Of a stretch of DNA of 64,000 bases, positions 1 through 64,000 are shown one piece after another. The notes below the pieces were generated by a model, which worked only from the letters and a program-made list of their open reading frames with translations, had not been told where the DNA came from and searched no databases. Numbering within the stretch: the stretch's first letter is position 1; each line of letters starts with the position of its first letter. A program made the position numbers and the translations under genes. Source of the stretch: Candidatus Kuenenia stuttgartensis (GTDB lineage Bacteria; Planctomycetota; Planctomycetia; Pirellulales; UBA1268); NCBI GenBank assembly GCA_945865325.1, contig CAMBFA010000001.1, positions 6,645-70,644 of the forward strand, given 5' to 3'.

Positions 1-277
1 CGGCAAAGAGCCCGGGAAGAAACCCCAGCGCGTAGCCCACCAGGCCGACCGCCGCGAGGTATGACGGTCCGTCGAGGAGGTTTCCCGCCAACCACTTGTC
101 GGTGAAGCCGACCGAGATCGCGAGCACCTGCTCGAGGAGTGCCGGCAACACAAGGAGGAGGACTGGGCGAACCGTCCCCGGGAGGGAGGCGACGCCACCA
201 ATACTCCTCCGGAAAGGGCCCCTGCCCTCTCCCGGATCGCGGCTGACTGCTGGCTGGCCACTGCCGCCGGCCGGCAA
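1..277 (-). CDS. MATE-family efflux transporter, N-terminal fragment (gene runs off left edge)
   Basis: The minus-strand frame is open to the window edge. Nt 1-169 translate to RPVLLLVLPALLEQVLAISVGFTDKWLAGNLLDGPSYLAAVGLVGYALGFLPGLFA, which resembles the first TM region of MATE pumps. The only in-frame upstream start is TTG at 275-277, so the start is uncertain. Confidence 0.35.
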   Translation of the reverse strand, partial: MPAGGSGQPAVSRDPGEGRGPFRRSIGGVASLPGTVRPVLLLVLPALLEQVLAISVGFTDKWLAGNLLDGPSYLAAVGLVGYALGFLPGLFA

Positions 278-360
278 AACCTCACCGCCGAAGCAAGCAC
301 TGTCTCCGCCCCTCCGGTCGGCCGAGAGGGGCTTGTCCGGTGAGCGATCCGCGCGACGGG

Positions 361-1638
361 TCAGGCGAACAACTCCTTGATCACCTTGCCGGCGTTGGCG
401 ATCTTCATCGGCCGGCCATTCTTGGCCGTGAACGTCGTCTCGAGGGAAATGTCGAGCGATTTCAGCACGCTGGCCATGAGGTCCTGGGCCGAATACGGCT
501 CCGTCACCACCTCTTTGCCATCGGAGCTTGTCTCCCCGACAACCACCCCGCGCTTGAATCCAGCGCCACCCACGGCGACACTCCAACTCCTCGCCCAGTG
601 GTCACGCCCGGCGTTGCCGTTGATGTTCGGAGTCCGGCTGAACTCCCCCATCCAGATGATCGCCGTGTCGTCGAGCAGCCCCCGCTCGGCGAGATCGGAG
701 ACCAAGCCCGCCATCGCCTTGTCGAGCTCCGGGAGCTTCGTGTCGGAGAGCGTCTTGAAGATGTCGGCATGGTTGTCCCAGCCGCCGAGATCAACCTCGA
801 CAAACGGCACCCCCTGCTCGACGAGCCGGCGGGCCATGAGGCATCCGCGGCCGAATCCGGTGTTGCCGTAGCGGTCCTGAACATCCTTGGGCTCCTTCAT
901 GACCTTGAAGGACTCCATCTGGTCGCTCGTCATGAGTTTGATCGTCTTGGAGAGAACCTTGGCGTGGTCGTCGGACGAGGCCCCACGCTTCTCGCCGATA
1001 AACTTGTCCTCGATCGCCGAAAGCATCTCCAACCGCTGCGACAGCCTGGTCGGGTCGATCCCCATGTCGAGGTTGCGGACGTTGCCGTTGGCATCGACCA
1101 CGAACGGCGCCCACGACATCCCCAGGAACCCCGGGCCGACACTCCCGCTACCGACCGAAACGAACGGGGGGATCTCCAGATCGGGGACCTGATCGGCCAG
1201 CTCGTGGGCGATCACGGCGCCGTAGCTCGGGTGCTCGACATTGGGATTCGGCACGTAGCCGGTGTGCATGTAGTAGCGGCCGCGCATGTGGTCCGCTTCC
1301 CGCGTGCTCATCGAACGGACGAGCGACATGTGATGCATCTGCTGCGACATCAGCGGCATGTGCTCGCAGATCTGGATCCCATCGGCACTCGTGGAGATCG
1401 GCTTGAAGGGGCCGCCGGTCGCTGCCCCCGGCTTCAGATCCCAGATATCCATGGTGCTCGGGCCGCCCCCCATCCAGAGGAGGATGGCCGCCTTGTGCCG
1501 CCGCTTCAGATCGGCGGCGTTGGCGAGGATCGAGTTGGTAAACGCCGTCGCAGGGGCGGCGAGGGCCGCGGCGCCGGCCACATGGCTCATGAAGTGTCGG
1601 CGGCTCATCCCGTCGATGAAACGGCTGGTGACGGACAT
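361..1638 (-). CDS. DUF1501 domain protein (sulfatase-like fold) with Tat-type signal
   Basis: Track ORF 361..1692. N-terminus MSVTSRFIDGMSRRHFMSHVAGAAALAAPATAF carries a twin-arginine motif. The body matches the DUF1501 family pattern (GGPSTMDIWDLKP, GEFSRTP, GRDHW). ATG at 1638 is preceded by GAGGA about 8 nt upstream. Confidence 0.85.
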   Translation of the reverse strand: MSVTSRFIDGMSRRHFMSHVAGAAALAAPATAFTNSILANAADLKRRHKAAILLWMGGGPSTMDIWDLKPGAATGGPFKPISTSADGIQICEHMPLMSQQMHHMSLVRSMSTREADHMRGRYYMHTGYVPNPNVEHPSYGAVIAHELADQVPDLEIPPFVSVGSGSVGPGFLGMSWAPFVVDANGNVRNLDMGIDPTRLSQRLEMLSAIEDKFIGEKRGASSDDHAKVLSKTIKLMTSDQMESFKVMKEPKDVQDRYGNTGFGRGCLMARRLVEQGVPFVEVDLGGWDNHADIFKTLSDTKLPELDKAMAGLVSDLAERGLLDDTAIIWMGEFSRTPNINGNAGRDHWARSWSVAVGGAGFKRGVVVGETSSDGKEVVTEPYSAQDLMASVLKSLDISLETTFTAKNGRPMKIANAGKVIKELFA

Positions 1639-1755
1639 GGCAGGGTTCCTCGGGAAGGATTGGGCTGGGAGGTGTTGGGAGGAGTAAATCAAGACCCGGA
1701 GTCCCGGTGTGCAGAGCCGATCGCCGGGGGAAAGTATCCGGATTCAGTGCCGGAT

Positions 1756-3474
1756 TCAGTGGTTGATAATGAACTCGTTGGAGTTGAGGACGGCCCACCA
1801 GATATCCTGGAGGGCGCTGATCGCATCCCCCTTGCGGGCCACCATTAACTGGTTGGCGAGCTTGATCTCCTTGCGGGTCGGTTTTCTGGCCAGGGCCGCG
1901 GCGTAGAGGGTGTCGATGCGATGGGCATTGGACATGCCGGACGTGGCGACGCGGTCGAGGAATCCCCCCTTGCCGGTTTCCGTTGCCGTCTTGACCAGAT
2001 CGCCGTTGAACATCATCAGTACCTGGGGGATCGACCCGTTGAAGGTGGTCGCCTCATCCCCTTCGTCGGTGCCGAACGCGATGGTGAATTGCGACAGCCA
2101 TTCGTCCTTCTTCCGGGCTCCCTTCTCCCCCTTTTCCTCGGCCTGATCGGCCTCGGTGGCGGTGAGCAGCGACTGATAGAGCTCCTCGGGGCGCATCTGC
2201 CGGAGGTAGAAATGCGAGAACTTCGGCTTCTCCCCGACCGCGGGATCGTCGGTGGCATTCCCCTTGGCGATCCGACTGGAGAGCGAGTAGGCGTGGGAGA
2301 GGGTGATCCAGCGGATGAGCTCCTTCGTGTCGAAGCTCTGCTCGCGGAACCGCTCACCGAGGCCGTCGAGCAATTCAGGGTGCGACGGCGCGTTGTGATC
2401 ACCGAGATCGTCGATTGGACGGGTGAATCCATAGCCGAAGAAGTGGCTCCAGACCCGGTTCACCGCGGCCTTCGGCATCAATGGGCTGTCGACAATCAGC
2501 TCCGCCAGGGCCTGGCGACGGTTCACACCGTACTCCGTGCCATCCTCCAGCTTCGCCGGGAGATAACCGTTGGCGTCGACGGTCGTGCCGTCGATGAACA
2601 CCGGATAGGCGACTTTCATCTGGCCATTGCGGAGCTCGTAGTAGAGCTCGGCCTGAGCGGCATTCCCCCCCTCGCCGGCCCAATCCTCGTCGACCAACTC
2701 GATCGCCTGAACCTCGCGGGTCTCCTCGAAATGCCGCAGCGCCTTCGCCTGTCGGAAGAAGGCGTTGAACTCCCAGAATTGATTCTGCTTCCCCTTGTTG
2801 AACGGGTGGTTGTGGCACTGCGTGCACTGCACTTGGAGCCCGAGGAAGATCTGCGCGGTCTTGGCGGTGGCCTGGATGCCGTTCTCGTCGAGTTTGCCCG
2901 AGAGGAAATTGGTAGCGCCGTTGAACCCCTTCTCCCCCGCCTTGTTGACGCCGGAGGCGGTGACGAGATCGGCGACGAACCGATCGTAGGGGATATTCTT
3001 GGAGAACGAACGGCGCAGCCACTGCCGCATGCCACTCCGGTTGACGTTGTCGTTTTCCATGCTCCGACCGATGAGCACGGTCGTCCAGACATCAGCCCAA
3101 TTGCGGGCATACTCGTCAACGGAGTCATCGCCGAGAAGCCGGCCGACGAGGTTGGCCCGCTTGACCGGGGAACTGTCGGCCACGAAGTCGTCGAGTTCCC
3201 GGACCGTCGGGATCCGGCCGATGACATCGAGATGGACCCGGCGGCACCATTCCTGATCGGACGCCCCTTCCGAGGGCTTGAGCTTGGCGTCGGCCCAGCC
3301 GGCCGCCACCTGCTCATTGATGAACTTCACCTGCGGGATACCGAAGTGCTCGTCCCCTTCGCGGGCGACAGCCACGGCCGCGGTGACGGCGGCCAGTGCC
3401 ATGCAGACAGCCAACCGCAAGCCTCGGAGGGAGGCGATTACGCCAGATCGGCACGAGGAAACATGCGTCGCCAT
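1756..3474 (-). CDS. DUF1549/DUF1553 domain protein (partner of DUF1501)
   Basis: Track ORF 1756..3555. Contains QCTQCHNHPFNKGKQNQFWEFNAFF (a CxxCH-type motif typical of DUF1549) and a DUF1553-like C-terminal half. ATG at 3474 is preceded by GGAGG and gives a signal-like N-terminus (LRLAVCMALAAVTAAVAVA). Confidence 0.8.
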   Translation of the reverse strand: MATHVSSCRSGVIASLRGLRLAVCMALAAVTAAVAVAREGDEHFGIPQVKFINEQVAAGWADAKLKPSEGASDQEWCRRVHLDVIGRIPTVRELDDFVADSSPVKRANLVGRLLGDDSVDEYARNWADVWTTVLIGRSMENDNVNRSGMRQWLRRSFSKNIPYDRFVADLVTASGVNKAGEKGFNGATNFLSGKLDENGIQATAKTAQIFLGLQVQCTQCHNHPFNKGKQNQFWEFNAFFRQAKALRHFEETREVQAIELVDEDWAGEGGNAAQAELYYELRNGQMKVAYPVFIDGTTVDANGYLPAKLEDGTEYGVNRRQALAELIVDSPLMPKAAVNRVWSHFFGYGFTRPIDDLGDHNAPSHPELLDGLGERFREQSFDTKELIRWITLSHAYSLSSRIAKGNATDDPAVGEKPKFSHFYLRQMRPEELYQSLLTATEADQAEEKGEKGARKKDEWLSQFTIAFGTDEGDEATTFNGSIPQVLMMFNGDLVKTATETGKGGFLDRVATSGMSNAHRIDTLYAAALARKPTRKEIKLANQLMVARKGDAISALQDIWWAVLNSNEFIINH

Positions 3475-3768
3475 GGGCACAACCCTCCGGTCCGCAGGGT
3501 GCAAACGGCCGGCAATGGCCATCGTCCGGATCCCGATCCAGACGGTGCCCATCAACCAAACCGAAGACAGAGAGCTTGCCCCCTCACTGCCAAACGCCTC
3601 ACGTTGAGAAAAGTCTAACCTTTTTCATCGACGCAATCCACCTCACGACCACACAATCGATTCGCCACCAGCGGGGATGAGCCCTGGGTCCGGCGTCGGA
3701 GAGCCCGGCATGAGGAAGGACAACAGCCCACCGGCCCGAACCGAGACTGAAGACCGGCCGACGCGAGT

Positions 3769-3812
3769 GGAAAAAAGCAAAAGGACTCCAACACGGGAGC
3801 GGTTCCCTTTTG
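3769..3812 (-). terminator. Candidate Rho-independent terminator downstream of rplQ
   Basis: On the minus strand CAAAAGG (complement of 3806-3812) pairs with CCTTTTG (complement of 3778-3784) across a 21-nt loop. A TTTTTT run follows (complement of 3771-3776), 44 nt after the rplQ stop. Confidence 0.45.
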
Positions 3813-3855
3813 CGGCCCCTCGCTCGGCCCCTCGGTGTAGCCCCTTGGTGGACCG

Positions 3856-4449
3856 TCAGGTCGCGCCGGCACCCCTGGAGGGGCGGCGGGCCTGGACCTG
3901 CGGGGCCGTGCCACGGTCGACCTTCGGCCCGCTGCCGACAAACTCCAGCACAGCCCGGGGGCCGGCATCACCAAGCCGGGGGGTGGAGAGCTTCAGGATC
4001 CTGGTATAGCCACCGGGACGATCGACGAACCGTGGGGCGATCCGCTCGAACACGATTCGCGCCGCCTTCTTGTCCCCCAGGAGCCGGACGACGCGTCGCC
4101 GGGCGGTCACGGCCGGCGACATGGCCTGGGCCCATTTGCGCCACTGATCGCTCTCCCGCCACTGCTTCCAAGCGGCCGAATCACGAGTGGCCGCTGTGCC
4201 GAATTCCTTGGCTTGATCGATCGACACCAAACCCCGCTTGGCGATCGTGACGCACCGCTCAACGAGCGGCCGGACCTCCTTGGCCTTGGCAACGGTCGTG
4301 ATGATCCGACCGGCGACCTTCGGCGCCCCGACCTCGTCGGCCTCGCACTCCCGCTCAGTGAGCATCAACGCCGAGGCGAGATTGCGGAGCAGGGCACGCT
4401 GATGAGACGGACTGCGGCCGAGCACACGGCCCTTACGACGATGGCGCAT
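3856..4449 (-). CDS. rplQ: 50S ribosomal protein L17
   Basis: N-terminus MRHRRKGRVLGRSPSHQRALLRNLASAL is canonical L17. It is the last gene of the alpha operon, after rpoA. Confidence 0.95.
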   Translation of the reverse strand: MRHRRKGRVLGRSPSHQRALLRNLASALMLTERECEADEVGAPKVAGRIITTVAKAKEVRPLVERCVTIAKRGLVSIDQAKEFGTAATRDSAAWKQWRESDQWRKWAQAMSPAVTARRRVVRLLGDKKAARIVFERIAPRFVDRPGGYTRILKLSTPRLGDAGPRAVLEFVGSGPKVDRGTAPQVQARRPSRGAGAT

Positions 4450-4575
4450 GGATAGAATCCTTCAGGCGGACAGTTCGGCCCCGGCCGCGAGACCGGAACC
4501 TTCGAGGGTGTTGGCGGAAAGTAGTGGGAAAAGGTGGGGGCCGGGGGCGTTGCCCCGCGGTCCCCCGGTTGTGCT

Positions 4576-5556
4576 TCAGGCCTCGACGGGCAGCATGCCG
4601 AGTTTCAGCCCCAGTTCGAAGAGCTTCGTTTCGATCTCCTCGGCCGTTTGGTCTCCGGCGTTCCGCATCTCGAGAATCTGCTCCCGGGTTAGCACCACGA
4701 GTTCGGAAACCTTGCGGATCCCAGCGCTCGAGAGGCAATTCTGGGCTCGGACGGAAAGCTCGAGTTGCGACACATCCCAGGTCAGGACCGTCGACGGCTC
4801 CGGGGTGATCTTCGTCCAGTCGATGACTGGAGGAAGATTGACCGACGGCCCCTGCTGGCTGTAGCCGACGAAGGGATTGAGGTGCTTGCGGAGAATCTTC
4901 GCGGCCTCGACCAGCGCCATGTCTGGAGTCACGGTGCCGTTGGTCCAGATCTCCATGGTCAGCTTGTCGTAGTTCGTCTTTTGTCCGACACGGGTCTCCT
5001 CGACCTCGTAGCGGACGCGTGTCACGGGGCTAAACACGGCATCGACGGGAATGATCCCGATTTCCTGGACATCAGGGCTGTGCTCGCTGGCGGGTACATA
5101 CCCCCGCCCGTTCTCGACGACCATCTCCAATTCAAAGGGAACGTCATCGGTGAGCGTGGCGAGGACAAGATCCTTGCTGACCACCTCGACCGCCTCGTCC
5201 GTTTGCACATCGGCACCGGTGATGGGGCCTTTCGTGCTCTTCTCAACGCGGATCACGCGGGTTGAGTCGCTGTGATTTTTGACGACGAGGCTCTTCACCG
5301 CCAAGACGATGTCGGTGACATCCTCGAGAACACCCTTGACCGTGCTGAACTCGTGGAGAGCACTGCCGACCTTGATTTGCGTCACCGCGCTCCCCTCGAG
5401 ACTGGAGAGGAGGACCCGCCGGAGGCTGTTGCCCACCGTTGTGCCGAAGCCGCGCTCGAAGGGCTCGGCAACGAACTTGCCGTACGTCCCGGTGAGCGTC
5501 TTGGCATCGGATACGACCGAGCTGGGGAGTTCGAGTCCACGCCAACGGATGTGCAT
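4576..5556 (-). CDS. rpoA: DNA-directed RNA polymerase subunit alpha
   Basis: 326 aa. Contains GKFVAEPFERGFGTTVGNSLRRVLLSSLEG and a C-terminal LELSVRAQNCL motif (alpha-CTD). Sits between rpsD and rplQ. Confidence 0.96.
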   Translation of the reverse strand: MHIRWRGLELPSSVVSDAKTLTGTYGKFVAEPFERGFGTTVGNSLRRVLLSSLEGSAVTQIKVGSALHEFSTVKGVLEDVTDIVLAVKSLVVKNHSDSTRVIRVEKSTKGPITGADVQTDEAVEVVSKDLVLATLTDDVPFELEMVVENGRGYVPASEHSPDVQEIGIIPVDAVFSPVTRVRYEVEETRVGQKTNYDKLTMEIWTNGTVTPDMALVEAAKILRKHLNPFVGYSQQGPSVNLPPVIDWTKITPEPSTVLTWDVSQLELSVRAQNCLSSAGIRKVSELVVLTREQILEMRNAGDQTAEEIETKLFELGLKLGMLPVEA

Positions 5557-5757
5557 GCAGTTCTCCTTGCCTGTACCTGAAACGGCGCGGCCACGTCAGG
5601 CCGCGATGGTGATTTTTCGGAGCGATTTCGACCGGCCATCGGCCGCATCAGGCCCAATTGTTGAACGGACCGGGCAAGAGGTTTTCCATCGCGCCGGCGA
5701 CCCTCACGGCAATCGCCAAGAGAATCCCGCGGCCCAACACCCCGCGGTTCGTTACTT

Positions 5758-6384
5758 CTACTTTGAACACAACTCGATGATGAGGTTGGTCTGCACCGGG
5801 ATCGAAACATCGTCAGATCCCGGCAGCCGATCGACCCGACCCTCAGGAACACCAGTCTCCGACCGGGTGAGGAAATCGGGAATATCGCGACGGTTCGAAG
5901 CCAGCGACGCGTGCACCAACTGGAGGCTTTTGGCGCGGTTCTTCACGCGGAGCAAGTCCCCCGCCCTGACGAGATAGCTCGGCACGTCGAGACGCCGGCC
6001 GTTGATCGTGATGTGGCCATGAAGGACCATCTGCCGGGCGGCAGCCCTCGAGGGGGCGAACCCGATCCGATGCACGATATTGTCGAGCCGGCGCTCGAGC
6101 AGCGACATCAGCGACTCGCCCGTATTCCCCTTCCCCCGTGCGGCACGGGCGAAGTAGGTGCGGAACTGCCGCTCGAGCACGCCGTAGTAGTGCTTCACCT
6201 TTTGCTTCTCGCGCAGATGAAGACCGTACTCGGTCGGCTTCGAGCGGCGCTTCTGCACCATGCCCGGCGGCGTCGGGCGACGCTCGAACGCGCACTTACT
6301 CGTATCGCAGCGACTGCCCTTGAGGAAGAGCTTGAGGCCGTCACGGCGACAAAGGCGGCAAACCGGCCCGGTGATGCGTCCCAT
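5758..6384 (-). CDS. rpsD: 30S ribosomal protein S4
   Basis: MGRITGPVCRLCRRDGLKLFLKGSRC... plus an S4 RNA-binding domain; operon position fits. Confidence 0.95.
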   Translation of the reverse strand: MGRITGPVCRLCRRDGLKLFLKGSRCDTSKCAFERRPTPPGMVQKRRSKPTEYGLHLREKQKVKHYYGVLERQFRTYFARAARGKGNTGESLMSLLERRLDNIVHRIGFAPSRAAARQMVLHGHITINGRRLDVPSYLVRAGDLLRVKNRAKSLQLVHASLASNRRDIPDFLTRSETGVPEGRVDRLPGSDDVSIPVQTNLIIELCSK

Positions 6385-6468
6385 GGATTCCCGATCGGCA
6401 TGCTGGCCGACCGCTCTCGAGGTGATTCAGGTGGGGGGAAAAGGCCGGTGTGACCGACCTGGAAAGGA

Positions 6469-6846
6469 TCAGACGCGGCGCTTTTTCGGCGGACGACATC
6501 CGTTGTGCGGGAGTGGCGTGATGTCTTCAATACTCTTGACGTTCATGCCGGCGGCCTGGAGCGCGGTGATGGCGCTCTCGCGACCACTCCCGGGGCCGCG
6601 GACACGGACCTCGAGATCCTTGACACCGAACTTCGCGGCCTTCTCGGCCGCCTGTTGCGCCGCGCACTGACCGGCGAAGGGAGTACCTTTGCGACTTCCC
6701 TTGAAGCCGCAAGTCCCACCGCTCGCCCAGCAGAGCGTATCGCCCTTGGTGTCGGTGATCGTCACCGTGGTGTTGTTGAAACTAGCGGAGATGTAGGCGA
6801 TCCCCGCCGAAACACTCTTCTTCTTGCCCTTGGCAACCTTCGACAT
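6469..6846 (-). CDS. rpsK: 30S ribosomal protein S11
   Basis: The track ORF is longer (to 6906). The canonical product starts [32 protein letters not shown] at ATG 6846. Confidence 0.93.
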
Positions 6847-6966
6847 GAATCGATGCTTTCCTGTGCGTTCCGGCGACAACTGTGAATCAAAAGACAACCC
6901 AGGCAACCAGGCTGCCCGTAAAAGCCCGGCACGCCACCGCGTGCCAGGGAACCGAAGAACCGAACT

Positions 6967-7350
6967 TTACTTGAGGTCCTTCACACCCTTCTTGCCAGCC
7001 ACCGTCTTCTTGGGCCCCTTCCTGGTCCGGGCATTCGTCCGGGTCCGCTGGCCCCGAACCGGCAACCCCCGACGATGGCGGACGCCACGGTAGCTACCGA
7101 TGTCCTTGAGCCGGGAGATATTCTGCGCCACCTGGCGGCGAAGCTGCCCCTCGACGACGTAGTCTTTGTCCATGAGGGAGGCCAACCGGGCCAATTCGTC
7201 CTCATGGAGATTCTTGGCCATCCCCTCCGGATCGACCCCCGCCTTGTGACACAACTCGCGCGCCACCTGGGGGCCAACCCCGTAGAGGTACTGGAGCGAA
7301 TAGAACGTCTTCTTCTCCGATGGAATGTCGACGCCGAGGAGACGGGGCAT
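6967..7350 (-). CDS. rpsM: 30S ribosomal protein S13
   Basis: MPRLLGVDIPSEKKTFYSLQYLYGVGPQVARELC is canonical S13. Confidence 0.95.
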   Translation of the reverse strand: MPRLLGVDIPSEKKTFYSLQYLYGVGPQVARELCHKAGVDPEGMAKNLHEDELARLASLMDKDYVVEGQLRRQVAQNISRLKDIGSYRGVRHRRGLPVRGQRTRTNARTRKGPKKTVAGKKGVKDLK

Positions 7351-7679
7351 GGGGAAGTACTACCGTGGGATGACGGACATGGAAGACGGGACTGCCGAAC
7401 AAAACATTCCATCCCCAACACACCATGCCGGGGGCATCGTGCGAGGGGACGAACAACAGGCGAGTTGAATTGGCTGCCGCGAACGACTGGCGTGGAACCG
7501 GAGAGCCACCCGGCCGCACCACCACTGGTCTAACCCAGACAGGGCGAAACCAGCACCAACCACACCACCTTCATGAATACCTACGAAAGCCGCTCTCCTG
7601 ACGGAGACATGATGCTCCGCCGGACACCATCTTCCAACAGAAGCGAGGAAGCCCCGCCTGCCGGAAGCGGATTCCGTCG

Positions 7680-7793
7680 TCATCCCTGCCGCTGTTTGTG
7701 GCGGGGATCCGCACACACGACAAAGACGACGCCGCGGCGCCGGACAATCTTACACTTGTCGCAGATGCGACGGACGCTGGCGCGAACCTTCAT
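7680..7793 (-). CDS. rpmJ: 50S ribosomal protein L36
   Basis: Absent from the ORF track (under 60 aa). The reverse complement reads ATG...TGA = [37 protein letters not shown], 37 aa with the C-x2-C-x12-C-x4-H zinc ribbon. Confidence 0.93.
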
Positions 7794-8006
7794 ACTTGCG
7801 ATCGTGGCGACGGTCGCCCACGCCTTCAACGGGAACAGGGAAACTGATGGAAAGCCGTCAACTATAGAAACCCACCCCCCTGATCCACAAGGGGGAGGTC
7901 AGGAAACGGGCAGAAACGATAAAAAATTGGGAGTTCACGACGAAAAATCACCGAACATCCCTCAGTTGCCCCCCAACGGCCCCCTCCGCGGCTGCCGCAG
8001 GGGCCT

Positions 8007-8816
8007 TCAGGCCGGGACGGAATCCCCCTCGTCGGGGGCCCTCGTCAGGACCTCCGGCCCCTGGTTCGTGATCGCGATCGTGTGCTCGAAGTGGGCACTC
8101 GGCTGGCCGTCAACCGTCGACTGCGTCCAATGATCGGCCAAGGCCCTGACTTTCTTCGACCCCATGTTGACCATCGGTTCGACGGCGATAACGAGCCCGG
8201 TCTCGAGTTCGAAGTCGTAGTTCCTGCGGAACGACGGGGAACAGAAGTTGGGGACCTGCGGGTCCTCGTGCATCTTCTTCCCGATGCCATGGCCAACGAA
8301 ATTCTCCACCACCGAAAACCCGCGATCCCGGACATAGGTCGCCATCTCGGTGGCAACATCGCTCCAACGATTCCGCTTTCCGATCAGCTCGATCGCCAAC
8401 TCGAGGACGCCCGAAGTGCAGTCGAGGAGCCCCCTGGCGACACTCGACACCGTTCCCACCGGATGAGTCCGGGCGGAATCGCCGCACCAACCGGCAAGGC
8501 TGCAACCGGTGTCGATGCTGACGATGTCGCCTTCCACGAGAATCCGCGGGCCAGGAATACCGTGCACCACCTCGTCGTTGACGGAAATGCAGCACACCGC
8601 CGGAAACGGCACCTTTCCGGGCACCCCCTTGAACAGAGGCACCGCCCCGCACTTGAGGAAGTACGCTTCCACCGCGGCATCGATTTCACCGGTCGACACC
8701 CCCGGCCGGACCATCGCGGCGGCGATTTCATGGGCGCCCCAGACGACAAGGCCCGCACGGCGCATGAGCGCGATTTCGCGGGGAGACCGAAGATTCACCA
8801 CGGCAGGCACACCCAT
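8007..8816 (-). CDS. map: Type I methionine aminopeptidase
   Basis: 269 aa. SPREIALMRRAG near the N-terminus, metal-site segments (ISVNDEVVHG, DIVSIDTG, FVGHGIG, AVEPM, AHFEHT), and position after adk. Confidence 0.93.
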   Translation of the reverse strand: MGVPAVVNLRSPREIALMRRAGLVVWGAHEIAAAMVRPGVSTGEIDAAVEAYFLKCGAVPLFKGVPGKVPFPAVCCISVNDEVVHGIPGPRILVEGDIVSIDTGCSLAGWCGDSARTHPVGTVSSVARGLLDCTSGVLELAIELIGKRNRWSDVATEMATYVRDRGFSVVENFVGHGIGKKMHEDPQVPNFCSPSFRRNYDFELETGLVIAVEPMVNMGSKKVRALADHWTQSTVDGQPSAHFEHTIAITNQGPEVLTRAPDEGDSVPA

Positions 8817-8991
8817 TCAAACAGCGTCGGGAAGGGGGGCACCGGACGACGCCCTGGAACAACTCCTCCGTCCACAACTGCAGCATCGGAGCACTATAGC
8901 GGCGTGACCGATGCCAAACCATCTCCGCGGGCGTTGCCCCGATGCGGCACCGGAAACCGGCCGATCCCCGCAGCCTTGGCCACCGACCTCC

Positions 8992-9570
8992 TCAATGGCG
9001 TCCACGAGAACCGCGCTTGAATCGCTCGAGCGCCTGCTTCACCCGGCCGAAGATCTCGTCGGCATCACCGAGCCCGTCGATCGTCGCGAGCTTCCCCTGC
9101 CGGGCGTAATACTCGAGCAACGGTGCGGTTTGCACCTCGAAGCTCGCGATCCGTTTTGAGAAGATCTCGGGGTTGTCGTCGGCTCTTTTCCGCGCGAGCA
9201 TCCGCCGCACGAGCTCGTCACGCGGCACCGCCAATTCCAGGACACCGTCGACATTCATGGCCCTCCGCTCGAGGAGATCGTCGAGCGTCGACGCCTGCGG
9301 AAGGGTCCGAGGAAAGCCGTCGAGGAGGAAGCCGCCCCGGCAATCGGCCGATTCCAGGCGCTTCGTCACCATCCCCAGGATCATCGAATCGGGGACGAGT
9401 TGTCCTTGGTCCATGTGCGCCGCAGCTCGCAGCCCCTCGGGCGACCCCGACCTGACCTCCGTCCGGAGCATCTCACCGGTCGAGAGGTGGGGAACGTCGA
9501 GATGCTCGACCAACCGCTGGCACTGCGTTCCCTTTCCGGCGCCGGGCGGTCCGATGAGGATGATCCGCAT
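8992..9570 (-). CDS. adk: Adenylate kinase
   Basis: MRIILIGPPGAGKGTQCQRL P-loop start at ATG 9570 (the track ORF extends to 9618); secY-adk-map order. Confidence 0.93.
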   Translation of the reverse strand: MRIILIGPPGAGKGTQCQRLVEHLDVPHLSTGEMLRTEVRSGSPEGLRAAAHMDQGQLVPDSMILGMVTKRLESADCRGGFLLDGFPRTLPQASTLDDLLERRAMNVDGVLELAVPRDELVRRMLARKRADDNPEIFSKRIASFEVQTAPLLEYYARQGKLATIDGLGDADEIFGRVKQALERFKRGSRGRH

Positions 9571-9645
9571 GAGAATCCCGCGCGAGACGACAACGACCAT
9601 CGGCACGCCCAGTGGCACGCCGGTCCGGTCAGGGCTGAACCCGAA

Positions 9646-11007
9646 TCAGGACTTCTCCAGCAATCCGGTGTAATTTCGCATCACGAGATGACTGTCGATC
9701 TTTTGAACCAGATCGAAGGCCACGCTGACGGCGATCAACAGGCCTGTGCCGCCGTAGAATCCGGCAATCGACGGTGGGATCCCGAGAAAGCCGGCGACAA
9801 TCGTGGGGATGATGGCGACGAGCGCAAGGAAGCCAGCACCGACATACGTGATCCGCTCCATGACTCGTTCGAGGTAATCGGCCGTCCGCTTGCCAGGGCG
9901 ATAACCAGGGATGAAAGCGCCGAAGTTTTTGAGATTGTCGGCGACTTCCTTCGGGTTAAAGGTAATCGCAGTCCAGAAATAGCAGAAGAAGAAAATCAGC
10001 GCGACATAGAGGAGGTTGTAGAGGAACGATTGCCCCCTCGTGAACGAATCCTGCAGCGCCCCGAGCACCATATTCCCAGGAAAGGCGGTGGCGAGATACT
10101 GAAAGATCATTTGCGGAAAGAGGAGGAGAGAGCTGGCGAAGATGATCGGCATGACCCCGGCCTGATTGACCTTGAGCGGCAGGTATTGCCTCGTGCCGCC
10201 GTACACCCGCCGACCGCGGACATGTTTTGCGCTCTGCGTTGGGATTCGCCGTTGCCCCTGGGTCATGAAGACCACGCCGGCCACGACACTGACAAACAGC
10301 GCGATGAGCACGAGAACCGTTTCAATCCCCATCTTCCCGCCGCCGCCGCCGATCTCCCAATTCGTGTCCTCGGCGAGTTGCAAAAGCGCACTCGGCATAC
10401 TGGCAAGAATGCCCGCCATGATCAGAAGGCTGATGCCGTTACCAATGCCGAATTCGTCAATCTGCTCGCCGAGCCACATCAGAAAGATGGTGCCGGCCGT
10501 CATCGTCATGACCGCCACGAACTGCCAGATCAGCGGCAGTTTGCCATCGACGAGGAAGCTTGACTGGATGAGCGGCGTGTCACCGACGCTCGTGTTGGCG
10601 AGGAACGCTACATAAGCCCAGCTCTGCACCAGACAGATCAGGACCGTTGCGTAACGGGTGTACTCGTTGATCTTCTTCCGCCCCGCCTCTCCCTCTTTGG
10701 TGAGCCGCTCAAGCGGAGGCCAAACAGTACCGAGCAGTTGGAAGATGATCGAAGCCGAGATGTAGGGCATGATCCCGAGGCCGAAGATCGTCGCCTGGGA
10801 AAGTTGGCTGGCAGAGAAGACGGCGACCGTCTTGAGGATGTCTGCAAAGCCGCCCGACTCCTTGCCGAACGACGCCATCGCCGTCGGATCGATGATTGGC
10901 AGCGGAACCTGCCAGCCGACCCGATAAATCGCCAAGAGACCGAGCGTAAGGAGGATCTTCTGCCGGAGTTCCGGAATGGTGAAGATGATGCGAAGTTTTT
11001 CAAGCAC
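9646..11007 (-). CDS. secY: Preprotein translocase subunit SecY
   Basis: Polytopic membrane protein with SecY signatures (LGIMPYISASIIFQLL, NQAGVMPIIFASS). GTG at 11007 is preceded by AAGGAG 8 nt upstream; the track ORF extends to 11046. Confidence 0.93.
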   Translation of the reverse strand: MLEKLRIIFTIPELRQKILLTLGLLAIYRVGWQVPLPIIDPTAMASFGKESGGFADILKTVAVFSASQLSQATIFGLGIMPYISASIIFQLLGTVWPPLERLTKEGEAGRKKINEYTRYATVLICLVQSWAYVAFLANTSVGDTPLIQSSFLVDGKLPLIWQFVAVMTMTAGTIFLMWLGEQIDEFGIGNGISLLIMAGILASMPSALLQLAEDTNWEIGGGGGKMGIETVLVLIALFVSVVAGVVFMTQGQRRIPTQSAKHVRGRRVYGGTRQYLPLKVNQAGVMPIIFASSLLLFPQMIFQYLATAFPGNMVLGALQDSFTRGQSFLYNLLYVALIFFFCYFWTAITFNPKEVADNLKNFGAFIPGYRPGKRTADYLERVMERITYVGAGFLALVAIIPTIVAGFLGIPPSIAGFYGGTGLLIAVSVAFDLVQKIDSHLVMRNYTGLLEKS

Positions 11008-11137
11008 GAGAACGACTCCTTTGCTCCCTCCGACCCAGCTGCCCAAACGCCTCCCGGTCGCAGGCCATATCCCTAGGCGGCAGGTCTCCCAAGACGCCCC
11101 ACCGAAGCATCGGTCTGCCGGCCCGGAAAACCCACAA

Positions 11138-11644
11138 CTACGCCTTCGCCGTTTTCGGCTTCACAACTTTCTTTTGCCGCTTCACGACCGGTGCCGGTCC
11201 GGGTAGATCGGTGACAGTGCCACCGGCTGCGAGGATCTTCTCGCGGGCCTGGGCACTAAAGTGGTGAGCCGACACCTTGAGTGCCTTCGAGATCACCCCT
11301 TCCCCAAGAATCTTGATCGAGTCCCAGATCCCCTTGGCAAGCCCACAGGCCCGCAGCGATTCGGGAGTGACATCAGCGCCGACCACGAAACGGGCCTCAA
11401 TATCGTCGACGTTGACACACGTCACGATCCTGCCGTGACGGTTGTGAAACCCCCGCTTGGGAATCTGTCGGATGAGAGGCATCCTCGCCCCCTCGAAGAT
11501 CCCGGCGGCGCTCCAACCGGCCAACTGTCCCTGCCCCTTGTGGCCGCGACCCGACGTCTTTCCGCGCCCCGAACCGGGCCCGCGACCGATCCGCAGCCGA
11601 CGGCGGTTCTTGTGAATACCCTGATTGACGTCGTTGACCTTCAT
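11138..11644 (-). CDS. rplO: 50S ribosomal protein L15
   Basis: MKVNDVNQGIHKNRRRLRIGRGPGSGRGKTSGRGHKGQ is canonical L15. Confidence 0.94.
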   Translation of the reverse strand: MKVNDVNQGIHKNRRRLRIGRGPGSGRGKTSGRGHKGQGQLAGWSAAGIFEGARMPLIRQIPKRGFHNRHGRIVTCVNVDDIEARFVVGADVTPESLRACGLAKGIWDSIKILGEGVISKALKVSAHHFSAQAREKILAAGGTVTDLPGPAPVVKRQKKVVKPKTAKA

Positions 11645-11789
11645 CGAAACACCCTCTCATCGAAGGATCTGAAAAGGCACCGCAACGGCGCCACCAGCAG
11701 ATCGGGATCGTAACGCGAGCGGTACCAGTGCCACCCAGCCGTTTTATTTTTCGTCTCGTCGCCCCGCCCATTCCTCGCCAGAGGGCGAG

Positions 11790-12374
11790 TCAGGAGAGCG
11801 TGATTCCCCGCAGCCGCTCGACTTCGCCCCTCGTCCGCAGTTGCTTCAGGCCGTCGAGCGCTGCCTTGACGAGATTGACGGGGTTCGTCGAACCGTGGGC
11901 CTTCGTCAGCACGTCGCGGATACCGGCCGACTCGCACACTGCCCGGACGGCCGCACCGGCGATGATTCCGGTGCCGGGGCTAGCGGGGAGCATGATGACC
12001 TTCGAAGTGCCGCTGTTTCCCTCGACGCGATGGGGGATCGTACCGGACTCGATCGGAACCTCAATCAGGTTCTTCATCCCGTCCTTGATTGCCTTCTCAA
12101 CCGCCGGGGGCACTTCGTTGGCCTTGGCGTAGCCGCAACCAACCTTCCCGCGTCCATTTCCGACAACGACGAGCCCGGCGAAACTGAATCGTCGCCCACC
12201 TTTGACAACGGTGGCACACCGTCGAACTTTGACGACTTTTTCGGCGAACTCCCCGCCGCGCTCCCCCCCGCGATGATCGCGGGAGTCACCTCCACGGCCC
12301 TGATTGCTGCTAGTCGACACGGTCTTCGATGCTCCGGATGGTTTGGCTGGGTGTCTCGTTCCCTCCCGATCCAC
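11790..12374 (-). CDS. rpsE: 30S ribosomal protein S5 (with N-terminal Arg/Gly-rich extension)
   Basis: EKVVKVRRCATVVKGGRRFSFAGLVVVGNGRGKVGCGYAKANEVPPAVEKA is the S5 core, preceded by about 40 extra residues. Confidence 0.93.
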   Translation of the reverse strand: MDREGTRHPAKPSGASKTVSTSSNQGRGGDSRDHRGGERGGEFAEKVVKVRRCATVVKGGRRFSFAGLVVVGNGRGKVGCGYAKANEVPPAVEKAIKDGMKNLIEVPIESGTIPHRVEGNSGTSKVIMLPASPGTGIIAGAAVRAVCESAGIRDVLTKAHGSTNPVNLVKAALDGLKQLRTRGEVERLRGITLS

Positions 12375-12403
12375 GCCGGCGGGACGAGGGACGTGTGTCT
12401 GGG

Positions 12404-12772
12404 TCAGAACTCGAGGCCTGCGGCCCGGGCAGCATCGGCCAACGCCGCGACCCTGCCATGGTAGCGGAACTCACCCCGATCGAAGCAGACTTTCTTCAGG
12501 CCGGCGGCCTGGGCACGCTCGGCCACCGCCCGCCCGATTGCCTCGGCAGCCTGCTTATTGCCACCGAAACCGACCGTGTCCCGGATCTGCTTGTCGAGCG
12601 TGCTGGCCGAAACCAACGTCCGACCGGCAGCGTCATCGATGATCTGGGCGTAGATGTGCTTGTCCGTGCGGAACACGGCCAATCTGGGCCGCTCCGCAGT
12701 GCCGCGAATATGCCGGCGGACACGGAAACGGCGGCGCATCCGCTGCCGGAGAATCGTGCGGGCGTGGTCCAT
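12404..12772 (-). CDS. rplR: 50S ribosomal protein L18
   Basis: [34 protein letters not shown] is canonical L18. Confidence 0.94.
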
Positions 12773-12838
12773 GGAAGCGTGACTGCGGGAGGTGGGGGGA
12801 TAATAACGTGGACGGCATCAACCGGTGCGTTCAGGGGA

Positions 12839-13384
12839 TCACTTTGTGACCGCTTTGCCAGCCTTACGGCGAACCTGCTCGTTCTCGTACCGAATCCCCT
12901 TGCCCTTGTAGGGCTCGGGCTTGCGTCGAGCACGGACTTCTGCGGCGAATTGACCGACCAGATGCTTGTCGATGCCCTTGACAACGATGTGGGTCTGATC
13001 AGGGCAAATGACCGTCAGCCCGGCCGGTATCGGGAGTTGTAGTTCGTTGGCAAAACCGACGCGGAGTTGGAGGGTGTTCTTTTGGATCGCGGCGATGTAA
13101 CCGACACCGACAATCTCGAGCTTCTTTTCGTAGCCCTTCGAGACGCCCTCGACCATGTTTGCCGCGAGGGCACGCGTAAGACCGTGAACGGCTCGCGAAG
13201 TGCGGTCATCATCACCGCGGGTAACCTTCAACAGACCGTCCGCGGGATCGATAGCGATCTTCACGGCCGGGTGTATGGTGTGCTCGAGTTTTCCGAGCGG
13301 CCCCTCGACCTTGAGCGTGGCACCGTCAACGGCCACCTTAACGCCCTTGGGAATCTGTACCGGAGCTTTGCCGATCCGCGACAT
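12839..13384 (-). CDS. rplF: 50S ribosomal protein L6
   Basis: MSRIGKAPVQIPKGVKVAVDGATLKVEGPLGKL is canonical L6. Confidence 0.95.
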   Translation of the reverse strand: MSRIGKAPVQIPKGVKVAVDGATLKVEGPLGKLEHTIHPAVKIAIDPADGLLKVTRGDDDRTSRAVHGLTRALAANMVEGVSKGYEKKLEIVGVGYIAAIQKNTLQLRVGFANELQLPIPAGLTVICPDQTHIVVKGIDKHLVGQFAAEVRARRKPEPYKGKGIRYENEQVRRKAGKAVTK

Positions 13385-13504
13385 GTCCTCGACCTTTCGT
13401 TACGAACCCGGCCCGTATCCGGACCCGCCCCACATCGAACCCCGAATCCTGCTGCCCGAAACGCTCCGGGCCATCCCCTGTACGTCGCCACAGCAGCTCA
13501 TTTC

Positions 13505-13900
13505 TCACCACAACTCGCAGAGAACCTCACCGCCGAGTTTCCGCTGCCGGGCTTCCCGGTCGCTGACAACCCCGCTACTGGTCGACAGGATCGAAATCCC
13601 CAAGCCTCCCAGAATCGGACGGAGCCGAACCGAACGGCTGTAAACCCGGCGTCCCGGCGAGCTAACGCGCCGGATGTGACGGATGAGACGCTCACCGTTG
13701 GGGCCGTATTTGAGCTCGATCTGCAGTTTCGCTGCAGGCTCCGCCTCGACTTCCTTCCAGTCCCAGATGTACCCCTCACGCTTCAGTACGTCCGCCACGC
13801 CGCGCTTCACCTTGGAGCTCGGAACCTCCACGATGGCGCGTTCGACTCGCACCGCGTTGCGGATGCGGGTGAGCATGTCGGCGATCGGATCGGTCATCAT
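13505..13900 (-). CDS. rpsH: 30S ribosomal protein S8
   Basis: MMTDPIADMLTRIRNA starts at ATG 13900; the track ORF extends to 13945. Confidence 0.93.
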   Translation of the reverse strand: MMTDPIADMLTRIRNAVRVERAIVEVPSSKVKRGVADVLKREGYIWDWKEVEAEPAAKLQIELKYGPNGERLIRHIRRVSSPGRRVYSRSVRLRPILGGLGISILSTSSGVVSDREARQRKLGGEVLCELW

Positions 13901-14006
13901 GTCGAGAGAGCCCTTTCGAAACTGTGAACCCTGCCAGCGAACCATTCTGCCTTCGGTATCCCGGATGCCCGCCTTCTCCGGCGGTCAACACCCCTCCGGG
14001 CCGTGG

Positions 14007-14192
14007 TCACCAACTTGCCTTCCTCACACCGGGGATGACCCCCTGGTCGGCCAGTTTCCGGAAACAGATCCGGCAGAGACCGAACTTACGGTAAACCGCC
14101 CTCGGTCGTCCGCACAGCATGCAGCGCTGCACTTGACGGGTTGAGAACTTCGGCGGCCGCTTGGCCATCGCGATCTTTGACTTGCTTGCCAT
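14007..14192 (-). CDS. rpsZ: 30S ribosomal protein S14 type Z (zinc-binding, 61 aa)
   Basis: [61 protein letters not shown], with CxxC...CxxC. Confidence 0.94.
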
Positions 14193-14299
14193 AGATGATT
14201 CCAACGACGGGCCGCCGCAACGGCCGCAACTGATGTTCCTGATTCGTACCCCACGACGATCGTCGTGACCGTACGAACCAATCGGTACCGACCGTGCCG

Positions 14300-14929
14300 C
14301 TACGCCGCGGCACCCTCATCCCCATCCTTTTTCAACGGAACACCCATAGCACGGAGAAAAAGCCTCGCCTCGTCGTCATTCTTCGCCGACGTGACGAGCG
14401 TGATATTCATTCCCTGCGGCCGCGTGTACTTGTCCGGATTGATCTCCGGAAACACCATCTGTTCGGAGAGCCCGAGGCTGTAATTCCCATGACCATCAAA
14501 AGCCGTGCTCGAGAGGCCACGGAAATCGCGGACACGGGGAAGGGCCAGCGACACGAGTCGATCGAGGAACTCATACATCCGACGGCCGCGAAGCGTGACC
14601 TTGCATCCGATGGGAAGGTTTTCGCGGAGCTTGAATCCGGAAACCGCCACCTTTGAAAGAGTTGCCACGGGCTTCTGCCCCGACACCTGGGTCAGTGCCC
14701 CGATCGCCTCCTCGAGATATTTCTTCTCGGAGACCGCTATGCCGACCCCCATGTTGATCACGATCTTCTCGAGCCGGGGAATCGCATGGGCATTCGTGCG
14801 ATCGAGGGCCTCGCGGAGCGCAGGCTGGACCGTCTTGAGGTAGTGCTCGAGCATGCGTGGGGTTTCCAACGCACCCGTCGCCGCGTTGGCGCCGGTCTCC
14901 GCTGCAGTCGCCTTGGTCTTCTTGGCCAT
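14300..14929 (-). CDS. rplE: 50S ribosomal protein L5 (N- and C-terminally extended)
   Basis: Core [14 protein letters not shown]...[22 protein letters not shown] 14929 (MAKKTKAT...) is preceded by AAGGA; the track ORF extends to 15034. Confidence 0.92.
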
Positions 14930-15081
14930 CACAACCGTCCTTTTGATTGTCTTGCCCGACACGCTCGTCGGCACGTTTTCAACCCACCAGGTGGCGGACT
15001 TCGACCGCCAGAGCCTCATCACCGCCAACCGCACGCCGGCCGCACAAACTCAAGCAGAGTCTGGTGGCCGAGTAGCGACGA

Positions 15082-15420
15082 TCACTTTGCAGCCTTCGCC
15101 GCCCTGATCTTCCCGTTGTCTGCGCCACACTTCTTACACATCCGGACCCGTCCGCCATCAGCGAGCACCTTGATGCCGAGCCTCGCGGCTTGGTCGCATC
15201 CGCCACAAACCACAAGAACATTCGATGCGTCGATCGGCATCTCTTTGCTCAACCGCCCCCCCTGAGGGTTCTTCTGGCTGCGCTTCATATGCCGATACAC
15301 GCGATTGACGCCCTCAACCACGATCTTCCCGTCGGCGCGCCGCACAGAAAGGACCTTGGATCGGGTCCCTTTCGCGTTGCCCGTCTTGACCTCAACCATG
15401 TCACCGGAACGAATCAACAT
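15082..15420 (-). CDS. rplX: 50S ribosomal protein L24
   Basis: [26 protein letters not shown] has a KOW motif. Its start codon overlaps the rplN stop codon by 1 nt. Confidence 0.93.
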   Translation of the reverse strand: MLIRSGDMVEVKTGNAKGTRSKVLSVRRADGKIVVEGVNRVYRHMKRSQKNPQGGRLSKEMPIDASNVLVVCGGCDQAARLGIKVLADGGRVRMCKKCGADNGKIRAAKAAK

Positions 15421-15788
15421 CAGACCACCTCGCTCGCCAGGCTGACGATCTTCATGAAACTACGATCCCGCAACTCGCGGGCGACGGCACCGAAAATACG
15501 AGTGCCCTTCGGATTTTTGTCGTTGTCGATGATCACGCAGGCGTTCGTATCAAAACGCACGTAGCTGCCATCATCCCGCCGGGTCGGCTGTTTGCAGCGG
15601 ACAATAACCGCCTTGACGACGGCCTTCTTCTTGACGTCGCTCCCCGGAATAACACTCTTCACGCTGCAGACGATTATGTCGCCAATTCCAGCGGTACGCT
15701 TCTTGCTCCCCCCGAGCACCTTGAAGCACATAACTTCCTTGGCGCCGGTGTTGTCCGCAACGACCAACCTCGATTGCATCTGGATCAT
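15420..15788 (-). CDS. rplN: 50S ribosomal protein L14
   Basis: [28 protein letters not shown] is canonical L14. Confidence 0.96.
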
Positions 15789-16147
15789 TTCGAGGCTCCT
15801 TCCCCGGTCTTAAGACCGGTCGCCGACGCTTCTTCAGCCTTGGCGGCCGACTCGTTGAACTGGGTCGCCCGGGCACCGCTTCGCAGCGCCGCAACGTCGA
15901 CAGCCGTGCTCTTCGTGACCACCCGCACCAGTTCCCAGCGCTTCAGCCGGCTCCGCGGCCGGCATTCGATGATCTCGACGAGATCACCGGGGGCCGACGT
16001 TTCGTCCTCGTCGTGGACGTGGCAGATCGTCCGCCGGTGGAGAATACGACCGTATTTGTTGTGCCGCACGACACGCGGAATCTCCACGCGTCGCGTCTTG
16101 CTCGACGCGGCACTGGTCACCGTGCCTGTTTCGACTCGCCTTGGCAT
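15785..16147 (-). CDS. rpsQ: 30S ribosomal protein S17 (C-terminally extended)
   Basis: [45 protein letters not shown]; 4-nt overlap with rplN. Confidence 0.93.
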
Positions 16148-16264
16148 GACTTCTTCCTGTCTGACTGCTACCCGCCCGGTTCAGATCCCTGCTGCTCCGT
16201 TGCCCCCGCGATACGCTGACCGCGGAAACCGACGCCCATCCACCGCTGTTGTCACCCGTCGCCG

Positions 16265-16639
16265 TTACTTACCGCTCTGCGTGCGCTTTTTAGCTTGCCG
16301 TTTCGTCGCCACGCCAGCCTTTCCGGAGGACTGGACTTTGGCCCGGCCAATCGCCCGCTTCTTCTTTCCATGCTTGTCATGAAGGCCGGCATCGTGCTCG
16401 ACCTTTGACTCCGCCGGCGCCCCATCGGGGCCGGCAGCCGGTGCCACCAAACTTCCGCGCTGCGCGAGAATCGTCTGACAACGCGCGATCGATCGCCGCT
16501 GTTTCCGAACGTCGGTGGGAGCCGACAGCTTTTCCGTCTGGGCCTGCAAGCGGAGCTTAAAAAGCGTCTCGGCCGAGTCTTTCCAGACCAGGCGGATCTG
16601 CTCGTCGCTCATCTCACGAAGTTCGCGTGCTTTGCTCAT
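16265..16639 (-). CDS. rpmC: 50S ribosomal protein L29 with ~60-aa Lys-rich C-terminal extension
   Basis: MSKARELREMSDEQIRLVWKDSAETLFKLRLQAQTEKL starts at ATG 16639, followed by a tail ...DKHGKKKRAIGRAKVQSSGKAGVATKRQAKKRTQSGK. Confidence 0.9.
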   Translation of the reverse strand: MSKARELREMSDEQIRLVWKDSAETLFKLRLQAQTEKLSAPTDVRKQRRSIARCQTILAQRGSLVAPAAGPDGAPAESKVEHDAGLHDKHGKKKRAIGRAKVQSSGKAGVATKRQAKKRTQSGK

Positions 16640-16755
16640 GTCTGCTGCCCAGGAATACGCTGTCGTCGAAACCGTGCCTTGGCTCCCGGTAACCACCCCG
16701 GGGGTCCTACCGAATCACCACACCACTATCCACCAAATCCGGGTCGCCCCGGAGC

Positions 16756-17172
16756 TTACATCACCCGCCGCCTCACAAACCGAACGCGCACCGGCATTTT
16801 GTGGGCAAGGCGTGCCAGGCACACCCGTGCTGCCTCCTCCGAAACACCACCGATCTCATACAACACCGTTCCCGGCTTGATCACGGCTGCCCAGAACTCA
16901 GGCTCACCCTTCCCCTTACCCATTCGAGTTTCGAGGGGGATGGACGTGATCGACTTGTGGGGAAAAACGCGCACATAAAGCCTGCCCTCATTGCGGAGGT
17001 ACTGACTGGCCGCAATGCGACCGGCCTCGATCGTCGCGGCCGCCAGCCAACCCGGCTGTTCGGCTTGTAGGCCGAAGTCACCGAAGACGACGCGGTTGCC
17101 GCGAGAGGCATCACCTCTTATACGACCTCTTTGGCTTTTTCGGTGCTTGACCCTCTTGGGCATCAGCGCCAT
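16756..17172 (-). CDS. rplP: 50S ribosomal protein L16
   Basis: MALMPKRVKHRKSQRGRIRGDASRGNRVVFGDFGLQA is a canonical L16 N-terminus at ATG 17172. The track ORF runs on to 17334 inside rpsC. Confidence 0.93.
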   Translation of the reverse strand: MALMPKRVKHRKSQRGRIRGDASRGNRVVFGDFGLQAEQPGWLAAATIEAGRIAASQYLRNEGRLYVRVFPHKSITSIPLETRMGKGKGEPEFWAAVIKPGTVLYEIGGVSEEAARVCLARLAHKMPVRVRFVRRRVM

Positions 17173-17806
17173 CGCCGCTCTCCTCGTACATGCCTTGGTT
17201 GACCCACACTTGAACGCCGATGTTGCCCTGCGCGGTGGGAGCCTCGCAGAACCCGTAATCAATCTTCGCCCGAATCGTCGAAAGGGGCATCGACCCCGCA
17301 ATTCCCTTCTCACACCGCGACATCTCGGCACCACCGAGCCTGCCGGCGAGTTGGATCTTCACCCCCCTGGCTCCCGCGTCCATGGTGGTGTCGATGGCCC
17401 GCTTCATCGTCCGGCGGAAAGCCGCCCGCTTCGACAGTTGATCGCAGATGTCTTCAGCAATCAGTTGCGCCTGAATCTCCGGTCTCGCTACTTCCTCCAC
17501 CTTCAGGTTCACCCGGCGCCCCAAAAGCTGCTGGAGCTCGTCCTGAAGACGATCGACTTCCTGCCCCTTGCGCCCAATGAGCACGCCCGGCCGAGCCGAA
17601 TGGAGAATAACCTTAACTTCGTCACGCGTTCGTTCGATTTCAATCTTCGGAATGGCAGCTGCACGGTACTTCGTCTTGATGAACTTCCGGACCTTGAAAT
17701 CCTCCAAGAGGAGGACACGGAAGTCCTTCTTCGATGCATACCAACGGCTCTTCCACGGCTCGGTGATTCCGGTACGAAAACCGATTGGGTTGACCTTCTG
17801 TCCCAT
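17111..17806 (-). CDS. rpsC: 30S ribosomal protein S3
   Basis: MGQKVNPIGFRTGITEPWKSRWYA, KH domain, acidic/basic C-terminal tail ending KKPKRSYKR. Confidence 0.95.
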   Translation of the reverse strand: MGQKVNPIGFRTGITEPWKSRWYASKKDFRVLLLEDFKVRKFIKTKYRAAAIPKIEIERTRDEVKVILHSARPGVLIGRKGQEVDRLQDELQQLLGRRVNLKVEEVARPEIQAQLIAEDICDQLSKRAAFRRTMKRAIDTTMDAGARGVKIQLAGRLGGAEMSRCEKGIAGSMPLSTIRAKIDYGFCEAPTAQGNIGVQVWVNQGMYEESGDGADAQEGQAPKKPKRSYKR

Positions 17807-17893
17807 GAACTCGTTCCTGCTTGTGTCTTGCCCAGCTCTGTGCCCCGCGGTATCCCGCGAAGATAAACCGATCCGTTCACCGAACGTCGACGA

Positions 17894-18232
17894 TCATTCC
17901 GCCGGGGCTTCCAGTGCCACTTTGATGTGGGACATCCGCCGTTTGATTCCGAACGCCATGCCACGGGCACGAGGACGGATTCGTTTGAACATCGGACCGC
18001 CGTCGACCCGGGCATCGATGACAACAAGATCGTCGACAGCAGGAGCCTGTTGATGCTCCGCATTCCCGAGAGCACTCTTGATCACTTTCTCGAGCATCCG
18101 CGCACCACGATGGGGCTGGAAACGGAGAATGTCGAGGGCCTCGTCGGCGAACTTGCCGCGTACAAGATCGGCCAGCGCCCGCACCTTGCGAGGGCTGATC
18201 CGAGCGAACTTGTGAATTGCCGTATACGCCAT
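17894..18232 (-). CDS. rplV: 50S ribosomal protein L22
   Basis: FARISPRKVRALADLVRGKFADEALDILRFQPHRGARMLEKVIKSALGNAE is canonical L22. Confidence 0.94.
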   Translation of the reverse strand: MAYTAIHKFARISPRKVRALADLVRGKFADEALDILRFQPHRGARMLEKVIKSALGNAEHQQAPAVDDLVVIDARVDGGPMFKRIRPRARGMAFGIKRRMSHIKVALEAPAE

Positions 18233-18285
18233 TGATCACCTTGCTCCGATTTCAGGCATCCAGACGGAAGCCCGAACAAGCCGCA

Positions 18286-18564
18286 TCACTTCGCCGCTTC
18301 CTTGACCTTACCACCATGCCCGCGGAACGTCCGCGTAGGGGAAAACTCGCCCAGCTTGTGACCGACCATGTCCTCGGTGACAAACACCTTCAGGTGCTGC
18401 TTGCCGTTGTGGACCATGAACGTTAAGCCGATGAACTCGGGAACAATGGTGCAGGCACGCGACCAGGTCTTGATCGGATCGCGCTTGCTGCCAGCCAGTT
18501 GTGTCTCGACCTTCTCATAGAGCCGGGGGTCAATGTACGGCCCCTTTTTAGAACTGCGTCCCAT
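18286..18564 (-). CDS. rpsS: 30S ribosomal protein S19
   Basis: [19 protein letters not shown]...[19 protein letters not shown]. Confidence 0.95.
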
Positions 18565-18689
18565 GGTCTATCCGAGCGACTGGCGCTCTCCCCTGCTGCT
18601 TCTTGAAAATTGTCTTGTCTGATGTCAACTGTGTTGTCCGAGATGTCTAACGCCCTGGATGGCTCTAAAGCCCCCGAGCGCGCCCCGGT

Positions 18690-19547
18690 CTATCGAAGCT
18701 TGAGCTGTCCATAACGACGGCTCTTCCGCCGACGGATGATCGCCGATCCGGAGGGCTTCCGCGGTTTCCGAGTTCCGCCCCCCTTAGCGCTCTTCCCCGT
18801 CGGGCTGACCGGGTGACGTCCACCCTTGGTTCGCCCTTCACCACCACCGTGCGGATGGTCGATCGGATTCATCGCCGTACCACGGACGGTGGGACGGATT
18901 CCCATCCAACGATTCCGGCCCGCCTTACCGATTACCACGTTCATGTGATCGGAATTGCCGATGGCTCCGATCGTGGCTCGACAGGCCGCCGGCACGCGGC
19001 GGATTTCGCCGCTCGGCAGCGTCAACTGCGCCCACTGCGCCTCGCGGGCGACCAGCACCGCCGAAGACCCAGCGGAGCGACACAATCGCCCGCCCCTACC
19101 AGCTTGGAGCTCGACGTTGTGAACTTGCATTCCCAGCGGGATGGCCGACATCGGCAAGCAGTTGCCCACCTCCGGCACAGCATCGGCACCGCTCTGAACC
19201 GTCGTCCCCACCTTCAATCCTTCGGGAGCGAGAATGAAGCGCTTCTCGCCGTCGGCGTAGACAACCAGTGCCACGCGACAGGTGCGGTTGGGGTCGTACT
19301 GAATCGAATCGATCTTCCCGGGAATGCCATCTTTGTTTCGACGGAAGTCGATCAATCGGTAGTGCTGCATGTGCCCGCCACCACGGTGGCGGGATGTGAT
19401 CTTGCCCTGATTGTTACGACCACCGGTCTTCTGCTTGCGGACGCGCAGATGCTTCGGCGCCTCGGCCCCGGGCGTGAGCTCCTTAAAATCGGAGACACTC
19501 GCCCCACGGCGGCCGGGACTAGTCGGGTTGTAATTGCGGATTCCCAT
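18690..19547 (-). CDS. rplB: 50S ribosomal protein L2
   Basis: 285 aa. [17 protein letters not shown]...[19 protein letters not shown] is canonical L2. Confidence 0.96.
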
Positions 19548-19606
19548 GGCTTCGGAAACTCTTGTGTCTTGTGGTTCGCGGTTGTCTGACTCGCTCGCTC
19601 AACCGA

Positions 19607-19927
19607 TCAAAACAGGTCAATCTTGAAGTCGGGCTTGAGGGTCACGATCGCCTTCTTCCAGGCCTTAGCGCTCGTGCGACGAGTCCGGCTGCGTCGCGCC
19701 TTACCGATGCGATTCTGGACGGCTACCTTCTCGACTTTGACGTTGAACATTTCTTCGACCGCACGACGGATGTCGGGCTTGGTTGCCTCCGTGACAACCT
19801 GAAAGGAGTACGCCCCATTTCGCTGGGCGCGATGCATTCCCTTCTCCGTGACGAGCGGGCGCACGATCACCTGGTGCGAACCGAGACGCGGATTCAGCTT
19901 CGGAGGGGGAGGGACGGGAACGGACAT
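19607..19927 (-). CDS. rplW: 50S ribosomal protein L23
   Basis: QVIVRPLVTEKGMHRAQRNGAYSFQV...DIRRAVEEMFNVKVEKV. Confidence 0.92.
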   Translation of the reverse strand: MSVPVPPPPKLNPRLGSHQVIVRPLVTEKGMHRAQRNGAYSFQVVTEATKPDIRRAVEEMFNVKVEKVAVQNRIGKARRSRTRRTSAKAWKKAIVTLKPDFKIDLF

Positions 19928-19930
19928 GAA

Positions 19931-20656
19931 TCACTCTCCTAGCGTTGTCTTGCGGGCCGCCGACGCCTTCGAAAACGGCTTTGAGGCCTTCCGCGTCGCC
20001 GACGACGTCAGCGACGCCGGCTCTTTTGCCTTGGCCCTCACCGATGCACGGAACGCATCGATAGCAGCCGTTGTCATCACGACTCTGCGAGGCCGGAGGA
20101 TCGTCCAAGCGTTCAGGTCGCCAACTGGTGAAACCGTAACACCCTCGATATTCCGAGCCGATTTCCAGAGATTGTCGTCGTGCTTCTCGGGGGCAACCAG
20201 CACCGTGTGGTCCCGGAACCCAAGCGCACCGAGCAAGCCCGCGACAGTCGACGTCTTGGGAGCCGAAAGCGACAGAGAGTCGATCAGCCGCACCTCGTCG
20301 TCAGCGATCCGTGCCGCCAACGCCATACGCGTCGCTGCCTGGAGCGATTTCCGCGGCATGCGGAAACCAAAATCCCGTGGTCGCTTGGCGAAGATGTGAC
20401 CGCCACCACGACGCGTGCCGCTCCGCCGCCCACCGGCACGGGCGTTGCCCGTCCCCTTTTGGCGATAGAGTTTCTTGGTCGAACCAGCCACCTCGCCACG
20501 AGACTTCGTGCGATGCGTCCCCTGACGAAGATTGGCTTGGTACATCACGACGGCGTCGTGAAGGAGCTGCTTGTTGACCGACGGAGCGAGTTCTGCCGGA
20601 TCGATTTCGTACGATCCAACCTGTTTGCCGCTCAGGTCATATACGGCGAGATTCAC
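19931..20656 (-). CDS. rplD: 50S ribosomal protein L4 (C-terminally extended)
   Basis: LLHDAVVMYQANLRQGTHRTKSRGEVAGSTKKLYRQKGTGNARAG is the L4 core, followed by a ~35-aa Ala/Lys/Ser tail. Confidence 0.93.
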   Translation of the reverse strand: MNLAVYDLSGKQVGSYEIDPAELAPSVNKQLLHDAVVMYQANLRQGTHRTKSRGEVAGSTKKLYRQKGTGNARAGGRRSGTRRGGGHIFAKRPRDFGFRMPRKSLQAATRMALAARIADDEVRLIDSLSLSAPKTSTVAGLLGALGFRDHTVLVAPEKHDDNLWKSARNIEGVTVSPVGDLNAWTILRPRRVVMTTAAIDAFRASVRAKAKEPASLTSSATRKASKPFSKASAARKTTLGE

Positions 20657-21498
20657 TTCGCACCTGCCTTCTTCTTGGAAACCGGCGCACCAGGACCGGC
20701 AACCTTCTTGATCAGATTCGTCTGTTGCACCACCACCATCGCCCCATTGGGGCCGGGGACGGCGCCACGAACAAGCAGGAGATTGTTCTCCTTGTCGAGT
20801 CGGACAACCTTCAGATTCCGCATCGTCGACCGCTCGTTTCCGAACCGGCCGGCCATCCGCTTGCCCTTGAAAACACGACCCGGAGAGGTGTTCATGCCCG
20901 TACCGCCCTGATGGCGGTGCACCTTCTTGACGCCATGCGAAGCCCGCTGCCCTTTGAAGCCGTGCCGCTTCATGACGCCCGCCGTGCCGCGCCCCTTCGT
21001 GGTGCCGGTCACATCGACCCGGGCCACACCCTCGAAGACGTCGACAGCGAGATTTTGACCAATCTCGAGCCCTTCGACCGTGCCGCGAAACTCGCGCACA
21101 AATCGCTTCGGCTCGCAGCCGGGCTTGGGGAGCGAAACAACCCCCCCCTGGGCCTTCCGCTGACTGCGCTTGCTCTCGAGGTTTGCAACCTGCCCGCGTA
21201 CCGAGCGACTGGCCAGACGGCGCGGCTTATCGAGAAACCCGACCTGAACGGCCGAGTAGCCGTCACGCTCGAGAGAGCGGAGGCGAAGAATCGTGCACGG
21301 ACCGGCTTCGATGACGGTGACCGGCACCACCGTGCCGTTCGCATCAAACACCTGCGTCATTCCCACCTTCCGCCCCAACAATCCCTTGGGGGCAGGGCGC
21401 TCGGCTTTGAAGGCCCTAGTCCCACGGGAGAACTTTCTTCCCGCGGATGCGACGATCCCCGCGGATGAGGCGTCACCGGTCGTTGCTTGAGCAGCCAT
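20653..21498 (-). CDS. rplC: 50S ribosomal protein L3 (N-terminally extended)
   Basis: KGLLGRKVGMTQVFDANGTVVPVTVIEAGPC is the L3 core. About 45 residues precede it from ATG 21498, and the track ORF starts at 21528. No convincing SD, so the start is uncertain. Confidence 0.88.
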   Translation of the reverse strand: MAAQATTGDASSAGIVASAGRKFSRGTRAFKAERPAPKGLLGRKVGMTQVFDANGTVVPVTVIEAGPCTILRLRSLERDGYSAVQVGFLDKPRRLASRSVRGQVANLESKRSQRKAQGGVVSLPKPGCEPKRFVREFRGTVEGLEIGQNLAVDVFEGVARVDVTGTTKGRGTAGVMKRHGFKGQRASHGVKKVHRHQGGTGMNTSPGRVFKGKRMAGRFGNERSTMRNLKVVRLDKENNLLLVRGAVPGPNGAMVVVQQTNLIKKVAGPGAPVSKKKAGAK

Positions 21499-21739
21499 GT
21501 AGTACGCCGTCGAAACGCCCCACCCCACGCCATGCGGGGAGCCGGGGTCGCCTCTCGTTCACGCTCGAAGTTGCTGGCTGCGGGAGCACCTGACTACCCT
21601 CTCCGCAAGGAAAGGATCACCAAGCCTTACCCACAACGCCTTCCAAGCATGCCGTGTCGGACGCTCCTGAAAGTGTTGAAAAAACGCTAAACACAACCGC
21701 CTGGCCTTCGGCGAGAACCCCCGCCGACCGCGCCTACGA

Positions 21740-22066
21740 TCACCGCGATGAAGCCTTGATTTTGATGTCGACGCCCGCCGGCAGACTCAACTTATTGAGC
21801 GCCTCGATTGTCTTCGCCGTCGCCTGCACGATGTCGATGACACGCTTGTGAGTGCGGATCTCGTACTGCTGACGAGCCTTCTTGTCGACGTGAGGACTCG
21901 AGAGGACCGTATATCGCTCGATCCGCGTCGGCAGCGGAATTGGCCCATGAACCTCGGAATTGGTGCGCTTGGCGGTATCAACGATCTCTGCAGCACTCTG
22001 ATCGAGCACGCTGTGATCGTAGGCCTCCATGCGGATACGAATGATTTCTTGGGTCGGCCCTGCCAC
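21740..22066 (-). CDS. rpsJ: 30S ribosomal protein S10
   Basis: [40 protein letters not shown] is canonical S10. The track ORF starts at GTG 22123; the in-frame GTG at 22066 gives a normal 108-aa product. Start uncertain. Confidence 0.9.
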
Positions 22067-22786
22067 GGATGACTCCACTAATTCTGACCTATCGAACCGC
22101 GTCGCTTGCCATCGCCGCGCCACCCACCACGCCCGACCAACCGCGATGTTTTTGGCGTCGACAAGCCTGCCCTATAAACAGCAGCCACGCCAACGACACC
22201 GTTCACCGATAAAAACTCACTTGACCCGATCTCCACGACGCCCTCCAGCGCCCCGACCCGGCCGCTCCAGGGAGCATTGAGCCCCGGAGGTCCGGTGGAA
22301 ACGATGCCGCCCCTCCGGTTGATTCATGGTTGGAGGTGCAGGCTGCGACAGCCTTCGGCGGCCTGTGGAGGCCGCGGGCGTCGCTGTGGGATCGAAGAGG
22401 CAAATGTATGGATGGGGGACGACGCTGTCAACACGCCCCCTTCTCCGGGCCTCGGAAATCGGTATTTGGTCCAAATTTTGAGCGATTCTGAAGGTATTTT
22501 TCCCAGCATGGCGATCATTCGGGGCGACGTTTCACACCCTTGGTGCGGGGCCAACGATTCTTACGGGGGGATATGTTTTCCCTTCCCCTGCGATTGGTTG
22601 CCCCCGGGCAACGATTTGGACAGCCCTGCCAGGCCTTGCTCCGGGCGACAGCTTTGGATTCATCGGCTGACGGGATACCCTAGCTTTCCGCCGCACCGGC
22701 AGTGGTGACCTTTTCCGGTCGTTCGTCCTCACCTCTTTTTTCTTCACCCCGGCCCCAAGTCGTCCCCCCAGCAGGGAAAGCCCCCC

Positions 22787-23830
22787 ATGAAAGCGTTGCT
22801 TTTGACGTCACCCGGTGAGCTCATCTACACCGACGTCGACGCCCCCACGCCCGGCCCTGGGGAGGTTCGTGTCCGGATTGCCGCCTGCGGTATCTGCGGA
22901 AGTGACGTCCATGGCTTCACCGGTTCGACGGGACGGCGCATCCCCCCCCTGGTGATGGGGCACGAGGCAGCCGGTACGGTCGACGCTGTCGGAGCAGGGG
23001 TCGATGACCTAGCGATCGGCACCCGGGTTGCGCTCGACTCGACCGTGTTCTGCGGGCAATGCTCCCACTGTTTGGCGGGGCGGGAGAACCTCTGCACCGA
23101 GCGGCAGGTGCTCGGTGTCTCCTGCGGCCCTTATCGTCGATATGGCTGCTTTGCCGAGCAGGTGGTGGTGCCCCGTCGGGTGGCCTATCCGATCCCCGAC
23201 AGCCTCGACTTCATCGCGGCGTCACTCCTCGAGCCCCTCACGATCGCCCTTCATGCCGTTCACCTCGCGGGCGTCGGCCCCGAGACCCGCTCGGCGGTGG
23301 TCGTTGGTGCTGGCCCGATCGGCTTGGCCTGTGTCGCCTCGCTGCGGGCCTACGGCGTACCGAGAATCGCCGCAATCGATCTCGACACGGGGCGGCTCGG
23401 TCAGGCCCGTTCGCTCGGCGCGTCCGAGACGATCGTCGCCGGGGAGGACGCCGGCGTGAGGGCGGCCCGCTTCGGAACGTCGACACCCGACACCGACGGC
23501 GCCGACGTCGTCTTCGAGGCGGTCGGGGCCACGGCGCCGGTGCGGACGGCGATCGAAGCCTGCACGCGGGGGGGCACGGTGGTGCTCGTCGGGAATGTTT
23601 CTCCGCAGATCGAGATGCCGCTGCAAATGGTCGTCACGCGGCAACTGCGGCTCCAGGGATCCTGTTCGTCGGCCGGGAGCTACCCGGAGGCGATCCGGTT
23701 GGTCGCCGAAGGGAAGGTCGACCTGTCATGCTTCGTCAGCAAGGTCGCGCCGTTGTCGGAAGGGGTCGAGTGGTTCCACCGCCTCCACGACCGCGAACCG
23801 GGCCTCGTGAAGGTCGTGCTCACCCCCTGA
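22787..23830 (+). CDS. Zn-dependent medium-chain alcohol/polyol dehydrogenase (sorbitol/threonine-DH-like)
   Basis: GEVRVRIAACGICGSDVHGF, GHEAAG, structural-Zn CGQCSHCLAGRENLC, Rossmann VVGAGPIGL. Confidence 0.88.
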   Translation: MKALLLTSPGELIYTDVDAPTPGPGEVRVRIAACGICGSDVHGFTGSTGRRIPPLVMGHEAAGTVDAVGAGVDDLAIGTRVALDSTVFCGQCSHCLAGRENLCTERQVLGVSCGPYRRYGCFAEQVVVPRRVAYPIPDSLDFIAASLLEPLTIALHAVHLAGVGPETRSAVVVGAGPIGLACVASLRAYGVPRIAAIDLDTGRLGQARSLGASETIVAGEDAGVRAARFGTSTPDTDGADVVFEAVGATAPVRTAIEACTRGGTVVLVGNVSPQIEMPLQMVVTRQLRLQGSCSSAGSYPEAIRLVAEGKVDLSCFVSKVAPLSEGVEWFHRLHDREPGLVKVVLTP

Positions 23831-23861
23831 TCCTCTCCACCGCCACATCAGGAACCGTTCG

Positions 23862-24677
23862 ATGTCCTCCGCGATTCCCACCGGCCCTGCCCTGTTTGAC
23901 CTCACCGGCCGCACGGCACTCGTCACCGGCGCCAGCCGTGGCCTGGGGCTGCAGATGGCCGGAGCCCTGGCGCGGGCCGGCGCCGATCTCGTTATCACTG
24001 CCCGGAAAGTCGAGGATCTCGCCGACTCACGGGCCGCGCTCGAGGTCTACGGCCACCGGGTCACGCCGCTGCCCCTCGACCTCCGCAGCGAATCGAGCAT
24101 CCGCGACTGTGCGGCGGCTGCGATCGGGGCCGCGGGGGGGATCGACATCCTCGTCAACAACGCCGGCTGCAACATCCGCAAGCCGGCCGTGGAGGTGACC
24201 TGGGACGACTGGAACACGATCCTCGACACAAACCTCCGCGGTACCTTCTTCATGGCCCAGGCGGCGGCCCGGCACATGATCCCGCGGAAACAGGGGCGAA
24301 TCATCAACATCGGGAGCGTGACGAGCGTCTTTGGCTACGCCGGGCTGACGCCCTATTCGGCCAGCCGGGGCGGTGTGAAGCAGATGACGATGAGCCTCGC
24401 TGACGACCTCGGGCCGCACGGGATCACGGTCAACTGCCTGGCACCGGGGTGGTTCCGCACCGCTCAGAACGACGTCATGTACCGCGACGAGGAATGGGTC
24501 GCCTACCTCACCGAACGGATCCCTCTGAAACGCCCGGGGAAGGCGGAAGATCTCGACGGCGCCGTCGTCTTCCTCGCCTCCGCGGCAAGTGCCTACGTGA
24601 CCGGGCAGACGCTCCTCGTCGACGGCGGGATCACAACCGGCTCGACGCGGGCCCTGCCGCTGAAAAAACCACAGTGA
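23862..24677 (+). CDS. SDR-family oxidoreductase (gluconate-5-DH/KduD-like) with Tyr-x3-Arg in place of Tyr-x3-Lys
   Basis: TALVTGASRGLG, NNAG, and PYSASRGG (Y165, R169; CGG codon at 24366-24368). Confidence 0.85.
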   Translation: MSSAIPTGPALFDLTGRTALVTGASRGLGLQMAGALARAGADLVITARKVEDLADSRAALEVYGHRVTPLPLDLRSESSIRDCAAAAIGAAGGIDILVNNAGCNIRKPAVEVTWDDWNTILDTNLRGTFFMAQAAARHMIPRKQGRIINIGSVTSVFGYAGLTPYSASRGGVKQMTMSLADDLGPHGITVNCLAPGWFRTAQNDVMYRDEEWVAYLTERIPLKRPGKAEDLDGAVVFLASAASAYVTGQTLLVDGGITTGSTRALPLKKPQ

Positions 24678-24706
24678 GCCAAAGGGCCGCGGTCGACACC
24701 CCACCC

Positions 24707-25426
24707 ATGAATGACTCGCATCCTTTCACAGTGCCTCTTTTTCGTTCCGCCGCCGGGGTTGAGGAGGCGCTCGGCCGCTTTCTCCTTCCCGCCGACCCGG
24801 CCCTCGATTCGATCGAGCGGGCGAGCGTCGCCGCCGGTCTGCCGGCGATAGCGGTGGCCAAGCCGCTCGGCCGGTTGCTCTCGGTGCTCTGCCTCGCCCT
24901 CGGCGCGAAGCGCGTCCTCGAGATCGGCACCCTCGGCGGATCGGGCGCCGTTTGGCTCGCACGCGGCCTCGCGACCGGTGGAAGGATCGTGTCGCTCGAA
25001 CTCGATGCCGGCCGGGCCGACCTCGCCAGGCGGTCGCTCGCGGACGCCGGCCTCGGCGACTCCGTCGAGGTTGTCACAGGGGCGGCGCTCGATTGGCTCG
25101 ACGCAGCGATCGCCCGGGGCGAGCCCCCCTTCGACCTCGTCTTCATCGACGCCGACAAGGAGCACTCGCGTGACTACGTCAAACGCGCCTTGACGCTCTC
25201 CCGGCCCGGCACCGTGATCGTGGTCGACAACGTTGTCCGCGAGGGGCGTGTGGCCGACGTCGACTGCCCCGATGCGGGCGTGCAGGGGATCCGCCGGATG
25301 CTGGAGTGGATCGGCGCCCGGCCCGACCTCGCCGCCACGGCGCTCCAGACAATTGACGCCAAGGGCCACGACGGATTCCTCCTGGCGGTGGTGCGCGGCG
25401 GCGACGGCGGCACGCGGATCGACTGA
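24707..25426 (+). CDS. Class I SAM-dependent O-methyltransferase (caffeoyl-CoA OMT-like, family 3)
   Basis: VLEIGTLGGSGAVWLARGL and VFIDADKEHSRDY motifs. ATG at 24707; the upstream part of track ORF 24449..25426 overlaps the SDR gene and is not coding. Confidence 0.82.
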   Translation: MNDSHPFTVPLFRSAAGVEEALGRFLLPADPALDSIERASVAAGLPAIAVAKPLGRLLSVLCLALGAKRVLEIGTLGGSGAVWLARGLATGGRIVSLELDAGRADLARRSLADAGLGDSVEVVTGAALDWLDAAIARGEPPFDLVFIDADKEHSRDYVKRALTLSRPGTVIVVDNVVREGRVADVDCPDAGVQGIRRMLEWIGARPDLAATALQTIDAKGHDGFLLAVVRGGDGGTRID

Positions 25427-25440
25427 GGGCCGGTTCTACG

Positions 25441-26595
25441 ATGGCGGAAAACCCCACCACCCGCGGCGGTGAACTGTTCTTTCCGGCCGCCGACGGTCCG
25501 TTCTTCGAGTGGTACCCCACCAATTTCGGCGGCGACCGCACCGATCTGATCTGTGCCGAACTGTCGCGATTGGCTTACGCGCCGCCCCCGCGGATCGAGA
25601 CGGAACTGCGCCGCATCGGCTTCGAGCACCTGGCGACCCTCGAGAGCCGACGGCTGTTCTCCGTGCGGGCCGCCGCCGACGGCTTCGTGTGCGGCGATCC
25701 ACGGGAAGGCACGCTGTTCGCCGTCTTCCGCGGCACCGAGACGGGAAACCTCGACGATCTCCTCGCGAATCTCCTCGTCGATCCGGTCGAGTGGCGCCCG
25801 GGGATCGTCGTCCATCGCGGCTACGGCCGGACCTTCGACGAGCTCCGTGATCCTCTCAAGGAGTGGCTGCTCACACCCTCCGGCCGCACGATCGCCACCG
25901 GCCACAGCCTCGGCGGGGCGCTGGCGACGCTCTGTGCCACCGACTTCCCGGCGGCGGAACTGGTCACGTTCGGTGCGCCGCGCGTCGGCACCGACTCGCT
26001 CCGCCTCCGCCCCAGGCAACCGGGGCGGCGCTACGTGCACTGCTGCGACCTCGTCCCGCGCGTGCCCCCGGCCCGCTTCACCGCAGCCAACCTCGAGGAC
26101 CTCGCCGACGGACTGCTCGAAAACCTCGCACCGCCCGAGGGGTGGCTCGCCGTGGCGTCACAGGGGGCGCTGCGGCAAGCGGCACGCCTAGCGGCCGGAA
26201 CGGTGGCCCGAATCGCGGAGGGAAGAGGCTGGGACCACCCCTTCGTCCACCCCGGGCCAGTGGTCTATCTCGACCGGCATGGGGATCTGCATCTCGATCC
26301 GGGCCTGGAGAGCATCTCCACCGATCAGCGGCAGGCCCGGAGCGACTACCGCGAAGCCCTCGGCATCAGTGGTCTGCGGGGCGATGGCGCGCCGCTGCTT
26401 GAGGCACTCGCCAGCCTCTCTGGATCGCTTCTGCGCGGTGATCAGGCGTCGTTCCGGGCCGCTCGCGAGCGACTTTTCGCCGAAATCTCGCGGAGCGACG
26501 CGCTCGGACGCGTGGTCGTCCGCGATCTGGCAGACCACGCCGCAATCCATTATGTCCGCTCCCTCCTCCGAGCTGCACGACGCAGCGGCGAGTGA
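25441..26595 (+). CDS. Class-3 lipase family alpha/beta hydrolase, no signal peptide
   Basis: FRGTE...VHRGY, nucleophile elbow GHSLGGALA, CCDLVPRVP (candidate Asp) and DHAAIHY (candidate His), with about 150 aa inserted between the Asp and His segments. Confidence 0.75.
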   Translation: MAENPTTRGGELFFPAADGPFFEWYPTNFGGDRTDLICAELSRLAYAPPPRIETELRRIGFEHLATLESRRLFSVRAAADGFVCGDPREGTLFAVFRGTETGNLDDLLANLLVDPVEWRPGIVVHRGYGRTFDELRDPLKEWLLTPSGRTIATGHSLGGALATLCATDFPAAELVTFGAPRVGTDSLRLRPRQPGRRYVHCCDLVPRVPPARFTAANLEDLADGLLENLAPPEGWLAVASQGALRQAARLAAGTVARIAEGRGWDHPFVHPGPVVYLDRHGDLHLDPGLESISTDQRQARSDYREALGISGLRGDGAPLLEALASLSGSLLRGDQASFRAARERLFAEISRSDALGRVVVRDLADHAAIHYVRSLLRAARRSGE

Positions 26596-26639
26596 CCGCG
26601 GGGAACGTGCCGCGGAGGTCGAACGGACCGCTCGGCCCC

Positions 26640-28739
26640 TCACACGAAGGCGTCGGCTGTTTCCGCGGGGGCGGGGCCGTACTTGAGCGGGGCCATGGTG
26701 AAGCTCGCCCGCCCCTGGCTGACACTCCGAACCGCCGCAGAATAGCCAAACATGCTCGCCAGCGGGGCCTCCGCCGTGAGCACCGTCACGCCGGCGCGGA
26801 TTTCCGTGGCCGTGATAATCGCCCGCCGCTGCTGGAGATCATTGATGACGTCGCCGAGATACTCCTCCGGCACGCTCACCTCGACCCGCATCACCGGCTC
26901 CAGGAGCACCGATCCGGCGGCGGCGAGGAGCTTGTCAACGGCGTCGGCGGCCGCGATCCGGATCGCGACGTCCCCCGGCAGCGGCTCGGGGATCGGGCTC
27001 TCGAGGACAACGATCCGCACGCCCCACAGCGGGCAGCCCTTCAGCCCCCCACGCTCGGCACTCTCCCGCACCGCCAACGTCATCGCCGCGGCGATGTCGG
27101 CAAGGGACTCGTTCTCTGGGAACCACCCCTGCTCGACGGTGACGCCTAATTGATCGTCGGTCGGCTCGGCCCGGATCGTGACAGTGGCGACGAGCGTCTG
27201 GCCGGCCACCTGACGGTTTGACTGGCCGACAACCGTGGCGGCGCTGCGGAGGGTCTCCTTGTAGCTGACGCGCGGCTTGTGGACGCGGCACTTGAGGTTG
27301 AAGTCTCGCTGGAGCCTGTGGCGGATGACCTCGAGGTGGAGCTCGCCCATGCCGGAGATGAGTGTCTGCCCCGTCTCCTCACTCTCGCTGGCCCGGAACG
27401 TCGGATCCTGCCGCTTCATCATCTCGAGGACCTCGGAGAGCTTTTTCCGCTCGAGGCTCGTCTCCGGTTCGATTGCCATCGAGATCACCGTCTCCGGGAA
27501 CTCGATCGATTCGAGGATCACCGGCGCGTCGACATCGCACAGCGTGTCGCCGGTGATGCTGTTGCGCGGGCCGATGACCCCGACGATGTCCCCCGCCTCG
27601 CACTTCTCGATCTGCTCGCGGCGGTCGGCCTGCACAGCCCACAGTTGGGCGATGTTCTCCTTCTTCTGCCGGAGCGGATTCCACATCCGGCTCCCCGCCT
27701 TGAGCGTGCCGGAATAGATGCGGACGAAGTACAGGTCGCCATGCTTCTCGGCAAGGATCTTGAACACGAGCCCGCAAAAGGGCGCCGCCGGATCGGCCGC
27801 ACGCTTGACCGTGACGGGGGTCTTCTTCGACGGGTCGAGGCCCTCGACCGGAAGCACGTCGAGGGGGCTGGGGAGATAGAAGGCGACCGCGTCGAGCACC
27901 GGCTGGACACCGATACAGTCGAGGGCGGAGCCGGCAAGGACCGGCACGACGCGGCGGACGAGGGTCGCCTCGCGGATCGCCTTGCGAATCACCGCAGCGG
28001 GGATCGGCGCCTCGCTCATCGCCAGTTCGGCAAGCTCATCGGAGAAGTCGAAGAGGGTGGAAATAAGTTGCTCGCGCCATTCGGAGGCCAAGTCGGCGAC
28101 CTCGTCGGGGATCGGGCCCACCGTGAAGGCGTCGGCAGGGGCGTCCCCCTCGAGCACCTCGTCCCGCGGCGGATAGGTGAGGAGTTGCATTTCGACGAGA
28201 TCGACGAGCCCGCGGAAAGGATCCTTGACGTGCGGCGGGCCCATACCCAGAGGCACATGAAGCACCAGCGGCTTGGCACCGAGCCGCTTCTCGATCTGGT
28301 TGACGGTGCCGAAGAAGTCGGCCCCCTCGCGGTCGAGCTTGTTGACCAGCGCCACCCTCGGCACGTGGTATTTGTCGGCCTGCCGCCACACCGTCTCGCT
28401 CTGCGCCTCCACCCCCTCGCGTGCCGAGAACACGACCACCGCCCCGTCGAGGACGCGCAGCGATCGCTCCACCTCGGCGGTAAAATCGACATGGCCGGGA
28501 GTGTCGATGAGGTTTACCGTCACGTCGCGCCAGCGGAAACTGACGGCCGCGGAGTAGATCGTGATCCCGCGTTCCTGCTCTTCAGGATCGAAATCGGTGA
28601 CGGTCGTTCCCTTGTCGACGTCGCCGAGGCGGTGGCTCGATTTGGTGTAAAAGAGCATCCGCTCGGTGAGCGTGGTCTTGCCGGCGTCGATGTGGGCGAC
28701 AATGCCGATGTTGCGGATGCTGGCCAATTGCCGGCTCAT
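26640..28739 (-). CDS. fusA: Elongation factor G family GTPase (paralogue located outside a str operon)
   Basis: IRNIGIVAHIDAGKTTLTERMLFYT, DTPGHVDF, NKLD; 699 aa with EF-G domains II-V. Confidence 0.9.
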   Translation of the reverse strand: MSRQLASIRNIGIVAHIDAGKTTLTERMLFYTKSSHRLGDVDKGTTVTDFDPEEQERGITIYSAAVSFRWRDVTVNLIDTPGHVDFTAEVERSLRVLDGAVVVFSAREGVEAQSETVWRQADKYHVPRVALVNKLDREGADFFGTVNQIEKRLGAKPLVLHVPLGMGPPHVKDPFRGLVDLVEMQLLTYPPRDEVLEGDAPADAFTVGPIPDEVADLASEWREQLISTLFDFSDELAELAMSEAPIPAAVIRKAIREATLVRRVVPVLAGSALDCIGVQPVLDAVAFYLPSPLDVLPVEGLDPSKKTPVTVKRAADPAAPFCGLVFKILAEKHGDLYFVRIYSGTLKAGSRMWNPLRQKKENIAQLWAVQADRREQIEKCEAGDIVGVIGPRNSITGDTLCDVDAPVILESIEFPETVISMAIEPETSLERKKLSEVLEMMKRQDPTFRASESEETGQTLISGMGELHLEVIRHRLQRDFNLKCRVHKPRVSYKETLRSAATVVGQSNRQVAGQTLVATVTIRAEPTDDQLGVTVEQGWFPENESLADIAAAMTLAVRESAERGGLKGCPLWGVRIVVLESPIPEPLPGDVAIRIAAADAVDKLLAAAGSVLLEPVMRVEVSVPEEYLGDVINDLQQRRAIITATEIRAGVTVLTAEAPLASMFGYSAAVRSVSQGRASFTMAPLKYGPAPAETADAFV

Positions 28740-28770
28740 GATCTCACGATTCCTCGGTGACCGGCGGCGG

Positions 28771-30621
28771 TCACATCTTGCGGACAGTGCCGATGCCGAG
28801 CAGTTCCAGCCCCTTCCGCAGGACCCGGCCCGTCAGATCGCACAGCGCCAGCCGGCTGGAACGCTCCGGTTCGGCGCACTTCAGGATCGGCAGGGCGTCA
28901 TAGAAGGTCGAATAGCAGCAGGCAACGTCGAACAGCCAGGCCGTCAGAACGTTCGGCCGGTAGTCTGCCTCGACGTCCTCGAGGACCTCGCCGAAGCGGG
29001 CGATCTCGAGGGCCAGGGCACGCTCCTTCGGATCGGCAAGCACGATCGGCGCGGCTAGCCTGCGCAGTTGCTCCCGATCAACGTTTCCCTTCTTGAACAC
29101 CCCCTCGTCCCGGGCGACCGCATACTGCATGTAGGCGGCGGTGTTCCCCTTGAGCTCGAGCATCTTGTCGTAGCTGAAGACGTAGTCGGTGGTCCGGTTC
29201 TGGCAGAGATCGGCGTACTTGATCGCCCCGATGCCGATCGTCTCGGCGACATGCTGCCGCTCAGCGGCCTCGACGGAATCGTCGGCGGCAGCGACCGCTG
29301 CGGCCCGCTCCACCCCCTCGTCGAGGAGCGATTCGAGCCCCACGGTGTCGCCGGCCCGGGTCTTGAACGGCTTGCCGTCGTCTCCGAGCACGGTGCCGAA
29401 GGCGACATGAACGAGGTCGACCCCGTCGATGCCCCAGCGCTTCGCGGTCGCGAACAATTGGTCGAAGTGCTGCCCCTGCCGATGGTCGACGACGTAGAGG
29501 ATCCGGTCGGGCTTCCAGTGCTCGAGCCGCCAGCGGATCGTCGCCAGATCGGTTGTCGCGTAGAGGAAGGCGCCGTCGGCCTTGCGGATGAGGAACGGGG
29601 GCTTGTCGTCGCCGTCGAGGAAGACTCCTATCGCGCCGCGGCTCTCACGGGCCAGCCTCTTTGCCTCGAGATCGGCGACAACGCCGGCCAGCAGCGGCTG
29701 GAAGAAGCTCTCCCCGAGGGTGTGATCGAAACGGACATCAAGACGCCGGTAGAGACGCTCGATGTCCCCCAGGCACGCTGGCATGAACCGCTCCCAGAGG
29801 GCCCGGTTGTCGGCATCCCCTTCGTGCAGCCGGGCCGTCTCGAGCAGAACCTCGCGACCGGCTTCGGGGTATTTCGCCGCCAGGGCCGCAATCGACGGAT
29901 CGGCGGCGATCTCCTCCGGCTTGCCGTCGGCGAGTTTGCGGACGGTGCGGTAGATCCGCCCCAACTCGCCGGTGGGATCGGCGGCGAAGGCGGCCTCGTC
30001 GCCGAACCGCTTCCATCCCCAGAGGATCATCCCGAATTGCGTACCCCAGTCGCCGAGGTGGTTGTCGGTGATCGTGTGGTGGCCGCGGAAGCCGAGGATC
30101 CGGGCCAGCGCGTCTCCGATCACCGTCGAGCGGATGTGGCCGACGTGCATCGGCTTGGCGACGTTCGGCGAGCTGAAATCGATGACGATCGTGTCGGGAT
30201 CGGCGACGGCGGGGACCCCGAGTCGTTCGTCGCGGCAGGCGGCCGAGACCGCGGCGGCGAGGGCCTCGTCGCGCACCCGGACATTGATGAATCCGGGCCC
30301 GACGGGATCACCGGGAGGGGCGAACGCTTCCGTAAAGCCAGGCGCCTCCGCCAGGCGACGGGCGATCTCGATGGCGATGTCGCGCGGTTTCTTCCCCGCC
30401 TTCTTCGCCAGCCCCATCGCCATCGGACCGGAATAGTCGCCGAACTTGGCGTCGGCTGTCTCCCGGACCTGCTCGAGGAGCGCGGGGATCTCCGCGGCGT
30501 CGATCGCCACGACCCCATCGGCAGCGAGGCCGTGGAGCGCTGCCGAGAAGCAGCTCCGCAGCCGGTCGCGGAACGTCCCGGCAGAGGCGGGTGCGGTGGG
30601 CGGTGCAGCGTCGCCCACCAT
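28771..30621 (-). CDS. argS: Arginine--tRNA ligase
   Basis: SSPNVAKPMHVGHIRS (HIGH-type motif), anticodon-binding C-terminus ending ...GIGTVRKM. ATG at 30621 overlaps the rsfS TGA (TGATG); the track ORF extends to 30690. Confidence 0.92.
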   Translation of the reverse strand: MVGDAAPPTAPASAGTFRDRLRSCFSAALHGLAADGVVAIDAAEIPALLEQVRETADAKFGDYSGPMAMGLAKKAGKKPRDIAIEIARRLAEAPGFTEAFAPPGDPVGPGFINVRVRDEALAAAVSAACRDERLGVPAVADPDTIVIDFSSPNVAKPMHVGHIRSTVIGDALARILGFRGHHTITDNHLGDWGTQFGMILWGWKRFGDEAAFAADPTGELGRIYRTVRKLADGKPEEIAADPSIAALAAKYPEAGREVLLETARLHEGDADNRALWERFMPACLGDIERLYRRLDVRFDHTLGESFFQPLLAGVVADLEAKRLARESRGAIGVFLDGDDKPPFLIRKADGAFLYATTDLATIRWRLEHWKPDRILYVVDHRQGQHFDQLFATAKRWGIDGVDLVHVAFGTVLGDDGKPFKTRAGDTVGLESLLDEGVERAAAVAAADDSVEAAERQHVAETIGIGAIKYADLCQNRTTDYVFSYDKMLELKGNTAAYMQYAVARDEGVFKKGNVDREQLRRLAAPIVLADPKERALALEIARFGEVLEDVEADYRPNVLTAWLFDVACCYSTFYDALPILKCAEPERSSRLALCDLTGRVLRKGLELLGIGTVRKM

Positions 30622-31025
30622 CACGTCGCCGCTCCGAGAGACGGCAGGGGGACGCGACGGGCCTCGCTCCAGAGGTGCTCCAGATCCCAATAGTCTCGGG
30701 CCTCGGCATCAAAGAGTTGGATGACGACGTCGCCGTAGTCGAGGACGATCCACCGCCCCTCGTCATACCCCTCACCGCCGCGCTTGCGGTCGTTCCACTC
30801 CCGCTTCATGACCGTCTCGATCTCGTCGGCCATCGAGTGGATCTGCCGACGGCTCGTACCGGTGACGACGACAAAATAATCGAACATCGGCGTCACCTCC
30901 CGCAGATCGAGGATGCGGATGTCGGTGCCGCGGGTCTCCTCCGCGATCCGCGCGGCGGCCAGGGCACGCTCAAGGGCCGGAGCGAGCGGGGGGGCCGCAG
31001 AGGGATCAGCGGAGGATTTCACCAT
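30621..31025 (-). CDS. rsfS: Ribosome silencing factor RsfS (iojap family)
   Basis: TDIRILDLREVTPMFDYFVVVTGTSRRQIHSMADEI...WIVLDYGDVVIQLF. Confidence 0.9.
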   Translation of the reverse strand: MVKSSADPSAAPPLAPALERALAAARIAEETRGTDIRILDLREVTPMFDYFVVVTGTSRRQIHSMADEIETVMKREWNDRKRGGEGYDEGRWIVLDYGDVVIQLFDAEARDYWDLEHLWSEARRVPLPSLGAAT

Positions 31026-31268
31026 GGAACGTCGCGGGATCCGGAGGGGCTGGGGCCGGGAAAGAAGGGCAAGTGCGCCAGTCTACCTGCAATCGCACCG
31101 CCCTCCCACTGCCCACACCGACGATTGTCGGGCTTTTCCACGGACAGCTAGCAGGTGTGGATAAAGTGCCGGCCCGACCGTACGAGGCGGTCGCGAGTGC
31201 GTAGCACTCGAGAAAACCGGAGGTTTTCCAAGTGGACAAAAGGCATGGATGACTTTTTCCACGGGTAG

Positions 31269-32108
31269 CTAGCGCGCCAAGCACCGCTCGGCCGCCAGCG
31301 CGATCCCCAGGAGCACCAGATCAGGCATCTCGGTCGCGCCGGGCACGGCCGGCAGGATCGCCCGGCTCCATCCCCCGGTGAGGATCACCGGGGCCGAGGG
31401 CCCGAGGACCAGCCTCCCCCGCGCCACCAGTTCGGCGATCGCTCCGCGCATCCCCCAGCCGATACCGGCGGCGATCGCCTCACGGGTGTTCCGACCGGGG
31501 AGCGCGGGCGGATCAGCGGGCTCGAGGGCCCAGACCTCGGGGAGCTTGCTCGTGCCCTGGGCCAGCGCCCGCGCCATGAGGGTCGGCCCGGGGAGGATCG
31601 CCCCCCCCAGAAAACGGCCGTCGGCGGCCACCATGTCGACCGTCGCCGCGGTGCCGCAATCGACGATGATCGCCCCCTCGGCCTCCGGCTTCACCACTGC
31701 GGCCGCGGCCGCGGCCGCCAGCCGGTCGATCCCCACGCGCTGCGGTTCGGGAAGCGCCGGTGGCCACGGCAGGTCGGCATGACCGATCCTCCGCTGCCGG
31801 AGCGGTCGCCGACCGGTCGCCGATTCCTCGGCCAGCGCCATCTCGAGGACCGCCGCCGCCGCGTCGTGGACACTGGCGACGAGGATCACTGCCGGCCCCG
31901 GCGCGGCCACCGCGAGCCACTGGCGAAGGAAGTTCGTGCGGAGTCCGCGGTTGTCGATCTCCTGGCGATGGCGGATGGTCGGTAGTGCACGGCCGCGGCC
32001 ATGGCCGACGACGGCCGCAAGTTTGATCCGGCTGTTTCCCACGTCGGCGAGGAGCACGGTCTCCGGCAGTCGGGCGAAGCGATCCTCGGTGTCGTCGGGC
32101 GGGGACAT
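31269..32108 (-). CDS. coaX: Type III pantothenate kinase
   Basis: LLADVGNSRIKLA, GIDRLAAAAAA, IIVDCGTAATVD, PGPTLMARAL motifs. Confidence 0.88.
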   Translation of the reverse strand: MSPPDDTEDRFARLPETVLLADVGNSRIKLAAVVGHGRGRALPTIRHRQEIDNRGLRTNFLRQWLAVAAPGPAVILVASVHDAAAAVLEMALAEESATGRRPLRQRRIGHADLPWPPALPEPQRVGIDRLAAAAAAAVVKPEAEGAIIVDCGTAATVDMVAADGRFLGGAILPGPTLMARALAQGTSKLPEVWALEPADPPALPGRNTREAIAAGIGWGMRGAIAELVARGRLVLGPSAPVILTGGWSRAILPAVPGATEMPDLVLLGIALAAERCLAR

Positions 32109-32162
32109 GCAGGGCGGTCCTGGGAGGACGGGCCAACATCGGCGGACCTTCCACCGACACGC

Positions 32163-33176
32163 TCACACCCGCGGCGCGGGTTCGTTCCGGGGGGCATCCA
32201 TCTGGCGCACGACCGCGGCCAGGAGACGATCGAGTCCTTCGCCGGTGACGGCGCTGACGGCGATCACCGGCCGACCGGTGGCGGCTTGGAGGGCGTCGCG
32301 CGCTTCGGGGGCAGCCGGGAGCTCGCACTTGCTGACGACGAGGATCTCCGGACGTTCCCCGAGGCGAGGGTCGTGGAGCACCAATTCCTCGCGGATCGCC
32401 CGGTAGTTGGCCAGCGGATCGCTGCCATCCATCGGCTGCGGCTCGACGACATGGACGATGATCCCGGCCCGCTCGACATGACGCAGAAACTCATGGCCCA
32501 GGCCATGGCCGGCGTGGGCCCCCTCGATAAGGCCGGGGAGGTCGGCGAGCACAAAGCTTCGGTCGCGCGAGATCGACACGATCCCCAGCATCGGCGTCTT
32601 CGTTGTGAAGGCGTAGTCGGCGATCTCAGGGCGGGCCCGCGAGAGCCGGGAGAGGAGCGTGCTCTTGCCGGCATTCGGCTTGCCGACGAGGCCGACATCG
32701 GCGATCACCTTGAGCTCGAGGAGGATCCGCCGGACCTCCCCTTTTTCGCCAGGGGTCGTTTCGCGCGGCGCCCGGTTCGTCGACGACTTGAAGTGGATGT
32801 TTCCGAAGCCTCCGGCGCCCCCCTGGGCGGCGACGAGTTGATCTCCCGGCGCGGCGAGATCCCGCAACACCAACCCCGAGGCCTCGTCGATGACGATCGT
32901 GCCGGGGGGCACAGGCAACAGGAGATCGACTGCCGATCGCCCCTTGCAGTTTTTCGGGCCGCCCGACTGGCCCGACTCGGCGCGCCACTGCGTTCGATGG
33001 GCCAGAGCCGCCAGCGAATCAACCCCGGGCTGGGCGCAGAGGATAATACTCCCCCCAGTGCCGCCGTCGCCGCCGTCGGGGCCACCGCGGGGAATGTATT
33101 TCTCCCGGCGGAAGCTCGAGCTGCCACGTCCGCCGTCGCCGGCCGCTACCTGAATATGGACGCGGTCGACAAACAC
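32163..33176 (-). CDS. obgE: GTPase ObgE/CgtA
   Basis: MFVDRVHIQVAAGDGGRGSSSFRREKYIPRGGPDGGDGGTGGSI plus G-domain GKPNAGKSTLLS. Confidence 0.95.
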   Translation of the reverse strand: MFVDRVHIQVAAGDGGRGSSSFRREKYIPRGGPDGGDGGTGGSIILCAQPGVDSLAALAHRTQWRAESGQSGGPKNCKGRSAVDLLLPVPPGTIVIDEASGLVLRDLAAPGDQLVAAQGGAGGFGNIHFKSSTNRAPRETTPGEKGEVRRILLELKVIADVGLVGKPNAGKSTLLSRLSRARPEIADYAFTTKTPMLGIVSISRDRSFVLADLPGLIEGAHAGHGLGHEFLRHVERAGIIVHVVEPQPMDGSDPLANYRAIREELVLHDPRLGERPEILVVSKCELPAAPEARDALQAATGRPVIAVSAVTGEGLDRLLAAVVRQMDAPRNEPAPRV

Positions 33177-33218
33177 GGTGTCGCCTGCCCCTCAAGGGCT
33201 GGGGGGGGAAGGGATCGA

Positions 33219-33461
33219 TCAGACCTGGACGTTGACCCGACGCCCCTCGCGGTCGAACGCGACGACACCGTCGACAAGAGCGAAGAGGGTGTAGTCAGTC
33301 CCCATCCCCACGTTGTTGCCGGGATGGAACTTCGTCCCCACCTGCCGAACGAGGATGTTGCCGGCACGCACCTGCTGCCCGCCGAACTTCTTCACGCCGC
33401 GCATTTGGGCGTTGGAGTCACGACCGTTACGACTTGACCCCTGACCTTTTTTGTGTGCCAT
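33219..33461 (-). CDS. rpmA: 50S ribosomal protein L27
   Basis: [48 protein letters not shown] starts at ATG 33461; the track ORF extends to 33638. Confidence 0.94.
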
Positions 33462-33594
33462 GGCAATCGACCTCGAAGCGGGTTTTGCGGAATGGGTATC
33501 GAGAGGGGCACTGGAGGCGGGAAGGGAAAACCTTTCCCCAGCCCGACCCCCCCTCCCCAGCGAGAGAAAGCGGGACGCAGCCTCCAGATCCGAA

Positions 33595-35364
33595 TTAACG
33601 TTCGTACCGGAAAACCCAGGCGTGGTCAACGCCCTCACGGACAGCCGTGGCTGCGGCGAGGAGTGCCGGCCCCTCGGCGCCGAGCAGGCCGGTCACCATC
33701 CGGGCCCGTTTCGCGGCATCCGTCTCGGCCCCGAAGACCGTCAGCATCGCGTCGGAGGCGGTCAGGGCCCCGCCTGAGAGGACGGGACGACGGTCGAAAT
33801 CCATGTCGTCGAGCACTGCCCGGGCCCGGGCAAGATCGAGCTCGTGGACGAGCGAATCCAAACGCGGTGCCGCGGCGCCGAACAGGGCCACCGCTGCCGA
33901 GCGGCGGGTCGCGGCCGGGGTCGTGGCGTCGAGGGCAGCGAGCACCTTAACAAGCGATTCCAGCGGCCGGTTAGCAACGTCTTCCTCCGACACTCCGCAG
34001 CGATCGAGCATCCCCCGGCGGAGCGTTCCCCGCTCCTCGTCGAGCGGCGCCGTCAAACCGCGCACGAGATCCTCGAACCATTCTTCGCCGACCCCGCCGA
34101 ACAGCGTCCGGATCGCCGCAGGGCGGGCCGCGGGGGGCTGGAGGCGGGCGAGGGCGTTGACAACTTTTTTCAGCGGCACAAGGCTCGGCGGGGTATCGCG
34201 ATCGACTGATGCGGCAGCCTTCACCGCCGCCGGCGGATCGAGGATCTCCTCCCAGGTGAGCCCAAGCTGTTGGAGCCCCTCGCGGGGAGCCGAGGCTGTT
34301 TGCCGACCGCGTCCCAACGCCTCGAGGACTCGGCTCCCGATCGTCCGGCGCTCGTACATGCCGGCATGACCGACACTCATTTCGTCGTCGAGGCTGGTGG
34401 CGTCGTCACCGGGGCGCCAGAAGTCGAGGCGCAGGCTCTCGAGAACATGCTCCTCCCCCGTCACCGGCACCGAATCGGCGGCGAAAGTGGCATCGGCCCG
34501 CGGCTGCCAGCGGATTGCATTGGTGAGGCCGCGGGCGTAGATCGAGAAAAAGTCGATCCGCGGATCGACATCCTCCCACACCGCCACGCCCCACCGTTCC
34601 TCACCGGGAGCGAGGTCTCGCTCAGACATCCGGGCGCTGTCGTGGAGGTCGAGGCGGGTATCTTCGCGCTCGCGGATCGCCGCCACGGCGCCAGGCACGA
34701 CGCGATCGAGATAGGCGCGGAAGGCAAGCGCCCCTTCTTGTTTCGAGAGCCCCTCGACGCTCTCGAGGACGAAATGCGGGAGGAAGCGCACCGGTTGTTG
34801 CACCGTCTCGCTGCGGAACCTCCACGCATCCCCGTCGGCCATCACGATCCGCCGGGCGCCAGAGTTCTTCACCCGGTAGAGGAGATACCAGACGCGCTTG
34901 CGTTGCATCCGGAAGTCGCGGGCTGGCACATCGACATCGATCTGACGCGGGGGCTTGAAAGCGAACTCCAGCGCCCAGATGTCGCGGGGGAAGTCGCGAT
35001 TGCGCCCCTGTTCGACGAGCGTTGCCCCGATAGGCGACTGCTTCGGTTCCCAGGCGAGGTCGCCGAGCCCCGCGGTGATCTCGGGGATGTCTGCCCGGAG
35101 GAGGGCGTCATCGCCGGAGCGGTCGGCGGGGATGACCGTGAGCACGCCCGGGGCCAATCGTCGGTAGCCGGTCGGCTCGGCCGCCCCGGCAGGGAAGATT
35201 GCCGCCGCCGCCAGCAGGAGCGCGAGCCCGGCCCGGCACGCCCCCCTCGCCCGAACGCGTCCCCGGCCAGCCCCGCAGGGCTTACCAGGGGGGCCGGCGG
35301 CGCACGGAGCGTCGGAGGTCGTGGTCGTGCGTGTGTAATCAGTTGCCGGTGGCAGACGAGCCAT
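33595..35364 (-). CDS. Hypothetical secreted protein (589 aa), unrecognised family
   Basis: The longest ORF is on the same strand as its neighbours and has high third-position GC. Signal-like [22 protein letters not shown]. The C-terminal third shows three degenerate repeats of the pattern A..R..A...LFG. No motif I can name. Confidence 0.6.
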
Positions 35365-35627
35365 GTGTGGAGTTCCCCCGTTCCTTGATTATCCCCCTGC
35401 AGCTCCGGAAACCCTGACTTTTCCGGCGGAAACACGGACAACCGGCCCCACCGCCACAGCCTTCCTTGCTTTCCCAGAAACCCCAAACCACTATTGTAGA
35501 GGAGAGGGTCGGCTGTCCAGAAACTGGCCTCCCCTGGAATCATCTGCCGAAAGAGACTCTGGCCGGGATGCTGCCTGAGCGTTGGCGGATCGTCCCGCAC
35601 CGCCCGATGCCGGAAGGCTGTTTACCA

Positions 35628-35924
35628 ATGCCCACTCCCACCCGTTCCGCGGCGCCAGTCACCAACGCCGAAGCCCTCGGCCCAATTTTCCTCTCGGCCG
35701 AGGATTTCGATGCCACCGGGATCCTCGCCGGGGTGGAGCCGTGCGCGTCGAACTACTGGTGGATTCCCGAGCTCCACCTCGGCGTGCCTTCGGGAGGGGG
35801 CCCGACGGATTCGGCGGTCGCCTTGGCAGGAGTGATTGGCCAGACCGCCGTCACCGGCAGGCCGGCAGCTCCCCTCCTCGCTCACGCGGCGCGGCGGACC
35901 TCCCGACGCTCGACGGCGGCCTGA
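35628..35924 (+). CDS. Possible small hypothetical protein (98 aa)
   Basis: ATG at 35628 inside track ORF 35466..35924. Codons are strongly GC3-biased (ccc acc tcc gcg gtc aac gcc ctc ...). The 3' end converges on and overlaps parA by 43 nt. No recognisable motif. Confidence 0.3.
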   Translation: MPTPTRSAAPVTNAEALGPIFLSAEDFDATGILAGVEPCASNYWWIPELHLGVPSGGGPTDSAVALAGVIGQTAVTGRPAAPLLAHAARRTSRRSTAA

Positions 35925-36724
35925 AGTACCTCGCCGGCGAGTGCCGCGTAGTCCTCAGCACCGTGCGAGTCCGGGGCGTAGTCGAAGATCGACTGCCCGA
36001 AGCTCGGCGCCTCCGCGAGGCGGATGTTGCGGCGGATCTTCGTGCGGAACACGCGGGCCCCGGCCCACGCCGGATGCCGGTCACCCCCGGCTGCGAAGAA
36101 TCCCTCCACATCGCGGGCCACTTCGTTGGCGAGCCGGGTGGACGACTCATACATGCACAGCACGACCCCCAAGAGCCGGAGCCGTGGATTGACCCGGTCA
36201 GCCACCAGTTCCATCGTCTCCAGGAGCTTCGAGAGCCCGTGGAGGGCGAGAAAGTGGGGCTGGAGCGGAAGAAGGACCTCGTCGACGCTCGCCATCGCGT
36301 TGAGCGACAGGAGGCCGAGGGAGGGAGGGCAGTCGATGATCATCGCGTCGTGGTGAACGCCATCCCCCCTGCCCTGGCAGGCGTCGTCTGCCTCGATGCG
36401 CTGTCGCAGAATCCCCTCCCGGCCGGGTCGGTTGGCCAGCGCCATTTCCACGGCGGAGAGGTCGATGTGGGAGGGGATCACATGGAGCCGATCGGCCGCC
36501 CTGACACGGGCGTCGGCAAGCGACGCTCCGCCGACGAGCACGTCGTAGGCGGAGCAGGGATGGAGCCCGGGTTGCACGCCGGCATGGAGCGTGGCATGGG
36601 CCTGTGGATCGAGATCGACCAGGCAGACGTCCTGCCCCGCCCGGGCCAGTCCCACGGCGAGATTCACTGACGTGGTCGTCTTGCCGACCCCGCCCTTCTG
36701 ATTGGCCACGGCGATCGAACGCAT
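35882..36724 (-). CDS. ParA/Soj-family ATPase (orphan, no parB adjacent)
   Basis: MRSIAVANQKGGVGKTTTSVNLAVGLARAG (deviant Walker A) starts at ATG 36724; DLDPQAHAT; IIDCPPSLG. Confidence 0.88.
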   Translation of the reverse strand: MRSIAVANQKGGVGKTTTSVNLAVGLARAGQDVCLVDLDPQAHATLHAGVQPGLHPCSAYDVLVGGASLADARVRAADRLHVIPSHIDLSAVEMALANRPGREGILRQRIEADDACQGRGDGVHHDAMIIDCPPSLGLLSLNAMASVDEVLLPLQPHFLALHGLSKLLETMELVADRVNPRLRLLGVVLCMYESSTRLANEVARDVEGFFAAGGDRHPAWAGARVFRTKIRRNIRLAEAPSFGQSIFDYAPDSHGAEDYAALAGEVLQAAVERREVRRAA

Positions 36725-36901
36725 GACAAAAAACCTCTGGGGGAGCCCAGTCCGAACAGCCGACCGCGGAGCCCTCTCCTCGCTGACCGGCCGTCCGGCA
36801 CGCCGAGAAGGAATCGACCTCCACACCACGCTTCCCCGGGAGGATAGGATCCCGGAGGCATGGTCAAAAGCCCGTTTTCCAAACCGGTTTTGACCGGTTT
36901 T

Positions 36902-37483
36902 TCAGGGCTGGCCCCGGAGCCAACGTTCCAGCCCCCGGGAAATCCGTCCCAGACCGATCCTCCCTGGCCGCCCTACGACGGCCAGGCTCCCCAGTTCCCC
37001 CACCCCGGCCGCTGCGGAGGCCCCTTCGACAAGGTCGATCACCAGCACGACCGGTGGCCGGCCGGCCGCCGGATCGGCAAACACCAGGGCCCGGTCCCAC
37101 GAATCCGCGGGGAGCCGGTCAGCCCCGGTCGACGGCCTCCCCTGCCAGCGGAAGTTGGCGTCTTCAACGAGCCCCCGACGGAGATGGACCAACCCCGGAG
37201 CCTGCGAGACATCCGCTCGTTCGAGCGCCACCAACACCCCCGATTCTGCCGCTGGCGCCAACGCCCACACCTCGACGACCGGCGCTGACGTCACCATCCG
37301 CGCAGCTTCGGGACCGTAGAACGCCAGGCACCGCTGCGTCTGCCCCCGCTGGTACCAGATGCCGACGACGCCTGCCGTGATCCCGAGCAGGAGCAATCCG
37401 ATCACGAGACGTGCCCCGGAGCCGACGGCCGCCGGCGCGGTGGGCGAGTCCCCGATGACGGCAGGGGAACCGGGGGGGGGCAT
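36902..37483 (-). CDS. Hypothetical single-pass membrane protein
   Basis: From ATG 37483: MPPPGSPAVIGDSP... followed by TM segment LVIGLLLLGITAGVVGIWY. Lies directly upstream of parA on the same strand. Start uncertain. Confidence 0.4.
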   Translation of the reverse strand: MPPPGSPAVIGDSPTAPAAVGSGARLVIGLLLLGITAGVVGIWYQRGQTQRCLAFYGPEAARMVTSAPVVEVWALAPAAESGVLVALERADVSQAPGLVHLRRGLVEDANFRWQGRPSTGADRLPADSWDRALVFADPAAGRPPVVLVIDLVEGASAAAGVGELGSLAVVGRPGRIGLGRISRGLERWLRGQP

Positions 37484-37572
37484 GGGGTGATCTCCGATCA
37501 GGGGGCGTGTCCGAGACCAATGTATACTTCCAGGCCGTCGAGTCGGTCCGCCCCAGCCAGGAGCCTCCCCCG

Positions 37573-37800
37573 ATGCCCAACGTCTTCGATCCATACCGCG
37601 AAGCGCTCGTCGTGGAACAGCACACGGAATGGCCCGAGGCATACGAGGACTGGTCAGCCGCCGACAAGTCGCGTGCCGCGGCGCTGCTCCATGCCAACCC
37701 CACCGAGGCCGCGGACCTCGACTATGTCCGTCAGCATTCCGGGTTCGCCCGCGTGATCCGCGTCACGCCGGAGGACATCGAGCGCGTGAGTGTCGCCTGA
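37573..37800 (+). CDS. Small acidic hypothetical protein (75 aa)
   Basis: MPNVFDPYREALVVEQHTEWPEAYEDWSAADK...; GC3-rich codons. Its end overlaps the aroB start by about 11 nt, suggesting co-transcription. Confidence 0.4.
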   Translation: MPNVFDPYREALVVEQHTEWPEAYEDWSAADKSRAAALLHANPTEAADLDYVRQHSGFARVIRVTPEDIERVSVA

Positions 37801-38899
37801 CGTGGCTGCCACCGTCGTCCGCGTCGAACTTGCAGAACGCGCCTACGAGATCGCCATCGGGCCCGGGGTGCTCGCCTCATGTGGCGCCGCGCTGGGATCC
37901 GCCGGTGCCCGCCGGGCAGTGATCATCGCCGACGCCGGCGTTCTCTCCACCCACGCCGACGCCGTCGACGCCTCGCTGCGGCATGCCGGAATCGAGACGA
38001 TGACAATCCCCGTCCAGCGGGGCGAGGCGTCAAAATCGGTGACCGAAGCGGCGCGGCTGTGGGAGGCCCTCGCCACCGCGAATGTCGACCGCGCCACCCA
38101 TGTCGTCGCCGTTGGGGGTGGGGTGGTCGGCGATCTGGCCGGTTTCATCGCCGCCACCTTCGCCCGCGGCTTGCCGGTCTGGCAGGTGCCAACCACGCTC
38201 GTCGCCCAGGTCGATTCGGCGATCGGAGGCAAGACCGGGATCAACCTCCACGGTGGCAAAAACCTCGTCGGCGCCTTCTGGCAACCGCGCGGCGTCTTGG
38301 CCGACACCAGGACCCTCGCCACGCTCCCCGAACGCGAGTACGTCAGCGGTCTGGCGGAAGTGGTGAAGTACGGGATGATCCTCGACGCGGCGCTGTTTGA
38401 GAGACTCGAGCTCCGCGCCACGGAGATCCTCGCCCGCGAGCCGGCTGATGTCGAGGCGATCGTCGTCCGTTCGGCCACACTCAAGGCCTCGGTCGTCTCC
38501 CGCGACGAACACGAGCGGACGGGGCTTCGGGCGATCCTCAATTACGGCCACACCTTCGGCCACGCCTATGAGAATGCCATCGGCTACGGCACGCTCCTCC
38601 ATGGCGAGGCGGTCGCCATCGGCATGACCGACGCGGCGGAGCTCGCCGTCCGGCTCGGCCGGATCCCTGCCGAAATCGCCCGACGCCAGAACGCCCTCCT
38701 CACCGCCCTCCACCTGCCGGTGCGACTCCCTTCGGGCCCTAGGCCTTCGCCCCAGGAACTGGTGGCCCTGATGGCCCGCGACAAGAAGACCCTCCACGGC
38801 AGACTCCGGTTCATCCTCTCCAAGCAACTCGGCGAGGTCGAGCTCGTCGAAGGGATCGAGCCCTCCGTCGTGCTCGACGTGCTCGCTCGGATACCGTGA
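37790..38899 (+). CDS. aroB: 3-dehydroquinate synthase
   Basis: GGGVVGDLAGFIAATFARGLPVWQVPTTLVAQVDSAIGGKTGINL, LNYGHTFGHA, HGEAVAIGM. GTG start at 37790, or possibly 37802. Confidence 0.93.
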   Translation: MSPDVAATVVRVELAERAYEIAIGPGVLASCGAALGSAGARRAVIIADAGVLSTHADAVDASLRHAGIETMTIPVQRGEASKSVTEAARLWEALATANVDRATHVVAVGGGVVGDLAGFIAATFARGLPVWQVPTTLVAQVDSAIGGKTGINLHGGKNLVGAFWQPRGVLADTRTLATLPEREYVSGLAEVVKYGMILDAALFERLELRATEILAREPADVEAIVVRSATLKASVVSRDEHERTGLRAILNYGHTFGHAYENAIGYGTLLHGEAVAIGMTDAAELAVRLGRIPAEIARRQNALLTALHLPVRLPSGPRPSPQELVALMARDKKTLHGRLRFILSKQLGEVELVEGIEPSVVLDVLARIP

Positions 38900-39035
38900 G
38901 CTTCGTTCCCCGAAGCGACCGCCAAGCCGACGACCGCACCCGCTCCGCGGCCATGAACGACCGCAGGGGTGATGCAGGACCGCAAGGCCCCGCACCACCC
39001 CCGTCGGGTGTTGTCATTCGCAGAAGGGACGGCGA

Positions 39036-40991
39036 TCAGCGCCAATCCTTCCCCGGCAGCTTTGTCGGCCACTCGTCGTCGGTGAGCCACACGAGCGATG
39101 TCGACGTCGAAGCCAGGCCGGCGGCCTGCTTCGGCTGAGCGGCGGTGATCGCCGCCGAGCCCTCGGCATCGACACTGACACGGACCTGCTCGAAGTCGAC
39201 GTCCGACGTGCACTGGCTCTGGTGGCGCGACGGCCGGAATCCGGCCGGCACCTTCCCGAGCACCGCATCGATCCGCTTCTTGCTTCGAAGACCCGCAAGC
39301 GAGAGCTCGACGGTGTCGCCGATCCGACGAAGGACGGCGTTGTCGAGCCGGGCAGCATCGGGCAATCGCAGCAGCGCCGTGATGTCACGGGCACCAGAAC
39401 GGAGATCGCTCCCGGCAGCCCCCCGCTCTCCCTTCGGACCAGCTGGCCCCACCGCACCAGCCTTCCCGTCGACGCCGTTCTTGCCGTCCTTGCCGGCGGG
39501 GCCCACTGAGCCAGCCTTGCCATCGAGGCCGTTCTTCCCGTCCTTGCCAGACGCACCGGCCGGACCGGCCTTCCCGTCGACGCCGTTCTTGCCATCCTTG
39601 CCCGCGGGGCCCACTGAGCCAGCCTTGCCATCGAGGCCGTTCTTCCCATCCTTGCCAGACGCACCGGCCGGACCGGCCTTCCCGTCGACGCCGTTCTTGC
39701 CGTCCTTGCCCGCCGCACCGGCCAGGCCAGGCTTCCCGTCGACGCCGTTCTTGCCGTCCTTCCCGGCAGGGCCAGCCACGCCGGGCTTCCCATCAACGCC
39801 AGCCTTGCCATCGAGGCCGTTCTTCCCGTCCTTGCCAGCCGCACCGGCCAGGCCAGGCTTCCCGTCGACGCCGTTCTTGCCGTCCTTCCCGGCAGGGCCA
39901 GCCACGCCAGGCTTCCCGTCAGCGCCAGCCTTGCCATCGAGGCCGTTCTTCCCGTCCTTGCCAGGCGTGCCAGCAGGGCCAGCCACGCCGGGCTTCCCGT
40001 CAGCCCCAGCCTTGCCGTCGAGGCCGTTCTTCCCGTCCTTGCCAGACGTGCCAGCAGGGCCAGCCACGCCGGGCTTCCCGTCAGCGCCAGCCTTGCCGTC
40101 GAGGCCGTTCTTCCCGTCCTTGCCAGACGTGCCAGCAGGACCGGCCACACCGGGCTTCCCGTCGGCGCCAGCCTTGCCGTCGAGGCCGTTCTTCCCGTCC
40201 TTGCCAGACGTGCCAGCAGGGCCAGCCACACCGGGCTTCCCGTCAGCGCCAGCCTTGCCGTCGACGCCGTTCTTCCCGTCGACGCCGTTCTTCCCGTCCT
40301 TGCCGGGCGCGCCGTCCTTCCCGTGAAGGCCGTCCTTCCCTGCGGCGCCTGCGGCGCCCGCCAGGCCACGCTCGCCAGCAGGGCCAGCCACACCGGGCTT
40401 CCCGTCAGCGCCAGCCTTGCCGTCGAGGCCATTCTTCCCATCGACGCCGTTCTTCCCGTCCTTGCCGGGCGCGCCGTCCTTCCCTGCGGCGCCTGCGGCG
40501 CCTGCGGCGCCCGCCGGGCCACGCTCACCAGCCGGTCCGGCCACGCCGGGCTTCCCGTCAGCGCCATTCTTGCCGTCGAGGCCGTTCTTCCCGTCCTTGC
40601 CGGGCGCGCCGTCCTTGCCGTGAAGGCCGTCCTTCCCAGGAGCACCAGCGGGGCCCGCCGGGCCACGCTCACCGGCGACACCGGGCAACCCACGCTCCCC
40701 CTGCAGCCCCGTCGCACCAGCGATGCCACGATCGCCGGAGATTCCCTTCTCCCCCTTGGCACCGTGAGCCCCACCGCCGATGCCGATGAGATTCGCGACA
40801 CTGGAGGCAAAACCCTTGCCGTGCCAGAGGTTCAACTCCCGCCACTTCTCAAGATCCTGATCCCACACCCACAGCAGGCCGGCATGCTCCTCATACCAGG
40901 CATCGCCCACGGCTCCATGGCGGGGCAGGCTGGTGCGGTCGTCAATCAGTCCATGAACGGTCTTGATCGGGGGAAACTTCAAAAGGGACAC
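39036..40991 (-). CDS. Collagen-like triple-helix repeat protein with non-collagen N- and C-terminal domains
   Basis: 152 consecutive Gly-X-Y triplets (track-ORF residues 141-596), flanked by a ~73-aa N-terminal and a 122-aa C-terminal domain. The likely start is GTG at 40991, preceded by AGGAG 7 nt upstream. The track ORF runs to 41192 through low-complexity non-coding-looking sequence. Confidence 0.85.
   Translation of the reverse strand: MSLLKFPPIKTVHGLIDDRTSLPRHGAVGDAWYEEHAGLLWVWDQDLEKWRELNLWHGKGFASSVANLIGIGGGAHGAKGEKGISGDRGIAGATGLQGERGLPGVAGERGPAGPAGAPGKDGLHGKDGAPGKDGKNGLDGKNGADGKPGVAGPAGERGPAGAAGAAGAAGKDGAPGKDGKNGVDGKNGLDGKAGADGKPGVAGPAGERGLAGAAGAAGKDGLHGKDGAPGKDGKNGVDGKNGVDGKAGADGKPGVAGPAGTSGKDGKNGLDGKAGADGKPGVAGPAGTSGKDGKNGLDGKAGADGKPGVAGPAGTSGKDGKNGLDGKAGADGKPGVAGPAGTPGKDGKNGLDGKAGADGKPGVAGPAGKDGKNGVDGKPGLAGAAGKDGKNGLDGKAGVDGKPGVAGPAGKDGKNGVDGKPGLAGAAGKDGKNGVDGKAGPAGASGKDGKNGLDGKAGSVGPAGKDGKNGVDGKAGPAGASGKDGKNGLDGKAGSVGPAGKDGKNGVDGKAGAVGPAGPKGERGAAGSDLRSGARDITALLRLPDAARLDNAVLRRIGDTVELSLAGLRSKKRIDAVLGKVPAGFRPSRHQSQCTSDVDFEQVRVSVDAEGSAAITAAQPKQAAGLASTSTSLVWLTDDEWPTKLPGKDWR
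39405..40772 (-). repeat. In-frame tandem repeat region encoding the Gly-X-Y stalk
   Basis: 9-nt periodicity throughout. Nested higher-order units include 81 bp x ~4 (39888-40205; GKDGKNGLDGKAGADGKPGVAGPAGTS) and 108 bp x 2 (39495-39710). Several other frames on both strands stay open for 0.7-1.8 kb here, as a by-product. Confidence 0.9.
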
Positions 40992-41210
40992 GAAAAAACT
41001 CCTGTTTTCGGATGAGTTTTGGCAGGGCTCGGGGCAGAAACCATGGGGCTCACCACGCAAGCACCGAAGCCAGCACAGCCCCCGCAGTCCCCGGAAAATA
41101 CCAATCTCTCCCGGGAAATCAAATGAGAAAGATCGGCCAGCGCGGCCAGATCCAAGGCGGGGGCAGAACAGTCCTGCCGAGGGGCTACCCACAGGAGCCG
41201 CCCAGAGGAG

Positions 41211-42575
41211 TTACCAACGTCCCTCGACCGCCAGACCGCCGAGATCGGCGATCGGCAGGGGGACAACCCGCACCACCATCGAGTCAAAGTGCATTTCCGT
41301 CCGGCTGACGGCCACCGAACTGGCAAACGCCAGATACCAGCCAAGGAACACTTGCGACGGATAGTGGGCGTTGTCGGTCATCCGGGAAAAGCCAACGAAC
41401 GTCGAGCAGACGTACAGCCCCCCCTTGGCCCAGGGATTCTCCACCATCTCAGCCGCGGCCAGGAAAGGAATCGCCCCGATGAAAGCATGTCCGCTGACAC
41501 CGTTGTTGTCGTTGAACATATGCCATTGGCTGCCATAGCCGTCGACCGGGCGCGACGCGCCGGTGGCGAGTTGGAGGACGTAGAGGGGAGGGGCCCCGAC
41601 GACGAACATCCGCAGCGACCTCGACCCCCATTCACCGATGATGTCGCCGGTGGGATTCCCCTCGAGGATGATGCCGGTGATCGCGGCAGCGCCGAACACA
41701 GGGAGGGCATAACGCCCCTCGCCGATATCCTTGCAATTGAGGAAAAACGTTCCCACGTCGGTCGGCTCGACGCCGTCCATCCACGCCGTCTGCATCGTCG
41801 TATCGAAGCCGGTGTTCGCCATCAGGGCGCCGGCACCGAATGCGGCGGTGAGGCAGACGAGGCTGTCGCACGAATAGAAATTGCGGTAGTCCTCCACGAC
41901 TTTGTAACCCGTTCTTGCCAGGCGGGGATAGGCGCTGTGGGCCCACGGGGGCTCACGATCCGCGATCCCGTCGATCCCGTCGCTGGAAAGCCGGGGGAGT
42001 GAGTAGATCGGCTCGGCCGCCGGAGCCAATCTGGCGACGAGCATCGTCGTCACGTCGCGGCTCCCGGAGAGCGGCTGCTCTGTCCGCCAACCGCCGATCA
42101 GTTCCACGCGTCCCGGTCCCGCGGGCGCGTGGGCCTCGGCGATCGACTGCGTCTGGAGCATCGCTTCGATCCAGGCCCCCGTCGCCCCAGGGGAGAAGCG
42201 GACAATGAGTCGCTGCCGGCGCGGCGGCGAGAGGCCCGGACTGGTGGGGATGACTCCCGGCACGAGCGGCTCGGCCGGCGGTTCGACCCACGCCGATTCG
42301 ATTACCCCCTGCCCCGATGAACGGTCTGCGAAATCGGGCTCCACGACCCTCGCCAATGGCCATTCGGCTGCCACCGAAGCCCGGGTCTCACGCCACAATT
42401 CCTGCGGATCGGTGTCGGGGATGAACATGCCCCCCGCTTCCATCGTCGCAGCCGAACGCTCCTCGGCCCACAACGCCCCCTCTCCGGCACCGCTGGCTAG
42501 GAGCAACAAACACCCCAGGGCCATTCCCCGTGAAGGGCGGCAGCGGGCGCGACGGTGGCGGAGCGGTGGACTCAT
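41211..42575 (-). CDS. PAP2-superfamily-like membrane protein with ~230-aa N-terminal extracytoplasmic domain
   Basis: Signal-like MALGCLLLLASGAG. The C-terminal half has several hydrophobic helices, GVSGHAF (PAP2 motif 2, SGH) and FSRMTDNAHYPSQ (motif 3, SR-x5-H-x3, with Q where Asp is usual). Confidence 0.6.
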   Translation of the reverse strand: MSPPLRHRRARCRPSRGMALGCLLLLASGAGEGALWAEERSAATMEAGGMFIPDTDPQELWRETRASVAAEWPLARVVEPDFADRSSGQGVIESAWVEPPAEPLVPGVIPTSPGLSPPRRQRLIVRFSPGATGAWIEAMLQTQSIAEAHAPAGPGRVELIGGWRTEQPLSGSRDVTTMLVARLAPAAEPIYSLPRLSSDGIDGIADREPPWAHSAYPRLARTGYKVVEDYRNFYSCDSLVCLTAAFGAGALMANTGFDTTMQTAWMDGVEPTDVGTFFLNCKDIGEGRYALPVFGAAAITGIILEGNPTGDIIGEWGSRSLRMFVVGAPPLYVLQLATGASRPVDGYGSQWHMFNDNNGVSGHAFIGAIPFLAAAEMVENPWAKGGLYVCSTFVGFSRMTDNAHYPSQVFLGWYLAFASSVAVSRTEMHFDSMVVRVVPLPIADLGGLAVEGRW

Positions 42576-42655
42576 GGGGCGGGGAGTCTTTCAACCCCCG
42601 CGCGATCTGACAAGGCTGGAATCGGGCCGGCCGGGCGCCGCAAGCCCCTGCCTGC

Positions 42656-43867
42656 TCAACGTCCCCCGTTCTTCCCAGCTGGGCTCTCCTCCCCCCCCTG
42701 CCCTCTCCTCCCGGCGCCGTCATCGGCCTCAATGAACACATCGACCTGTTGCCCGACGAAGAGCCGCTTTCCGCTGCCGGGAGGCCCGTCCCGTTCCGGA
42801 GCACAATCGTAGATCACCTGGAGGACGCGAGTGTCCACCCGCTCGGAGTTGTCCCCCGTGAGCGACTTCTTCGGCACGACAAACGGCTCGACCCGGACGA
42901 AGGCGAGGGTGTACTCGGTTCCGGCGCTCCCCCGCGGCACCGCACGGGCTGCGAAGGCCGGATCGAAGCGGTCGATCTCGAACTCGTCGATATCGACACG
43001 CACGTGGAGCCGATCGACATTCCCAAGGACGACCAGCGGCTGCCCCGGCGGAGCACCGACAAACTCTCCGGGCCGGACGTTGACTTGCAGGACCTCGCCC
43101 GCCACGAACGACCGGACCGTGAGCCGATCGATGTCGACTTCCAGCTTGGTGACGTCGGCTTCCGCCTTGAGAACGGCGGCCCGAGACACGTCACGGTCGT
43201 AGTTCCAAGATCCCGCTTCACGGAGGGCCAGCTCCGCCTCGGCCTTCTGGAGAGCCGCGCGGGCGTAGGCATCGGCCTGGCGTTTTTCGATCACGTCCTG
43301 CTCGGTGATCACCTGTTTGGCGAAGATCTCCTCGGCCCTCCGCAGCGCATCGGCAGCCGCGATCCCGGCGGACTTCGCTTCATTGACAGCGGCCACCAAC
43401 GGCGGAATCGTTTCCCGCCGGGGCTCCGCCTCGAGGCGAATCAATTCACTTCGGGCCTGCGACACCGCCGCCTTCCGCACCTCCAACTCGCCGCGCAGAT
43501 CCCGGTCGTCGAGGCAGAACAGCGGCGTCCCCCCCTCGATCCTGTCGCCAACCTTCACGAGCACCTCAACGACGACCCCGGGAGTCGCGGAACCGACGGC
43601 GATGTTCTCCGACTGCGCCTCAACGATCCCGGAACAGGCGAGGGTCGCGGTGAACGGGCTCCGCGGTGGCATGGCCGGCGGGGCCGGCGAGCGCTCCACT
43701 CGACGGGTGCTCCAGACAAACCAGCCGGCGAACGCCGCCAGCGCCACAGCCACCAGGGGGAGCGCAATTTGCGTCGCCAGATCGGCGCTGCTCCTGGGGC
43801 GCTCGAGGCGGTGGTGGACCGCTGCGGATGGGGCAGAATCCGCGGCGGGGGCCGGAGAATCGTTCAT
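42656..43867 (-). CDS. HlyD/DevB-type periplasmic adaptor (membrane fusion protein)
   Basis: N-terminal TM (IALPLVAVALAAFAGWFVW), lipoyl-like VVVEVLVKVGDRIEGGTPLFCLDD, long coiled-coil, beta-barrel domain. ATG at 43867 (MNDSPAP...). Confidence 0.85.
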   Translation of the reverse strand: MNDSPAPAADSAPSAAVHHRLERPRSSADLATQIALPLVAVALAAFAGWFVWSTRRVERSPAPPAMPPRSPFTATLACSGIVEAQSENIAVGSATPGVVVEVLVKVGDRIEGGTPLFCLDDRDLRGELEVRKAAVSQARSELIRLEAEPRRETIPPLVAAVNEAKSAGIAAADALRRAEEIFAKQVITEQDVIEKRQADAYARAALQKAEAELALREAGSWNYDRDVSRAAVLKAEADVTKLEVDIDRLTVRSFVAGEVLQVNVRPGEFVGAPPGQPLVVLGNVDRLHVRVDIDEFEIDRFDPAFAARAVPRGSAGTEYTLAFVRVEPFVVPKKSLTGDNSERVDTRVLQVIYDCAPERDGPPGSGKRLFVGQQVDVFIEADDGAGRRGQGGEESPAGKNGGR

Positions 43868-43877
43868 GGGTGTCTTC

Positions 43878-44618
43878 CTACGTGTGGTGCGGGGGTGCAC
43901 CAATCGCTCCCCTTTTGCGGGCCTCGATCGACACGATCTGACCATCCTCCATCGTCGCGATCCGGTCGGCATAGGGATAGACCCGCTGGTCGTGGGTGAC
44001 GACGATCACGACCCTGTCCGGGCGGACGGCAAGCCCGGCGATCAGTTCCATGGTGATCCGACCATTCTCGGCATCGAGGGCGCTGGTCGGCTCATCGCAG
44101 ATCAGGAGGCGGGGCTCGTGGACGAGCGCCCGGGCGATCGCCACGCGTTGCTGCTGACCGCCGGAAAGCTCGCTCGGCAGATTCGTCAGCCGGCTCCCGA
44201 GCCCGAGCCGGTCGAGGAGGGCCGCCGCGGCCGGGAGGGCCCTTGCCCGCGACGAGCCGGCGATGATCAGCGGCACCGCCGCGTTCTCCACGGCCGTGAG
44301 GGCGGGAAGGAGATTGTAAGACTGGAAGATGAAGCCGACGTTCGAGCGGCGAAACCGCACCCGCGCCGCCGGGGGCATGGCGACAAGATCGTGGCCGAGG
44401 ACATGGACCTCCCCTCCGGTGGGCTGGAGGGTGCCGGCGATGATCGAGACGAGCGTCGTCTTTCCGCATCCGCTCGGGCCGACGAGCATGAGCAACTCGC
44501 CATGGGGGATGTCGAGATCGACTCCGCGCAGCGCCCGCGTCATGGCATCACCGGAGCCGAAGTCGCGAGTCACGCTCCGGACCTGGACGGCGGACGACTG
44601 GGGGATGGTGGGGGGCAT
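43878..44618 (-). CDS. ABC transporter ATP-binding protein (DevA/MacB-NBD-like)
   Basis: GPSGCGKTTL Walker A, LSGGQQQRVAIARAL signature, LLICDEPTSALD Walker B. ATG at 44618. Confidence 0.9.
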   Translation of the reverse strand: MPPTIPQSSAVQVRSVTRDFGSGDAMTRALRGVDLDIPHGELLMLVGPSGCGKTTLVSIIAGTLQPTGGEVHVLGHDLVAMPPAARVRFRRSNVGFIFQSYNLLPALTAVENAAVPLIIAGSSRARALPAAAALLDRLGLGSRLTNLPSELSGGQQQRVAIARALVHEPRLLICDEPTSALDAENGRITMELIAGLAVRPDRVVIVVTHDQRVYPYADRIATMEDGQIVSIEARKRGAIGAPPHHT

Positions 44619-44649
44619 CGGGATTCGCCCGTGACGGCAGGGATGGAGG

Positions 44650-45786
44650 TCAGCCCCTGAAGACGATCGCTGGGTCAACAATGAACACCCGGCGGATCGA
44701 CAGGAGGCTCGCCAGAAGCACGATCAGGAACACCGCCACGGCGGTGATCACGAGCACCTGCCAGGGCATGTAGAACGAGAGCTTCGAAAACGATCGCGTG
44801 CCCCAGCCGAATAGCGCCGCGAGGCCGACACCCACGCCGAGCCCGACGAGCCCCACATGAAGGGCCTGGGCGAGAACCATGAGCAGAATCGTCCCGTTGC
44901 CGGTGCCCATCGCCTTGAGGGCCCCGAACTGCCGAAGATTCTCCACGATGAACAGGTAGAACGTTTGCCCCGCGATGGCGGTGCCGACGAGAAACCCGAG
45001 CCCCACCGTGATGCCGAAATTGATGGGGATCCCTGTGTTGAGCAGATAGTAGCGGATCGTCTTGTCGAGGAAGGCATCGCGCGAGAGGGCCTGAAGCCCG
45101 GTCTGGGACCTGATGCGCTCCGCCAACTCCGCCGCGGCGACGCCGGGGGCCGGCTCGGCAAGGACAAACGACAGCACCTTACGCTCCGGCGGGGCGAACC
45201 GGACGGCCTGGGAGTATCGCGTGTAGACCACAGGAAAGCTCTGGAACGTCTTGCGGGCCCGGGCGAGGCCAACGATCACCGCCCGCCGGTCGTTCATCTC
45301 GATGATCCGCCCCCGCTTGAAGGGCTCTTCCGGCCAGAGCTTCCGGTATCCGACGACGTCCATGATCACCGCGTCGGGAGCACGGAGGTCGTCGATGCTC
45401 CCCTCGATCATGTTCAGCGGAGCGCCGATGAATGTGGCGTCGTCGAGGCCGAGGAGGATCACCTGCTCATAGGAGCCACTTTCGAGCCTGGCCCGGGCGA
45501 TCCCTTTATAGAACCGGACGGCCCAGTCGACGCCCGAAACCCCGCGGACGCGGTAGAGGTGGGTGTCGGCCATCGGCTTGACGTCATCGACATATTTTAC
45601 TTTCGGGTCCATCACCCAAACGCCCGCCCCTTCGACATCGAGGATCTGGCTGACCGTCAGGGCCATCAAGCCACAGAAGATCGACGACTGCTGGGCGATG
45701 AGGAGCGCGGCAAAGGCAACGCCGAACACGATGCCAAGATACTTGGCACGGTTCCCGATCAGCATTTTCCAGGCGATCCAGAGCAT
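44650..45786 (-). CDS. ABC exporter permease, FtsX/DevC-like
   Basis: 378 aa. N-terminal TM, a large periplasmic domain, then three C-terminal TM helices (FtsX fold). The N-terminus MLWIAWKMLIGNRAKYLGIVFGVAFAALLI resembles DevC. Confidence 0.82.
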   Translation of the reverse strand: MLWIAWKMLIGNRAKYLGIVFGVAFAALLIAQQSSIFCGLMALTVSQILDVEGAGVWVMDPKVKYVDDVKPMADTHLYRVRGVSGVDWAVRFYKGIARARLESGSYEQVILLGLDDATFIGAPLNMIEGSIDDLRAPDAVIMDVVGYRKLWPEEPFKRGRIIEMNDRRAVIVGLARARKTFQSFPVVYTRYSQAVRFAPPERKVLSFVLAEPAPGVAAAELAERIRSQTGLQALSRDAFLDKTIRYYLLNTGIPINFGITVGLGFLVGTAIAGQTFYLFIVENLRQFGALKAMGTGNGTILLMVLAQALHVGLVGLGVGVGLAALFGWGTRSFSKLSFYMPWQVLVITAVAVFLIVLLASLLSIRRVFIVDPAIVFRG

Positions 45787-45936
45787 GGGTTCGAGTGTAC
45801 CGGCCGGGGAGCCCGCACGGCGTCACCCCGGCCACCAACGCGAAACGTGCCGCGAACGGATCGTCTGCCCCCGGTCACGCGCCCCACGGGGAGGCTGTGG
45901 TATTCTGCGACTCCGCAACCACGAGCAGGTATCCCC

Positions 45937-47826
45937 GTGCCAGGGCAGGCTGCCCCCCAACCGTCCGAGCCCTCCGGTCCGTCGTGCGGTGGATCGCCTC
46001 CGGTCGATCCGCGCATCACTTCGGTACTCGCGCGCTGGTGGGGCTTCGATCAACTCCGCCCGCTCCAAGCGGAGGCGATCGCGGCGGCGCTCGACGGCCA
46101 CGATTCGGTCGTCGTCATGCCCACCGGCGGGGGCAAGAGCCTCTGCTACCAGCTACCGCCCCTGGTCGGGGAGGCCACCGACGTCGTCGTCTCGCCGCTG
46201 GTGGCGCTGATGAAGGATCAGGTCGACTCCCTCGAGGCGATCGGCTATCCCGCAGCCGCGCTCCACTCGCAGATGTCCCAGGAGGAGCGGTCGAACGTCC
46301 GCGACCGGCTCGCCGCCGGGGAGCTGCGGCTCCTGTTCACGGCACCGGAACGGCTCGTCAACAGCGGGCTCCTCGACCTCCTCGCCCGCGTCGGCGTGAA
46401 GCGCTTCGCGATCGATGAGGCCCACTGCATCAGCCAGTGGGGGCATGACTTCCGCCCCGAGTACCGGCAGCTGGCCCTCCTCCGGGACCGTTTCCCCGCG
46501 GCCAGCGTCCACGCCTTCACCGCCACCGCCACGCCGCGCGTCCGGGCCGACATCGCCGCCCAGCTCCACCTCCGCTCGCCGCGGATCCTCCTCGGGACAT
46601 TCGACCGGCCGAACCTCTGCTACCGCGTCGTCCCGCGCACCGACCGGATCGCACAAACACTCACGACGCTCGGCCGCCACCGGGGCGAGGCCTCGATCGT
46701 CTACTGCATCTCGCGGAAGGAGACCGAACAGCTCGCCACCAGGCTCGCCGCCGAGGGGATCCTTGCCAAGCCCTACCACGCGGGGCTCGACCCGACCCAG
46801 CGTCGCCGCACCCAGGAAGCGTTCGCCCGCGAGACGATCGACGTCGTCGTCGCGACCGTCGCCTTCGGCATGGGGATCGACCGCTCCGATGTCCGTCTCG
46901 TCCTCCACACCTCGCTCCCCAAAAGCCTCGAGGCCTACCAGCAGGAGACGGGGCGGTCCGGCCGCGACGGCCTAGCGGCCGAGTGCGTCCTCCTCTATTC
47001 CTCCGCCGACGTCTTCAGTTGGGAATCGCTCGTCCGAAAGAGCGCCGGCGAATCGGATCTCGACCCCGACGAGCAGGAGCGACTGATCGCCGGACAACTC
47101 GAGCACCTCCATGCGATGCGCCGGTATGCCCAGGCCGCGCGGTGCCGGCACGCGGCCCTCTCGGAGTATTTCGGGCAGGCCTACGGCGCCGAGCCCTGCG
47201 GGGCGTGCGACGTCTGTCTGGGGGAGACCGAGAGCCTCCCCGATTCGACCGTGATGGCCCAGAAGCTGATCTCCTGCGTGGCCCGGGTCGGAGAGCGGTT
47301 CGGGGTCCGTCATGTCTGCGAGGTCCTCCGCGGGGCAAAGACCGACGGCATCCTCCGCCATGGCCACGACCGGCTCTCGACGTTCGGGCTCCTCGCCGCG
47401 ATCGACCAGCGGACGGCCGAGAACTTCGTCCACCAGCTCCTTGACCAGGGCCTCCTCGCCCGCAGCCCGGGGGACCGCCCGGTGGTGATGCTCAACGCCC
47501 TCTCCTGGGAGGTGATGCGCGGACAACGGCCGGTGGTGCTGCTCGAACCGCGTGTCGGCAAGGCCAAGCCCTCGAAGCCCGACGCCGACGACTGGCAGGG
47601 GGTCGACCGCGATCTCTTCGAGCGGCTCCGTTCCTGGCGGCGGCGGGTGGCCGAGGCCCGCGGCAAGCCGGCCTGGACGATCCTCGACGATAAGGCGCTG
47701 CGCGGGATCGCCCGCGAAAAGCCGACGAGCCCGGCGGCCCTGCTGCGCGTGAAGGGGATCGGCGAGAAGCGCTTGGCCGATTTCGGTGAGGCAATCCTCG
47801 ATCTCGTGGCTGGAAAACCGGCCTGA
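45937..47826 (+). CDS. recQ: ATP-dependent DNA helicase RecQ
   Basis: FGFDQLRPLQAEAI, MPTGGGKSLCYQLP, DEAHCISQWGHDFRPEY, zinc-binding/RQC region and C-terminal HRDC (VKGIGEKRLADFG). In-frame GTG at 45937. The upstream 360 aa of track ORF 44857..47826 are antisense to the permease gene. Confidence 0.9.
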   Translation: MPGQAAPQPSEPSGPSCGGSPPVDPRITSVLARWWGFDQLRPLQAEAIAAALDGHDSVVVMPTGGGKSLCYQLPPLVGEATDVVVSPLVALMKDQVDSLEAIGYPAAALHSQMSQEERSNVRDRLAAGELRLLFTAPERLVNSGLLDLLARVGVKRFAIDEAHCISQWGHDFRPEYRQLALLRDRFPAASVHAFTATATPRVRADIAAQLHLRSPRILLGTFDRPNLCYRVVPRTDRIAQTLTTLGRHRGEASIVYCISRKETEQLATRLAAEGILAKPYHAGLDPTQRRRTQEAFARETIDVVVATVAFGMGIDRSDVRLVLHTSLPKSLEAYQQETGRSGRDGLAAECVLLYSSADVFSWESLVRKSAGESDLDPDEQERLIAGQLEHLHAMRRYAQAARCRHAALSEYFGQAYGAEPCGACDVCLGETESLPDSTVMAQKLISCVARVGERFGVRHVCEVLRGAKTDGILRHGHDRLSTFGLLAAIDQRTAENFVHQLLDQGLLARSPGDRPVVMLNALSWEVMRGQRPVVLLEPRVGKAKPSKPDADDWQGVDRDLFERLRSWRRRVAEARGKPAWTILDDKALRGIAREKPTSPAALLRVKGIGEKRLADFGEAILDLVAGKPA

Positions 47827-47905
47827 CGGCGTGAGTCGCCGCTGGATCTTTCGATCGAGGAAGTCGCGCTCCGCGATCGGGGTGCTGCCTGCTACAAGAG
47901 GGCCG

Positions 47906-48703
47906 ATGGGAAGCCCGATCCGCACCCTCGTCGCCGCTGCCGCCTCCAGGCTCGGCTATTTCGCGTCGAAGCGCACGGCAATGGCCGAGCTGCGCCGGGT
48001 TGTCGATCTCCTCCGGCCTGTCGATGCGGGCCATCGGCTCGTGCGGATCGGTGGTGACGGCGACGGAGGGTATCTCCTCCCCGATGATCTCGACGGCATC
48101 GCTGAGTGTTTCTCCCCCGGCGTCGACCGGCAGGCGACTTTCGAGAACGCGCTGGCCGGGCGCGGCATCGGCTCCCACCTCGCCGATCGCTCCGTCGCCG
48201 CCGCGCCCACCGGGTGCTCACCGATGAGCTTCGAGCCGGTCTTCCTCGGCACCTTCGACGGCGCGGGCACGACCACGCTCGGGAGCTGGGTGGGGCGGCA
48301 CGCCCCCGCCGATGCGAGCGACCTGCTCCTCCAGATGGACATCGAGGGGGCCGAGTACGGCGTGATCGACAACGCCGAGTGTTCCCTGCTGCGCCGATTC
48401 CGGATCCTCGTCATCGAGCTCCACCACCTCGACGCGATCGGCCAGCCGTTCGCCTGCCGCCGCATCGGCGAGGCGCTGGAGAAGCTGCGCCTCGATTTCG
48501 TCCCGGTCCACCTCCATCCCAACAACTATGCCGGGATCGTCCGCATCGGTGGCTTCCCGGTGCCGCCGCTCCTCGAGGTGACGTTCCTGCGGAAGGACCG
48601 CTGCCATTCGGGGCGGCCGCGGACCGACTTCCCCCATCCGCTCGACCGCGACAACGTTCCCCGGAAACGTTCAGCCGTGCTCCCGCGCGAGTGGTACGCA
48701 TGA
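47906..48703 (+). CDS. FkbM-family methyltransferase-like protein
   Basis: LLLQMDIEGAEYGV motif typical of the Methyltransf_21/FkbM family. ATG at 47906 (MGSPIRT...). Start uncertain. Confidence 0.6.
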   Translation: MGSPIRTLVAAAASRLGYFASKRTAMAELRRVVDLLRPVDAGHRLVRIGGDGDGGYLLPDDLDGIAECFSPGVDRQATFENALAGRGIGSHLADRSVAAAPTGCSPMSFEPVFLGTFDGAGTTTLGSWVGRHAPADASDLLLQMDIEGAEYGVIDNAECSLLRRFRILVIELHHLDAIGQPFACRRIGEALEKLRLDFVPVHLHPNNYAGIVRIGGFPVPPLLEVTFLRKDRCHSGRPRTDFPHPLDRDNVPRKRSAVLPREWYA

Positions 48704-48722
48704 CGCGCCGCCCGACGGCGGA

Positions 48723-49442
48723 TCAGCCTTCGCCGAGATAGGCCTCGCGGACGCGTCGGTCACCGGCGAGGTCCCTGCCCGGGCCGGAGAGGGTGATCCG
48801 GCCGGTCTCGAGGACATACCCACGATCGGCGAGCTTGAGGGCCGCCCGGGCGTTTTGTTCGACGAGGACGACGGCGATTCCCCGCTGCGAGAGGCTGCCG
48901 ATGACCTCGAAGATCTTCTGCACGATCAGTGGGGCAAGTCCCAGCGACGGCTCGTCGAGGAGGAGGAGCTTCGGTCGGCCGATGAGGGCCCGGGCCAGCG
49001 CTAGCATCTGCTGCTCGCCGCCGGAGAGTGTCCCCCCCATTTGGCTCATCCGCGCGCCGAGGACGGGAAACAGGCTGCAAGCCTCGTCGATGTCGCGGGC
49101 CACCATCGCCCGGTCGATCTGCGTGAAGCCGCCGAGTTGGAGATTCTCCCGCACCGAGAGCCGGGGAAAGATCCGGCGCCCCTCCGGGGCATGGCCGATG
49201 CCGAGCCGGGCGATCGCGTGGGTTGGGAGACCGGTGATCGGACGGCCGGCAAACGAGATCATTCCCCGACGCGCTGGCACGACGCCGGAGATCGCCATCA
49301 GGAGCGACGTCTTCCCGGCGCCGTTAGCGCCGATGATCGCCACCGTCTCCCCTTCGGCGACCTCAATCGACACCCCATCGAGCGCCCGGATCGGGCCATA
49401 CCCCGCCTCGAGCTCCTTCACTTCCAGGATCGGCATCGCCAT
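48723..49442 (-). CDS. livF: Branched-chain amino acid ABC transporter ATP-binding protein LivF-type
   Basis: MPILEVKELEAGYGPIRALDGVSIEV..GANGAGKTSLL, LSGGEQQMLALARAL. Confidence 0.9.
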   Translation of the reverse strand: MAMPILEVKELEAGYGPIRALDGVSIEVAEGETVAIIGANGAGKTSLLMAISGVVPARRGMISFAGRPITGLPTHAIARLGIGHAPEGRRIFPRLSVRENLQLGGFTQIDRAMVARDIDEACSLFPVLGARMSQMGGTLSGGEQQMLALARALIGRPKLLLLDEPSLGLAPLIVQKIFEVIGSLSQRGIAVVLVEQNARAALKLADRGYVLETGRITLSGPGRDLAGDRRVREAYLGEG

Positions 49443-49476
49443 CTCCCCCTGCCCCGCTGCGGCCACGGGTTTGTTG

Positions 49477-50792
<1,316 letters not shown>

Positions 50793-50796
<4 letters not shown>

Positions 50797-51905
50797 GATC
50801 CCGCCCCCCCCTCATGGAGTTCGGCCGCCAGGCGCCGCGACGGGATCAGCCCCTCCGGACGGTACCGCATCACGAGCACCAGTGCCACGCCGAAGATCGC
50901 CAGCCGCCAGCCACTGAAGGAGAGGTAGCTCAAGCCCTTCGGGTTGACATTCATCTGCTGGATCCAGGAGTCGGCCCACGGCGCGAGAACGGTGTCGAAG
51001 CCGACGAGGATCGCCACGCCGAGAAGCGTGCCGGGGATGCTTCCGAGGCCCCCGAGGATCACGGCACAGAGGACCATGATCGAGCGGTTGAAGTCATAGG
51101 CGTTGGGATCGGCGGTGGTCGACAGGCTCGCCGCGTAGAGGCAGCCGGCCAGCCCCGCAACGGCCGACGACATCGCGAACGCCGCGAGCTTGACCTTCGT
51201 CGCGGAGATCCCCATCGCCTGCGCGGCGAGCTCGTCCTCACGGACGGCGACGAGCGCCCGGCCGAGGCGCGAATTCTCGAGTCGCCGCATGGCGAGTACG
51301 ACCCCGGCGAGCGAGAGGAGCGCGAGGTAATAGAACCAGCGTGGATCGATGGCGAACTCCTTCCCCAGATCGATCCCCCCGAGGGTCACCCCGGCGCCGG
51401 GGGGCGGAACAGGATTGAGCCCCTTCATGCCACCGGTGATCTGCTCGAGATTCCGCAAGGTGACTTTGACCACCTCGCCGAAGCCGAGCGTCACGATCGC
51501 CAGATAGTCGCCACGGAGCCGGAGCGTTGGAGCGCCGAGGGCAAGCCCGGTGCCGGCGGTGACAAGCACGGCGATCACGGCGGCGGCGAGGAACCCGATC
51601 TGGAACGGATACATCGGCACGGTGAGGATCGCGAGGACGTACGCCCCGATCCCGAAGAACGACGCGATGCCGAGATGGACCAGCCCGGTGTAGCCGACCA
51701 TCACGTTGAGGGCCAGGGCAAGGATGCAGTAGATGAAGAGATTCGTCACCTGCCCGCCGAGGGCGCCGCCGAGGGCGGGGATCACCAGCGGCGCGATCGC
51801 CAGCACGCCGAGCGTGACCAATTCCCAGCGCTGCGCGAGGAATGCCCAGGGGCCGGTGGAGGGATCCGGTGGGGCCGATGTTCGGGGGGATCGGTTGTTG
51901 GACAC
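50793..51905 (-). CDS. livM: Branched-chain amino acid ABC transporter permease LivM-type
   Basis: 370 aa polytopic. GYTGLVHLGIASFFGIGAY and LRGDYLAIVTLGFGE motifs. 4-nt overlap with livG. Confidence 0.9.
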
Positions 51906-51910
51906 GGGGA

Positions 51911-52828
51911 CTACACCTTCTCCTTTACCCGGCGGCCGAGGAGGCCCTCGGGACGGAAGACGAGGATCACGATCAGGATCGCGAACACGATCGCCCCGGT
52001 CCAGCGCTCGCCGACGTAGGCACTGGCCAGCGCGCGCACCAGGCCAATGACGAGCCCGCCGAGGACGGCGCCGGGGATGCTGCCGATGCCGCCGAGCACC
52101 GCGGCGGTGAAGGCGTAGAGGCCGTTTTGAAACCCCATCTGAAAACCGATGGTGTTGATGTAGAGCCCGTAGATCACGCTCGCCGCGCCACCGAGAAAGC
52201 CGCCGATGAAGAAGGTGGCGGCGATCACCCGATCGACATCGACGCCGACGAGGGCCGCCGCCGTCGGATCCTGCGACACCGCCCGCATCGCCTTTCCGAG
52301 CTTCGTTCCCTTCACGAGCACCGAGAGGGCCACCATCAGCGGCCCGACGATGAGGACGACGAGGAGATCCTTCCAGGTGAACTGGAGGGCGTCATTGTGG
52401 AGGAGGTTGGTCGAGGGGAGGAGCTCGGGGAACGACTTGTCGGCCGGCCCGAGCCAGAACAGCCCGACGTTCATGAAGATGAACGACACCCCGATCGCCG
52501 ACACCAGCGGAGCGAGCTTGGGGGCGTTGCGGAGCGGCTTGTAGACGATCCGATCGACCGCCACGTTGAGCAGGCCGCAGAACAGCCCACAGATGAGAAC
52601 CAGCCCCCCGATCCCCACCCAGGTGGTCGCCGGCCCGGCGGCGGTCATGCCGAGGGCCCCGACAAGCGACAGCGCCAGACAGGCCCCGAGCATGATCAAG
52701 TCGCCGTGGGCAAAATTGATCAGCCCGATGATCCCGTAGACCATCGTGTACCCCAGCGCCACCAGCGCGATGAGCGCGCCGTTGGTGAGGCCGATGAGGC
52801 ACTGTTGGAGGAGGAACTGGAAGGACAC
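51911..52828 (-). CDS. livH: Branched-chain amino acid ABC transporter permease LivH-type
   Basis: FLLQQCLIGLTNGALIALVALGYTMVYGIIGLINFAHGD is a canonical LivH N-terminus. Confidence 0.92.
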   Translation of the reverse strand: MSFQFLLQQCLIGLTNGALIALVALGYTMVYGIIGLINFAHGDLIMLGACLALSLVGALGMTAAGPATTWVGIGGLVLICGLFCGLLNVAVDRIVYKPLRNAPKLAPLVSAIGVSFIFMNVGLFWLGPADKSFPELLPSTNLLHNDALQFTWKDLLVVLIVGPLMVALSVLVKGTKLGKAMRAVSQDPTAAALVGVDVDRVIAATFFIGGFLGGAASVIYGLYINTIGFQMGFQNGLYAFTAAVLGGIGSIPGAVLGGLVIGLVRALASAYVGERWTGAIVFAILIVILVFRPEGLLGRRVKEKV

Positions 52829-52862
52829 GCGGATGGATTCCGGGGAAGGATCGGACCGGGGT

Positions 52863-54161
52863 TCAGGGGCTCCCGCCCCCCGGGGGGTCGGCCAGGGTTG
52901 ACCGCTCGTCCGGGGGAGGGGCGATGAGATCCGCTTCGTTGAGGATCTCCTCGAACTCGAAGCGCCCCCCCTTCACGACATTGACGGTGAGCGTGCGGAG
53001 GGTCGTGTCGCCGTTCTCGTCGAAGCCCCAATGGCCGAGGGCCCCGTCGAAGTCACGAATCGCCAGTGCCGCGTCGCAGATCGCGCGGCGGTCCTTGCTG
53101 CCGGCGGTCGCGATCGCTTCGATGGCCACCCGGGCCGCCTCGTAGCCGTAGACGGCGTAGGCCTCCGGGAGCTCCCCGTACTTCTCCCGGTAGCGCTCGA
53201 CGAACACGCCCCCCTTGCCGGTGAGCTTCTCCGGCGGGAGCCCGCCAAAGGTGACGAAACACCGTCCCTCGAGGTTCGCAGCCCCGGCCGAGTCGATAAA
53301 GACTTGCTCCAGGCAGCCGTCGGGCACCATGAGATCCGCGCCGACGCCGGCCGCGGCCATGTCCTTGGCGAGCTGCCCCCCCTTGCTCTGTGTCGTGCCG
53401 CCGAAGTAGACGAGATCGGGCTTGGTCGCCTTGATACTCGCCATCAGGGATTTGAACTCCTGCGCCTTGGCATCGATCGAATCGTGCCCGAGGACCTCGA
53501 TGCCGAGCTCGCGGCAGCGCTCGTCAAAGAGGTCGGCGATCCCCTTCCCGTAGACTTCGTTGTCGTCGAGGATGTAGACCTTTTTCACCCCCCGGCGCAG
53601 CGCCCAGTCAGCCGCCATCGGCCCCTGGAGGTCGTCGGCGGGAACAACGCGGGCGTAGTTGCGCCGGCCGGTGGGGCGGTAGACCTCCGGCTCGCCCGGA
53701 ACTCCGAGCCCCGGCTTCGTCAGCCCCACGGCCGTGTTGGCGGGCGACACCATGAGCAAGTCGCCGAGATTGAGAATCGGCATCGAGACCTTCGCCGCCC
53801 CCGAGTTGAACGTACCGATGTAGGCACAGACATCCGGATCCTGGAGGGCTCGGCGGGCGTTGGCAGCCTCGGCCTCGCTCGTCCACTGCCCGGCGGCGGC
53901 TGTCGAGTCATCGAGATCGAGATACTCGATACGGAACCGGCCCACCTTTCCCCCCGCCTCGTCGATCGCCATCCGGATGCCGCGGACGAGCGTGTCGGAC
54001 TGGTGCTTCGCCGAGCCGGTCCGCGGCAGGCTGCTGACGATCTTGACCAGATCCGGATCGACCGGGCGGCAACCGACCATCACCAGAGCTCCGGCGAGCA
54101 CCGGCAGCAGTCCGGCGAGGCGGAGAAGGAATCGGCGATCGGCCCGGGAGGATGGAGTCAT
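52863..54161 (-). CDS. ABC transporter substrate-binding lipoprotein (LivK/Peripla_BP_6-like)
   Basis: ATG at 54161 gives MTPSSRADRRFLLRLAGLLPVLAGALVMVGC (lipobox), then IVSSLPRTGSAKHQSD... The remainder of track ORF 52863..54599 is run-on. Confidence 0.85.
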   Translation of the reverse strand: MTPSSRADRRFLLRLAGLLPVLAGALVMVGCRPVDPDLVKIVSSLPRTGSAKHQSDTLVRGIRMAIDEAGGKVGRFRIEYLDLDDSTAAAGQWTSEAEAANARRALQDPDVCAYIGTFNSGAAKVSMPILNLGDLLMVSPANTAVGLTKPGLGVPGEPEVYRPTGRRNYARVVPADDLQGPMAADWALRRGVKKVYILDDNEVYGKGIADLFDERCRELGIEVLGHDSIDAKAQEFKSLMASIKATKPDLVYFGGTTQSKGGQLAKDMAAAGVGADLMVPDGCLEQVFIDSAGAANLEGRCFVTFGGLPPEKLTGKGGVFVERYREKYGELPEAYAVYGYEAARVAIEAIATAGSKDRRAICDAALAIRDFDGALGHWGFDENGDTTLRTLTVNVVKGGRFEFEEILNEADLIAPPPDERSTLADPPGGGSP

Positions 54162-54243
54162 GCGACGAATGTAGAACCGACGTTTTCCGGCCGCAACGGC
54201 CCTCCCTCCAATCCCCTCCCCCGGAAGGCCCGCTCGCGGGCCT

Positions 54244-56604
54244 TCATTGCCGCACCATCCGCCACGCCCGGTGGATCCGTTCATTGCGGAAATCCTCGGG
54301 GATTGTGCGGTTGGTGATCTCCCGGAAGCTGAAATCGGCCGCCAGTGTGGCCTCCGCCAAGTGAAAGCGGCGGAAGTTCGTGGAGAAGTAAACGGTACCG
54401 CCTGGGGTGAGATTGCGGGCCACCAAGGCGAGGAGCTCGGCATGGTCGTGCTCCACATCCCACGGCATCTCGCTGCGGGCCGAGCGGGAGAAGGTGGGGG
54501 GATCAACGACGACCAGATCGAAAGGGGGCTCGCCGCGGCGGGCCCGGTGTTCGAGGAAGGCGCGGGCATCGTCGCGGACGATCCGGTGGCGACCGGCATC
54601 CTTGAATCCGTTGACGGCGAGGTTCGTGCGTGTCCAGTCGAGGTAGGTGTTGGAGAGGTCGACGCTGACCGTGTCGGTCGCCCCGCCGGCCGCCGCGTAC
54701 ACCGAAAAACTCCCGGTGTAGGAGAAGAGGTTCAGCATCCGTTTCCCGGCGGCCTCGTCCCTGACCATGCCGCGCGTGACCCGGTGATCGAGGAACAGAC
54801 CGGTGTCGAGGTAGTCGGAGAGATTGACCTCGAACGACAGCCCCCCCTCCCTGACCTGGAGGAGCGCCTCGCGGCCATCGACCTTCTCGTATTGCCCCCC
54901 CTCGCGCTGCCGACGCCGGATCTTCAGGAAGGTGCGGTCGTGGGGAACACCGAGCTCCGCGGCGGCCGCCTCGATCATCCGGTCGAGCCAGACTTCATGC
55001 TCGATCTCGGTGCGATCGTGGGGGCGTTCGTACTCGGCGGCATGGAGCCAGCCGGCATACCAATCGATGACCAGCGGCACCTCGGGGATGTCACGGTCGT
55101 AGATCCGGAAGGCATCGGTGCCGATGCGCCGCGCCCACTTGGAAAGATGCTTGAAGCGTTTGGCAAGACGCCGGCGGAAGTCGCCGATTTGGTCTTCGAC
55201 GGGCCTCGTGCCGCTCCGCGGCGGGCCCGCCGGCCTGCCAGCGGGGGGAGCGGAGAGGGGTGGAAGGGGAGCGTCGAGGAGCGAGTCCGGTGCGTCGAGT
55301 GCGTCGAGTGCGTCGAGTGCGTCCGGTGCGTCGAAGGCATGCGCTGCCGGAGCCGGAGGCCGCTCGGTCTCCGGCGGCAGGTGCGGGCGCTGACGGATCT
55401 CTACCTCGAGGAGCCGGCAGGCGATCGGGCCGTTGGGGAGATAGACGCGGTGAGTGGGCCGGAGCCCGAGGTAGCCGGCGACCGGCGTATCGGGGGCGAG
55501 AATGGCTGCGTGCCATCCGCCACCGGCGCGCACGAGCCAGTCGCCGATGCGGCGGAAGAGAGCCCCGGCGCGGGGGAGTGCAAGGCGCTCGCCATAGGGG
55601 GGATTGGTGACGATCAGGCCGCTTCCCCCCGCAGGCACCGCCTGCTCAAAGTGCTTCTGTTCAATCGTCAGCGCCGCCGACACACCGGCTGACTCGGCAC
55701 ACAAAGCCGTCGCTTCGACGGCTTTGGGGTCGAGATCGCTCGCCTGGAAACTGCCCGGGGGGGTGATGACGCGGGCCTCGAGCTCTGCGACGAGCCGGTC
55801 GGCGAGGTCGCGGTCACAGTCGCGGAACCGGAAAAAACCATGCCCCTTGCGGCGGGCCCGCCACAACCCCGGCGCCATCCCCGCGGCGATCGTCGCCGCC
55901 TCGACGACGAACGTCCCCGAGCCGCACATCGGATCGAGGAGCGGCTCGCCTGGGGTCCAGCCGGTGATGGCGAGGATCCCGGCGGCGAGGACCTCGGAGA
56001 GGGGAGCGTCGACTTCCCCCGTGCGCCAGCCGCGCTGGTGGAGCGACTTACCGGCGGCGTCGCGGAAGATCGTCGCGGTGTCGCCGACGAGGTGGAGCGC
56101 GAGGCGGAGCGTCGCGCCGCGCAGTTCGACGCTCGGCCGCCGGCCGCTCGGCGTGCGGAGTTGATCGACGACCGCGTCCTTGACGATCTGGGCAGCGTAC
56201 AGCGAATGATTGAGGAACGTGTCGTGGATCGCCGCATCGACCCGCAGGGTGTCGGAGACCTTCAGTTGCTCGCGCCAGTCGACCTGCTCCATCGCAGCGT
56301 ACAGGCTCTCGGGGCTCTCCACCCGGAAGCGGCCGAGTGGCTCAAGGACGCGGATCGCCGTCCGGCTCTCGAGGACGGCCCGATAGAGCGTTTCCTTCTC
56401 CTTTCCCGGCGGCGTCGAGAATTCGATTGTCCGCCGGCCGATCCGCAGGTCGGTGGCGCCGATCGCTTCGAGCTCCCGGGCAAGGACCCATTCGAGCCCC
56501 TCGAGTGTCCGCGCCGTCATCCGCGGCGGCTCGTCGGCAATCGGCGCCGGGAGCGGACGGGGAACGGGATGGACGGGGGGGAACGGCGCAGGCATGGCGG
56601 GCAC
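54244..56604 (-). CDS. rlmL: Bifunctional 23S rRNA methyltransferase RlmKL-like (THUMP + two class I MTase domains)
   Basis: THUMP-type N-terminus, IVTNPPYGERL motif, second SAM-MTase half (LNLFSYTGSFSVYAA, DPPTFS). 786 aa with a Pro/Ala/Asp-rich linker. Confidence 0.85.
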   Translation of the reverse strand: MPAMPAPFPPVHPVPRPLPAPIADEPPRMTARTLEGLEWVLARELEAIGATDLRIGRRTIEFSTPPGKEKETLYRAVLESRTAIRVLEPLGRFRVESPESLYAAMEQVDWREQLKVSDTLRVDAAIHDTFLNHSLYAAQIVKDAVVDQLRTPSGRRPSVELRGATLRLALHLVGDTATIFRDAAGKSLHQRGWRTGEVDAPLSEVLAAGILAITGWTPGEPLLDPMCGSGTFVVEAATIAAGMAPGLWRARRKGHGFFRFRDCDRDLADRLVAELEARVITPPGSFQASDLDPKAVEATALCAESAGVSAALTIEQKHFEQAVPAGGSGLIVTNPPYGERLALPRAGALFRRIGDWLVRAGGGWHAAILAPDTPVAGYLGLRPTHRVYLPNGPIACRLLEVEIRQRPHLPPETERPPAPAAHAFDAPDALDALDALDAPDSLLDAPLPPLSAPPAGRPAGPPRSGTRPVEDQIGDFRRRLAKRFKHLSKWARRIGTDAFRIYDRDIPEVPLVIDWYAGWLHAAEYERPHDRTEIEHEVWLDRMIEAAAAELGVPHDRTFLKIRRRQREGGQYEKVDGREALLQVREGGLSFEVNLSDYLDTGLFLDHRVTRGMVRDEAAGKRMLNLFSYTGSFSVYAAAGGATDTVSVDLSNTYLDWTRTNLAVNGFKDAGRHRIVRDDARAFLEHRARRGEPPFDLVVVDPPTFSRSARSEMPWDVEHDHAELLALVARNLTPGGTVYFSTNFRRFHLAEATLAADFSFREITNRTIPEDFRNERIHRAWRMVRQ
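55290..55334 (-). repeat. 9-bp tandem repeat (about 5 units of gtgcgtcga) inside the rlmKL linker
   Basis: The plus strand reads gtgcgtcga gtgcgtcga gtgcgtcga gtgcgtccg gtgcgtcga, encoding DAPDALDALDALDAPD on the minus strand. Confidence 0.85.
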
Positions 56605-56745
56605 GAGGGCGAAGGAGGCGACGGGCGGAAACGGACCATCCTACCCTCCGGCCGTCATAAAAACGGGCCGGATTGCCCTTGGCGAAGTCGAGAATGGCAG
56701 CGAACGCCGCGGAGAAACGCCGATTGCCAAGGCTCGCCATCGATA

Positions 56746-56761
56746 TGTACACTCGCGTACA
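56746..56761. promoter_or_regulatory. Inverted repeat TGTAC-n6-GTACA upstream of the TA operon (candidate operator)
   Basis: tgtacactcgcgtaca lies about 60 nt upstream of the antitoxin ATG. Flanking direct repeat ccatcgat occurs at about 56737 and 56798. Confidence 0.3.
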
Positions 56762-56820
56762 GAATCCATCCAGGCGTTCCCCGCGGCACCATGCGTCCAT
56801 CGATCGCAGAGCCCCACCCC

Positions 56821-57060
56821 ATGAAGACGGTGTCGTTCACAGAGTTCCGTGCGAATGCGGCCTCATATCTCGATGATGTCGAGCGGGGTCAGACCGTGAT
56901 CCTCCTCCGGCATGGCAAACCGATCGCCGAGATTCACCCGGTGACGGCGGCGGCGGGGCGTGCACCGTCGTGGCAACGTGCCGGGCCACGGCTGGTCGTG
57001 AAGGGGACCGGGCTCGCGGCGGCGATCCTGGGGGAGAGAGGACGTGAAGACGTTTTTTGA
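56821..57060 (+). CDS. Type II antitoxin, Phd/YefM family
   Basis: MKTVSFTEFRANAASYLDDVERGQTVILLRHGKPIAEIHPV. This is only the last 79 aa of track ORF 55840..57060; the rest is antisense to rlmKL. Confidence 0.85.
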   Translation: MKTVSFTEFRANAASYLDDVERGQTVILLRHGKPIAEIHPVTAAAGRAPSWQRAGPRLVVKGTGLAAAILGERGREDVF

Positions 57061-57457
57061 CTCCTCAGCGTTCGCAAAGCGGTTCGTTGAGGAAGCTGGG
57101 AGCGATGCGGTCGAGTCGCTGTGCCTCGGTGCCGGAGAACTCGGCCTGTGTGTCATCTGCATTCCGGAAATCGTGTCGGCCCTGGCTCGGAGGCTGCGCG
57201 AGAAACGAATCACCGCCGCACAGGCCGCGCTGCTCGAGCGGCATCTCCTCGATGACGTCCGCGATGCGTCGATCATCGATCTCACGCCGGAGGTGATCGC
57301 GGAATCGATCGCGGCGATCAAGGCATCGCCCCTCCGCGCCGCCGACGCCCTCCACGTCGCCGCCGCAAAAGTCTGGCGTGCCGATCTCTTCGTCACCGCC
57401 GACGACCGCCAACTCACGGCCGCCAGGAAAGCCGGATTGACCGTTAGAGCGGTGTGA
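57044..57457 (+). CDS. vapC: Type II toxin VapC (PIN-domain ribonuclease)
   Basis: GTG start. FFDSSAF (first acidic residue), ADALHVAAA and FVTADDRQL acidic positions. Overlaps the antitoxin by 17 nt. Confidence 0.85.
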   Translation: MKTFFDSSAFAKRFVEEAGSDAVESLCLGAGELGLCVICIPEIVSALARRLREKRITAAQAALLERHLLDDVRDASIIDLTPEVIAESIAAIKASPLRAADALHVAAAKVWRADLFVTADDRQLTAARKAGLTVRAV

Positions 57458-57599
57458 CGAGGCGTTCCGCCGGTCCGTCACGCCGACATCACCGGGAAGG
57501 ACAACCCCGACCCACCGGTGCCTCAGGAGCCACCCGGGCCCTGCCGGTGCTTGGCCCCAAGCCCCATCCATTTGCCCGTCGGGCCGTCGAGCGCGCATC

Positions 57600-58925
57600 A
57601 TGTCGGGCATGAAACATTTATCGCTCCCCACCGTGGCCCGCGTGCTCCTCCTTGCCTATGCCGTCGCCGTGATGCCGGCCGGGCCCCTGCCCTCTCCATC
57701 GGCCCGCGCCGATGAGCCGGCGGCGTTTGCCATCCCCGACTCCGACGACGGCCTCCCCGGCGCCGGCCCGATCCGGCGCTCCGACTGGTTTAAGAACCTG
57801 TGGAAAGAGCGGCGCGGTGAGTGGGCCGGCAGGAAGGCTGCCGACAAGCGGGCCCTCGTGTTCCTCGGTGACTCGATCACGCAGGGCTTCGGTGACGATT
57901 TCCAGGGGGCCTTCCCCGGGGCGAAGCTCGCCAATCGCGGCATCAGCGGCGACACGACCCGCGGCATGCTCCTGCGCCTCGCCGACGATTGTCTGGCCCT
58001 CGATCCCGCCGGCGTCGTCATGCTTATGGGCACCAACGACCTGGAGGAAGGGGCGGAGCCGGAGACGATTGCCGGCAATGTGAAGGCGATCATCTCGGCC
58101 ATCGAATCAAAGAACCCGCGGACGCCGATCATCGTCTGCCAGGTCTTCCCCAGCGCTGCCGACAAGCAGCGCCCGGCCGAGAAGATCAAGAAGCTCAACG
58201 CGCTGGTCGCCGAGCAGGTGAAGGGGGACCCGCGCGTCCGTCTCGTCGACACCTGGACACTTTTTGCCAACGGCGACGGCGATGCGAAGGCGGAGGAGTT
58301 TCCCGATCTCCTCCATCCCAACCCGAAGGGCTATGCGAAGTGGGTGGCCGCGATCAGGCCAATCCTCGAGACGCTCGATCTCGTTCCGACCCCCGCAGAC
58401 GATTTCCAGCCCGAACCCGGCTTCGAACTGCTCTTCAATGGCCACGACCTCACTGGCTGGGGCTACCGCGATCAGCCGACGCTCGGCAAGCAGCTCGATC
58501 TCGACGGCTGTGAGAGCAGCCCCGATGGCCGCTATGTCGCCAAGGATGGCCGGATCGTCGTCACGACCCCGCCGGAGGGCCGCCGCGTCGAGCAGCTCTG
58601 GACGACGCAGGAGTTCCCCGGCAACTTCGTTCTCAAGCTCGAGTTCCGGGCCACGCCGACCGCCGACAGCGGCGTCTTCATCCGTGCCCCGCAGCTCCAG
58701 TGCCGCGATTATCTGCTCGCCGGCCCCTACAAGGAGCTGAAGCACTACAAGCCCCAGGACTGGAACGAACTGGTGATCACGGTCATCGATGGCAAGGCTC
58801 TGTGCCTGTGCAACGACGACATCCTCGAAGTGGCGCTGCCGGTGCCCGAGACCGGCCCGATCGGCCTCGAAGGGGATTCGGGCCAGCTTGAGTACCGGCG
58901 GATCCGGATCACGAAGCTCCCCTGA
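57600..58925 (+). CDS. Secreted SGNH/GDSL hydrolase fused to a DUF1080 (3-keto-disaccharide hydrolase-like) domain
   Basis: Signal peptide. SGNH blocks FLGDSITQG, GISGDTT, MGTNDL, DLLHPNPKGY. C-terminal LLFNGHDLTGW...GPIGLEGDSGQLEYRRIRI is typical of DUF1080. Confidence 0.85.
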   Translation: MSGMKHLSLPTVARVLLLAYAVAVMPAGPLPSPSARADEPAAFAIPDSDDGLPGAGPIRRSDWFKNLWKERRGEWAGRKAADKRALVFLGDSITQGFGDDFQGAFPGAKLANRGISGDTTRGMLLRLADDCLALDPAGVVMLMGTNDLEEGAEPETIAGNVKAIISAIESKNPRTPIIVCQVFPSAADKQRPAEKIKKLNALVAEQVKGDPRVRLVDTWTLFANGDGDAKAEEFPDLLHPNPKGYAKWVAAIRPILETLDLVPTPADDFQPEPGFELLFNGHDLTGWGYRDQPTLGKQLDLDGCESSPDGRYVAKDGRIVVTTPPEGRRVEQLWTTQEFPGNFVLKLEFRATPTADSGVFIRAPQLQCRDYLLAGPYKELKHYKPQDWNELVITVIDGKALCLCNDDILEVALPVPETGPIGLEGDSGQLEYRRIRITKLP

Positions 58926-58934
58926 CCGGGGGCT

Positions 58935-60632
58935 TCAGCGGCCGCCCCGGCGCCAGGGGGCGAGGGTCATAGGATCCCACTGGGAGGTCCGTTCGTCGGC
59001 GGCATCCAACTGCGGCCCGCCCTCCCGGTAGCCGTGCTCCTCCATCGCCGTCCGGAGGTCCGACGGCGACACGTTCCTCGGGTTGTCGAGGAGGAGAGTC
59101 ACGACATCGTCGGCCGTCACCGTGCCGATGGCCGAAACATCAGCGAGCGCGACGACAGGCAAGTCGGGGCGGAGATCGATCAGGTTGCGGAGCAGGAAAC
59201 CCCGACGAAGGTCGTTGGTGACGACCGTTCCCGACCAATCACAGGCCTTCGTCCAAGCCGTCGGCATGGCGGGCTTGAGATCGAACGACTGATCGATGAG
59301 CCCCGGCCAGCTCACGATCGATTGGAGCAGTTGCAGCGTCAGAGCGATGACGGCGAGGCGGGGGGGAACGAGATTGCCGACGGCGAGAACAAGAAACACC
59401 GTGGCCAGCGGCCAAATGTACGAAAAATACTGCCCCCGGAAAGCGTGGGGGGGAGAGACCCCGGTGAGGTAGAGGATCGCCGTGAAGAGGACGAACCAGG
59501 CAAGCACGACGGCATGACGGACCTTGGGGTCGGTCAGCGTCCACCCCCCCGAACCGTCCCCGGCAGCACCCCCCCGCCGCCCGGCGAGCCGGAGGCCACC
59601 GGCCACCATCATGGCCGCCAACCCGATCGCATAGACCGGCCAGAGCGAACGCCAGAGCGTGAAATACTCAGCCGCACCGCGCGCCAGGAGTTTGACTCGC
59701 ATGGGAGCCATGGCGGCGAGGCCCTCCGCATTGCCGGCCACGGCGGGCCGCGCGGCGGCCTTCATCCGCAGGAATTCGAAAAACTCCGGGTAGAGGAGGA
59801 GAAAAATCGCGACCGCCACGGCCCCGGCGGCGAAGTACCGCCGCGTCTGCCCTCCGAGTCGATCGATCGCCATCACCATGAGGGCCCCGGGCACCATCGT
59901 GATGACAAAGAAATAGTGCGTCAGCATTCCGGCGGCGCACACCAGGCAGAACAGCACCGTGATCCACGGCCCACGCTCGCCGGCGATGATCCGATCCCCG
60001 AGCTCCAGCGCGAAAAGGACGAGGACGGCGAAGAGGGAGTAATGGCGGGTCTGGAACTCAATGCCCATCACGGCAGGGGCGCAGAACCACACCGCCGCAC
60101 AGACCAGCCCCACCCGATGGCTTCCCGAGAACCGCCGGCCGAGGCGGTAGACGAGCCCGAGGGTCACCAGAGCGATTGCCAGGTTGATCGCCGACTGATT
60201 CTGGGGCGTCAAGCCGAGGAGCACGTGTTGGACGTGCAGGCCCCAGAAAAAGAGCGGGGGGTGGATGTCCGTCAGGGCCAGATCGCGAGCGACCGTCCGG
60301 AAGGCGAACGAGCCGGGCCGCTGCAGAAATGACTGGAGCTCCGCCGCCGGCACGGGGCGGTTCGCCAGACCGGGCAGCTCCGCAACAAACCGCGACTCAC
60401 TGGCCGCCGCAGAGAGCCATGCGATCGACTCGTCGTGCGTCAGACCTTCCTTGACATTCGTCACGGCGTGGATCCGCACAAGGAGCGCCGCCACGATCAC
60501 CAGCCAGAGGAGCACCGCGGCAAATCGCCCCTTCGCGGAGGCCCCCTTGCGGGAGGACCGCGCCGGCGGTCCCCCGTCCCCGCGGGCGGCTGTCGAGCCA
60601 TGGGTCATCAAAGCACTCCTTGAAGGTTTCAT
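58935..60632 (-). CDS. GT-C fold membrane glycosyltransferase (ArnT/PMT family 39-like)
   Basis: 565 aa with more than 10 hydrophobic helices. First-loop acidic motif GLTHDESIAW. A soluble C-terminal ~120 aa. Last gene of the DprE-like operon. Confidence 0.7.
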   Translation of the reverse strand: MKPSRSALMTHGSTAARGDGGPPARSSRKGASAKGRFAAVLLWLVIVAALLVRIHAVTNVKEGLTHDESIAWLSAAASESRFVAELPGLANRPVPAAELQSFLQRPGSFAFRTVARDLALTDIHPPLFFWGLHVQHVLLGLTPQNQSAINLAIALVTLGLVYRLGRRFSGSHRVGLVCAAVWFCAPAVMGIEFQTRHYSLFAVLVLFALELGDRIIAGERGPWITVLFCLVCAAGMLTHYFFVITMVPGALMVMAIDRLGGQTRRYFAAGAVAVAIFLLLYPEFFEFLRMKAAARPAVAGNAEGLAAMAPMRVKLLARGAAEYFTLWRSLWPVYAIGLAAMMVAGGLRLAGRRGGAAGDGSGGWTLTDPKVRHAVVLAWFVLFTAILYLTGVSPPHAFRGQYFSYIWPLATVFLVLAVGNLVPPRLAVIALTLQLLQSIVSWPGLIDQSFDLKPAMPTAWTKACDWSGTVVTNDLRRGFLLRNLIDLRPDLPVVALADVSAIGTVTADDVVTLLLDNPRNVSPSDLRTAMEEHGYREGGPQLDAADERTSQWDPMTLAPWRRGGR

Positions 60633-60662
60633 CCCAAACGATCTCCTCCCGGCTCACCCGAG

Positions 60663-61436
60663 TCAGAGCTTGAGACGCTTGAAGATCGCCTCGGGGATCG
60701 CACCGATCACCGTCATCACCGGCCACCAGAACCAGGGAGTGTAGAGGACGTCCTGGCGGCGGAGGATGGCCCGCTCGATGTCGCGGGCGACGGTATCCGC
60801 GTCGGTCGCCAGAGGGGAGCGTGCGGCCGCGAGCCCCTCGGTCATCGGTGTTCGCACAATCCCAGGCTTCACTGTGATCACAGCGACGCCGCGGGGATGG
60901 AGCCGATTCCTCAACCCGGAAAGATAGGCCGTCAATCCGGCCTTCGCCGCGCCGTAGGTGTAGTTGCTCTGCCGCCCGCGATCGCCGGCCACCGAGGAGA
61001 TGGCGGCGAGAAACGCCCCGGGCCGATCCTCGAGCGCTCGGGCCGCGGCGGCCAGAACCATCGCCGCCGACGTGAATCCGGTATCGATCGCGTCGCGGGT
61101 CTGCCCGACATCGAGCAGGGCCCCCGACTCGTCGGGGAGCGTTCCATGACAGATGATAATCCCGTCGAGCGGCGCGCCGAGCAGCGCCGCAGCGGCTCCG
61201 AACAATCCCGCCACCGCCGCACCGTCGGAGGGATCGAACACCAGCGTGGCGACGGTCCCGCTGCCGCGGACCCGCAGATCATCGGCGAGCGGGGCCAGCC
61301 GTGCCGCGTCGCGACCGGTGACCACGAGATTCCAGCCCCGCGCTACGAGCCTCCGCCCCAGCGGGCGTGCGATACCCGACGTCGCCCCGACAAGGATCAC
61401 ATTGCGGGGGGCATCCCGTTTCGGGGTACGGCTCAT
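60663..61436 (-). CDS. DprE2-like SDR (polyprenyl-phospho-2-keto-pentofuranose reductase)
   Basis: ILVGATSGIA Rossmann motif, YGAAKAG catalytic motif. The C-terminus VLYTPWFWWPVMTVIGAIPEAIFKRLKL parallels the mycobacterial DprE2 tail (..[20 protein letters not shown], recalled from memory). Confidence 0.75.
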   Translation of the reverse strand: MSRTPKRDAPRNVILVGATSGIARPLGRRLVARGWNLVVTGRDAARLAPLADDLRVRGSGTVATLVFDPSDGAAVAGLFGAAAALLGAPLDGIIICHGTLPDESGALLDVGQTRDAIDTGFTSAAMVLAAAARALEDRPGAFLAAISSVAGDRGRQSNYTYGAAKAGLTAYLSGLRNRLHPRGVAVITVKPGIVRTPMTEGLAAARSPLATDADTVARDIERAILRRQDVLYTPWFWWPVMTVIGAIPEAIFKRLKL

Positions 61437-61473
61437 GAACAGTTTCCTGGAACACGGGATGGGGAGCGGGGCG

Positions 61474-62835
61474 TCAGGCGGGGGTGATTCCCAGGCGCCT
61501 CGATTGGGAGGAGGCGAACAGGCCGGCCGGGTCGTACCGCCGCTTCACGGCGAGAAACTCGTCGAGACGCGGATACATCGCCCGGAAGGTGGTTCCATCC
61601 ATGAGTGCGTCCTTGGCGAGGTAGAGACGGCCGCCGTGCTCAAGGAGAATCCTGTCGAGACGGCCGCAGAGGGCCTCGATCACGCCCCGCCGGTAGGGAA
61701 TGTCGAGGGCGAGCGTGTGCCCAGGCTCGAGAAACGACAACATCGAGCCATCGGCCGGCCCACAACTCTTGAGCACGGCGAGGAACGAAGCAGCGCCGCT
61801 GGCCACGATGGTGGAGAGCAGTTCGCGGAGGCCGTCGAGCGAAGATTTCCGAGGAAAGAACGCCTGATACTGAATGAATCCGCGGGGGCCGTAGAGGCGG
61901 TTCCAATGACGGATGGAATCGAGCGGATAAAAGAACGTGTCGAGATCGACGACCTTGCGCCGATTCCCGTGCGCGGCGTAGAAGACTTCGTTGAAGACCC
62001 TCACACTCAAGCTATTGAGCAGGCCCACCGGCGGCGTGAAGGGGACCGACTTGACCCTTTTCCGCGGCAGCCCGAACGGATCCCGCCGGGCCTCGGGCGA
62101 CAGTTCGCCGAGCGGGGTGTTTCTCCCCTGCATCACGACACTCCGTCCCATCGCCCGCCCTGAGGCCATGCAGTCGATCCAGGCCACCGAATGCTCGCTG
62201 CCGGCATCCCCGGACTCGAACACCGTCAGGGTCTCCTCGAGGTCGGCGGTGCGATGGTAGTCGACGGTCACGCGCGACGTCTCGACCCGCACGAGCCGAA
62301 AACAAGCGGCCATGATCATGCCGGTGAGCCCCATGCCGCCGAGGGTGGCATGGAAGAGGTCCGCGTTCTCGCCGCGCGAACAGCGCACCACGGTCCCGTC
62401 GGCCACCATCACGTCGATCCGCTCGACGAACATGCCGATCGACCCGTGCCGATGGTGGTTCTTCCCGTGGACGTCGGCCGCGATGGCCCCCCCGACGGTC
62501 ACGTACTTCGTCCCAGGCGTCGTCGGCAGGAACCATCCGCGCGGCAGGAAGAGGGCGATGATCTCGGCGAAACTGACACCGGCCTCGACGTCGAGGAGCC
62601 CCGATTGCGGATCGAAGCCCCGAAAGCGATCGATCCGCGCTGTCTCGACGACCGTGCCCCCCGCGACGAAGGCCGAGTCTCCATAGGCCCTGCCGAGCCC
62701 GCGGGCGATGAGGCCGGCCCCGTGATCCCCCTCCACAACGCGTGCCATCCCCGCCCGGTCGGCCGGGGTCGCGACGACGGCGTCGCCAACGGGAAATCTC
62801 CCCCATCCGCTCAACGTCTGGGGAGCGGGGCTCAT
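61474..62835 (-). CDS. DprE1-like FAD-dependent oxidase (polyprenyl-phospho-ribofuranose 2'-oxidase)
   Basis: LSGWGR, ARGLGRAYGDS, PGTKYVTVGGAIAADVHGKNHH, GGMGLTGMI, FYPLD...WNRLYGPRGFIQYQ and GGRLYLAKD track Mtb DprE1 along its length (from memory). Confidence 0.8.
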   Translation of the reverse strand: MSPAPQTLSGWGRFPVGDAVVATPADRAGMARVVEGDHGAGLIARGLGRAYGDSAFVAGGTVVETARIDRFRGFDPQSGLLDVEAGVSFAEIIALFLPRGWFLPTTPGTKYVTVGGAIAADVHGKNHHRHGSIGMFVERIDVMVADGTVVRCSRGENADLFHATLGGMGLTGMIMAACFRLVRVETSRVTVDYHRTADLEETLTVFESGDAGSEHSVAWIDCMASGRAMGRSVVMQGRNTPLGELSPEARRDPFGLPRKRVKSVPFTPPVGLLNSLSVRVFNEVFYAAHGNRRKVVDLDTFFYPLDSIRHWNRLYGPRGFIQYQAFFPRKSSLDGLRELLSTIVASGAASFLAVLKSCGPADGSMLSFLEPGHTLALDIPYRRGVIEALCGRLDRILLEHGGRLYLAKDALMDGTTFRAMYPRLDEFLAVKRRYDPAGLFASSQSRRLGITPA

Positions 62836-64000
62836 GCTGCCACCCCCTCTCGCACCAGGCCCGCGATGATCACGAGGCAGAAACAGACCCCGGCAATGCA
62901 GAGGCTGACCCGGTCACGGATGGCGAAAACCACGGGATCCTCGTCGAGATGACCGCGATGCACGAGGAGCCAGACGCGGGTGATCCAGTAGAGCACCAGC
63001 GGACAGATGAGCCAGAGGATCCGGCTTTCCCCGTAGAGAATGTGCATTTCGGGGCTGTTCATGTAGAGCGCGAGGACAAGCACCGACACGTAGCCACTGG
63101 CCGCACCGAAGCCCTCGAGGATGGGAAGATCCTCGACGAGATAGCCGCGCCCCGCTGGCCGATGCCCCCCATCGGAAGCGTGCCGTCGGAGCTCGGCACA
63201 GCGCTTGGCAAACGCCAATGACGTGAAGAAGAACAGTGAAAAAGCGAGGATCCACATACTCAACGGCACACCGGCCGCGATCCCGCCGGCCTCGACTCGG
63301 ACGGCATACATCCCCGCGAGCATCAGCACGTCGAGAATCGGCTTCCGCTTCAGCCAGGTGGAGTAGGCGAGATTGGTGGCCATGTAGACCACGAGGATCA
63401 GGCCGAAGGCCGGCGTGAGGACGATGGCGGAGATCATGGCGGCCCCGAGGAGCAGCCCCGCCCCGGCGGCGACGGCCCAGGTGATCGGCAGTCGGCCGCT
63501 CGCCAAGGGGCGATGACGCTTCTTGGGATGCTCCCGGTCGGCAGGCAGATCGGCGATGTCGTTGACGACATAGACCGTCGAGGCACAGGCGGAGAATGCC
63601 ACGAAGGCCCAGATCACCGCAGTGATCGTGGCGACGTCGAACTTGTGCGCCAGGATCATCGGCAGGAAGACGAGGAGATTCTTGACCCACTGATGGGGCC
63701 GCAGGGAGCGGAGGAGCGACCGTGGAATACTGCGACGTTCCCCGATCACCTCAACCGGCTTGCCAAGCTCGCGCACGCGCCGCTCCAACCCGGCGGTCGG
63801 CTCGACAACGATGACGAGGTTCGCCGCCCGCCACAGGGGGATATCGGCGCTCGCATCCCCCGCATAGGAAAAACCGTTGCAGCCGTTGGCCCGGACCCAA
63901 TCGGTGACCGCCTGGAGTTTCCGTGCCCCCTTGAGATTGACCCCCGCATGGGAAGCGAGGACGGCGTCAAACAGCCCCAGATCGGCCGAGATCCGCGCTG
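62832..64000 (-). CDS. HAD-IB phosphatase-like domain fused to UbiA-family polyprenyl-phosphate phosphoribosyltransferase (5' end beyond window)
   Basis: The UbiA part has LRPHQWVKNLLVF and NDIADLPADREHPKKRHRPLASG (Rv3806c-like). The same frame stays open upstream of the track start (TTG 63788) to the window edge, encoding ...GFSYAGDASADIPLWRAANLVIVVEPTAGLERRVRELG, the last HAD-IB motifs. Confidence 0.75.
   Translation of the reverse strand, partial: ARISADLGLFDAVLASHAGVNLKGARKLQAVTDWVRANGCNGFSYAGDASADIPLWRAANLVIVVEPTAGLERRVRELGKPVEVIGERRSIPRSLLRSLRPHQWVKNLLVFLPMILAHKFDVATITAVIWAFVAFSACASTVYVVNDIADLPADREHPKKRHRPLASGRLPITWAVAAGAGLLLGAAMISAIVLTPAFGLILVVYMATNLAYSTWLKRKPILDVLMLAGMYAVRVEAGGIAAGVPLSMWILAFSLFFFTSLAFAKRCAELRRHASDGGHRPAGRGYLVEDLPILEGFGAASGYVSVLVLALYMNSPEMHILYGESRILWLICPLVLYWITRVWLLVHRGHLDEDPVVFAIRDRVSLCIAGVCFCLVIIAGLVREGVAA

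Follow-up and report, generated by a model that had tools for sequence, protein, structure and literature searches.

A collagen-stalked fibre protein of freshwater Pirellulales that seems to retain a phage tail-fibre design as a chromosomal gene

In the 64,000-nucleotide stretch of DNA that we analysed (hereafter, the window), a minus-strand gene at 39036..40991 encodes a protein in which a long, unbroken collagen tract separates two globular ends, one homologous by sequence to the C-terminal domain of phage minor tail proteins and the other weakly related to a module of phage tail fibres. The bacterium seems to have kept this tail-fibre design for a purpose of its own. The explanation that we favour, with about an even chance of being correct as a whole, is that the protein is a phage-derived receptor-binding fibre that is now a fixed chromosomal gene of freshwater Pirellulales and is displayed on the cell's own envelope as an adhesion or recognition fibre; we place much less confidence in the envelope as the mounting point than in the rest. 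Purifying selection, conserved synteny, host-like composition and the lack of phage neighbours support fixation in the host.

The maximal open reading frame on the minus strand spans 39036-41192 (718 aa), and the complete coding sequence within it (39036..40991, stop codon 39036-39038), delimited from the open reading frame list and an analysis of the start, encodes 651 aa, of which 73 are N-terminal, 456 form Gly-X-Y repeats and 122 are C-terminal. The start at 40991 that the preliminary description had adopted was borne out: it is a GTG preceded by AGGAG (40999-41003), both are invariant in four orthologues, and independent gene calls in sibling assemblies give the same start. The 220 nt located 5' of the GTG contain 1-nt indels among orthologues and are therefore non-coding. 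The order of N-terminal module (N-module), collagen and C-terminal domain (C-domain) is repeated in >100 loci from independent assemblies, and an exact-sequence look-up for the 651-aa protein returned no record. The family is nearly invisible in databases: neither Pfam nor NCBIfam has a model for its end domains, and because short-read contigs end within the repeat, most entries are fragments of 100-230 aa annotated as 'hypothetical protein'.

By direct count, the collagen region (39405..40772, minus strand; aa 74-529) has Gly at every third residue, from 141 to 594 of the 718-aa frame, that is, 152 consecutive triplets or 456 aa, and the protein matches Pfam Collagen (PF01391) at E = 5.7 × 10−74. 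No run of at least 6 Gly-X-Y triplets occurs in any other frame or place of the window, and a run of this kind cannot have arisen by chance. The preliminary description had correctly reported 152 triplets between ends of 73 and 122 aa, and its account of the X and Y positions as poor in Pro and rich in Lys, Asp, Asn and Ala agrees with our counts (X: K 60, A 25, V 18, P 17, L 16; Y: A 49, D 46, N 18, P 16), Pro making up 11% and charged residues 40% of both positions combined. With regard to the charge-pair stabilisation that the preliminary description suggested, Asp(Y)-Gly-Lys(X') is the common charge pairing (n = 40), and the classical stabilising order, Lys-Gly-Asp/Glu, occurs just 2 times. 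At 0.286 nm per residue, the rod would be ~130 nm long. At the DNA level, the tract consists of imperfect repeats of 27, 54, 81, 108, 126 and 162 nt. Two short-read assemblies of the same population, with identical AroB, N-domain and C-domain, have 120 and 121 triplets, and therefore 152 is a polymorphic or assembly-dependent count; the exact number may depend on the assembly, the collagen feature itself not being in doubt. It is extremely improbable that the long unbroken repeat as such is an assembly artefact: the discordant counts in siblings with identical end domains, and the ending of the majority of short-read MAG contigs inside the repeat, would fit an artefact, but all independent versions are in frame, unbroken and bounded by the same two end domains, complete homologues with 59-229 triplets are present in many assemblies, and the uncertainty covers the number of triplets only, the existence of the repeat being secure.

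The C-terminal knob domain (39039..39404, minus strand; aa 530-651) was delineated from PHROG matches, a profile search, an AlphaFold2 model and Foldseek comparisons, and is predicted to be an all-beta sandwich; its conserved motifs are G.R(D/E)...RR(V/I)G.TV.L...P.GFRP...W.T.D.WP..LPG. It matches the C-terminal ends of two profiles, phrog_3971 (E = 1.4 × 10−14) and phrog_6614, 'minor tail protein' (E = 8.7 × 10−10). An HMM search with the domain against 1.84 billion representatives gave 68 matches, in nearly all of which the domain lies at the protein C-terminus. With the C-termini of actinophage minor tail proteins it shares a common motif set at 25-33% identity, and G4, R6, R27, V32, G55, F56, T108, P113, L116 and P117 are invariant in the alignment with the phage relatives. 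Judged by these sequence comparisons, this end of the protein shares ancestry with the C-terminal domain of actinophage minor tail proteins. One distant relative is a siphophage gene located between tape-measure/minor-tail genes and amidase/holin genes. A search with the phage-type form of the domain found 105 phage records (102 from Arthrobacter phages), in some of which the protein is annotated as a minor tail protein, and a tblastn search with the planctomycete version against 50,697 phage genomes (INPHARED) found no match; only the phage-type version reaches the Arthrobacter phages.

An initial model of the C-domain, built from a shallow alignment of 26 sequences, was unusable (pLDDT 63), whereas the addition of distant phage-type domains to the alignment yielded a monomer model with pLDDT 95.8 and pTM 0.87. 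Foldseek comparison of this model to the PDB placed the receptor-binding heads of TP901-1 ORF49 and p2, adenovirus knobs and reovirus sigma1 at the top, at modest scores (E = 4.5 × 10−3 to 0.1, TMq 0.5-0.58). In BFVD, the best matches were actinophage minor tail proteins, from Arthrobacter and Corynebacterium phages (TM 0.68-0.74), and the matches also included two phage collagen proteins as well as receptor-binding proteins of Lactococcus and Leuconostoc phages. This confident model assigns the predicted fold to the class of siphophage receptor-binding heads and adenovirus knobs. A sequence search of the PDB with the C-domain profile returned only astrovirus spike matches at chance level (E = 1.4), and a Pfam scan found no match for either end domain. 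The median dN/dS of the C-domain is 0.095 (range 0.02-0.23). The likeness of this end to the knob of phage fibres, pointed out in the preliminary description, is thus upheld by the PHROG matches, the actinophage motif set and the receptor-binding-head fold alike.

The N-module (40773..40991, minus strand; aa 1-73) has a conserved core at aa 6-53, FPPI..G..DD...LP..G..GDAWYEE..G.LWVWD.....W, followed by a short linker, GFASSVANLIGIGG, and 14 positions are invariant among the 11 family members compared. All 11 match the tail-fibre profile phrog_3904, albeit weakly (best E = 5.5 × 10−5, range 5 × 10−5 to 0.06), and the match covers an internal part of the profile (positions 449-492 of 1086) that is not among the recognised baseplate-attachment domains. 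These similarities suggest that the N-module is weakly related to a module inside phage tail-fibre proteins; of the earlier notion of an anchor-like N-terminal domain, the tail-fibre affinity is retained, the match in all 11 members being nevertheless a weak one. An NCBIfam search returned no match for the N-module or the C-domain. Comparison to the 'GSPEG…TGW' segment that precedes the head in some phage proteins showed no relation, and hhalign against the other phage pre-head element, the hairpin 'GRxIxxWD', gave a weak result (30% probability over 19 columns). The absence of a signal peptide, noted previously, extends to the relatives: N-terminal hydropathy revealed no signal-type hydrophobic segment in any of the six members tested (the maximum over 9 residues is 0.99 in this protein and <=1.63 in relatives). 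In two relatives (L101 and L104), the same N-module is combined with a short hydrophobic segment containing many Gly and Pro residues and a tail rich in Pro, Val, Glu and Lys that replace the knob, and in a third architecture (L075 and L085), it occurs without either type of anchor.

Upstream of the gene lies a conserved non-coding leader (40992..41210, minus strand) with 78-88% identity and 1-nt indels among 5 orthologues. Besides the AGGAG, it contains the hexamers TTGATT (41117-41122) and TATTTT (41095-41100), spaced by 16 nt, a pair that appears promoter-like, although both hexamers were read off the alignment and fall under the threshold of the scanning tool. The leader showed no Rfam match and no covariation among orthologues that would indicate a structured RNA. 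A terminator scan found a terminator-like hairpin with a T-run after the upstream PAP2-family gene (41131..41153, minus strand), the hairpin being kept in orthologues; this predicted terminator suggests that the fibre gene is a transcription unit of its own.

The gene is not inside a prophage, and the window is core Pirellulales chromosome. Its neighbours are aroB, PAP2, ParA-like, Obg, ArgRS, RecQ and the ribosomal operon, all housekeeping genes, in line with the earlier remark that no phage genes are nearby; no capsid, tail, baseplate or lysis genes were found within at least 20 kb in the window, and its full 64 kb showed no gene cluster for a GTA, tailocin or eCIS particle. We considered a prophage or island in the low-GC portion at 1-22 kb, which turned out to be the ribosomal-protein/SecY/RpoA operon. 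We found no tRNA genes in the 64-kb window and no integrase, att or tRNA features flanking the gene, the GC3 of which (0.74 and 0.81, vs. 0.79-0.85 in the neighbours) is host-like. The order PAP2–gene–aroB is conserved in 13 genome loci, including some where AroB identity has fallen as low as 72%, and recurs in metagenome loci. A second paralogue is present in the same MAGs at a fixed locus, between a P-loop gene and apbE, in many genomes; within paralogue pairs, the C-domains are 57-61% identical vs. 37-48% for the N-modules. Across at least 9 distinct chromosomal contexts, the genes next to family members were all ordinary, with no phage genes among them, and no conserved partner gene was common to the contexts examined. 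No close relative was found among the 2.9 million viral contigs of IMG/VR, and PADLOC returned no defence-system match for the fibre protein or its neighbours. In close relatives, an operon for a MacB-type ABC/HlyD exporter adjoins the gene upstream; it was considered as an export route and set aside, being absent at a distant syntenic locus (L022) and at the paralogue locus. Export of 200-kDa trimers is not known for MacB pumps.

Under the favoured explanation, a phage-derived fibre fixed in the host, three chains would associate via the C-terminal knob, a trimer being expected from the fold class, the solved members of which are trimers. The knob trimer would then nucleate the collagen triple helix, giving a flexible rod of ~100-175 nm that the conserved N-module would dock to a partner structure, and the distal knob, like its counterparts in phages, would bind a ligand that is probably a carbohydrate on a surface; the heads of lactococcal phages bind cell-wall saccharides. 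No family member has a signal peptide, so that assembly of the trimer probably takes place in the cytoplasm, in the manner of phage fibres. Several observations count against this explanation. The missing signal peptide is ill-suited to simple display on a diderm surface, and a fibre borne by a particle fits at least equally; the resemblance of the N-module to phage fibres is weak; paralogues differ more in the N-module than in the C-domain, the reverse of the constant anchor and variable tip usual in phages; and the Foldseek E-values against the PDB are modest (4.5 × 10−3, TM about 0.56).

The alternative that the protein is the fibre of a phage-derived particle (GTA, tailocin or eCIS) whose other genes lie elsewhere, the N-module docking to a baseplate and release occurring by lysis, is a serious if less probable one. 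It would account for the lack of a signal peptide throughout the family and for the relation of both end domains to phage fibres; the N-module with alternative C-terminal parts resembles interchangeable fibres for one docking site, as do the two paralogues per genome with their diverged knobs, and purifying selection with host-like composition is typical of particles maintained by a host. In Rhodobacter capsulatus, the fibre and spike genes of the GTA are encoded apart from the main cluster. We know of no GTA-, tailocin- or eCIS-type particle in Planctomycetota. Fibres with collagen shafts are possible in eCIS (PMC12923769). Against such a particle stand the missing capsid, tail, baseplate and lysis genes, both within at least 20 kb in the window and adjoining the gene in at least 9 contexts, and the match of the N-module to an internal region of a tail-fibre PHROG instead of a recognised baseplate-attachment domain. 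The occurrence of the N-module with a hydrophobic segment and Pro-rich tail in place of the knob implies that the polarity could be reversed, with the C-terminal knob anchoring the fibre to wall or surface glycan of the producing cell and the N-module as the distal working end. A knob with dN/dS of about 0.1 that is better conserved between paralogues than the N-module is what a conserved self target would produce, and the replacement segments in L101 and L104 look like an envelope anchor; we nevertheless consider this arrangement unlikely, given that every phage homologue has the domain as its distal, receptor-binding C-terminus, that the L075/L085 architecture lacks either anchor, and that the candidate hydrophobic segment is short and has a high content of Gly and Pro.

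Far less probable still is an inert remnant, a solitary tail-fibre gene, not yet lost, from a prophage that has decayed. The phage affinities of both ends and the isolation of the gene would be expected of such a remnant, but the frame is intact in >30 complete homologues, dN/dS is 0.02-0.23, synteny is kept down to 72% AroB identity, the second paralogue is conserved as well, composition is host-like, flanking integrase, att and tRNA features are absent, and the start codon, the AGGAG and the leader are conserved; this reading is close to refuted. We assign an equally slight probability to membership in a characterised collagen-like family, namely, BclA (C1q/TNF), Scl (signal peptide and LPXTG) or the E. 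coli prophage proteins (PfN/PCoil/PfC). The plan of globular end, collagen stalk and globular end is the same, and the N-terminal [KR]x[FIL]PP[IV] resembles the LPPI of BclA, which has no signal peptide and carries LPPI within its N-terminal targeting motif; this resemblance is limited to four residues and was noticed post hoc. However, a Pfam search at E<=10 gave Collagen only and NCBIfam gave nothing, no C1q, TNF or BclA chain was among the top 50 PDB fold matches, the protein has no signal peptide and no LPXTG (its C-terminus is ...LPGKDWR), and the planctomycete host does not sporulate. We thus found neither of the two things that the preliminary description had set against novelty, a tail fibre within an evident prophage or a BclA/C1q domain.

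Collagen-stalk fibres with receptor-binding knobs are usual equipment of phages, and chromosomal bacterial collagens such as BclA, Scl and Lcl have different end domains. In the planctomycetes, the phage form has been kept together with its knob, as a host gene that is stable, under selection and multi-copy. The molecular basis of surface fibres and attachment structures is poorly understood in this phylum, and a search of a literature library returned no paper on planctomycete collagen-like proteins. Display of the fibre by the cell, or by a particle under host control, would make it a clear instance of a host putting a phage receptor-binding protein to its own use, and would open attachment or cell-cell recognition in the planctomycetes that abound in lakes to molecular study. 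In its boldest form, which we propose only tentatively, a phage receptor-binding fibre would have been taken over as a host organelle by a lineage of uncultured freshwater Pirellulales, either as the cell's adhesive or capture fibres of 100-175 nm exported without a signal peptide or as recognition fibres of an unrecognised planctomycete GTA- or tailocin-like particle, with the lineage-specific N-module as a new docking domain. This N-module ([KR]x[FIL]PP[IV]…GDAWYEE…LWIWD…W) would be common to at least 3 architectures, i.e., knob-ended, ending in the hydrophobic segment and Pro-rich tail, and collagen-less.

Among known systems, the closest to the C-domain are the actinobacteriophage minor tail proteins (PHROGs 3971 and 6614; Arthrobacter phages Inked gp25, Laroye, Tatanka and Adaia), which have a homologous C-domain with the motif 'GDTGxRD…RRVG…P.GFRP…W.T.D.WP..LPG'. 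The domain is C-terminal in both groups, and their predicted folds agree (TM 0.68-0.74). The phage proteins, however, are encoded in tail modules and mostly lack collagen, whereas the planctomycete gene is chromosomal and encodes a 456-aa collagen rod; the phage heads are directly preceded by a beta-hairpin, 'GRxIxxWDxxNxRxQ', or by 'GSPEG…TGW', in the place that the rod occupies in the planctomycete protein, the N-module of which is lineage-specific. The best solved-structure matches of the C-domain monomer model, TP901-1 ORF49 (PDB 2F0C, 4HEP, 4IOS), p2 (2BSD, 1ZRU) and adenovirus knobs, are all distal beta-sandwich heads of trimeric viral fibres; the likeness is one of predicted monomer fold, sequence similarity being undetectable, and their stalks are beta-helical, coiled-coil or beta-spiral, in contrast to the collagen of the planctomycete stalk.

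BclA of the Bacillus anthracis exosporium is likewise a protein with a collagen stalk, flanked by a short targeting domain at the N-terminus and a trimeric knob at the C-terminus, and it has no signal peptide, since its assembly takes place within the mother cell. Its knob, however, is C1q/TNF-like, whereas the planctomycete knob has no C1q-type match by sequence or fold, and the planctomycete stalk is longer than that of BclA and Pro-poor (about 11% of X/Y). Surface collagens of the Scl type combine a Sec signal peptide with LPXTG, neither of which is present in the planctomycete protein. Finally, the same plan of N-module, Gly-X-Y stalk and C-terminal globular domain is found in PHROG 1806 ('collagen like minor tail') and other phage and prophage collagen fibres, and two 'collagen' proteins of uncultured siphophages (BFVD A0A8S5V9E6 and A0A8S5P6G7) end in a knob of the same fold. 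Collagen-like proteins of E. coli O157 prophages contain PfN, PCoil and PfC domains (PMC3368898), none of which was detected by Pfam in the planctomycete protein. Whereas all these fibres are encoded in phages or prophages, the planctomycete family occupies a fixed place on the chromosome, includes paralogues and evolves as host genes do.

The maximal open reading frame on the minus strand spans 39036-41192 (718 aa), and a direct count places Gly at each third residue from 141 to 594, so that 152 Gly-X-Y triplets follow one another without a break between two end domains, just as the preliminary description had stated; no run of six or more triplets occurs in any other frame or place across the 64-kb window. 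The fibre gene (39036-40991) begins with a GTG codon at 40991, eight bases downstream of AGGAG. This start, also proposed earlier, holds up: GTG and AGGAG are invariant in an alignment with four orthologous loci, and gene predictions made independently for sibling assemblies place it there too. The 220 nt 5' of the GTG carry single-base indels between orthologous loci and are therefore non-coding. The resulting protein of 651 aa comprises an N-terminal module (73 aa), a collagen region (456 aa; 39405-40772) and a C-terminal domain (122 aa). X positions are chiefly Lys, Ala, Val, Pro and Leu, and Y positions chiefly Ala, Asp, Asn and Pro, with 11% Pro and 40% charged residues overall. The only Pfam match is Collagen (E = 6e-74), with none in either the N-module or the C-domain. 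Three other long ORFs over the collagen region, all Pro/Ala/Arg-rich (39014-40810, minus, 598 aa; 39145-40326, plus, 393 aa; 40323-41015, plus, 230 aa), were rejected as genes, being by-products of the GC-rich triplet repeat.

By gene content, the window is ordinary planctomycete chromosome, with DUF1501, PSCyt2/PSD1, ArgRS, pantothenate kinase, Obg and ParA-like ATPase genes and a ribosomal-protein/SecY/RpoA operon that accounts for the lower GC of 1-22 kb. No tRNA, integrase or phage structural gene was found in the window, in agreement with the earlier remark that phage genes are lacking nearby. The convergent aroB gene adjoins the fibre gene; upstream, on the fibre gene's strand, lie a gene for a PAP2-family membrane protein, a MacB-type tripartite exporter operon (42656-45786, minus; FtsX permease 44650-45786, ABC ATPase 43878-44681, HlyD adaptor 42656-43972) directly upstream of the PAP2 and fibre genes, and RecQ. 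The HlyD–PAP2–fibre adjacency is kept in the close relatives L067-L073 and absent in the more distant syntenic locus L022. The RecQ ORF (44857-47826, plus, 989 aa) has helicase domains from residue 400 on only, and about 380 codons at its beginning lie opposite the FtsX and ABC genes of the minus strand, which puts the true start probably near 46 kb. A terminator-like hairpin 3' of the PAP2 gene and a conserved TTGATT-16-TATTTT pair in the leader suggest that the fibre gene may be its own transcription unit. The 220-nt leader (40992-41210, minus) is 78-88% identical among five orthologues, more conserved than synonymous sites of the fibre gene (dS 0.3-0.6), and has conserved hairpins, with no Rfam match and no covariation.

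Scanning a single genome for each species revealed 52 loci, all in MAGs of uncultured freshwater Planctomycetota (Pirellulales/Pirellulaceae), most of them at contig ends because assemblies break within the repeat. The PAP2–gene–aroB–…–ArgRS synteny is common to 13 loci, with AroB identity down to 72%, and its upstream side was confirmed by metagenome contigs. Two loci each are present in 11 MAGs, the second paralogue (about 60% C-domain identity) being flanked, where its surroundings are assembled, by a P-loop NTPase gene and apbE. In other lineages, the gene occupies at least seven further neighbourhoods, all of ordinary genes (GDSL lipase, DUF7133, DeaD, PSD1/PSCyt2, 3-keto-disaccharide hydrolase, GFO oxidoreductase). 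Across syntenic orthologues, C-domain dN/dS ranges from 0.02 to 0.23 (median 0.095), and the domain is no less conserved than AroB. The end domains have GC3 values of 0.74 and 0.81, similar to those of the genes around them. The N-module was not found in 2.9 million viral contigs, which contained a single, distant, actinophage-type C-domain. The fibre gene is thus host-resident and under selection. Seven loci whose genes and synteny match the Pirellulales-like window (L009, L011, L014, L033, L039 and L042 from ENA MAGs, and L022) carry the record labels 'Candidatus Kuenenia stuttgartiensis' or 'uncultured Chitinophaga sp.', probably taxonomic errors.

The C-domain matches phrog_3971 (E = 1.4e-14) and phrog_6614 'minor tail protein' (E = 8.7e-10), both at the C-terminal end of the profile. 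Its close homologues are without exception fragmentary proteins of Planctomycetota MAGs; a profile built from these and searched against 1.84 billion representative proteins yielded 68 matches, with the domain C-terminal in nearly all. The distant matches are 25-33% identical to the window protein and share with it the motif set G.R(D/N)…RR(V/I)G..V.L…P.GFRP…W.T.D.WP..LPG. One lies in a siphophage, where it is preceded by tape-measure and minor-tail genes and followed by those for amidase, holin and integrase. Of the 105 phage records that the phage-type version matched, 102 are Arthrobacter phages; the annotations read 'hypothetical' or 'minor tail protein'. Both findings support a phage origin of the distant relatives. 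Tandem knobs, unusual for a domain that is terminal elsewhere, occur in three metagenomic phage-type proteins (about ten copies in P0035, 1766 aa; two each in P0044 and P0062), and a 122-aa knob fragment, P0008, is named 'peptidoglycan/xylan/chitin deacetylase' by JGI.

No solved structure related to the C-domain by sequence was found. A shallow alignment yielded a poor model (pLDDT 63); with distant domains added, an all-beta sandwich was obtained (pLDDT 95.8, pTM 0.87). Its top Foldseek matches in the PDB are almost exclusively distal heads of viral fibres (TP901-1 ORF49 and p2 receptor-binding heads, adenovirus knobs, reovirus sigma1; E from 4.5e-3, TMq 0.5-0.58), with no C1q, TNF or BclA chain among the top 50. 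Among predicted viral structures, Corynebacterium and Arthrobacter phage minor tail proteins match best (E about 5e-6, TMq 0.68-0.74), along with Lactococcus and Leuconostoc receptor-binding proteins and two uncultured-siphophage 'collagen' proteins with the same knob. From these fold matches, the knob is predicted to be a domain of the phage receptor-binding-head type, which bears out the knob-like, phage-fibre C-domain of the preliminary description.

The N-module begins a few residues past the initiator, and its sequence is highly conserved among family members ([KR]x[FIL]PP[IV]…G..D…LP..G..GDAWYEE..G.LW[IV]WD…W; 14 invariant positions in 11 sequences). All 11 N-modules match the tail-fibre family phrog_3904 (best E = 5.5e-5) and five match tail-fibre phrog_15437. 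Profile-profile comparison with the phage pre-head 'GRxIxxWDxxNxRxQ' hairpin is suggestive only (E = 5.7e-4, 30% probability, 19 columns), and that with the other phage pre-head segment was negative. The phage-fibre likeness noted earlier for this end is thus weakly borne out in all 11 sequences, and phage-fibre ancestry is likely. The N-termini examined lack a signal-peptide-type hydrophobic stretch, as had been observed.

Of 67 metagenome loci identified with the N-module as query, the majority have the form N-module, collagen and knob. In two JGI lake metagenome loci (L101:1039-2766 and L104:6001-7986), the N-module and a stalk of 58-132 triplets are followed, in place of the knob, by a hydrophobic segment NWPWMAVPAGILSGWLGG and a 150-aa KPVV(T/V)EG Pro/Val/Glu/Lys-rich tail; their neighbours are adenylate cyclase, an MscS-cNMP channel and an RTX/beta-propeller protein. 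In L075:3000-4004, L078:3344-4348 and L085:46-804, the N-module shares 79% identity with that of the window and is joined to an uncharacterised domain of ~200 aa, collagen being almost absent, which reflects either a genuine third architecture or rearrangement of the locus; L075 has a second hairpin copy GGDAWFDSAAGILWIWDDLDSNW and a Mutator-family transposase just downstream. What stays constant in this small family of modular proteins is thus the N-module; this fits a docking role, and either polarity is compatible with it.

Complete homologues have 59-229 triplets, and orthologues in the PAP2–gene–aroB context 118, 188 and 204. Two loci from the window's own population (L134:4247-5914 and L135:4247-5923), with AroB, N-module and knob identical to the window's, have 120 and 121 triplets versus 152, each lacking a different set of internal repeat blocks. 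Repeat number is either rapidly variable, a true length polymorphism, or collapsed by short-read assembly, and the count of 152 should not be over-read; all versions are in frame, and an assembly artefact as the source of the long repeat is essentially excluded.

Building on the anatomy, knob homology and fold class, chromosomal fixation and purifying selection demonstrated here, we infer that the knob would trimerise the chains and zip up a collagen helix of ~130 nm (456 × 0.286 nm), that the N-module would attach the rod to a partner, and that the knob, like its structural relatives, would bind a ligand, probably a glycan. Since a signal peptide is lacking, the fibre would probably assemble in the cytoplasm. 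We give about even odds to a host-serving binding fibre; as its mounting point, the cell envelope has only a slight edge over a phage-like particle. Mounting on a particle encoded elsewhere in the genome (GTA, tailocin or eCIS) would suit the phage-type ends and the missing signal peptide, and we consider it rather unlikely; a fibre of reversed polarity has some support and is improbable. A prophage remnant, which the phage-type knob might suggest, is essentially excluded by housekeeping contexts, purifying selection, host-like GC3 and the absence of the N-module from viral contigs. A BclA/Scl-type collagen, with which the protein shares its Gly-X-Y repeat, is essentially excluded too.

Compared with known systems, the fibre protein is a bona fide member of the family defined by the phage minor-tail C-terminal domain. 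The gene lies outside a phage tail module, the defining location of a virion tail fibre, and the protein falls outside the BclA/C1q and Scl-type collagens. No Pfam or NCBIfam model was found for either end domain, and no mention of planctomycete collagen-like proteins in the searchable literature. The nearest published parallels are prophage collagen-like proteins (PMC3368898) and collagen shafts in eCIS fibres (PMC12923769), and in its proposed way of working the protein would resemble a phage collagen-stalk receptor-binding fibre.

Follow-up and report, generated by a model that had tools for sequence, protein, structure and literature searches.

A predicted operon for extracytoplasmic D-arabinofuranosylation in a freshwater planctomycete

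Four genes occupy one end of the window (the whole 64-kb stretch of DNA analyzed), all transcribed from the minus strand in the same direction and tightly packed, with a convergent neighbor beyond the last of them. Their locations are as follows.

62832 to beyond 64000, minus strand: HAD-UbiA fusion, C-terminal 388 amino acids of 492, the frame open to the window end.
61474-62835, minus strand: DprE1-like FAD oxidase, 453 amino acids, with a 4-nt overlap (ATGA) with the HAD-UbiA stop.
60663-61436, minus strand: DprE2-like SDR, 257 amino acids, after a 37-nt gap from the DprE1-like gene.
58935-60632, minus strand: predicted GT-C glycosyltransferase, 565 amino acids from the first ATG, after a 30-nt gap from the SDR gene.
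57600-58925, plus strand: protein of 441 amino acids with Pfam matches to SGNH/GDSL and DUF1080, the convergent neighbor of the GT-C gene.

A preliminary description of this DNA had reported four co-directional, closely spaced genes in a non-actinobacterial context, and both points are borne out: the overlap and gaps are those listed above, the host lineage consists of Planctomycetota MAGs (a freshwater planctomycete), and the planctomycete hallmark families PSCyt2, PSD1 and DUF1501 are present in the window. Its assignment of the four products as HAD-UbiA, DprE1-like, DprE2-like and GT-C also holds, by homology and by conserved motifs, as described below, with matches to the families that far exceed chance expectation.

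The first gene extends past the window, which contains 388 of its 492 codons and lacks HAD motif I (D18-x-D20); the full protein was read from an identical metagenome contig (L001, positions 5213-6691). Both halves have clear relatives. The protein matches NF006088 with 568 bits (cutoff 351) as well as Pfam UbiA, and its full-length form has a Pfam HAD match. The UbiA part matches the Rv3806c structure 8J8J (E=5.9e-35) and keeps the N250-D251-x2-D254-x3-D258 motif, of which N250, D251, D254 and D258 are invariant in the HAD-UbiA alignment (A3). The HAD motifs D18xD20GT (DLDGTL, read on L001), K131 and G151/D156 are likewise invariant in A3, and the nucleophile D18 coincides in position with the catalytic D18 of Citrobacter youngae ORF15, a characterized protein. 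These features support a predicted HAD phosphoribose phosphatase fused to a UbiA polyprenyl-phosphate phosphoribosyltransferase.

The second product has Pfam FAD_binding_4 and ALO domains, aligns with Mycobacterium tuberculosis DprE1 (residues 7-449, E=2.8e-102), and shares 45.6% identity with NoeH from Rhizobium sp. IRBG74. It has counterparts of H132, K134 and K418, with Ala in place of C387, supporting its prediction as an FAD-dependent polyprenyl-phospho-ribose 2'-oxidase. The third product matches Pfam adh_short and scores 262.4 bits against PRK07102 (cutoff 267); its sole PDB match below 1e-15 is M. tuberculosis DprE2, aligned over the full length (E=1.2e-21), and its identity is 32.5% with NoeO and 41.5% with the SDR of a Tateyamaria cassette. 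Its designation as DprE2-like, a predicted 2'-keto reductase, is supported, and the catalytic residues of both M. tuberculosis DprE1 and DprE2 are kept in these homologues, aligned at full length. The search for orthologues of DprE1, DprE2 and Rv3806c by HMM that the preliminary description had advised gives a mixed answer, with homology over the full length but all three NCBIfam equivalog cutoffs missed: 184 against 207 for DPPRS (HAD-UbiA), 471.9 against 500 bits for DprE1 (NF053785), and 152.6 against 250 bits for DprE2 (NF053786). Because these cutoffs are narrowly or clearly missed, we regard the three proteins, on their profile scores, as homologues outside the actinobacterial equivalog boundary and not as orthologues by the NCBIfam standard.

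Homologues of the fourth product begin at M9 (60608), which is the likely start rather than the first ATG, and would give a protein of 557 amino acids and a 54-nt gap to the SDR gene. The protein has about 12 TM helices and ends in an alpha/beta domain (about 458-562). Extracytoplasmic loop 1 carries T65-H66-D67-E68-S69 and D122-x-H124-P125-P126-L127; D67/E68, which follow TM1, and the HPPL sequence are near-invariant in the family alignments A1 and A2. Searches of Pfam and NCBIfam with this protein gave no direct match, and PMT_2 (PF13231, gathering threshold 26.1 bits) is not matched even at E<=10. Homologues at 29–36% identity and many other family members do pass PMT_2, with 27.6–53 bits, so that the protein would belong, by transitive homology, to a large uncharacterized PMT_2-like family (7559 representative clusters at E<=1e-3). 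An AlphaFold (AF2) model (pLDDT 91.9, pTM 0.91) was compared with the PDB by Foldseek, and the 34 best matches are all GT-C enzymes, with STT3, AftA, ArnT, ALG12, ALG9, Pmt4, PglB, Emb and AftB at the top. The predicted structure thus assigns the GT-C fold with confidence.

The flanks are less regular. A PfkB kinase gene, seen in this lineage only, lies 24 nt upstream of the HAD-UbiA gene and outside the window, and the operon probably begins with it, one gene beyond the window end. The upstream flank differs between relatives, that of L001 containing genes for an ISL3 transposase and a DUF1016 nuclease. On the other side, the convergently transcribed protein has a hydrophobic N-terminus resembling a putative signal peptide, followed by SGNH/GDSL hydrolase and DUF1080 (3-keto-disaccharide hydrolase-like) domains. 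It adjoins the operon only in relatives that are 79–95% identical and was seen at none of the 80 HAD-UbiA loci from metagenomes; in L093, the closest outgroup locus, a GDSL-like protein and an MBOAT are encoded upstream of the cassette. Whether this protein is a member of the system is uncertain.

We propose, with a probability of roughly 0.78, that the operon encodes an extracytoplasmic D-arabinofuranosylation system, the functions being drawn from homology and gene context. Its output would most likely be a lipid-linked D-arabinofuranose (Araf) donor, together with a membrane enzyme that attaches Araf to an envelope target. Working on the cytoplasmic side of the inner membrane, the UbiA domain would move ribose-5-phosphate from PRPP onto a polyprenyl phosphate, probably undecaprenyl-P, and the fused N-terminal HAD domain would strip the 5'-phosphate to leave polyprenyl-P-beta-D-ribofuranose. 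The DprE1-like flavoenzyme would then oxidize C2', and the DprE2-like SDR would reduce the ketone to the arabino configuration. After flipping by a transporter presumably encoded outside both operon and window, the donor could be used by the GT-C enzyme, whose D67/E68 loop would face the periplasm, to pass Araf to a glycan or protein of the envelope.

The preliminary description saw the complete enzyme logic in a single operon. This stands for the predicted donor synthesis enzymes and the GT-C, but not for the flippase: no MATE, SMR or GtrA gene was found within the operon or anywhere in the 64 kb of the window by annotation and a crude TM count, in which SecY and a LivH-like permease are the only other predicted multi-TM proteins and which an SMR-sized protein could escape. 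A tblastn search of the window with two GtrA proteins gave nothing better than E=0.6. A PAP2-domain protein (41211-42575) lies about 19 kb away and is not part of the operon.

The cassette is found in many other settings. HAD-UbiA homologues are carried by 104 plasmids, and DprE1 lies immediately downstream of HAD-UbiA in 40 of the 80 metagenome loci. The architecture that includes the GT-C recurs in other phyla: members of the window GT-C family stand beside HAD-UbiA, DprE1 and DprE2 in three Gemmatimonadota loci (L052, L067 and L073) and directly after DprE2 in a further locus (L103), and a PMT_2 GT-C follows DprE2 in L093.

One alternative concerns the GT-C. The cassette could make polyprenyl-P-Araf while the GT-C uses a polyprenyl-P-hexose made elsewhere, the true arabinosyltransferase being encoded at another place in the genome. 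The nearest non-planctomycete relatives, to which the window clade is sister in an NJ tree without support values, are from Flavobacteriales (30–35% identity), and their genomic neighbors are Dpm1-like GT2 and STELLO-like genes, not a pentose cassette; Dpm1-like GT2 neighbors are present at 21 of about 77 family loci. Donor specificity therefore is not readable from family membership. Nor is sequence similarity detectable between the window GT-C and the transferases that other Araf or Ribf cassettes encode. Nonetheless, we consider this reading unlikely. The GT-C gene follows DprE2 by just 30–54 nt on the same strand with no GT2 gene nearby, the family members in L103, L052, L067 and L073 place the same association in at least two further independent lineages, and in every such cassette the transferase is the module that varies. 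The preliminary description named the GT-C as the probable consumer; its adjacency to the cassette stands, and it is only from this adjacency that we infer the use of an Araf donor.

A second possibility concerns the sugar itself, in that the oxidase and reductase could yield a product other than D-Araf (a retained 2-keto-pentose, or ribose again) or act on another lipid-linked sugar. The SDR does fit the uncharacterized PRK07102 better than the DprE2 model (262 versus 153 bits), the DprE1 score is under its equivalog cutoff, and auxiliary epimerases are known to diversify the pentose, as with Xylf through a GalE-like enzyme (Kelly et al., 2024, PNAS, PMC11127046). However, the sole characterized outcome of DprE1 with DprE2 is 2'-epimerization to Araf, the homologues NoeH and NoeO (46% and 33% identity) belong to an operon that genetic evidence connects with the D-Araf of Nod factors (PMC5080398), and Kelly et al. 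(PMC11127046) assign DprE1/E2 homologues specifically to loci of Araf-containing glycans; we judge such a product to be distinctly improbable. That the locus is a chance juxtaposition or inactive remnant is very improbable indeed, for although the upstream flank varies (with the transposase and nuclease genes of L001) and neither a promoter nor a terminator signal was seen at the operon, the consensus promoter scan being one not made for Planctomycetota, all four ORFs and their catalytic motifs are intact, GC3 (0.81–0.84) is like that of other picked window ORFs, and the proteins are 79–98% identical across five related Planctomycetota genome species with synteny and tight packing kept.

The arabinofuranosylation system proposed here resembles several that are known. 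The chemistry predicted for the window proteins is that of the mycobacterial DPA pathway (Rv3806c, Rv3807c, DprE1 and DprE2), which serves the Emb/Aft GT-C arabinosyltransferases, and AftA, EmbA/B and AftB are among the fold matches of the GT-C. There the phosphatase is the PAP2-type Rv3807c rather than a fused HAD domain, the lipid is C50 whereas C55 is probable in the window organism, DprE1 has Cys387 in place of Ala, and the genes are dispersed rather than in one operon; the likeness of Emb/Aft to the window GT-C is at the fold level only (TM about 0.4), with no sequence similarity.

The preliminary description cited Nod-factor and pilin arabinosylation as precedents, and the first is borne out. 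For pilin the case comes from the literature alone (Kelly et al., 2024, and a TfpW preprint): for the D-Araf system of group IV pilin in Pseudomonas aeruginosa (PsPA7_6246-6249 with the GT-C TfpW), those accounts describe a DPA-like pathway of a Gram-negative bacterium that supplies a GT-C acting on a periplasmic acceptor. This system differs in having a PPPRS without a fused HAD, a separate phosphatase, and pilin as the acceptor (PMC11127046); no pilin gene was noted beside the window operon. For Nod factors, the counterparts are noeCHOP of Azorhizobium caulinodans ORS571 and noeCNHOP of Rhizobium sp. IRBG74. In the latter the gene order (UbiA, GtrA in some, FAD oxidase, SDR, transferase) is the same and the donor enzymes are 33–46% identical (NoeC 46.5% over the UbiA part, with NoeH and NoeO as given above), and deletion of noeP abolishes Nod-factor arabinosylation (PMC5080398). 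Unlike the window operon, noe has a GtrA-family protein (NoeN), its 387-amino acid NoeC aligns solely to the UbiA part of the fusion, its NoeP (401 amino acids) is unrelated to the window GT-C, and its neighbors, on a symbiosis plasmid, are nod genes.

The closest framework is that of Kelly et al. (2024, PMC11127046), who formally described extracytoplasmic pentofuranose glycosylation systems with C. youngae O1 ORF15/ORF14/ORF12 as prototype, demonstrated the logic of the pathway by biochemistry on the Ribf version, and recorded Araf variants containing DprE1/E2 in Stenotrophomonas and Rathayibacter loci. The window differs in that no MATE, SMR or GtrA flippase gene was found with its operon, its host is a planctomycete, and a PfkB kinase gene lies upstream. 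The transferases also differ: ORF12, founder of CAZy GT136, is reported to be EpsG-like by CDD, whereas the family of the window GT-C is PMT_2-like and not EpsG-like; the window GT-C is probably not a GT136 member, and the profile of its family shows no resemblance to the GT-C of the Rhizobium sp. CCGE531 locus (hhalign of A2, probability 0.1%). In common are the order of an N-terminal HAD and C-terminal UbiA-type PPPRS, the position of D18, the NDxxDxxxD motif, DprE1/E2 as the Araf-specifying addition, and a GT-C as final transferase, and the window HAD-UbiA is 36.9% identical over 472 amino acids to that of CCGE531, a candidate locus listed in that study. Because this class was formally described in 2024, the novelty is lower than the preliminary description implied; the window locus fits these three-component systems and is not new in kind, its donor cassette being common and systems of this kind already known and widespread.

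Open reading frame calls, together with contigs identical to the window that reach past its end (recovered by exact-match look-up of the oxidase), show that the preliminary description was correct in the order and spacing of its four co-directional genes. All four are tightly spaced on the minus strand, with one 4-nt overlap and gaps of 30–54 nt, and a convergent gene lies beyond the last of them:

62832 to >64000, minus strand: HAD-UbiA protein, frame open through the window end
61474–62835, minus strand: FAD-binding oxidase, 453 aa, its ATG sharing 4 nt with the upstream stop codon
60663–61436, minus strand: SDR, 257 aa, after a 37-nt gap
58935–60632, minus strand: polytopic membrane protein (GT-C), 565 aa, after a 30-nt gap
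57600–58925, plus strand: SGNH/GDSL hydrolase with a DUF1080 (3-keto-disaccharide hydrolase-like) domain, convergent with the GT-C gene and 9 nt from it

The full-length HAD-UbiA protein on the identical contigs is 492 aa, and residue M9 of the GT-C protein is the first residue in its homologues, which suggests a start there, giving 557 aa and a 54-nt gap. Past the window end, on an identical metagenome contig (L001), a gene at 4217–5188 on the HAD-UbiA strand encodes a 323-aa PfkB-family kinase and ends 24 nt upstream of HAD-UbiA; the operon probably begins with it. Its nearest subfamily is 1-phosphofructokinase/hexose kinase TIGR03168 (202.6 bits against a cutoff of 216.4), and one possible role is in sugar-phosphate supply for PRPP. 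Still further upstream, this contig has an ORF that is likely spurious and genes for a DUF1016 nuclease, an ISL3 transposase and a PEP-CTERM-like protein. The operon sits at a synteny breakpoint, because the flanks upstream of pfkB differ among relatives: the identical contig has the ISL3 transposase fragment and the DUF1016/YhcG nuclease gene at 1327–3195, and two related loci (L010 and L011) have large ORFs on the opposite strand. A scan for regulatory signals, judged uninformative, returned no sigma-70 promoters and intrinsic terminators only at background level.

Several features of the three donor-synthesis enzymes support the proposal of a lipid-linked D-arabinofuranose (D-Araf) donor. 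First, the full HAD-UbiA protein scores 568 bits on the HAD-UbiA fusion family model NF006088 of NCBIfam (cutoff 351), and is below cutoff on three decaprenyl-phosphate phosphoribosyltransferase models (best 184 against 207). Among solved structures Rv3806c (8J8J; E=5.9e-35) is its closest match, and the loop VNDxxDxxADREHPxKRxRP is kept; when the protein is aligned with eight homologues drawn from five phyla, both the HAD motifs (D18-x-D20-G-T, K131, G151/D156) and the UbiA residues N250, D251, D254, D258, K369, R370 and E373 are invariant. D18 has the position of the catalytic Asp (D18) in ORF15 of C. youngae, a protein whose PPPRS and phosphatase activities were demonstrated in vitro (Kelly et al. 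2024, PMC11127046). Second, the oxidase aligns over residues 7–449 with M. tuberculosis DprE1 (E=2.8e-102), reaches 471.9 bits with the DprE1 model, whose cutoff is 500, and keeps the equivalents of H132, K134 and K418. The covalent target of benzothiazinones, Cys387 of DprE1, is replaced by Ala, which by analogy with naturally resistant mycobacteria predicts that the oxidase would be insensitive to these compounds. Third, M. tuberculosis DprE2 is the sole PDB relative of the SDR below 1e-15 and aligns with it end to end; the SDR scores 152.6 bits on the DprE2 model (cutoff 250), and its closest model is the uncharacterised PRK07102 (262 bits against 267). Homology to Rv3806c, DprE1 and DprE2, for which HMM searches had been suggested, is thus borne out by alignment for all three, with scores on the corresponding models below their cutoffs.

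The membrane protein has no direct match in Pfam, NCBIfam or PDB sequences; phmmer against the PDB gave only spurious GPCR matches (E>0.2), and a profile of the family alignment found nothing there. A word-indexed search returned only 19 relatives, and a profile run against 1.84 billion representatives detected 7559 clusters at E<=1e-3 and 438 at E<=1e-30, among which we identified no characterised member. Across 133 sequences there is little or no variation at residues D67, E68, D122, H124, P125, P126 and L127. With 13 sequences AlphaFold produced an unusable model (pLDDT 59.9); the rerun with the 133-sequence alignment reached a pLDDT of 91.9 and a pTM of 0.91, with about 12 transmembrane helices, an extracytoplasmic loop 1 that is helical and bears the DE pair, and a small alpha/beta domain at the C-terminus. 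The best Foldseek matches in the PDB are all GT-C glycosyltransferases (STT3, AftA, ArnT, ALG12, ALG9, Pmt4, PglB, EmbA/B, AftB and PimE), with TM-scores of 0.49/0.51 to ArnT. Because members of the family pass Pfam PMT_2 and the model matches these folds, the protein is assigned, at the level of predicted structure, to the GT-C enzymes of the ArnT/PMT-like kind.

Membership of this family does not fix the donor as Araf rather than a polyprenyl-P-hexose, since the commonest neighbour within it is a Dpm1-like GT2 (21 of ~77 loci) and the clade of the window protein is sister, in an NJ tree without support values, to Flavobacteriales members with a Dpm1-like GT2 and a STELLO-like gene. Gene context argues for the Araf donor. 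The family occurs beside HAD-UbiA, DprE1 and DprE2 in three Gemmatimonadota loci, and another two loci have it next to HAD-UbiA only; a member directly follows DprE2 in the metagenome locus L103 (HAD-UbiA - GtrA - DprE1 - DprE2 - GT-C); and the last gene of the nearest outgroup cassette, L093 (HAD-UbiA 59% identical), is a PMT_2 GT-C. The earlier suggestion that the GT-C enzyme consumes the donor therefore stands on co-occurrence and the 30–54 nt spacing, which make it likely, and not on family membership. In the sister clade itself (L012–L024, L030 and L078), a 336-aa STELLO-like protein (PF03385) recurs beside the GT-C homologue in 14 loci, many of which also have the Dpm1-like GT2 (found in 21 loci over the whole family); this is a conserved uncharacterised glycosylation module of Bacteroidota.

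The non-actinobacterial context is confirmed. The closest GT-C relatives (79–95% identity) are on Planctomycetota MAG contigs labelled Planctomycetia, Planctomycetaceae (Lake Baikal) and Pirellulales, and the window has genes of PSCyt2/PSD1 and DUF1501, families that are hallmarks of planctomycetes. Two more contigs with close relatives are labelled 'Ca. Kuenenia', a label that is doubtful because the G+C content is 66%. The PfkB - HAD-UbiA - DprE1 - DprE2 - GT-C block and the convergent GDSL/DUF1080 gene are kept in 5/5 relatives.

Beyond this lineage, 74 plasmid records carry DprE1 homologues (40–50% identity) and 104 carry HAD-UbiA, mostly in Alphaproteobacteria with some in Burkholderia, Acidobacteriota, Bacteroidota and cyanobacteria, in the usual order UbiA - GtrA - FAD oxidase - SDR - 'hypothetical protein'. 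A metagenome profile scan gave at least 542 HAD-UbiA relatives; in the 80 loci kept, DprE1 (in 40) and DprE2 (in 33) lie immediately downstream and GtrA is present in 11. A phage collection contained a single weak, unannotated UbiA match; Kelly et al. 2024 give one phage example (BK026208.1). Because it is found across plasmids and metagenome loci, the donor cassette is, as judged by homology, common and conserved, and the terminal transferases differ: no mutual similarity was detectable among NoeP, the Tateyamaria and Cereibacter proteins, the CCGE531 GT-C and that of the window. Two neighbours were rejected as general components of such systems, each being absent from those 80 loci (of at least 542 relatives): PfkB, which is also absent from the plasmid and Gemmatimonadota loci and is retained only by the 79–95% identical relatives, and the lineage-specific GDSL/DUF1080 protein.

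Other features of the window were also noted:

8992–9618: adenylate kinase
9646–11046: SecY, followed by many small minus-strand ORFs
26640–28739: EF-G
28771–30690: ArgRS
39036–41192, minus strand: collagen triple-helix repeat protein, 718 aa (Pfam Collagen, 242 bits)
41211–42575, minus strand: PAP2-domain protein, 454 aa, adjoining the collagen-repeat gene
54244–56604, minus strand: rlmKL-like methyltransferase gene
56800–57457, plus strand: PhdYeFM antitoxin / PIN-domain toxin pair (12066–12702 on L001), between the GDSL and rRNA methyltransferase genes

Glycosylation is frequent in the collagen-like surface proteins of bacteria, and on this ground the collagen-repeat protein may, speculatively, be an acceptor candidate for the operon. 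The mycobacterial DPPR phosphatase Rv3807c belongs to the PAP2 family. The GDSL/DUF1080 protein has a hydrophobic N-terminus that is signal-peptide-like by eye, and a weak echo of it is seen at L093 6974–9531, where a GDSL-like protein and an MBOAT upstream of the cassette hint that the target glycan may also be O-acylated. The rlmKL-like gene carries five tandem copies of a 9-nt repeat (GTGCGTCGA, 55290–55334) that encode, in the linker between domains, a run of D-A-L/D-A-P; the protein is 786, 783 or 777 aa among otherwise near-identical contigs, which suggests that the repeat varies in copy number. From ~6000 to 22000 the G+C content is 0.60–0.63 as against 0.66–0.70, with strongly negative GC skew, and the stretch, which includes the adenylate kinase and SecY genes and the small ORFs after them, looks like the ribosomal-protein spc/S10 region.

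Mycobacterial cell walls are the best-known source of D-arabinofuranose, and full-text searches of the literature found no report of DprE1-type Araf biosynthesis in Planctomycetes. Enzyme alignments, motifs and the parallels below support the lipid-linked D-Araf reading of the operon, in which the chemistry, the donor-transferase link and the acceptor are inferred; if it is true, some freshwater Planctomycetia put D-arabinofuranose on an envelope glycan or protein. A composite scenario, which we consider improbable when all its parts are taken jointly, is that polyprenyl-P-Araf donor modules acquired GT-C enzymes from one PMT_2-type lineage on two or more occasions (in the planctomycete clade and in a Gemmatimonadota/Bacteroidota clade), the sister clade of that lineage being the one that accompanies Dpm1-like polyprenyl-P-hexose synthases. 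In the planctomycete the enzyme would build an envelope glycoconjugate bearing D-Araf, the first in the PVC superphylum; no flippase would belong to the cassette, and a PfkB kinase particular to the lineage would feed the supply of pentose phosphate or regulate it. The locus brings no new mechanism and settles no open question. It does show modularity, in that the donor cassette is kept and the GT-C, flippase and accessory genes are swapped, and this aids annotation of the numerous genomic clusters of the 'FAD-binding oxidoreductase / SDR / hypothetical protein' type.

The expected kinship with Nod-factor arabinosylation holds: in Rhizobium sp. IRBG74 the noeCNHOP operon, adjoining nodABC, has the usual plasmid cassette order, its NoeC, NoeH and NoeO share 46.5%, 45.6% and 32.5% identity with the window proteins, and deletion of noeP abolishes the arabinosylation (PMC5080398). 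More broadly, in the 'three-component' systems of Kelly et al. 2024 (PMC11127046) alpha-pentofuranoses are added outside the cytoplasm by a fused PRP-PPPRS protein, a MATE or SMR flippase and a GT-C enzyme, the founder of GT136; auxiliary epimerases set the sugar, and DprE1/E2 homologues occur in Araf-containing glycan loci. On sequence grounds the window operon fits this known and widespread class. The claim that the complete enzyme logic is present in one operon holds for HAD-UbiA, the DprE1- and DprE2-like enzymes and the GT-C, but not for a flippase, no gene for which was found in the operon or the 64-kb window. In further contrast to those systems, the window GT-C is PMT_2-like whereas CDD was reported to class ORF12 as EpsG-like, a PfkB gene specific to the lineage is present upstream, and the host is a planctomycete.
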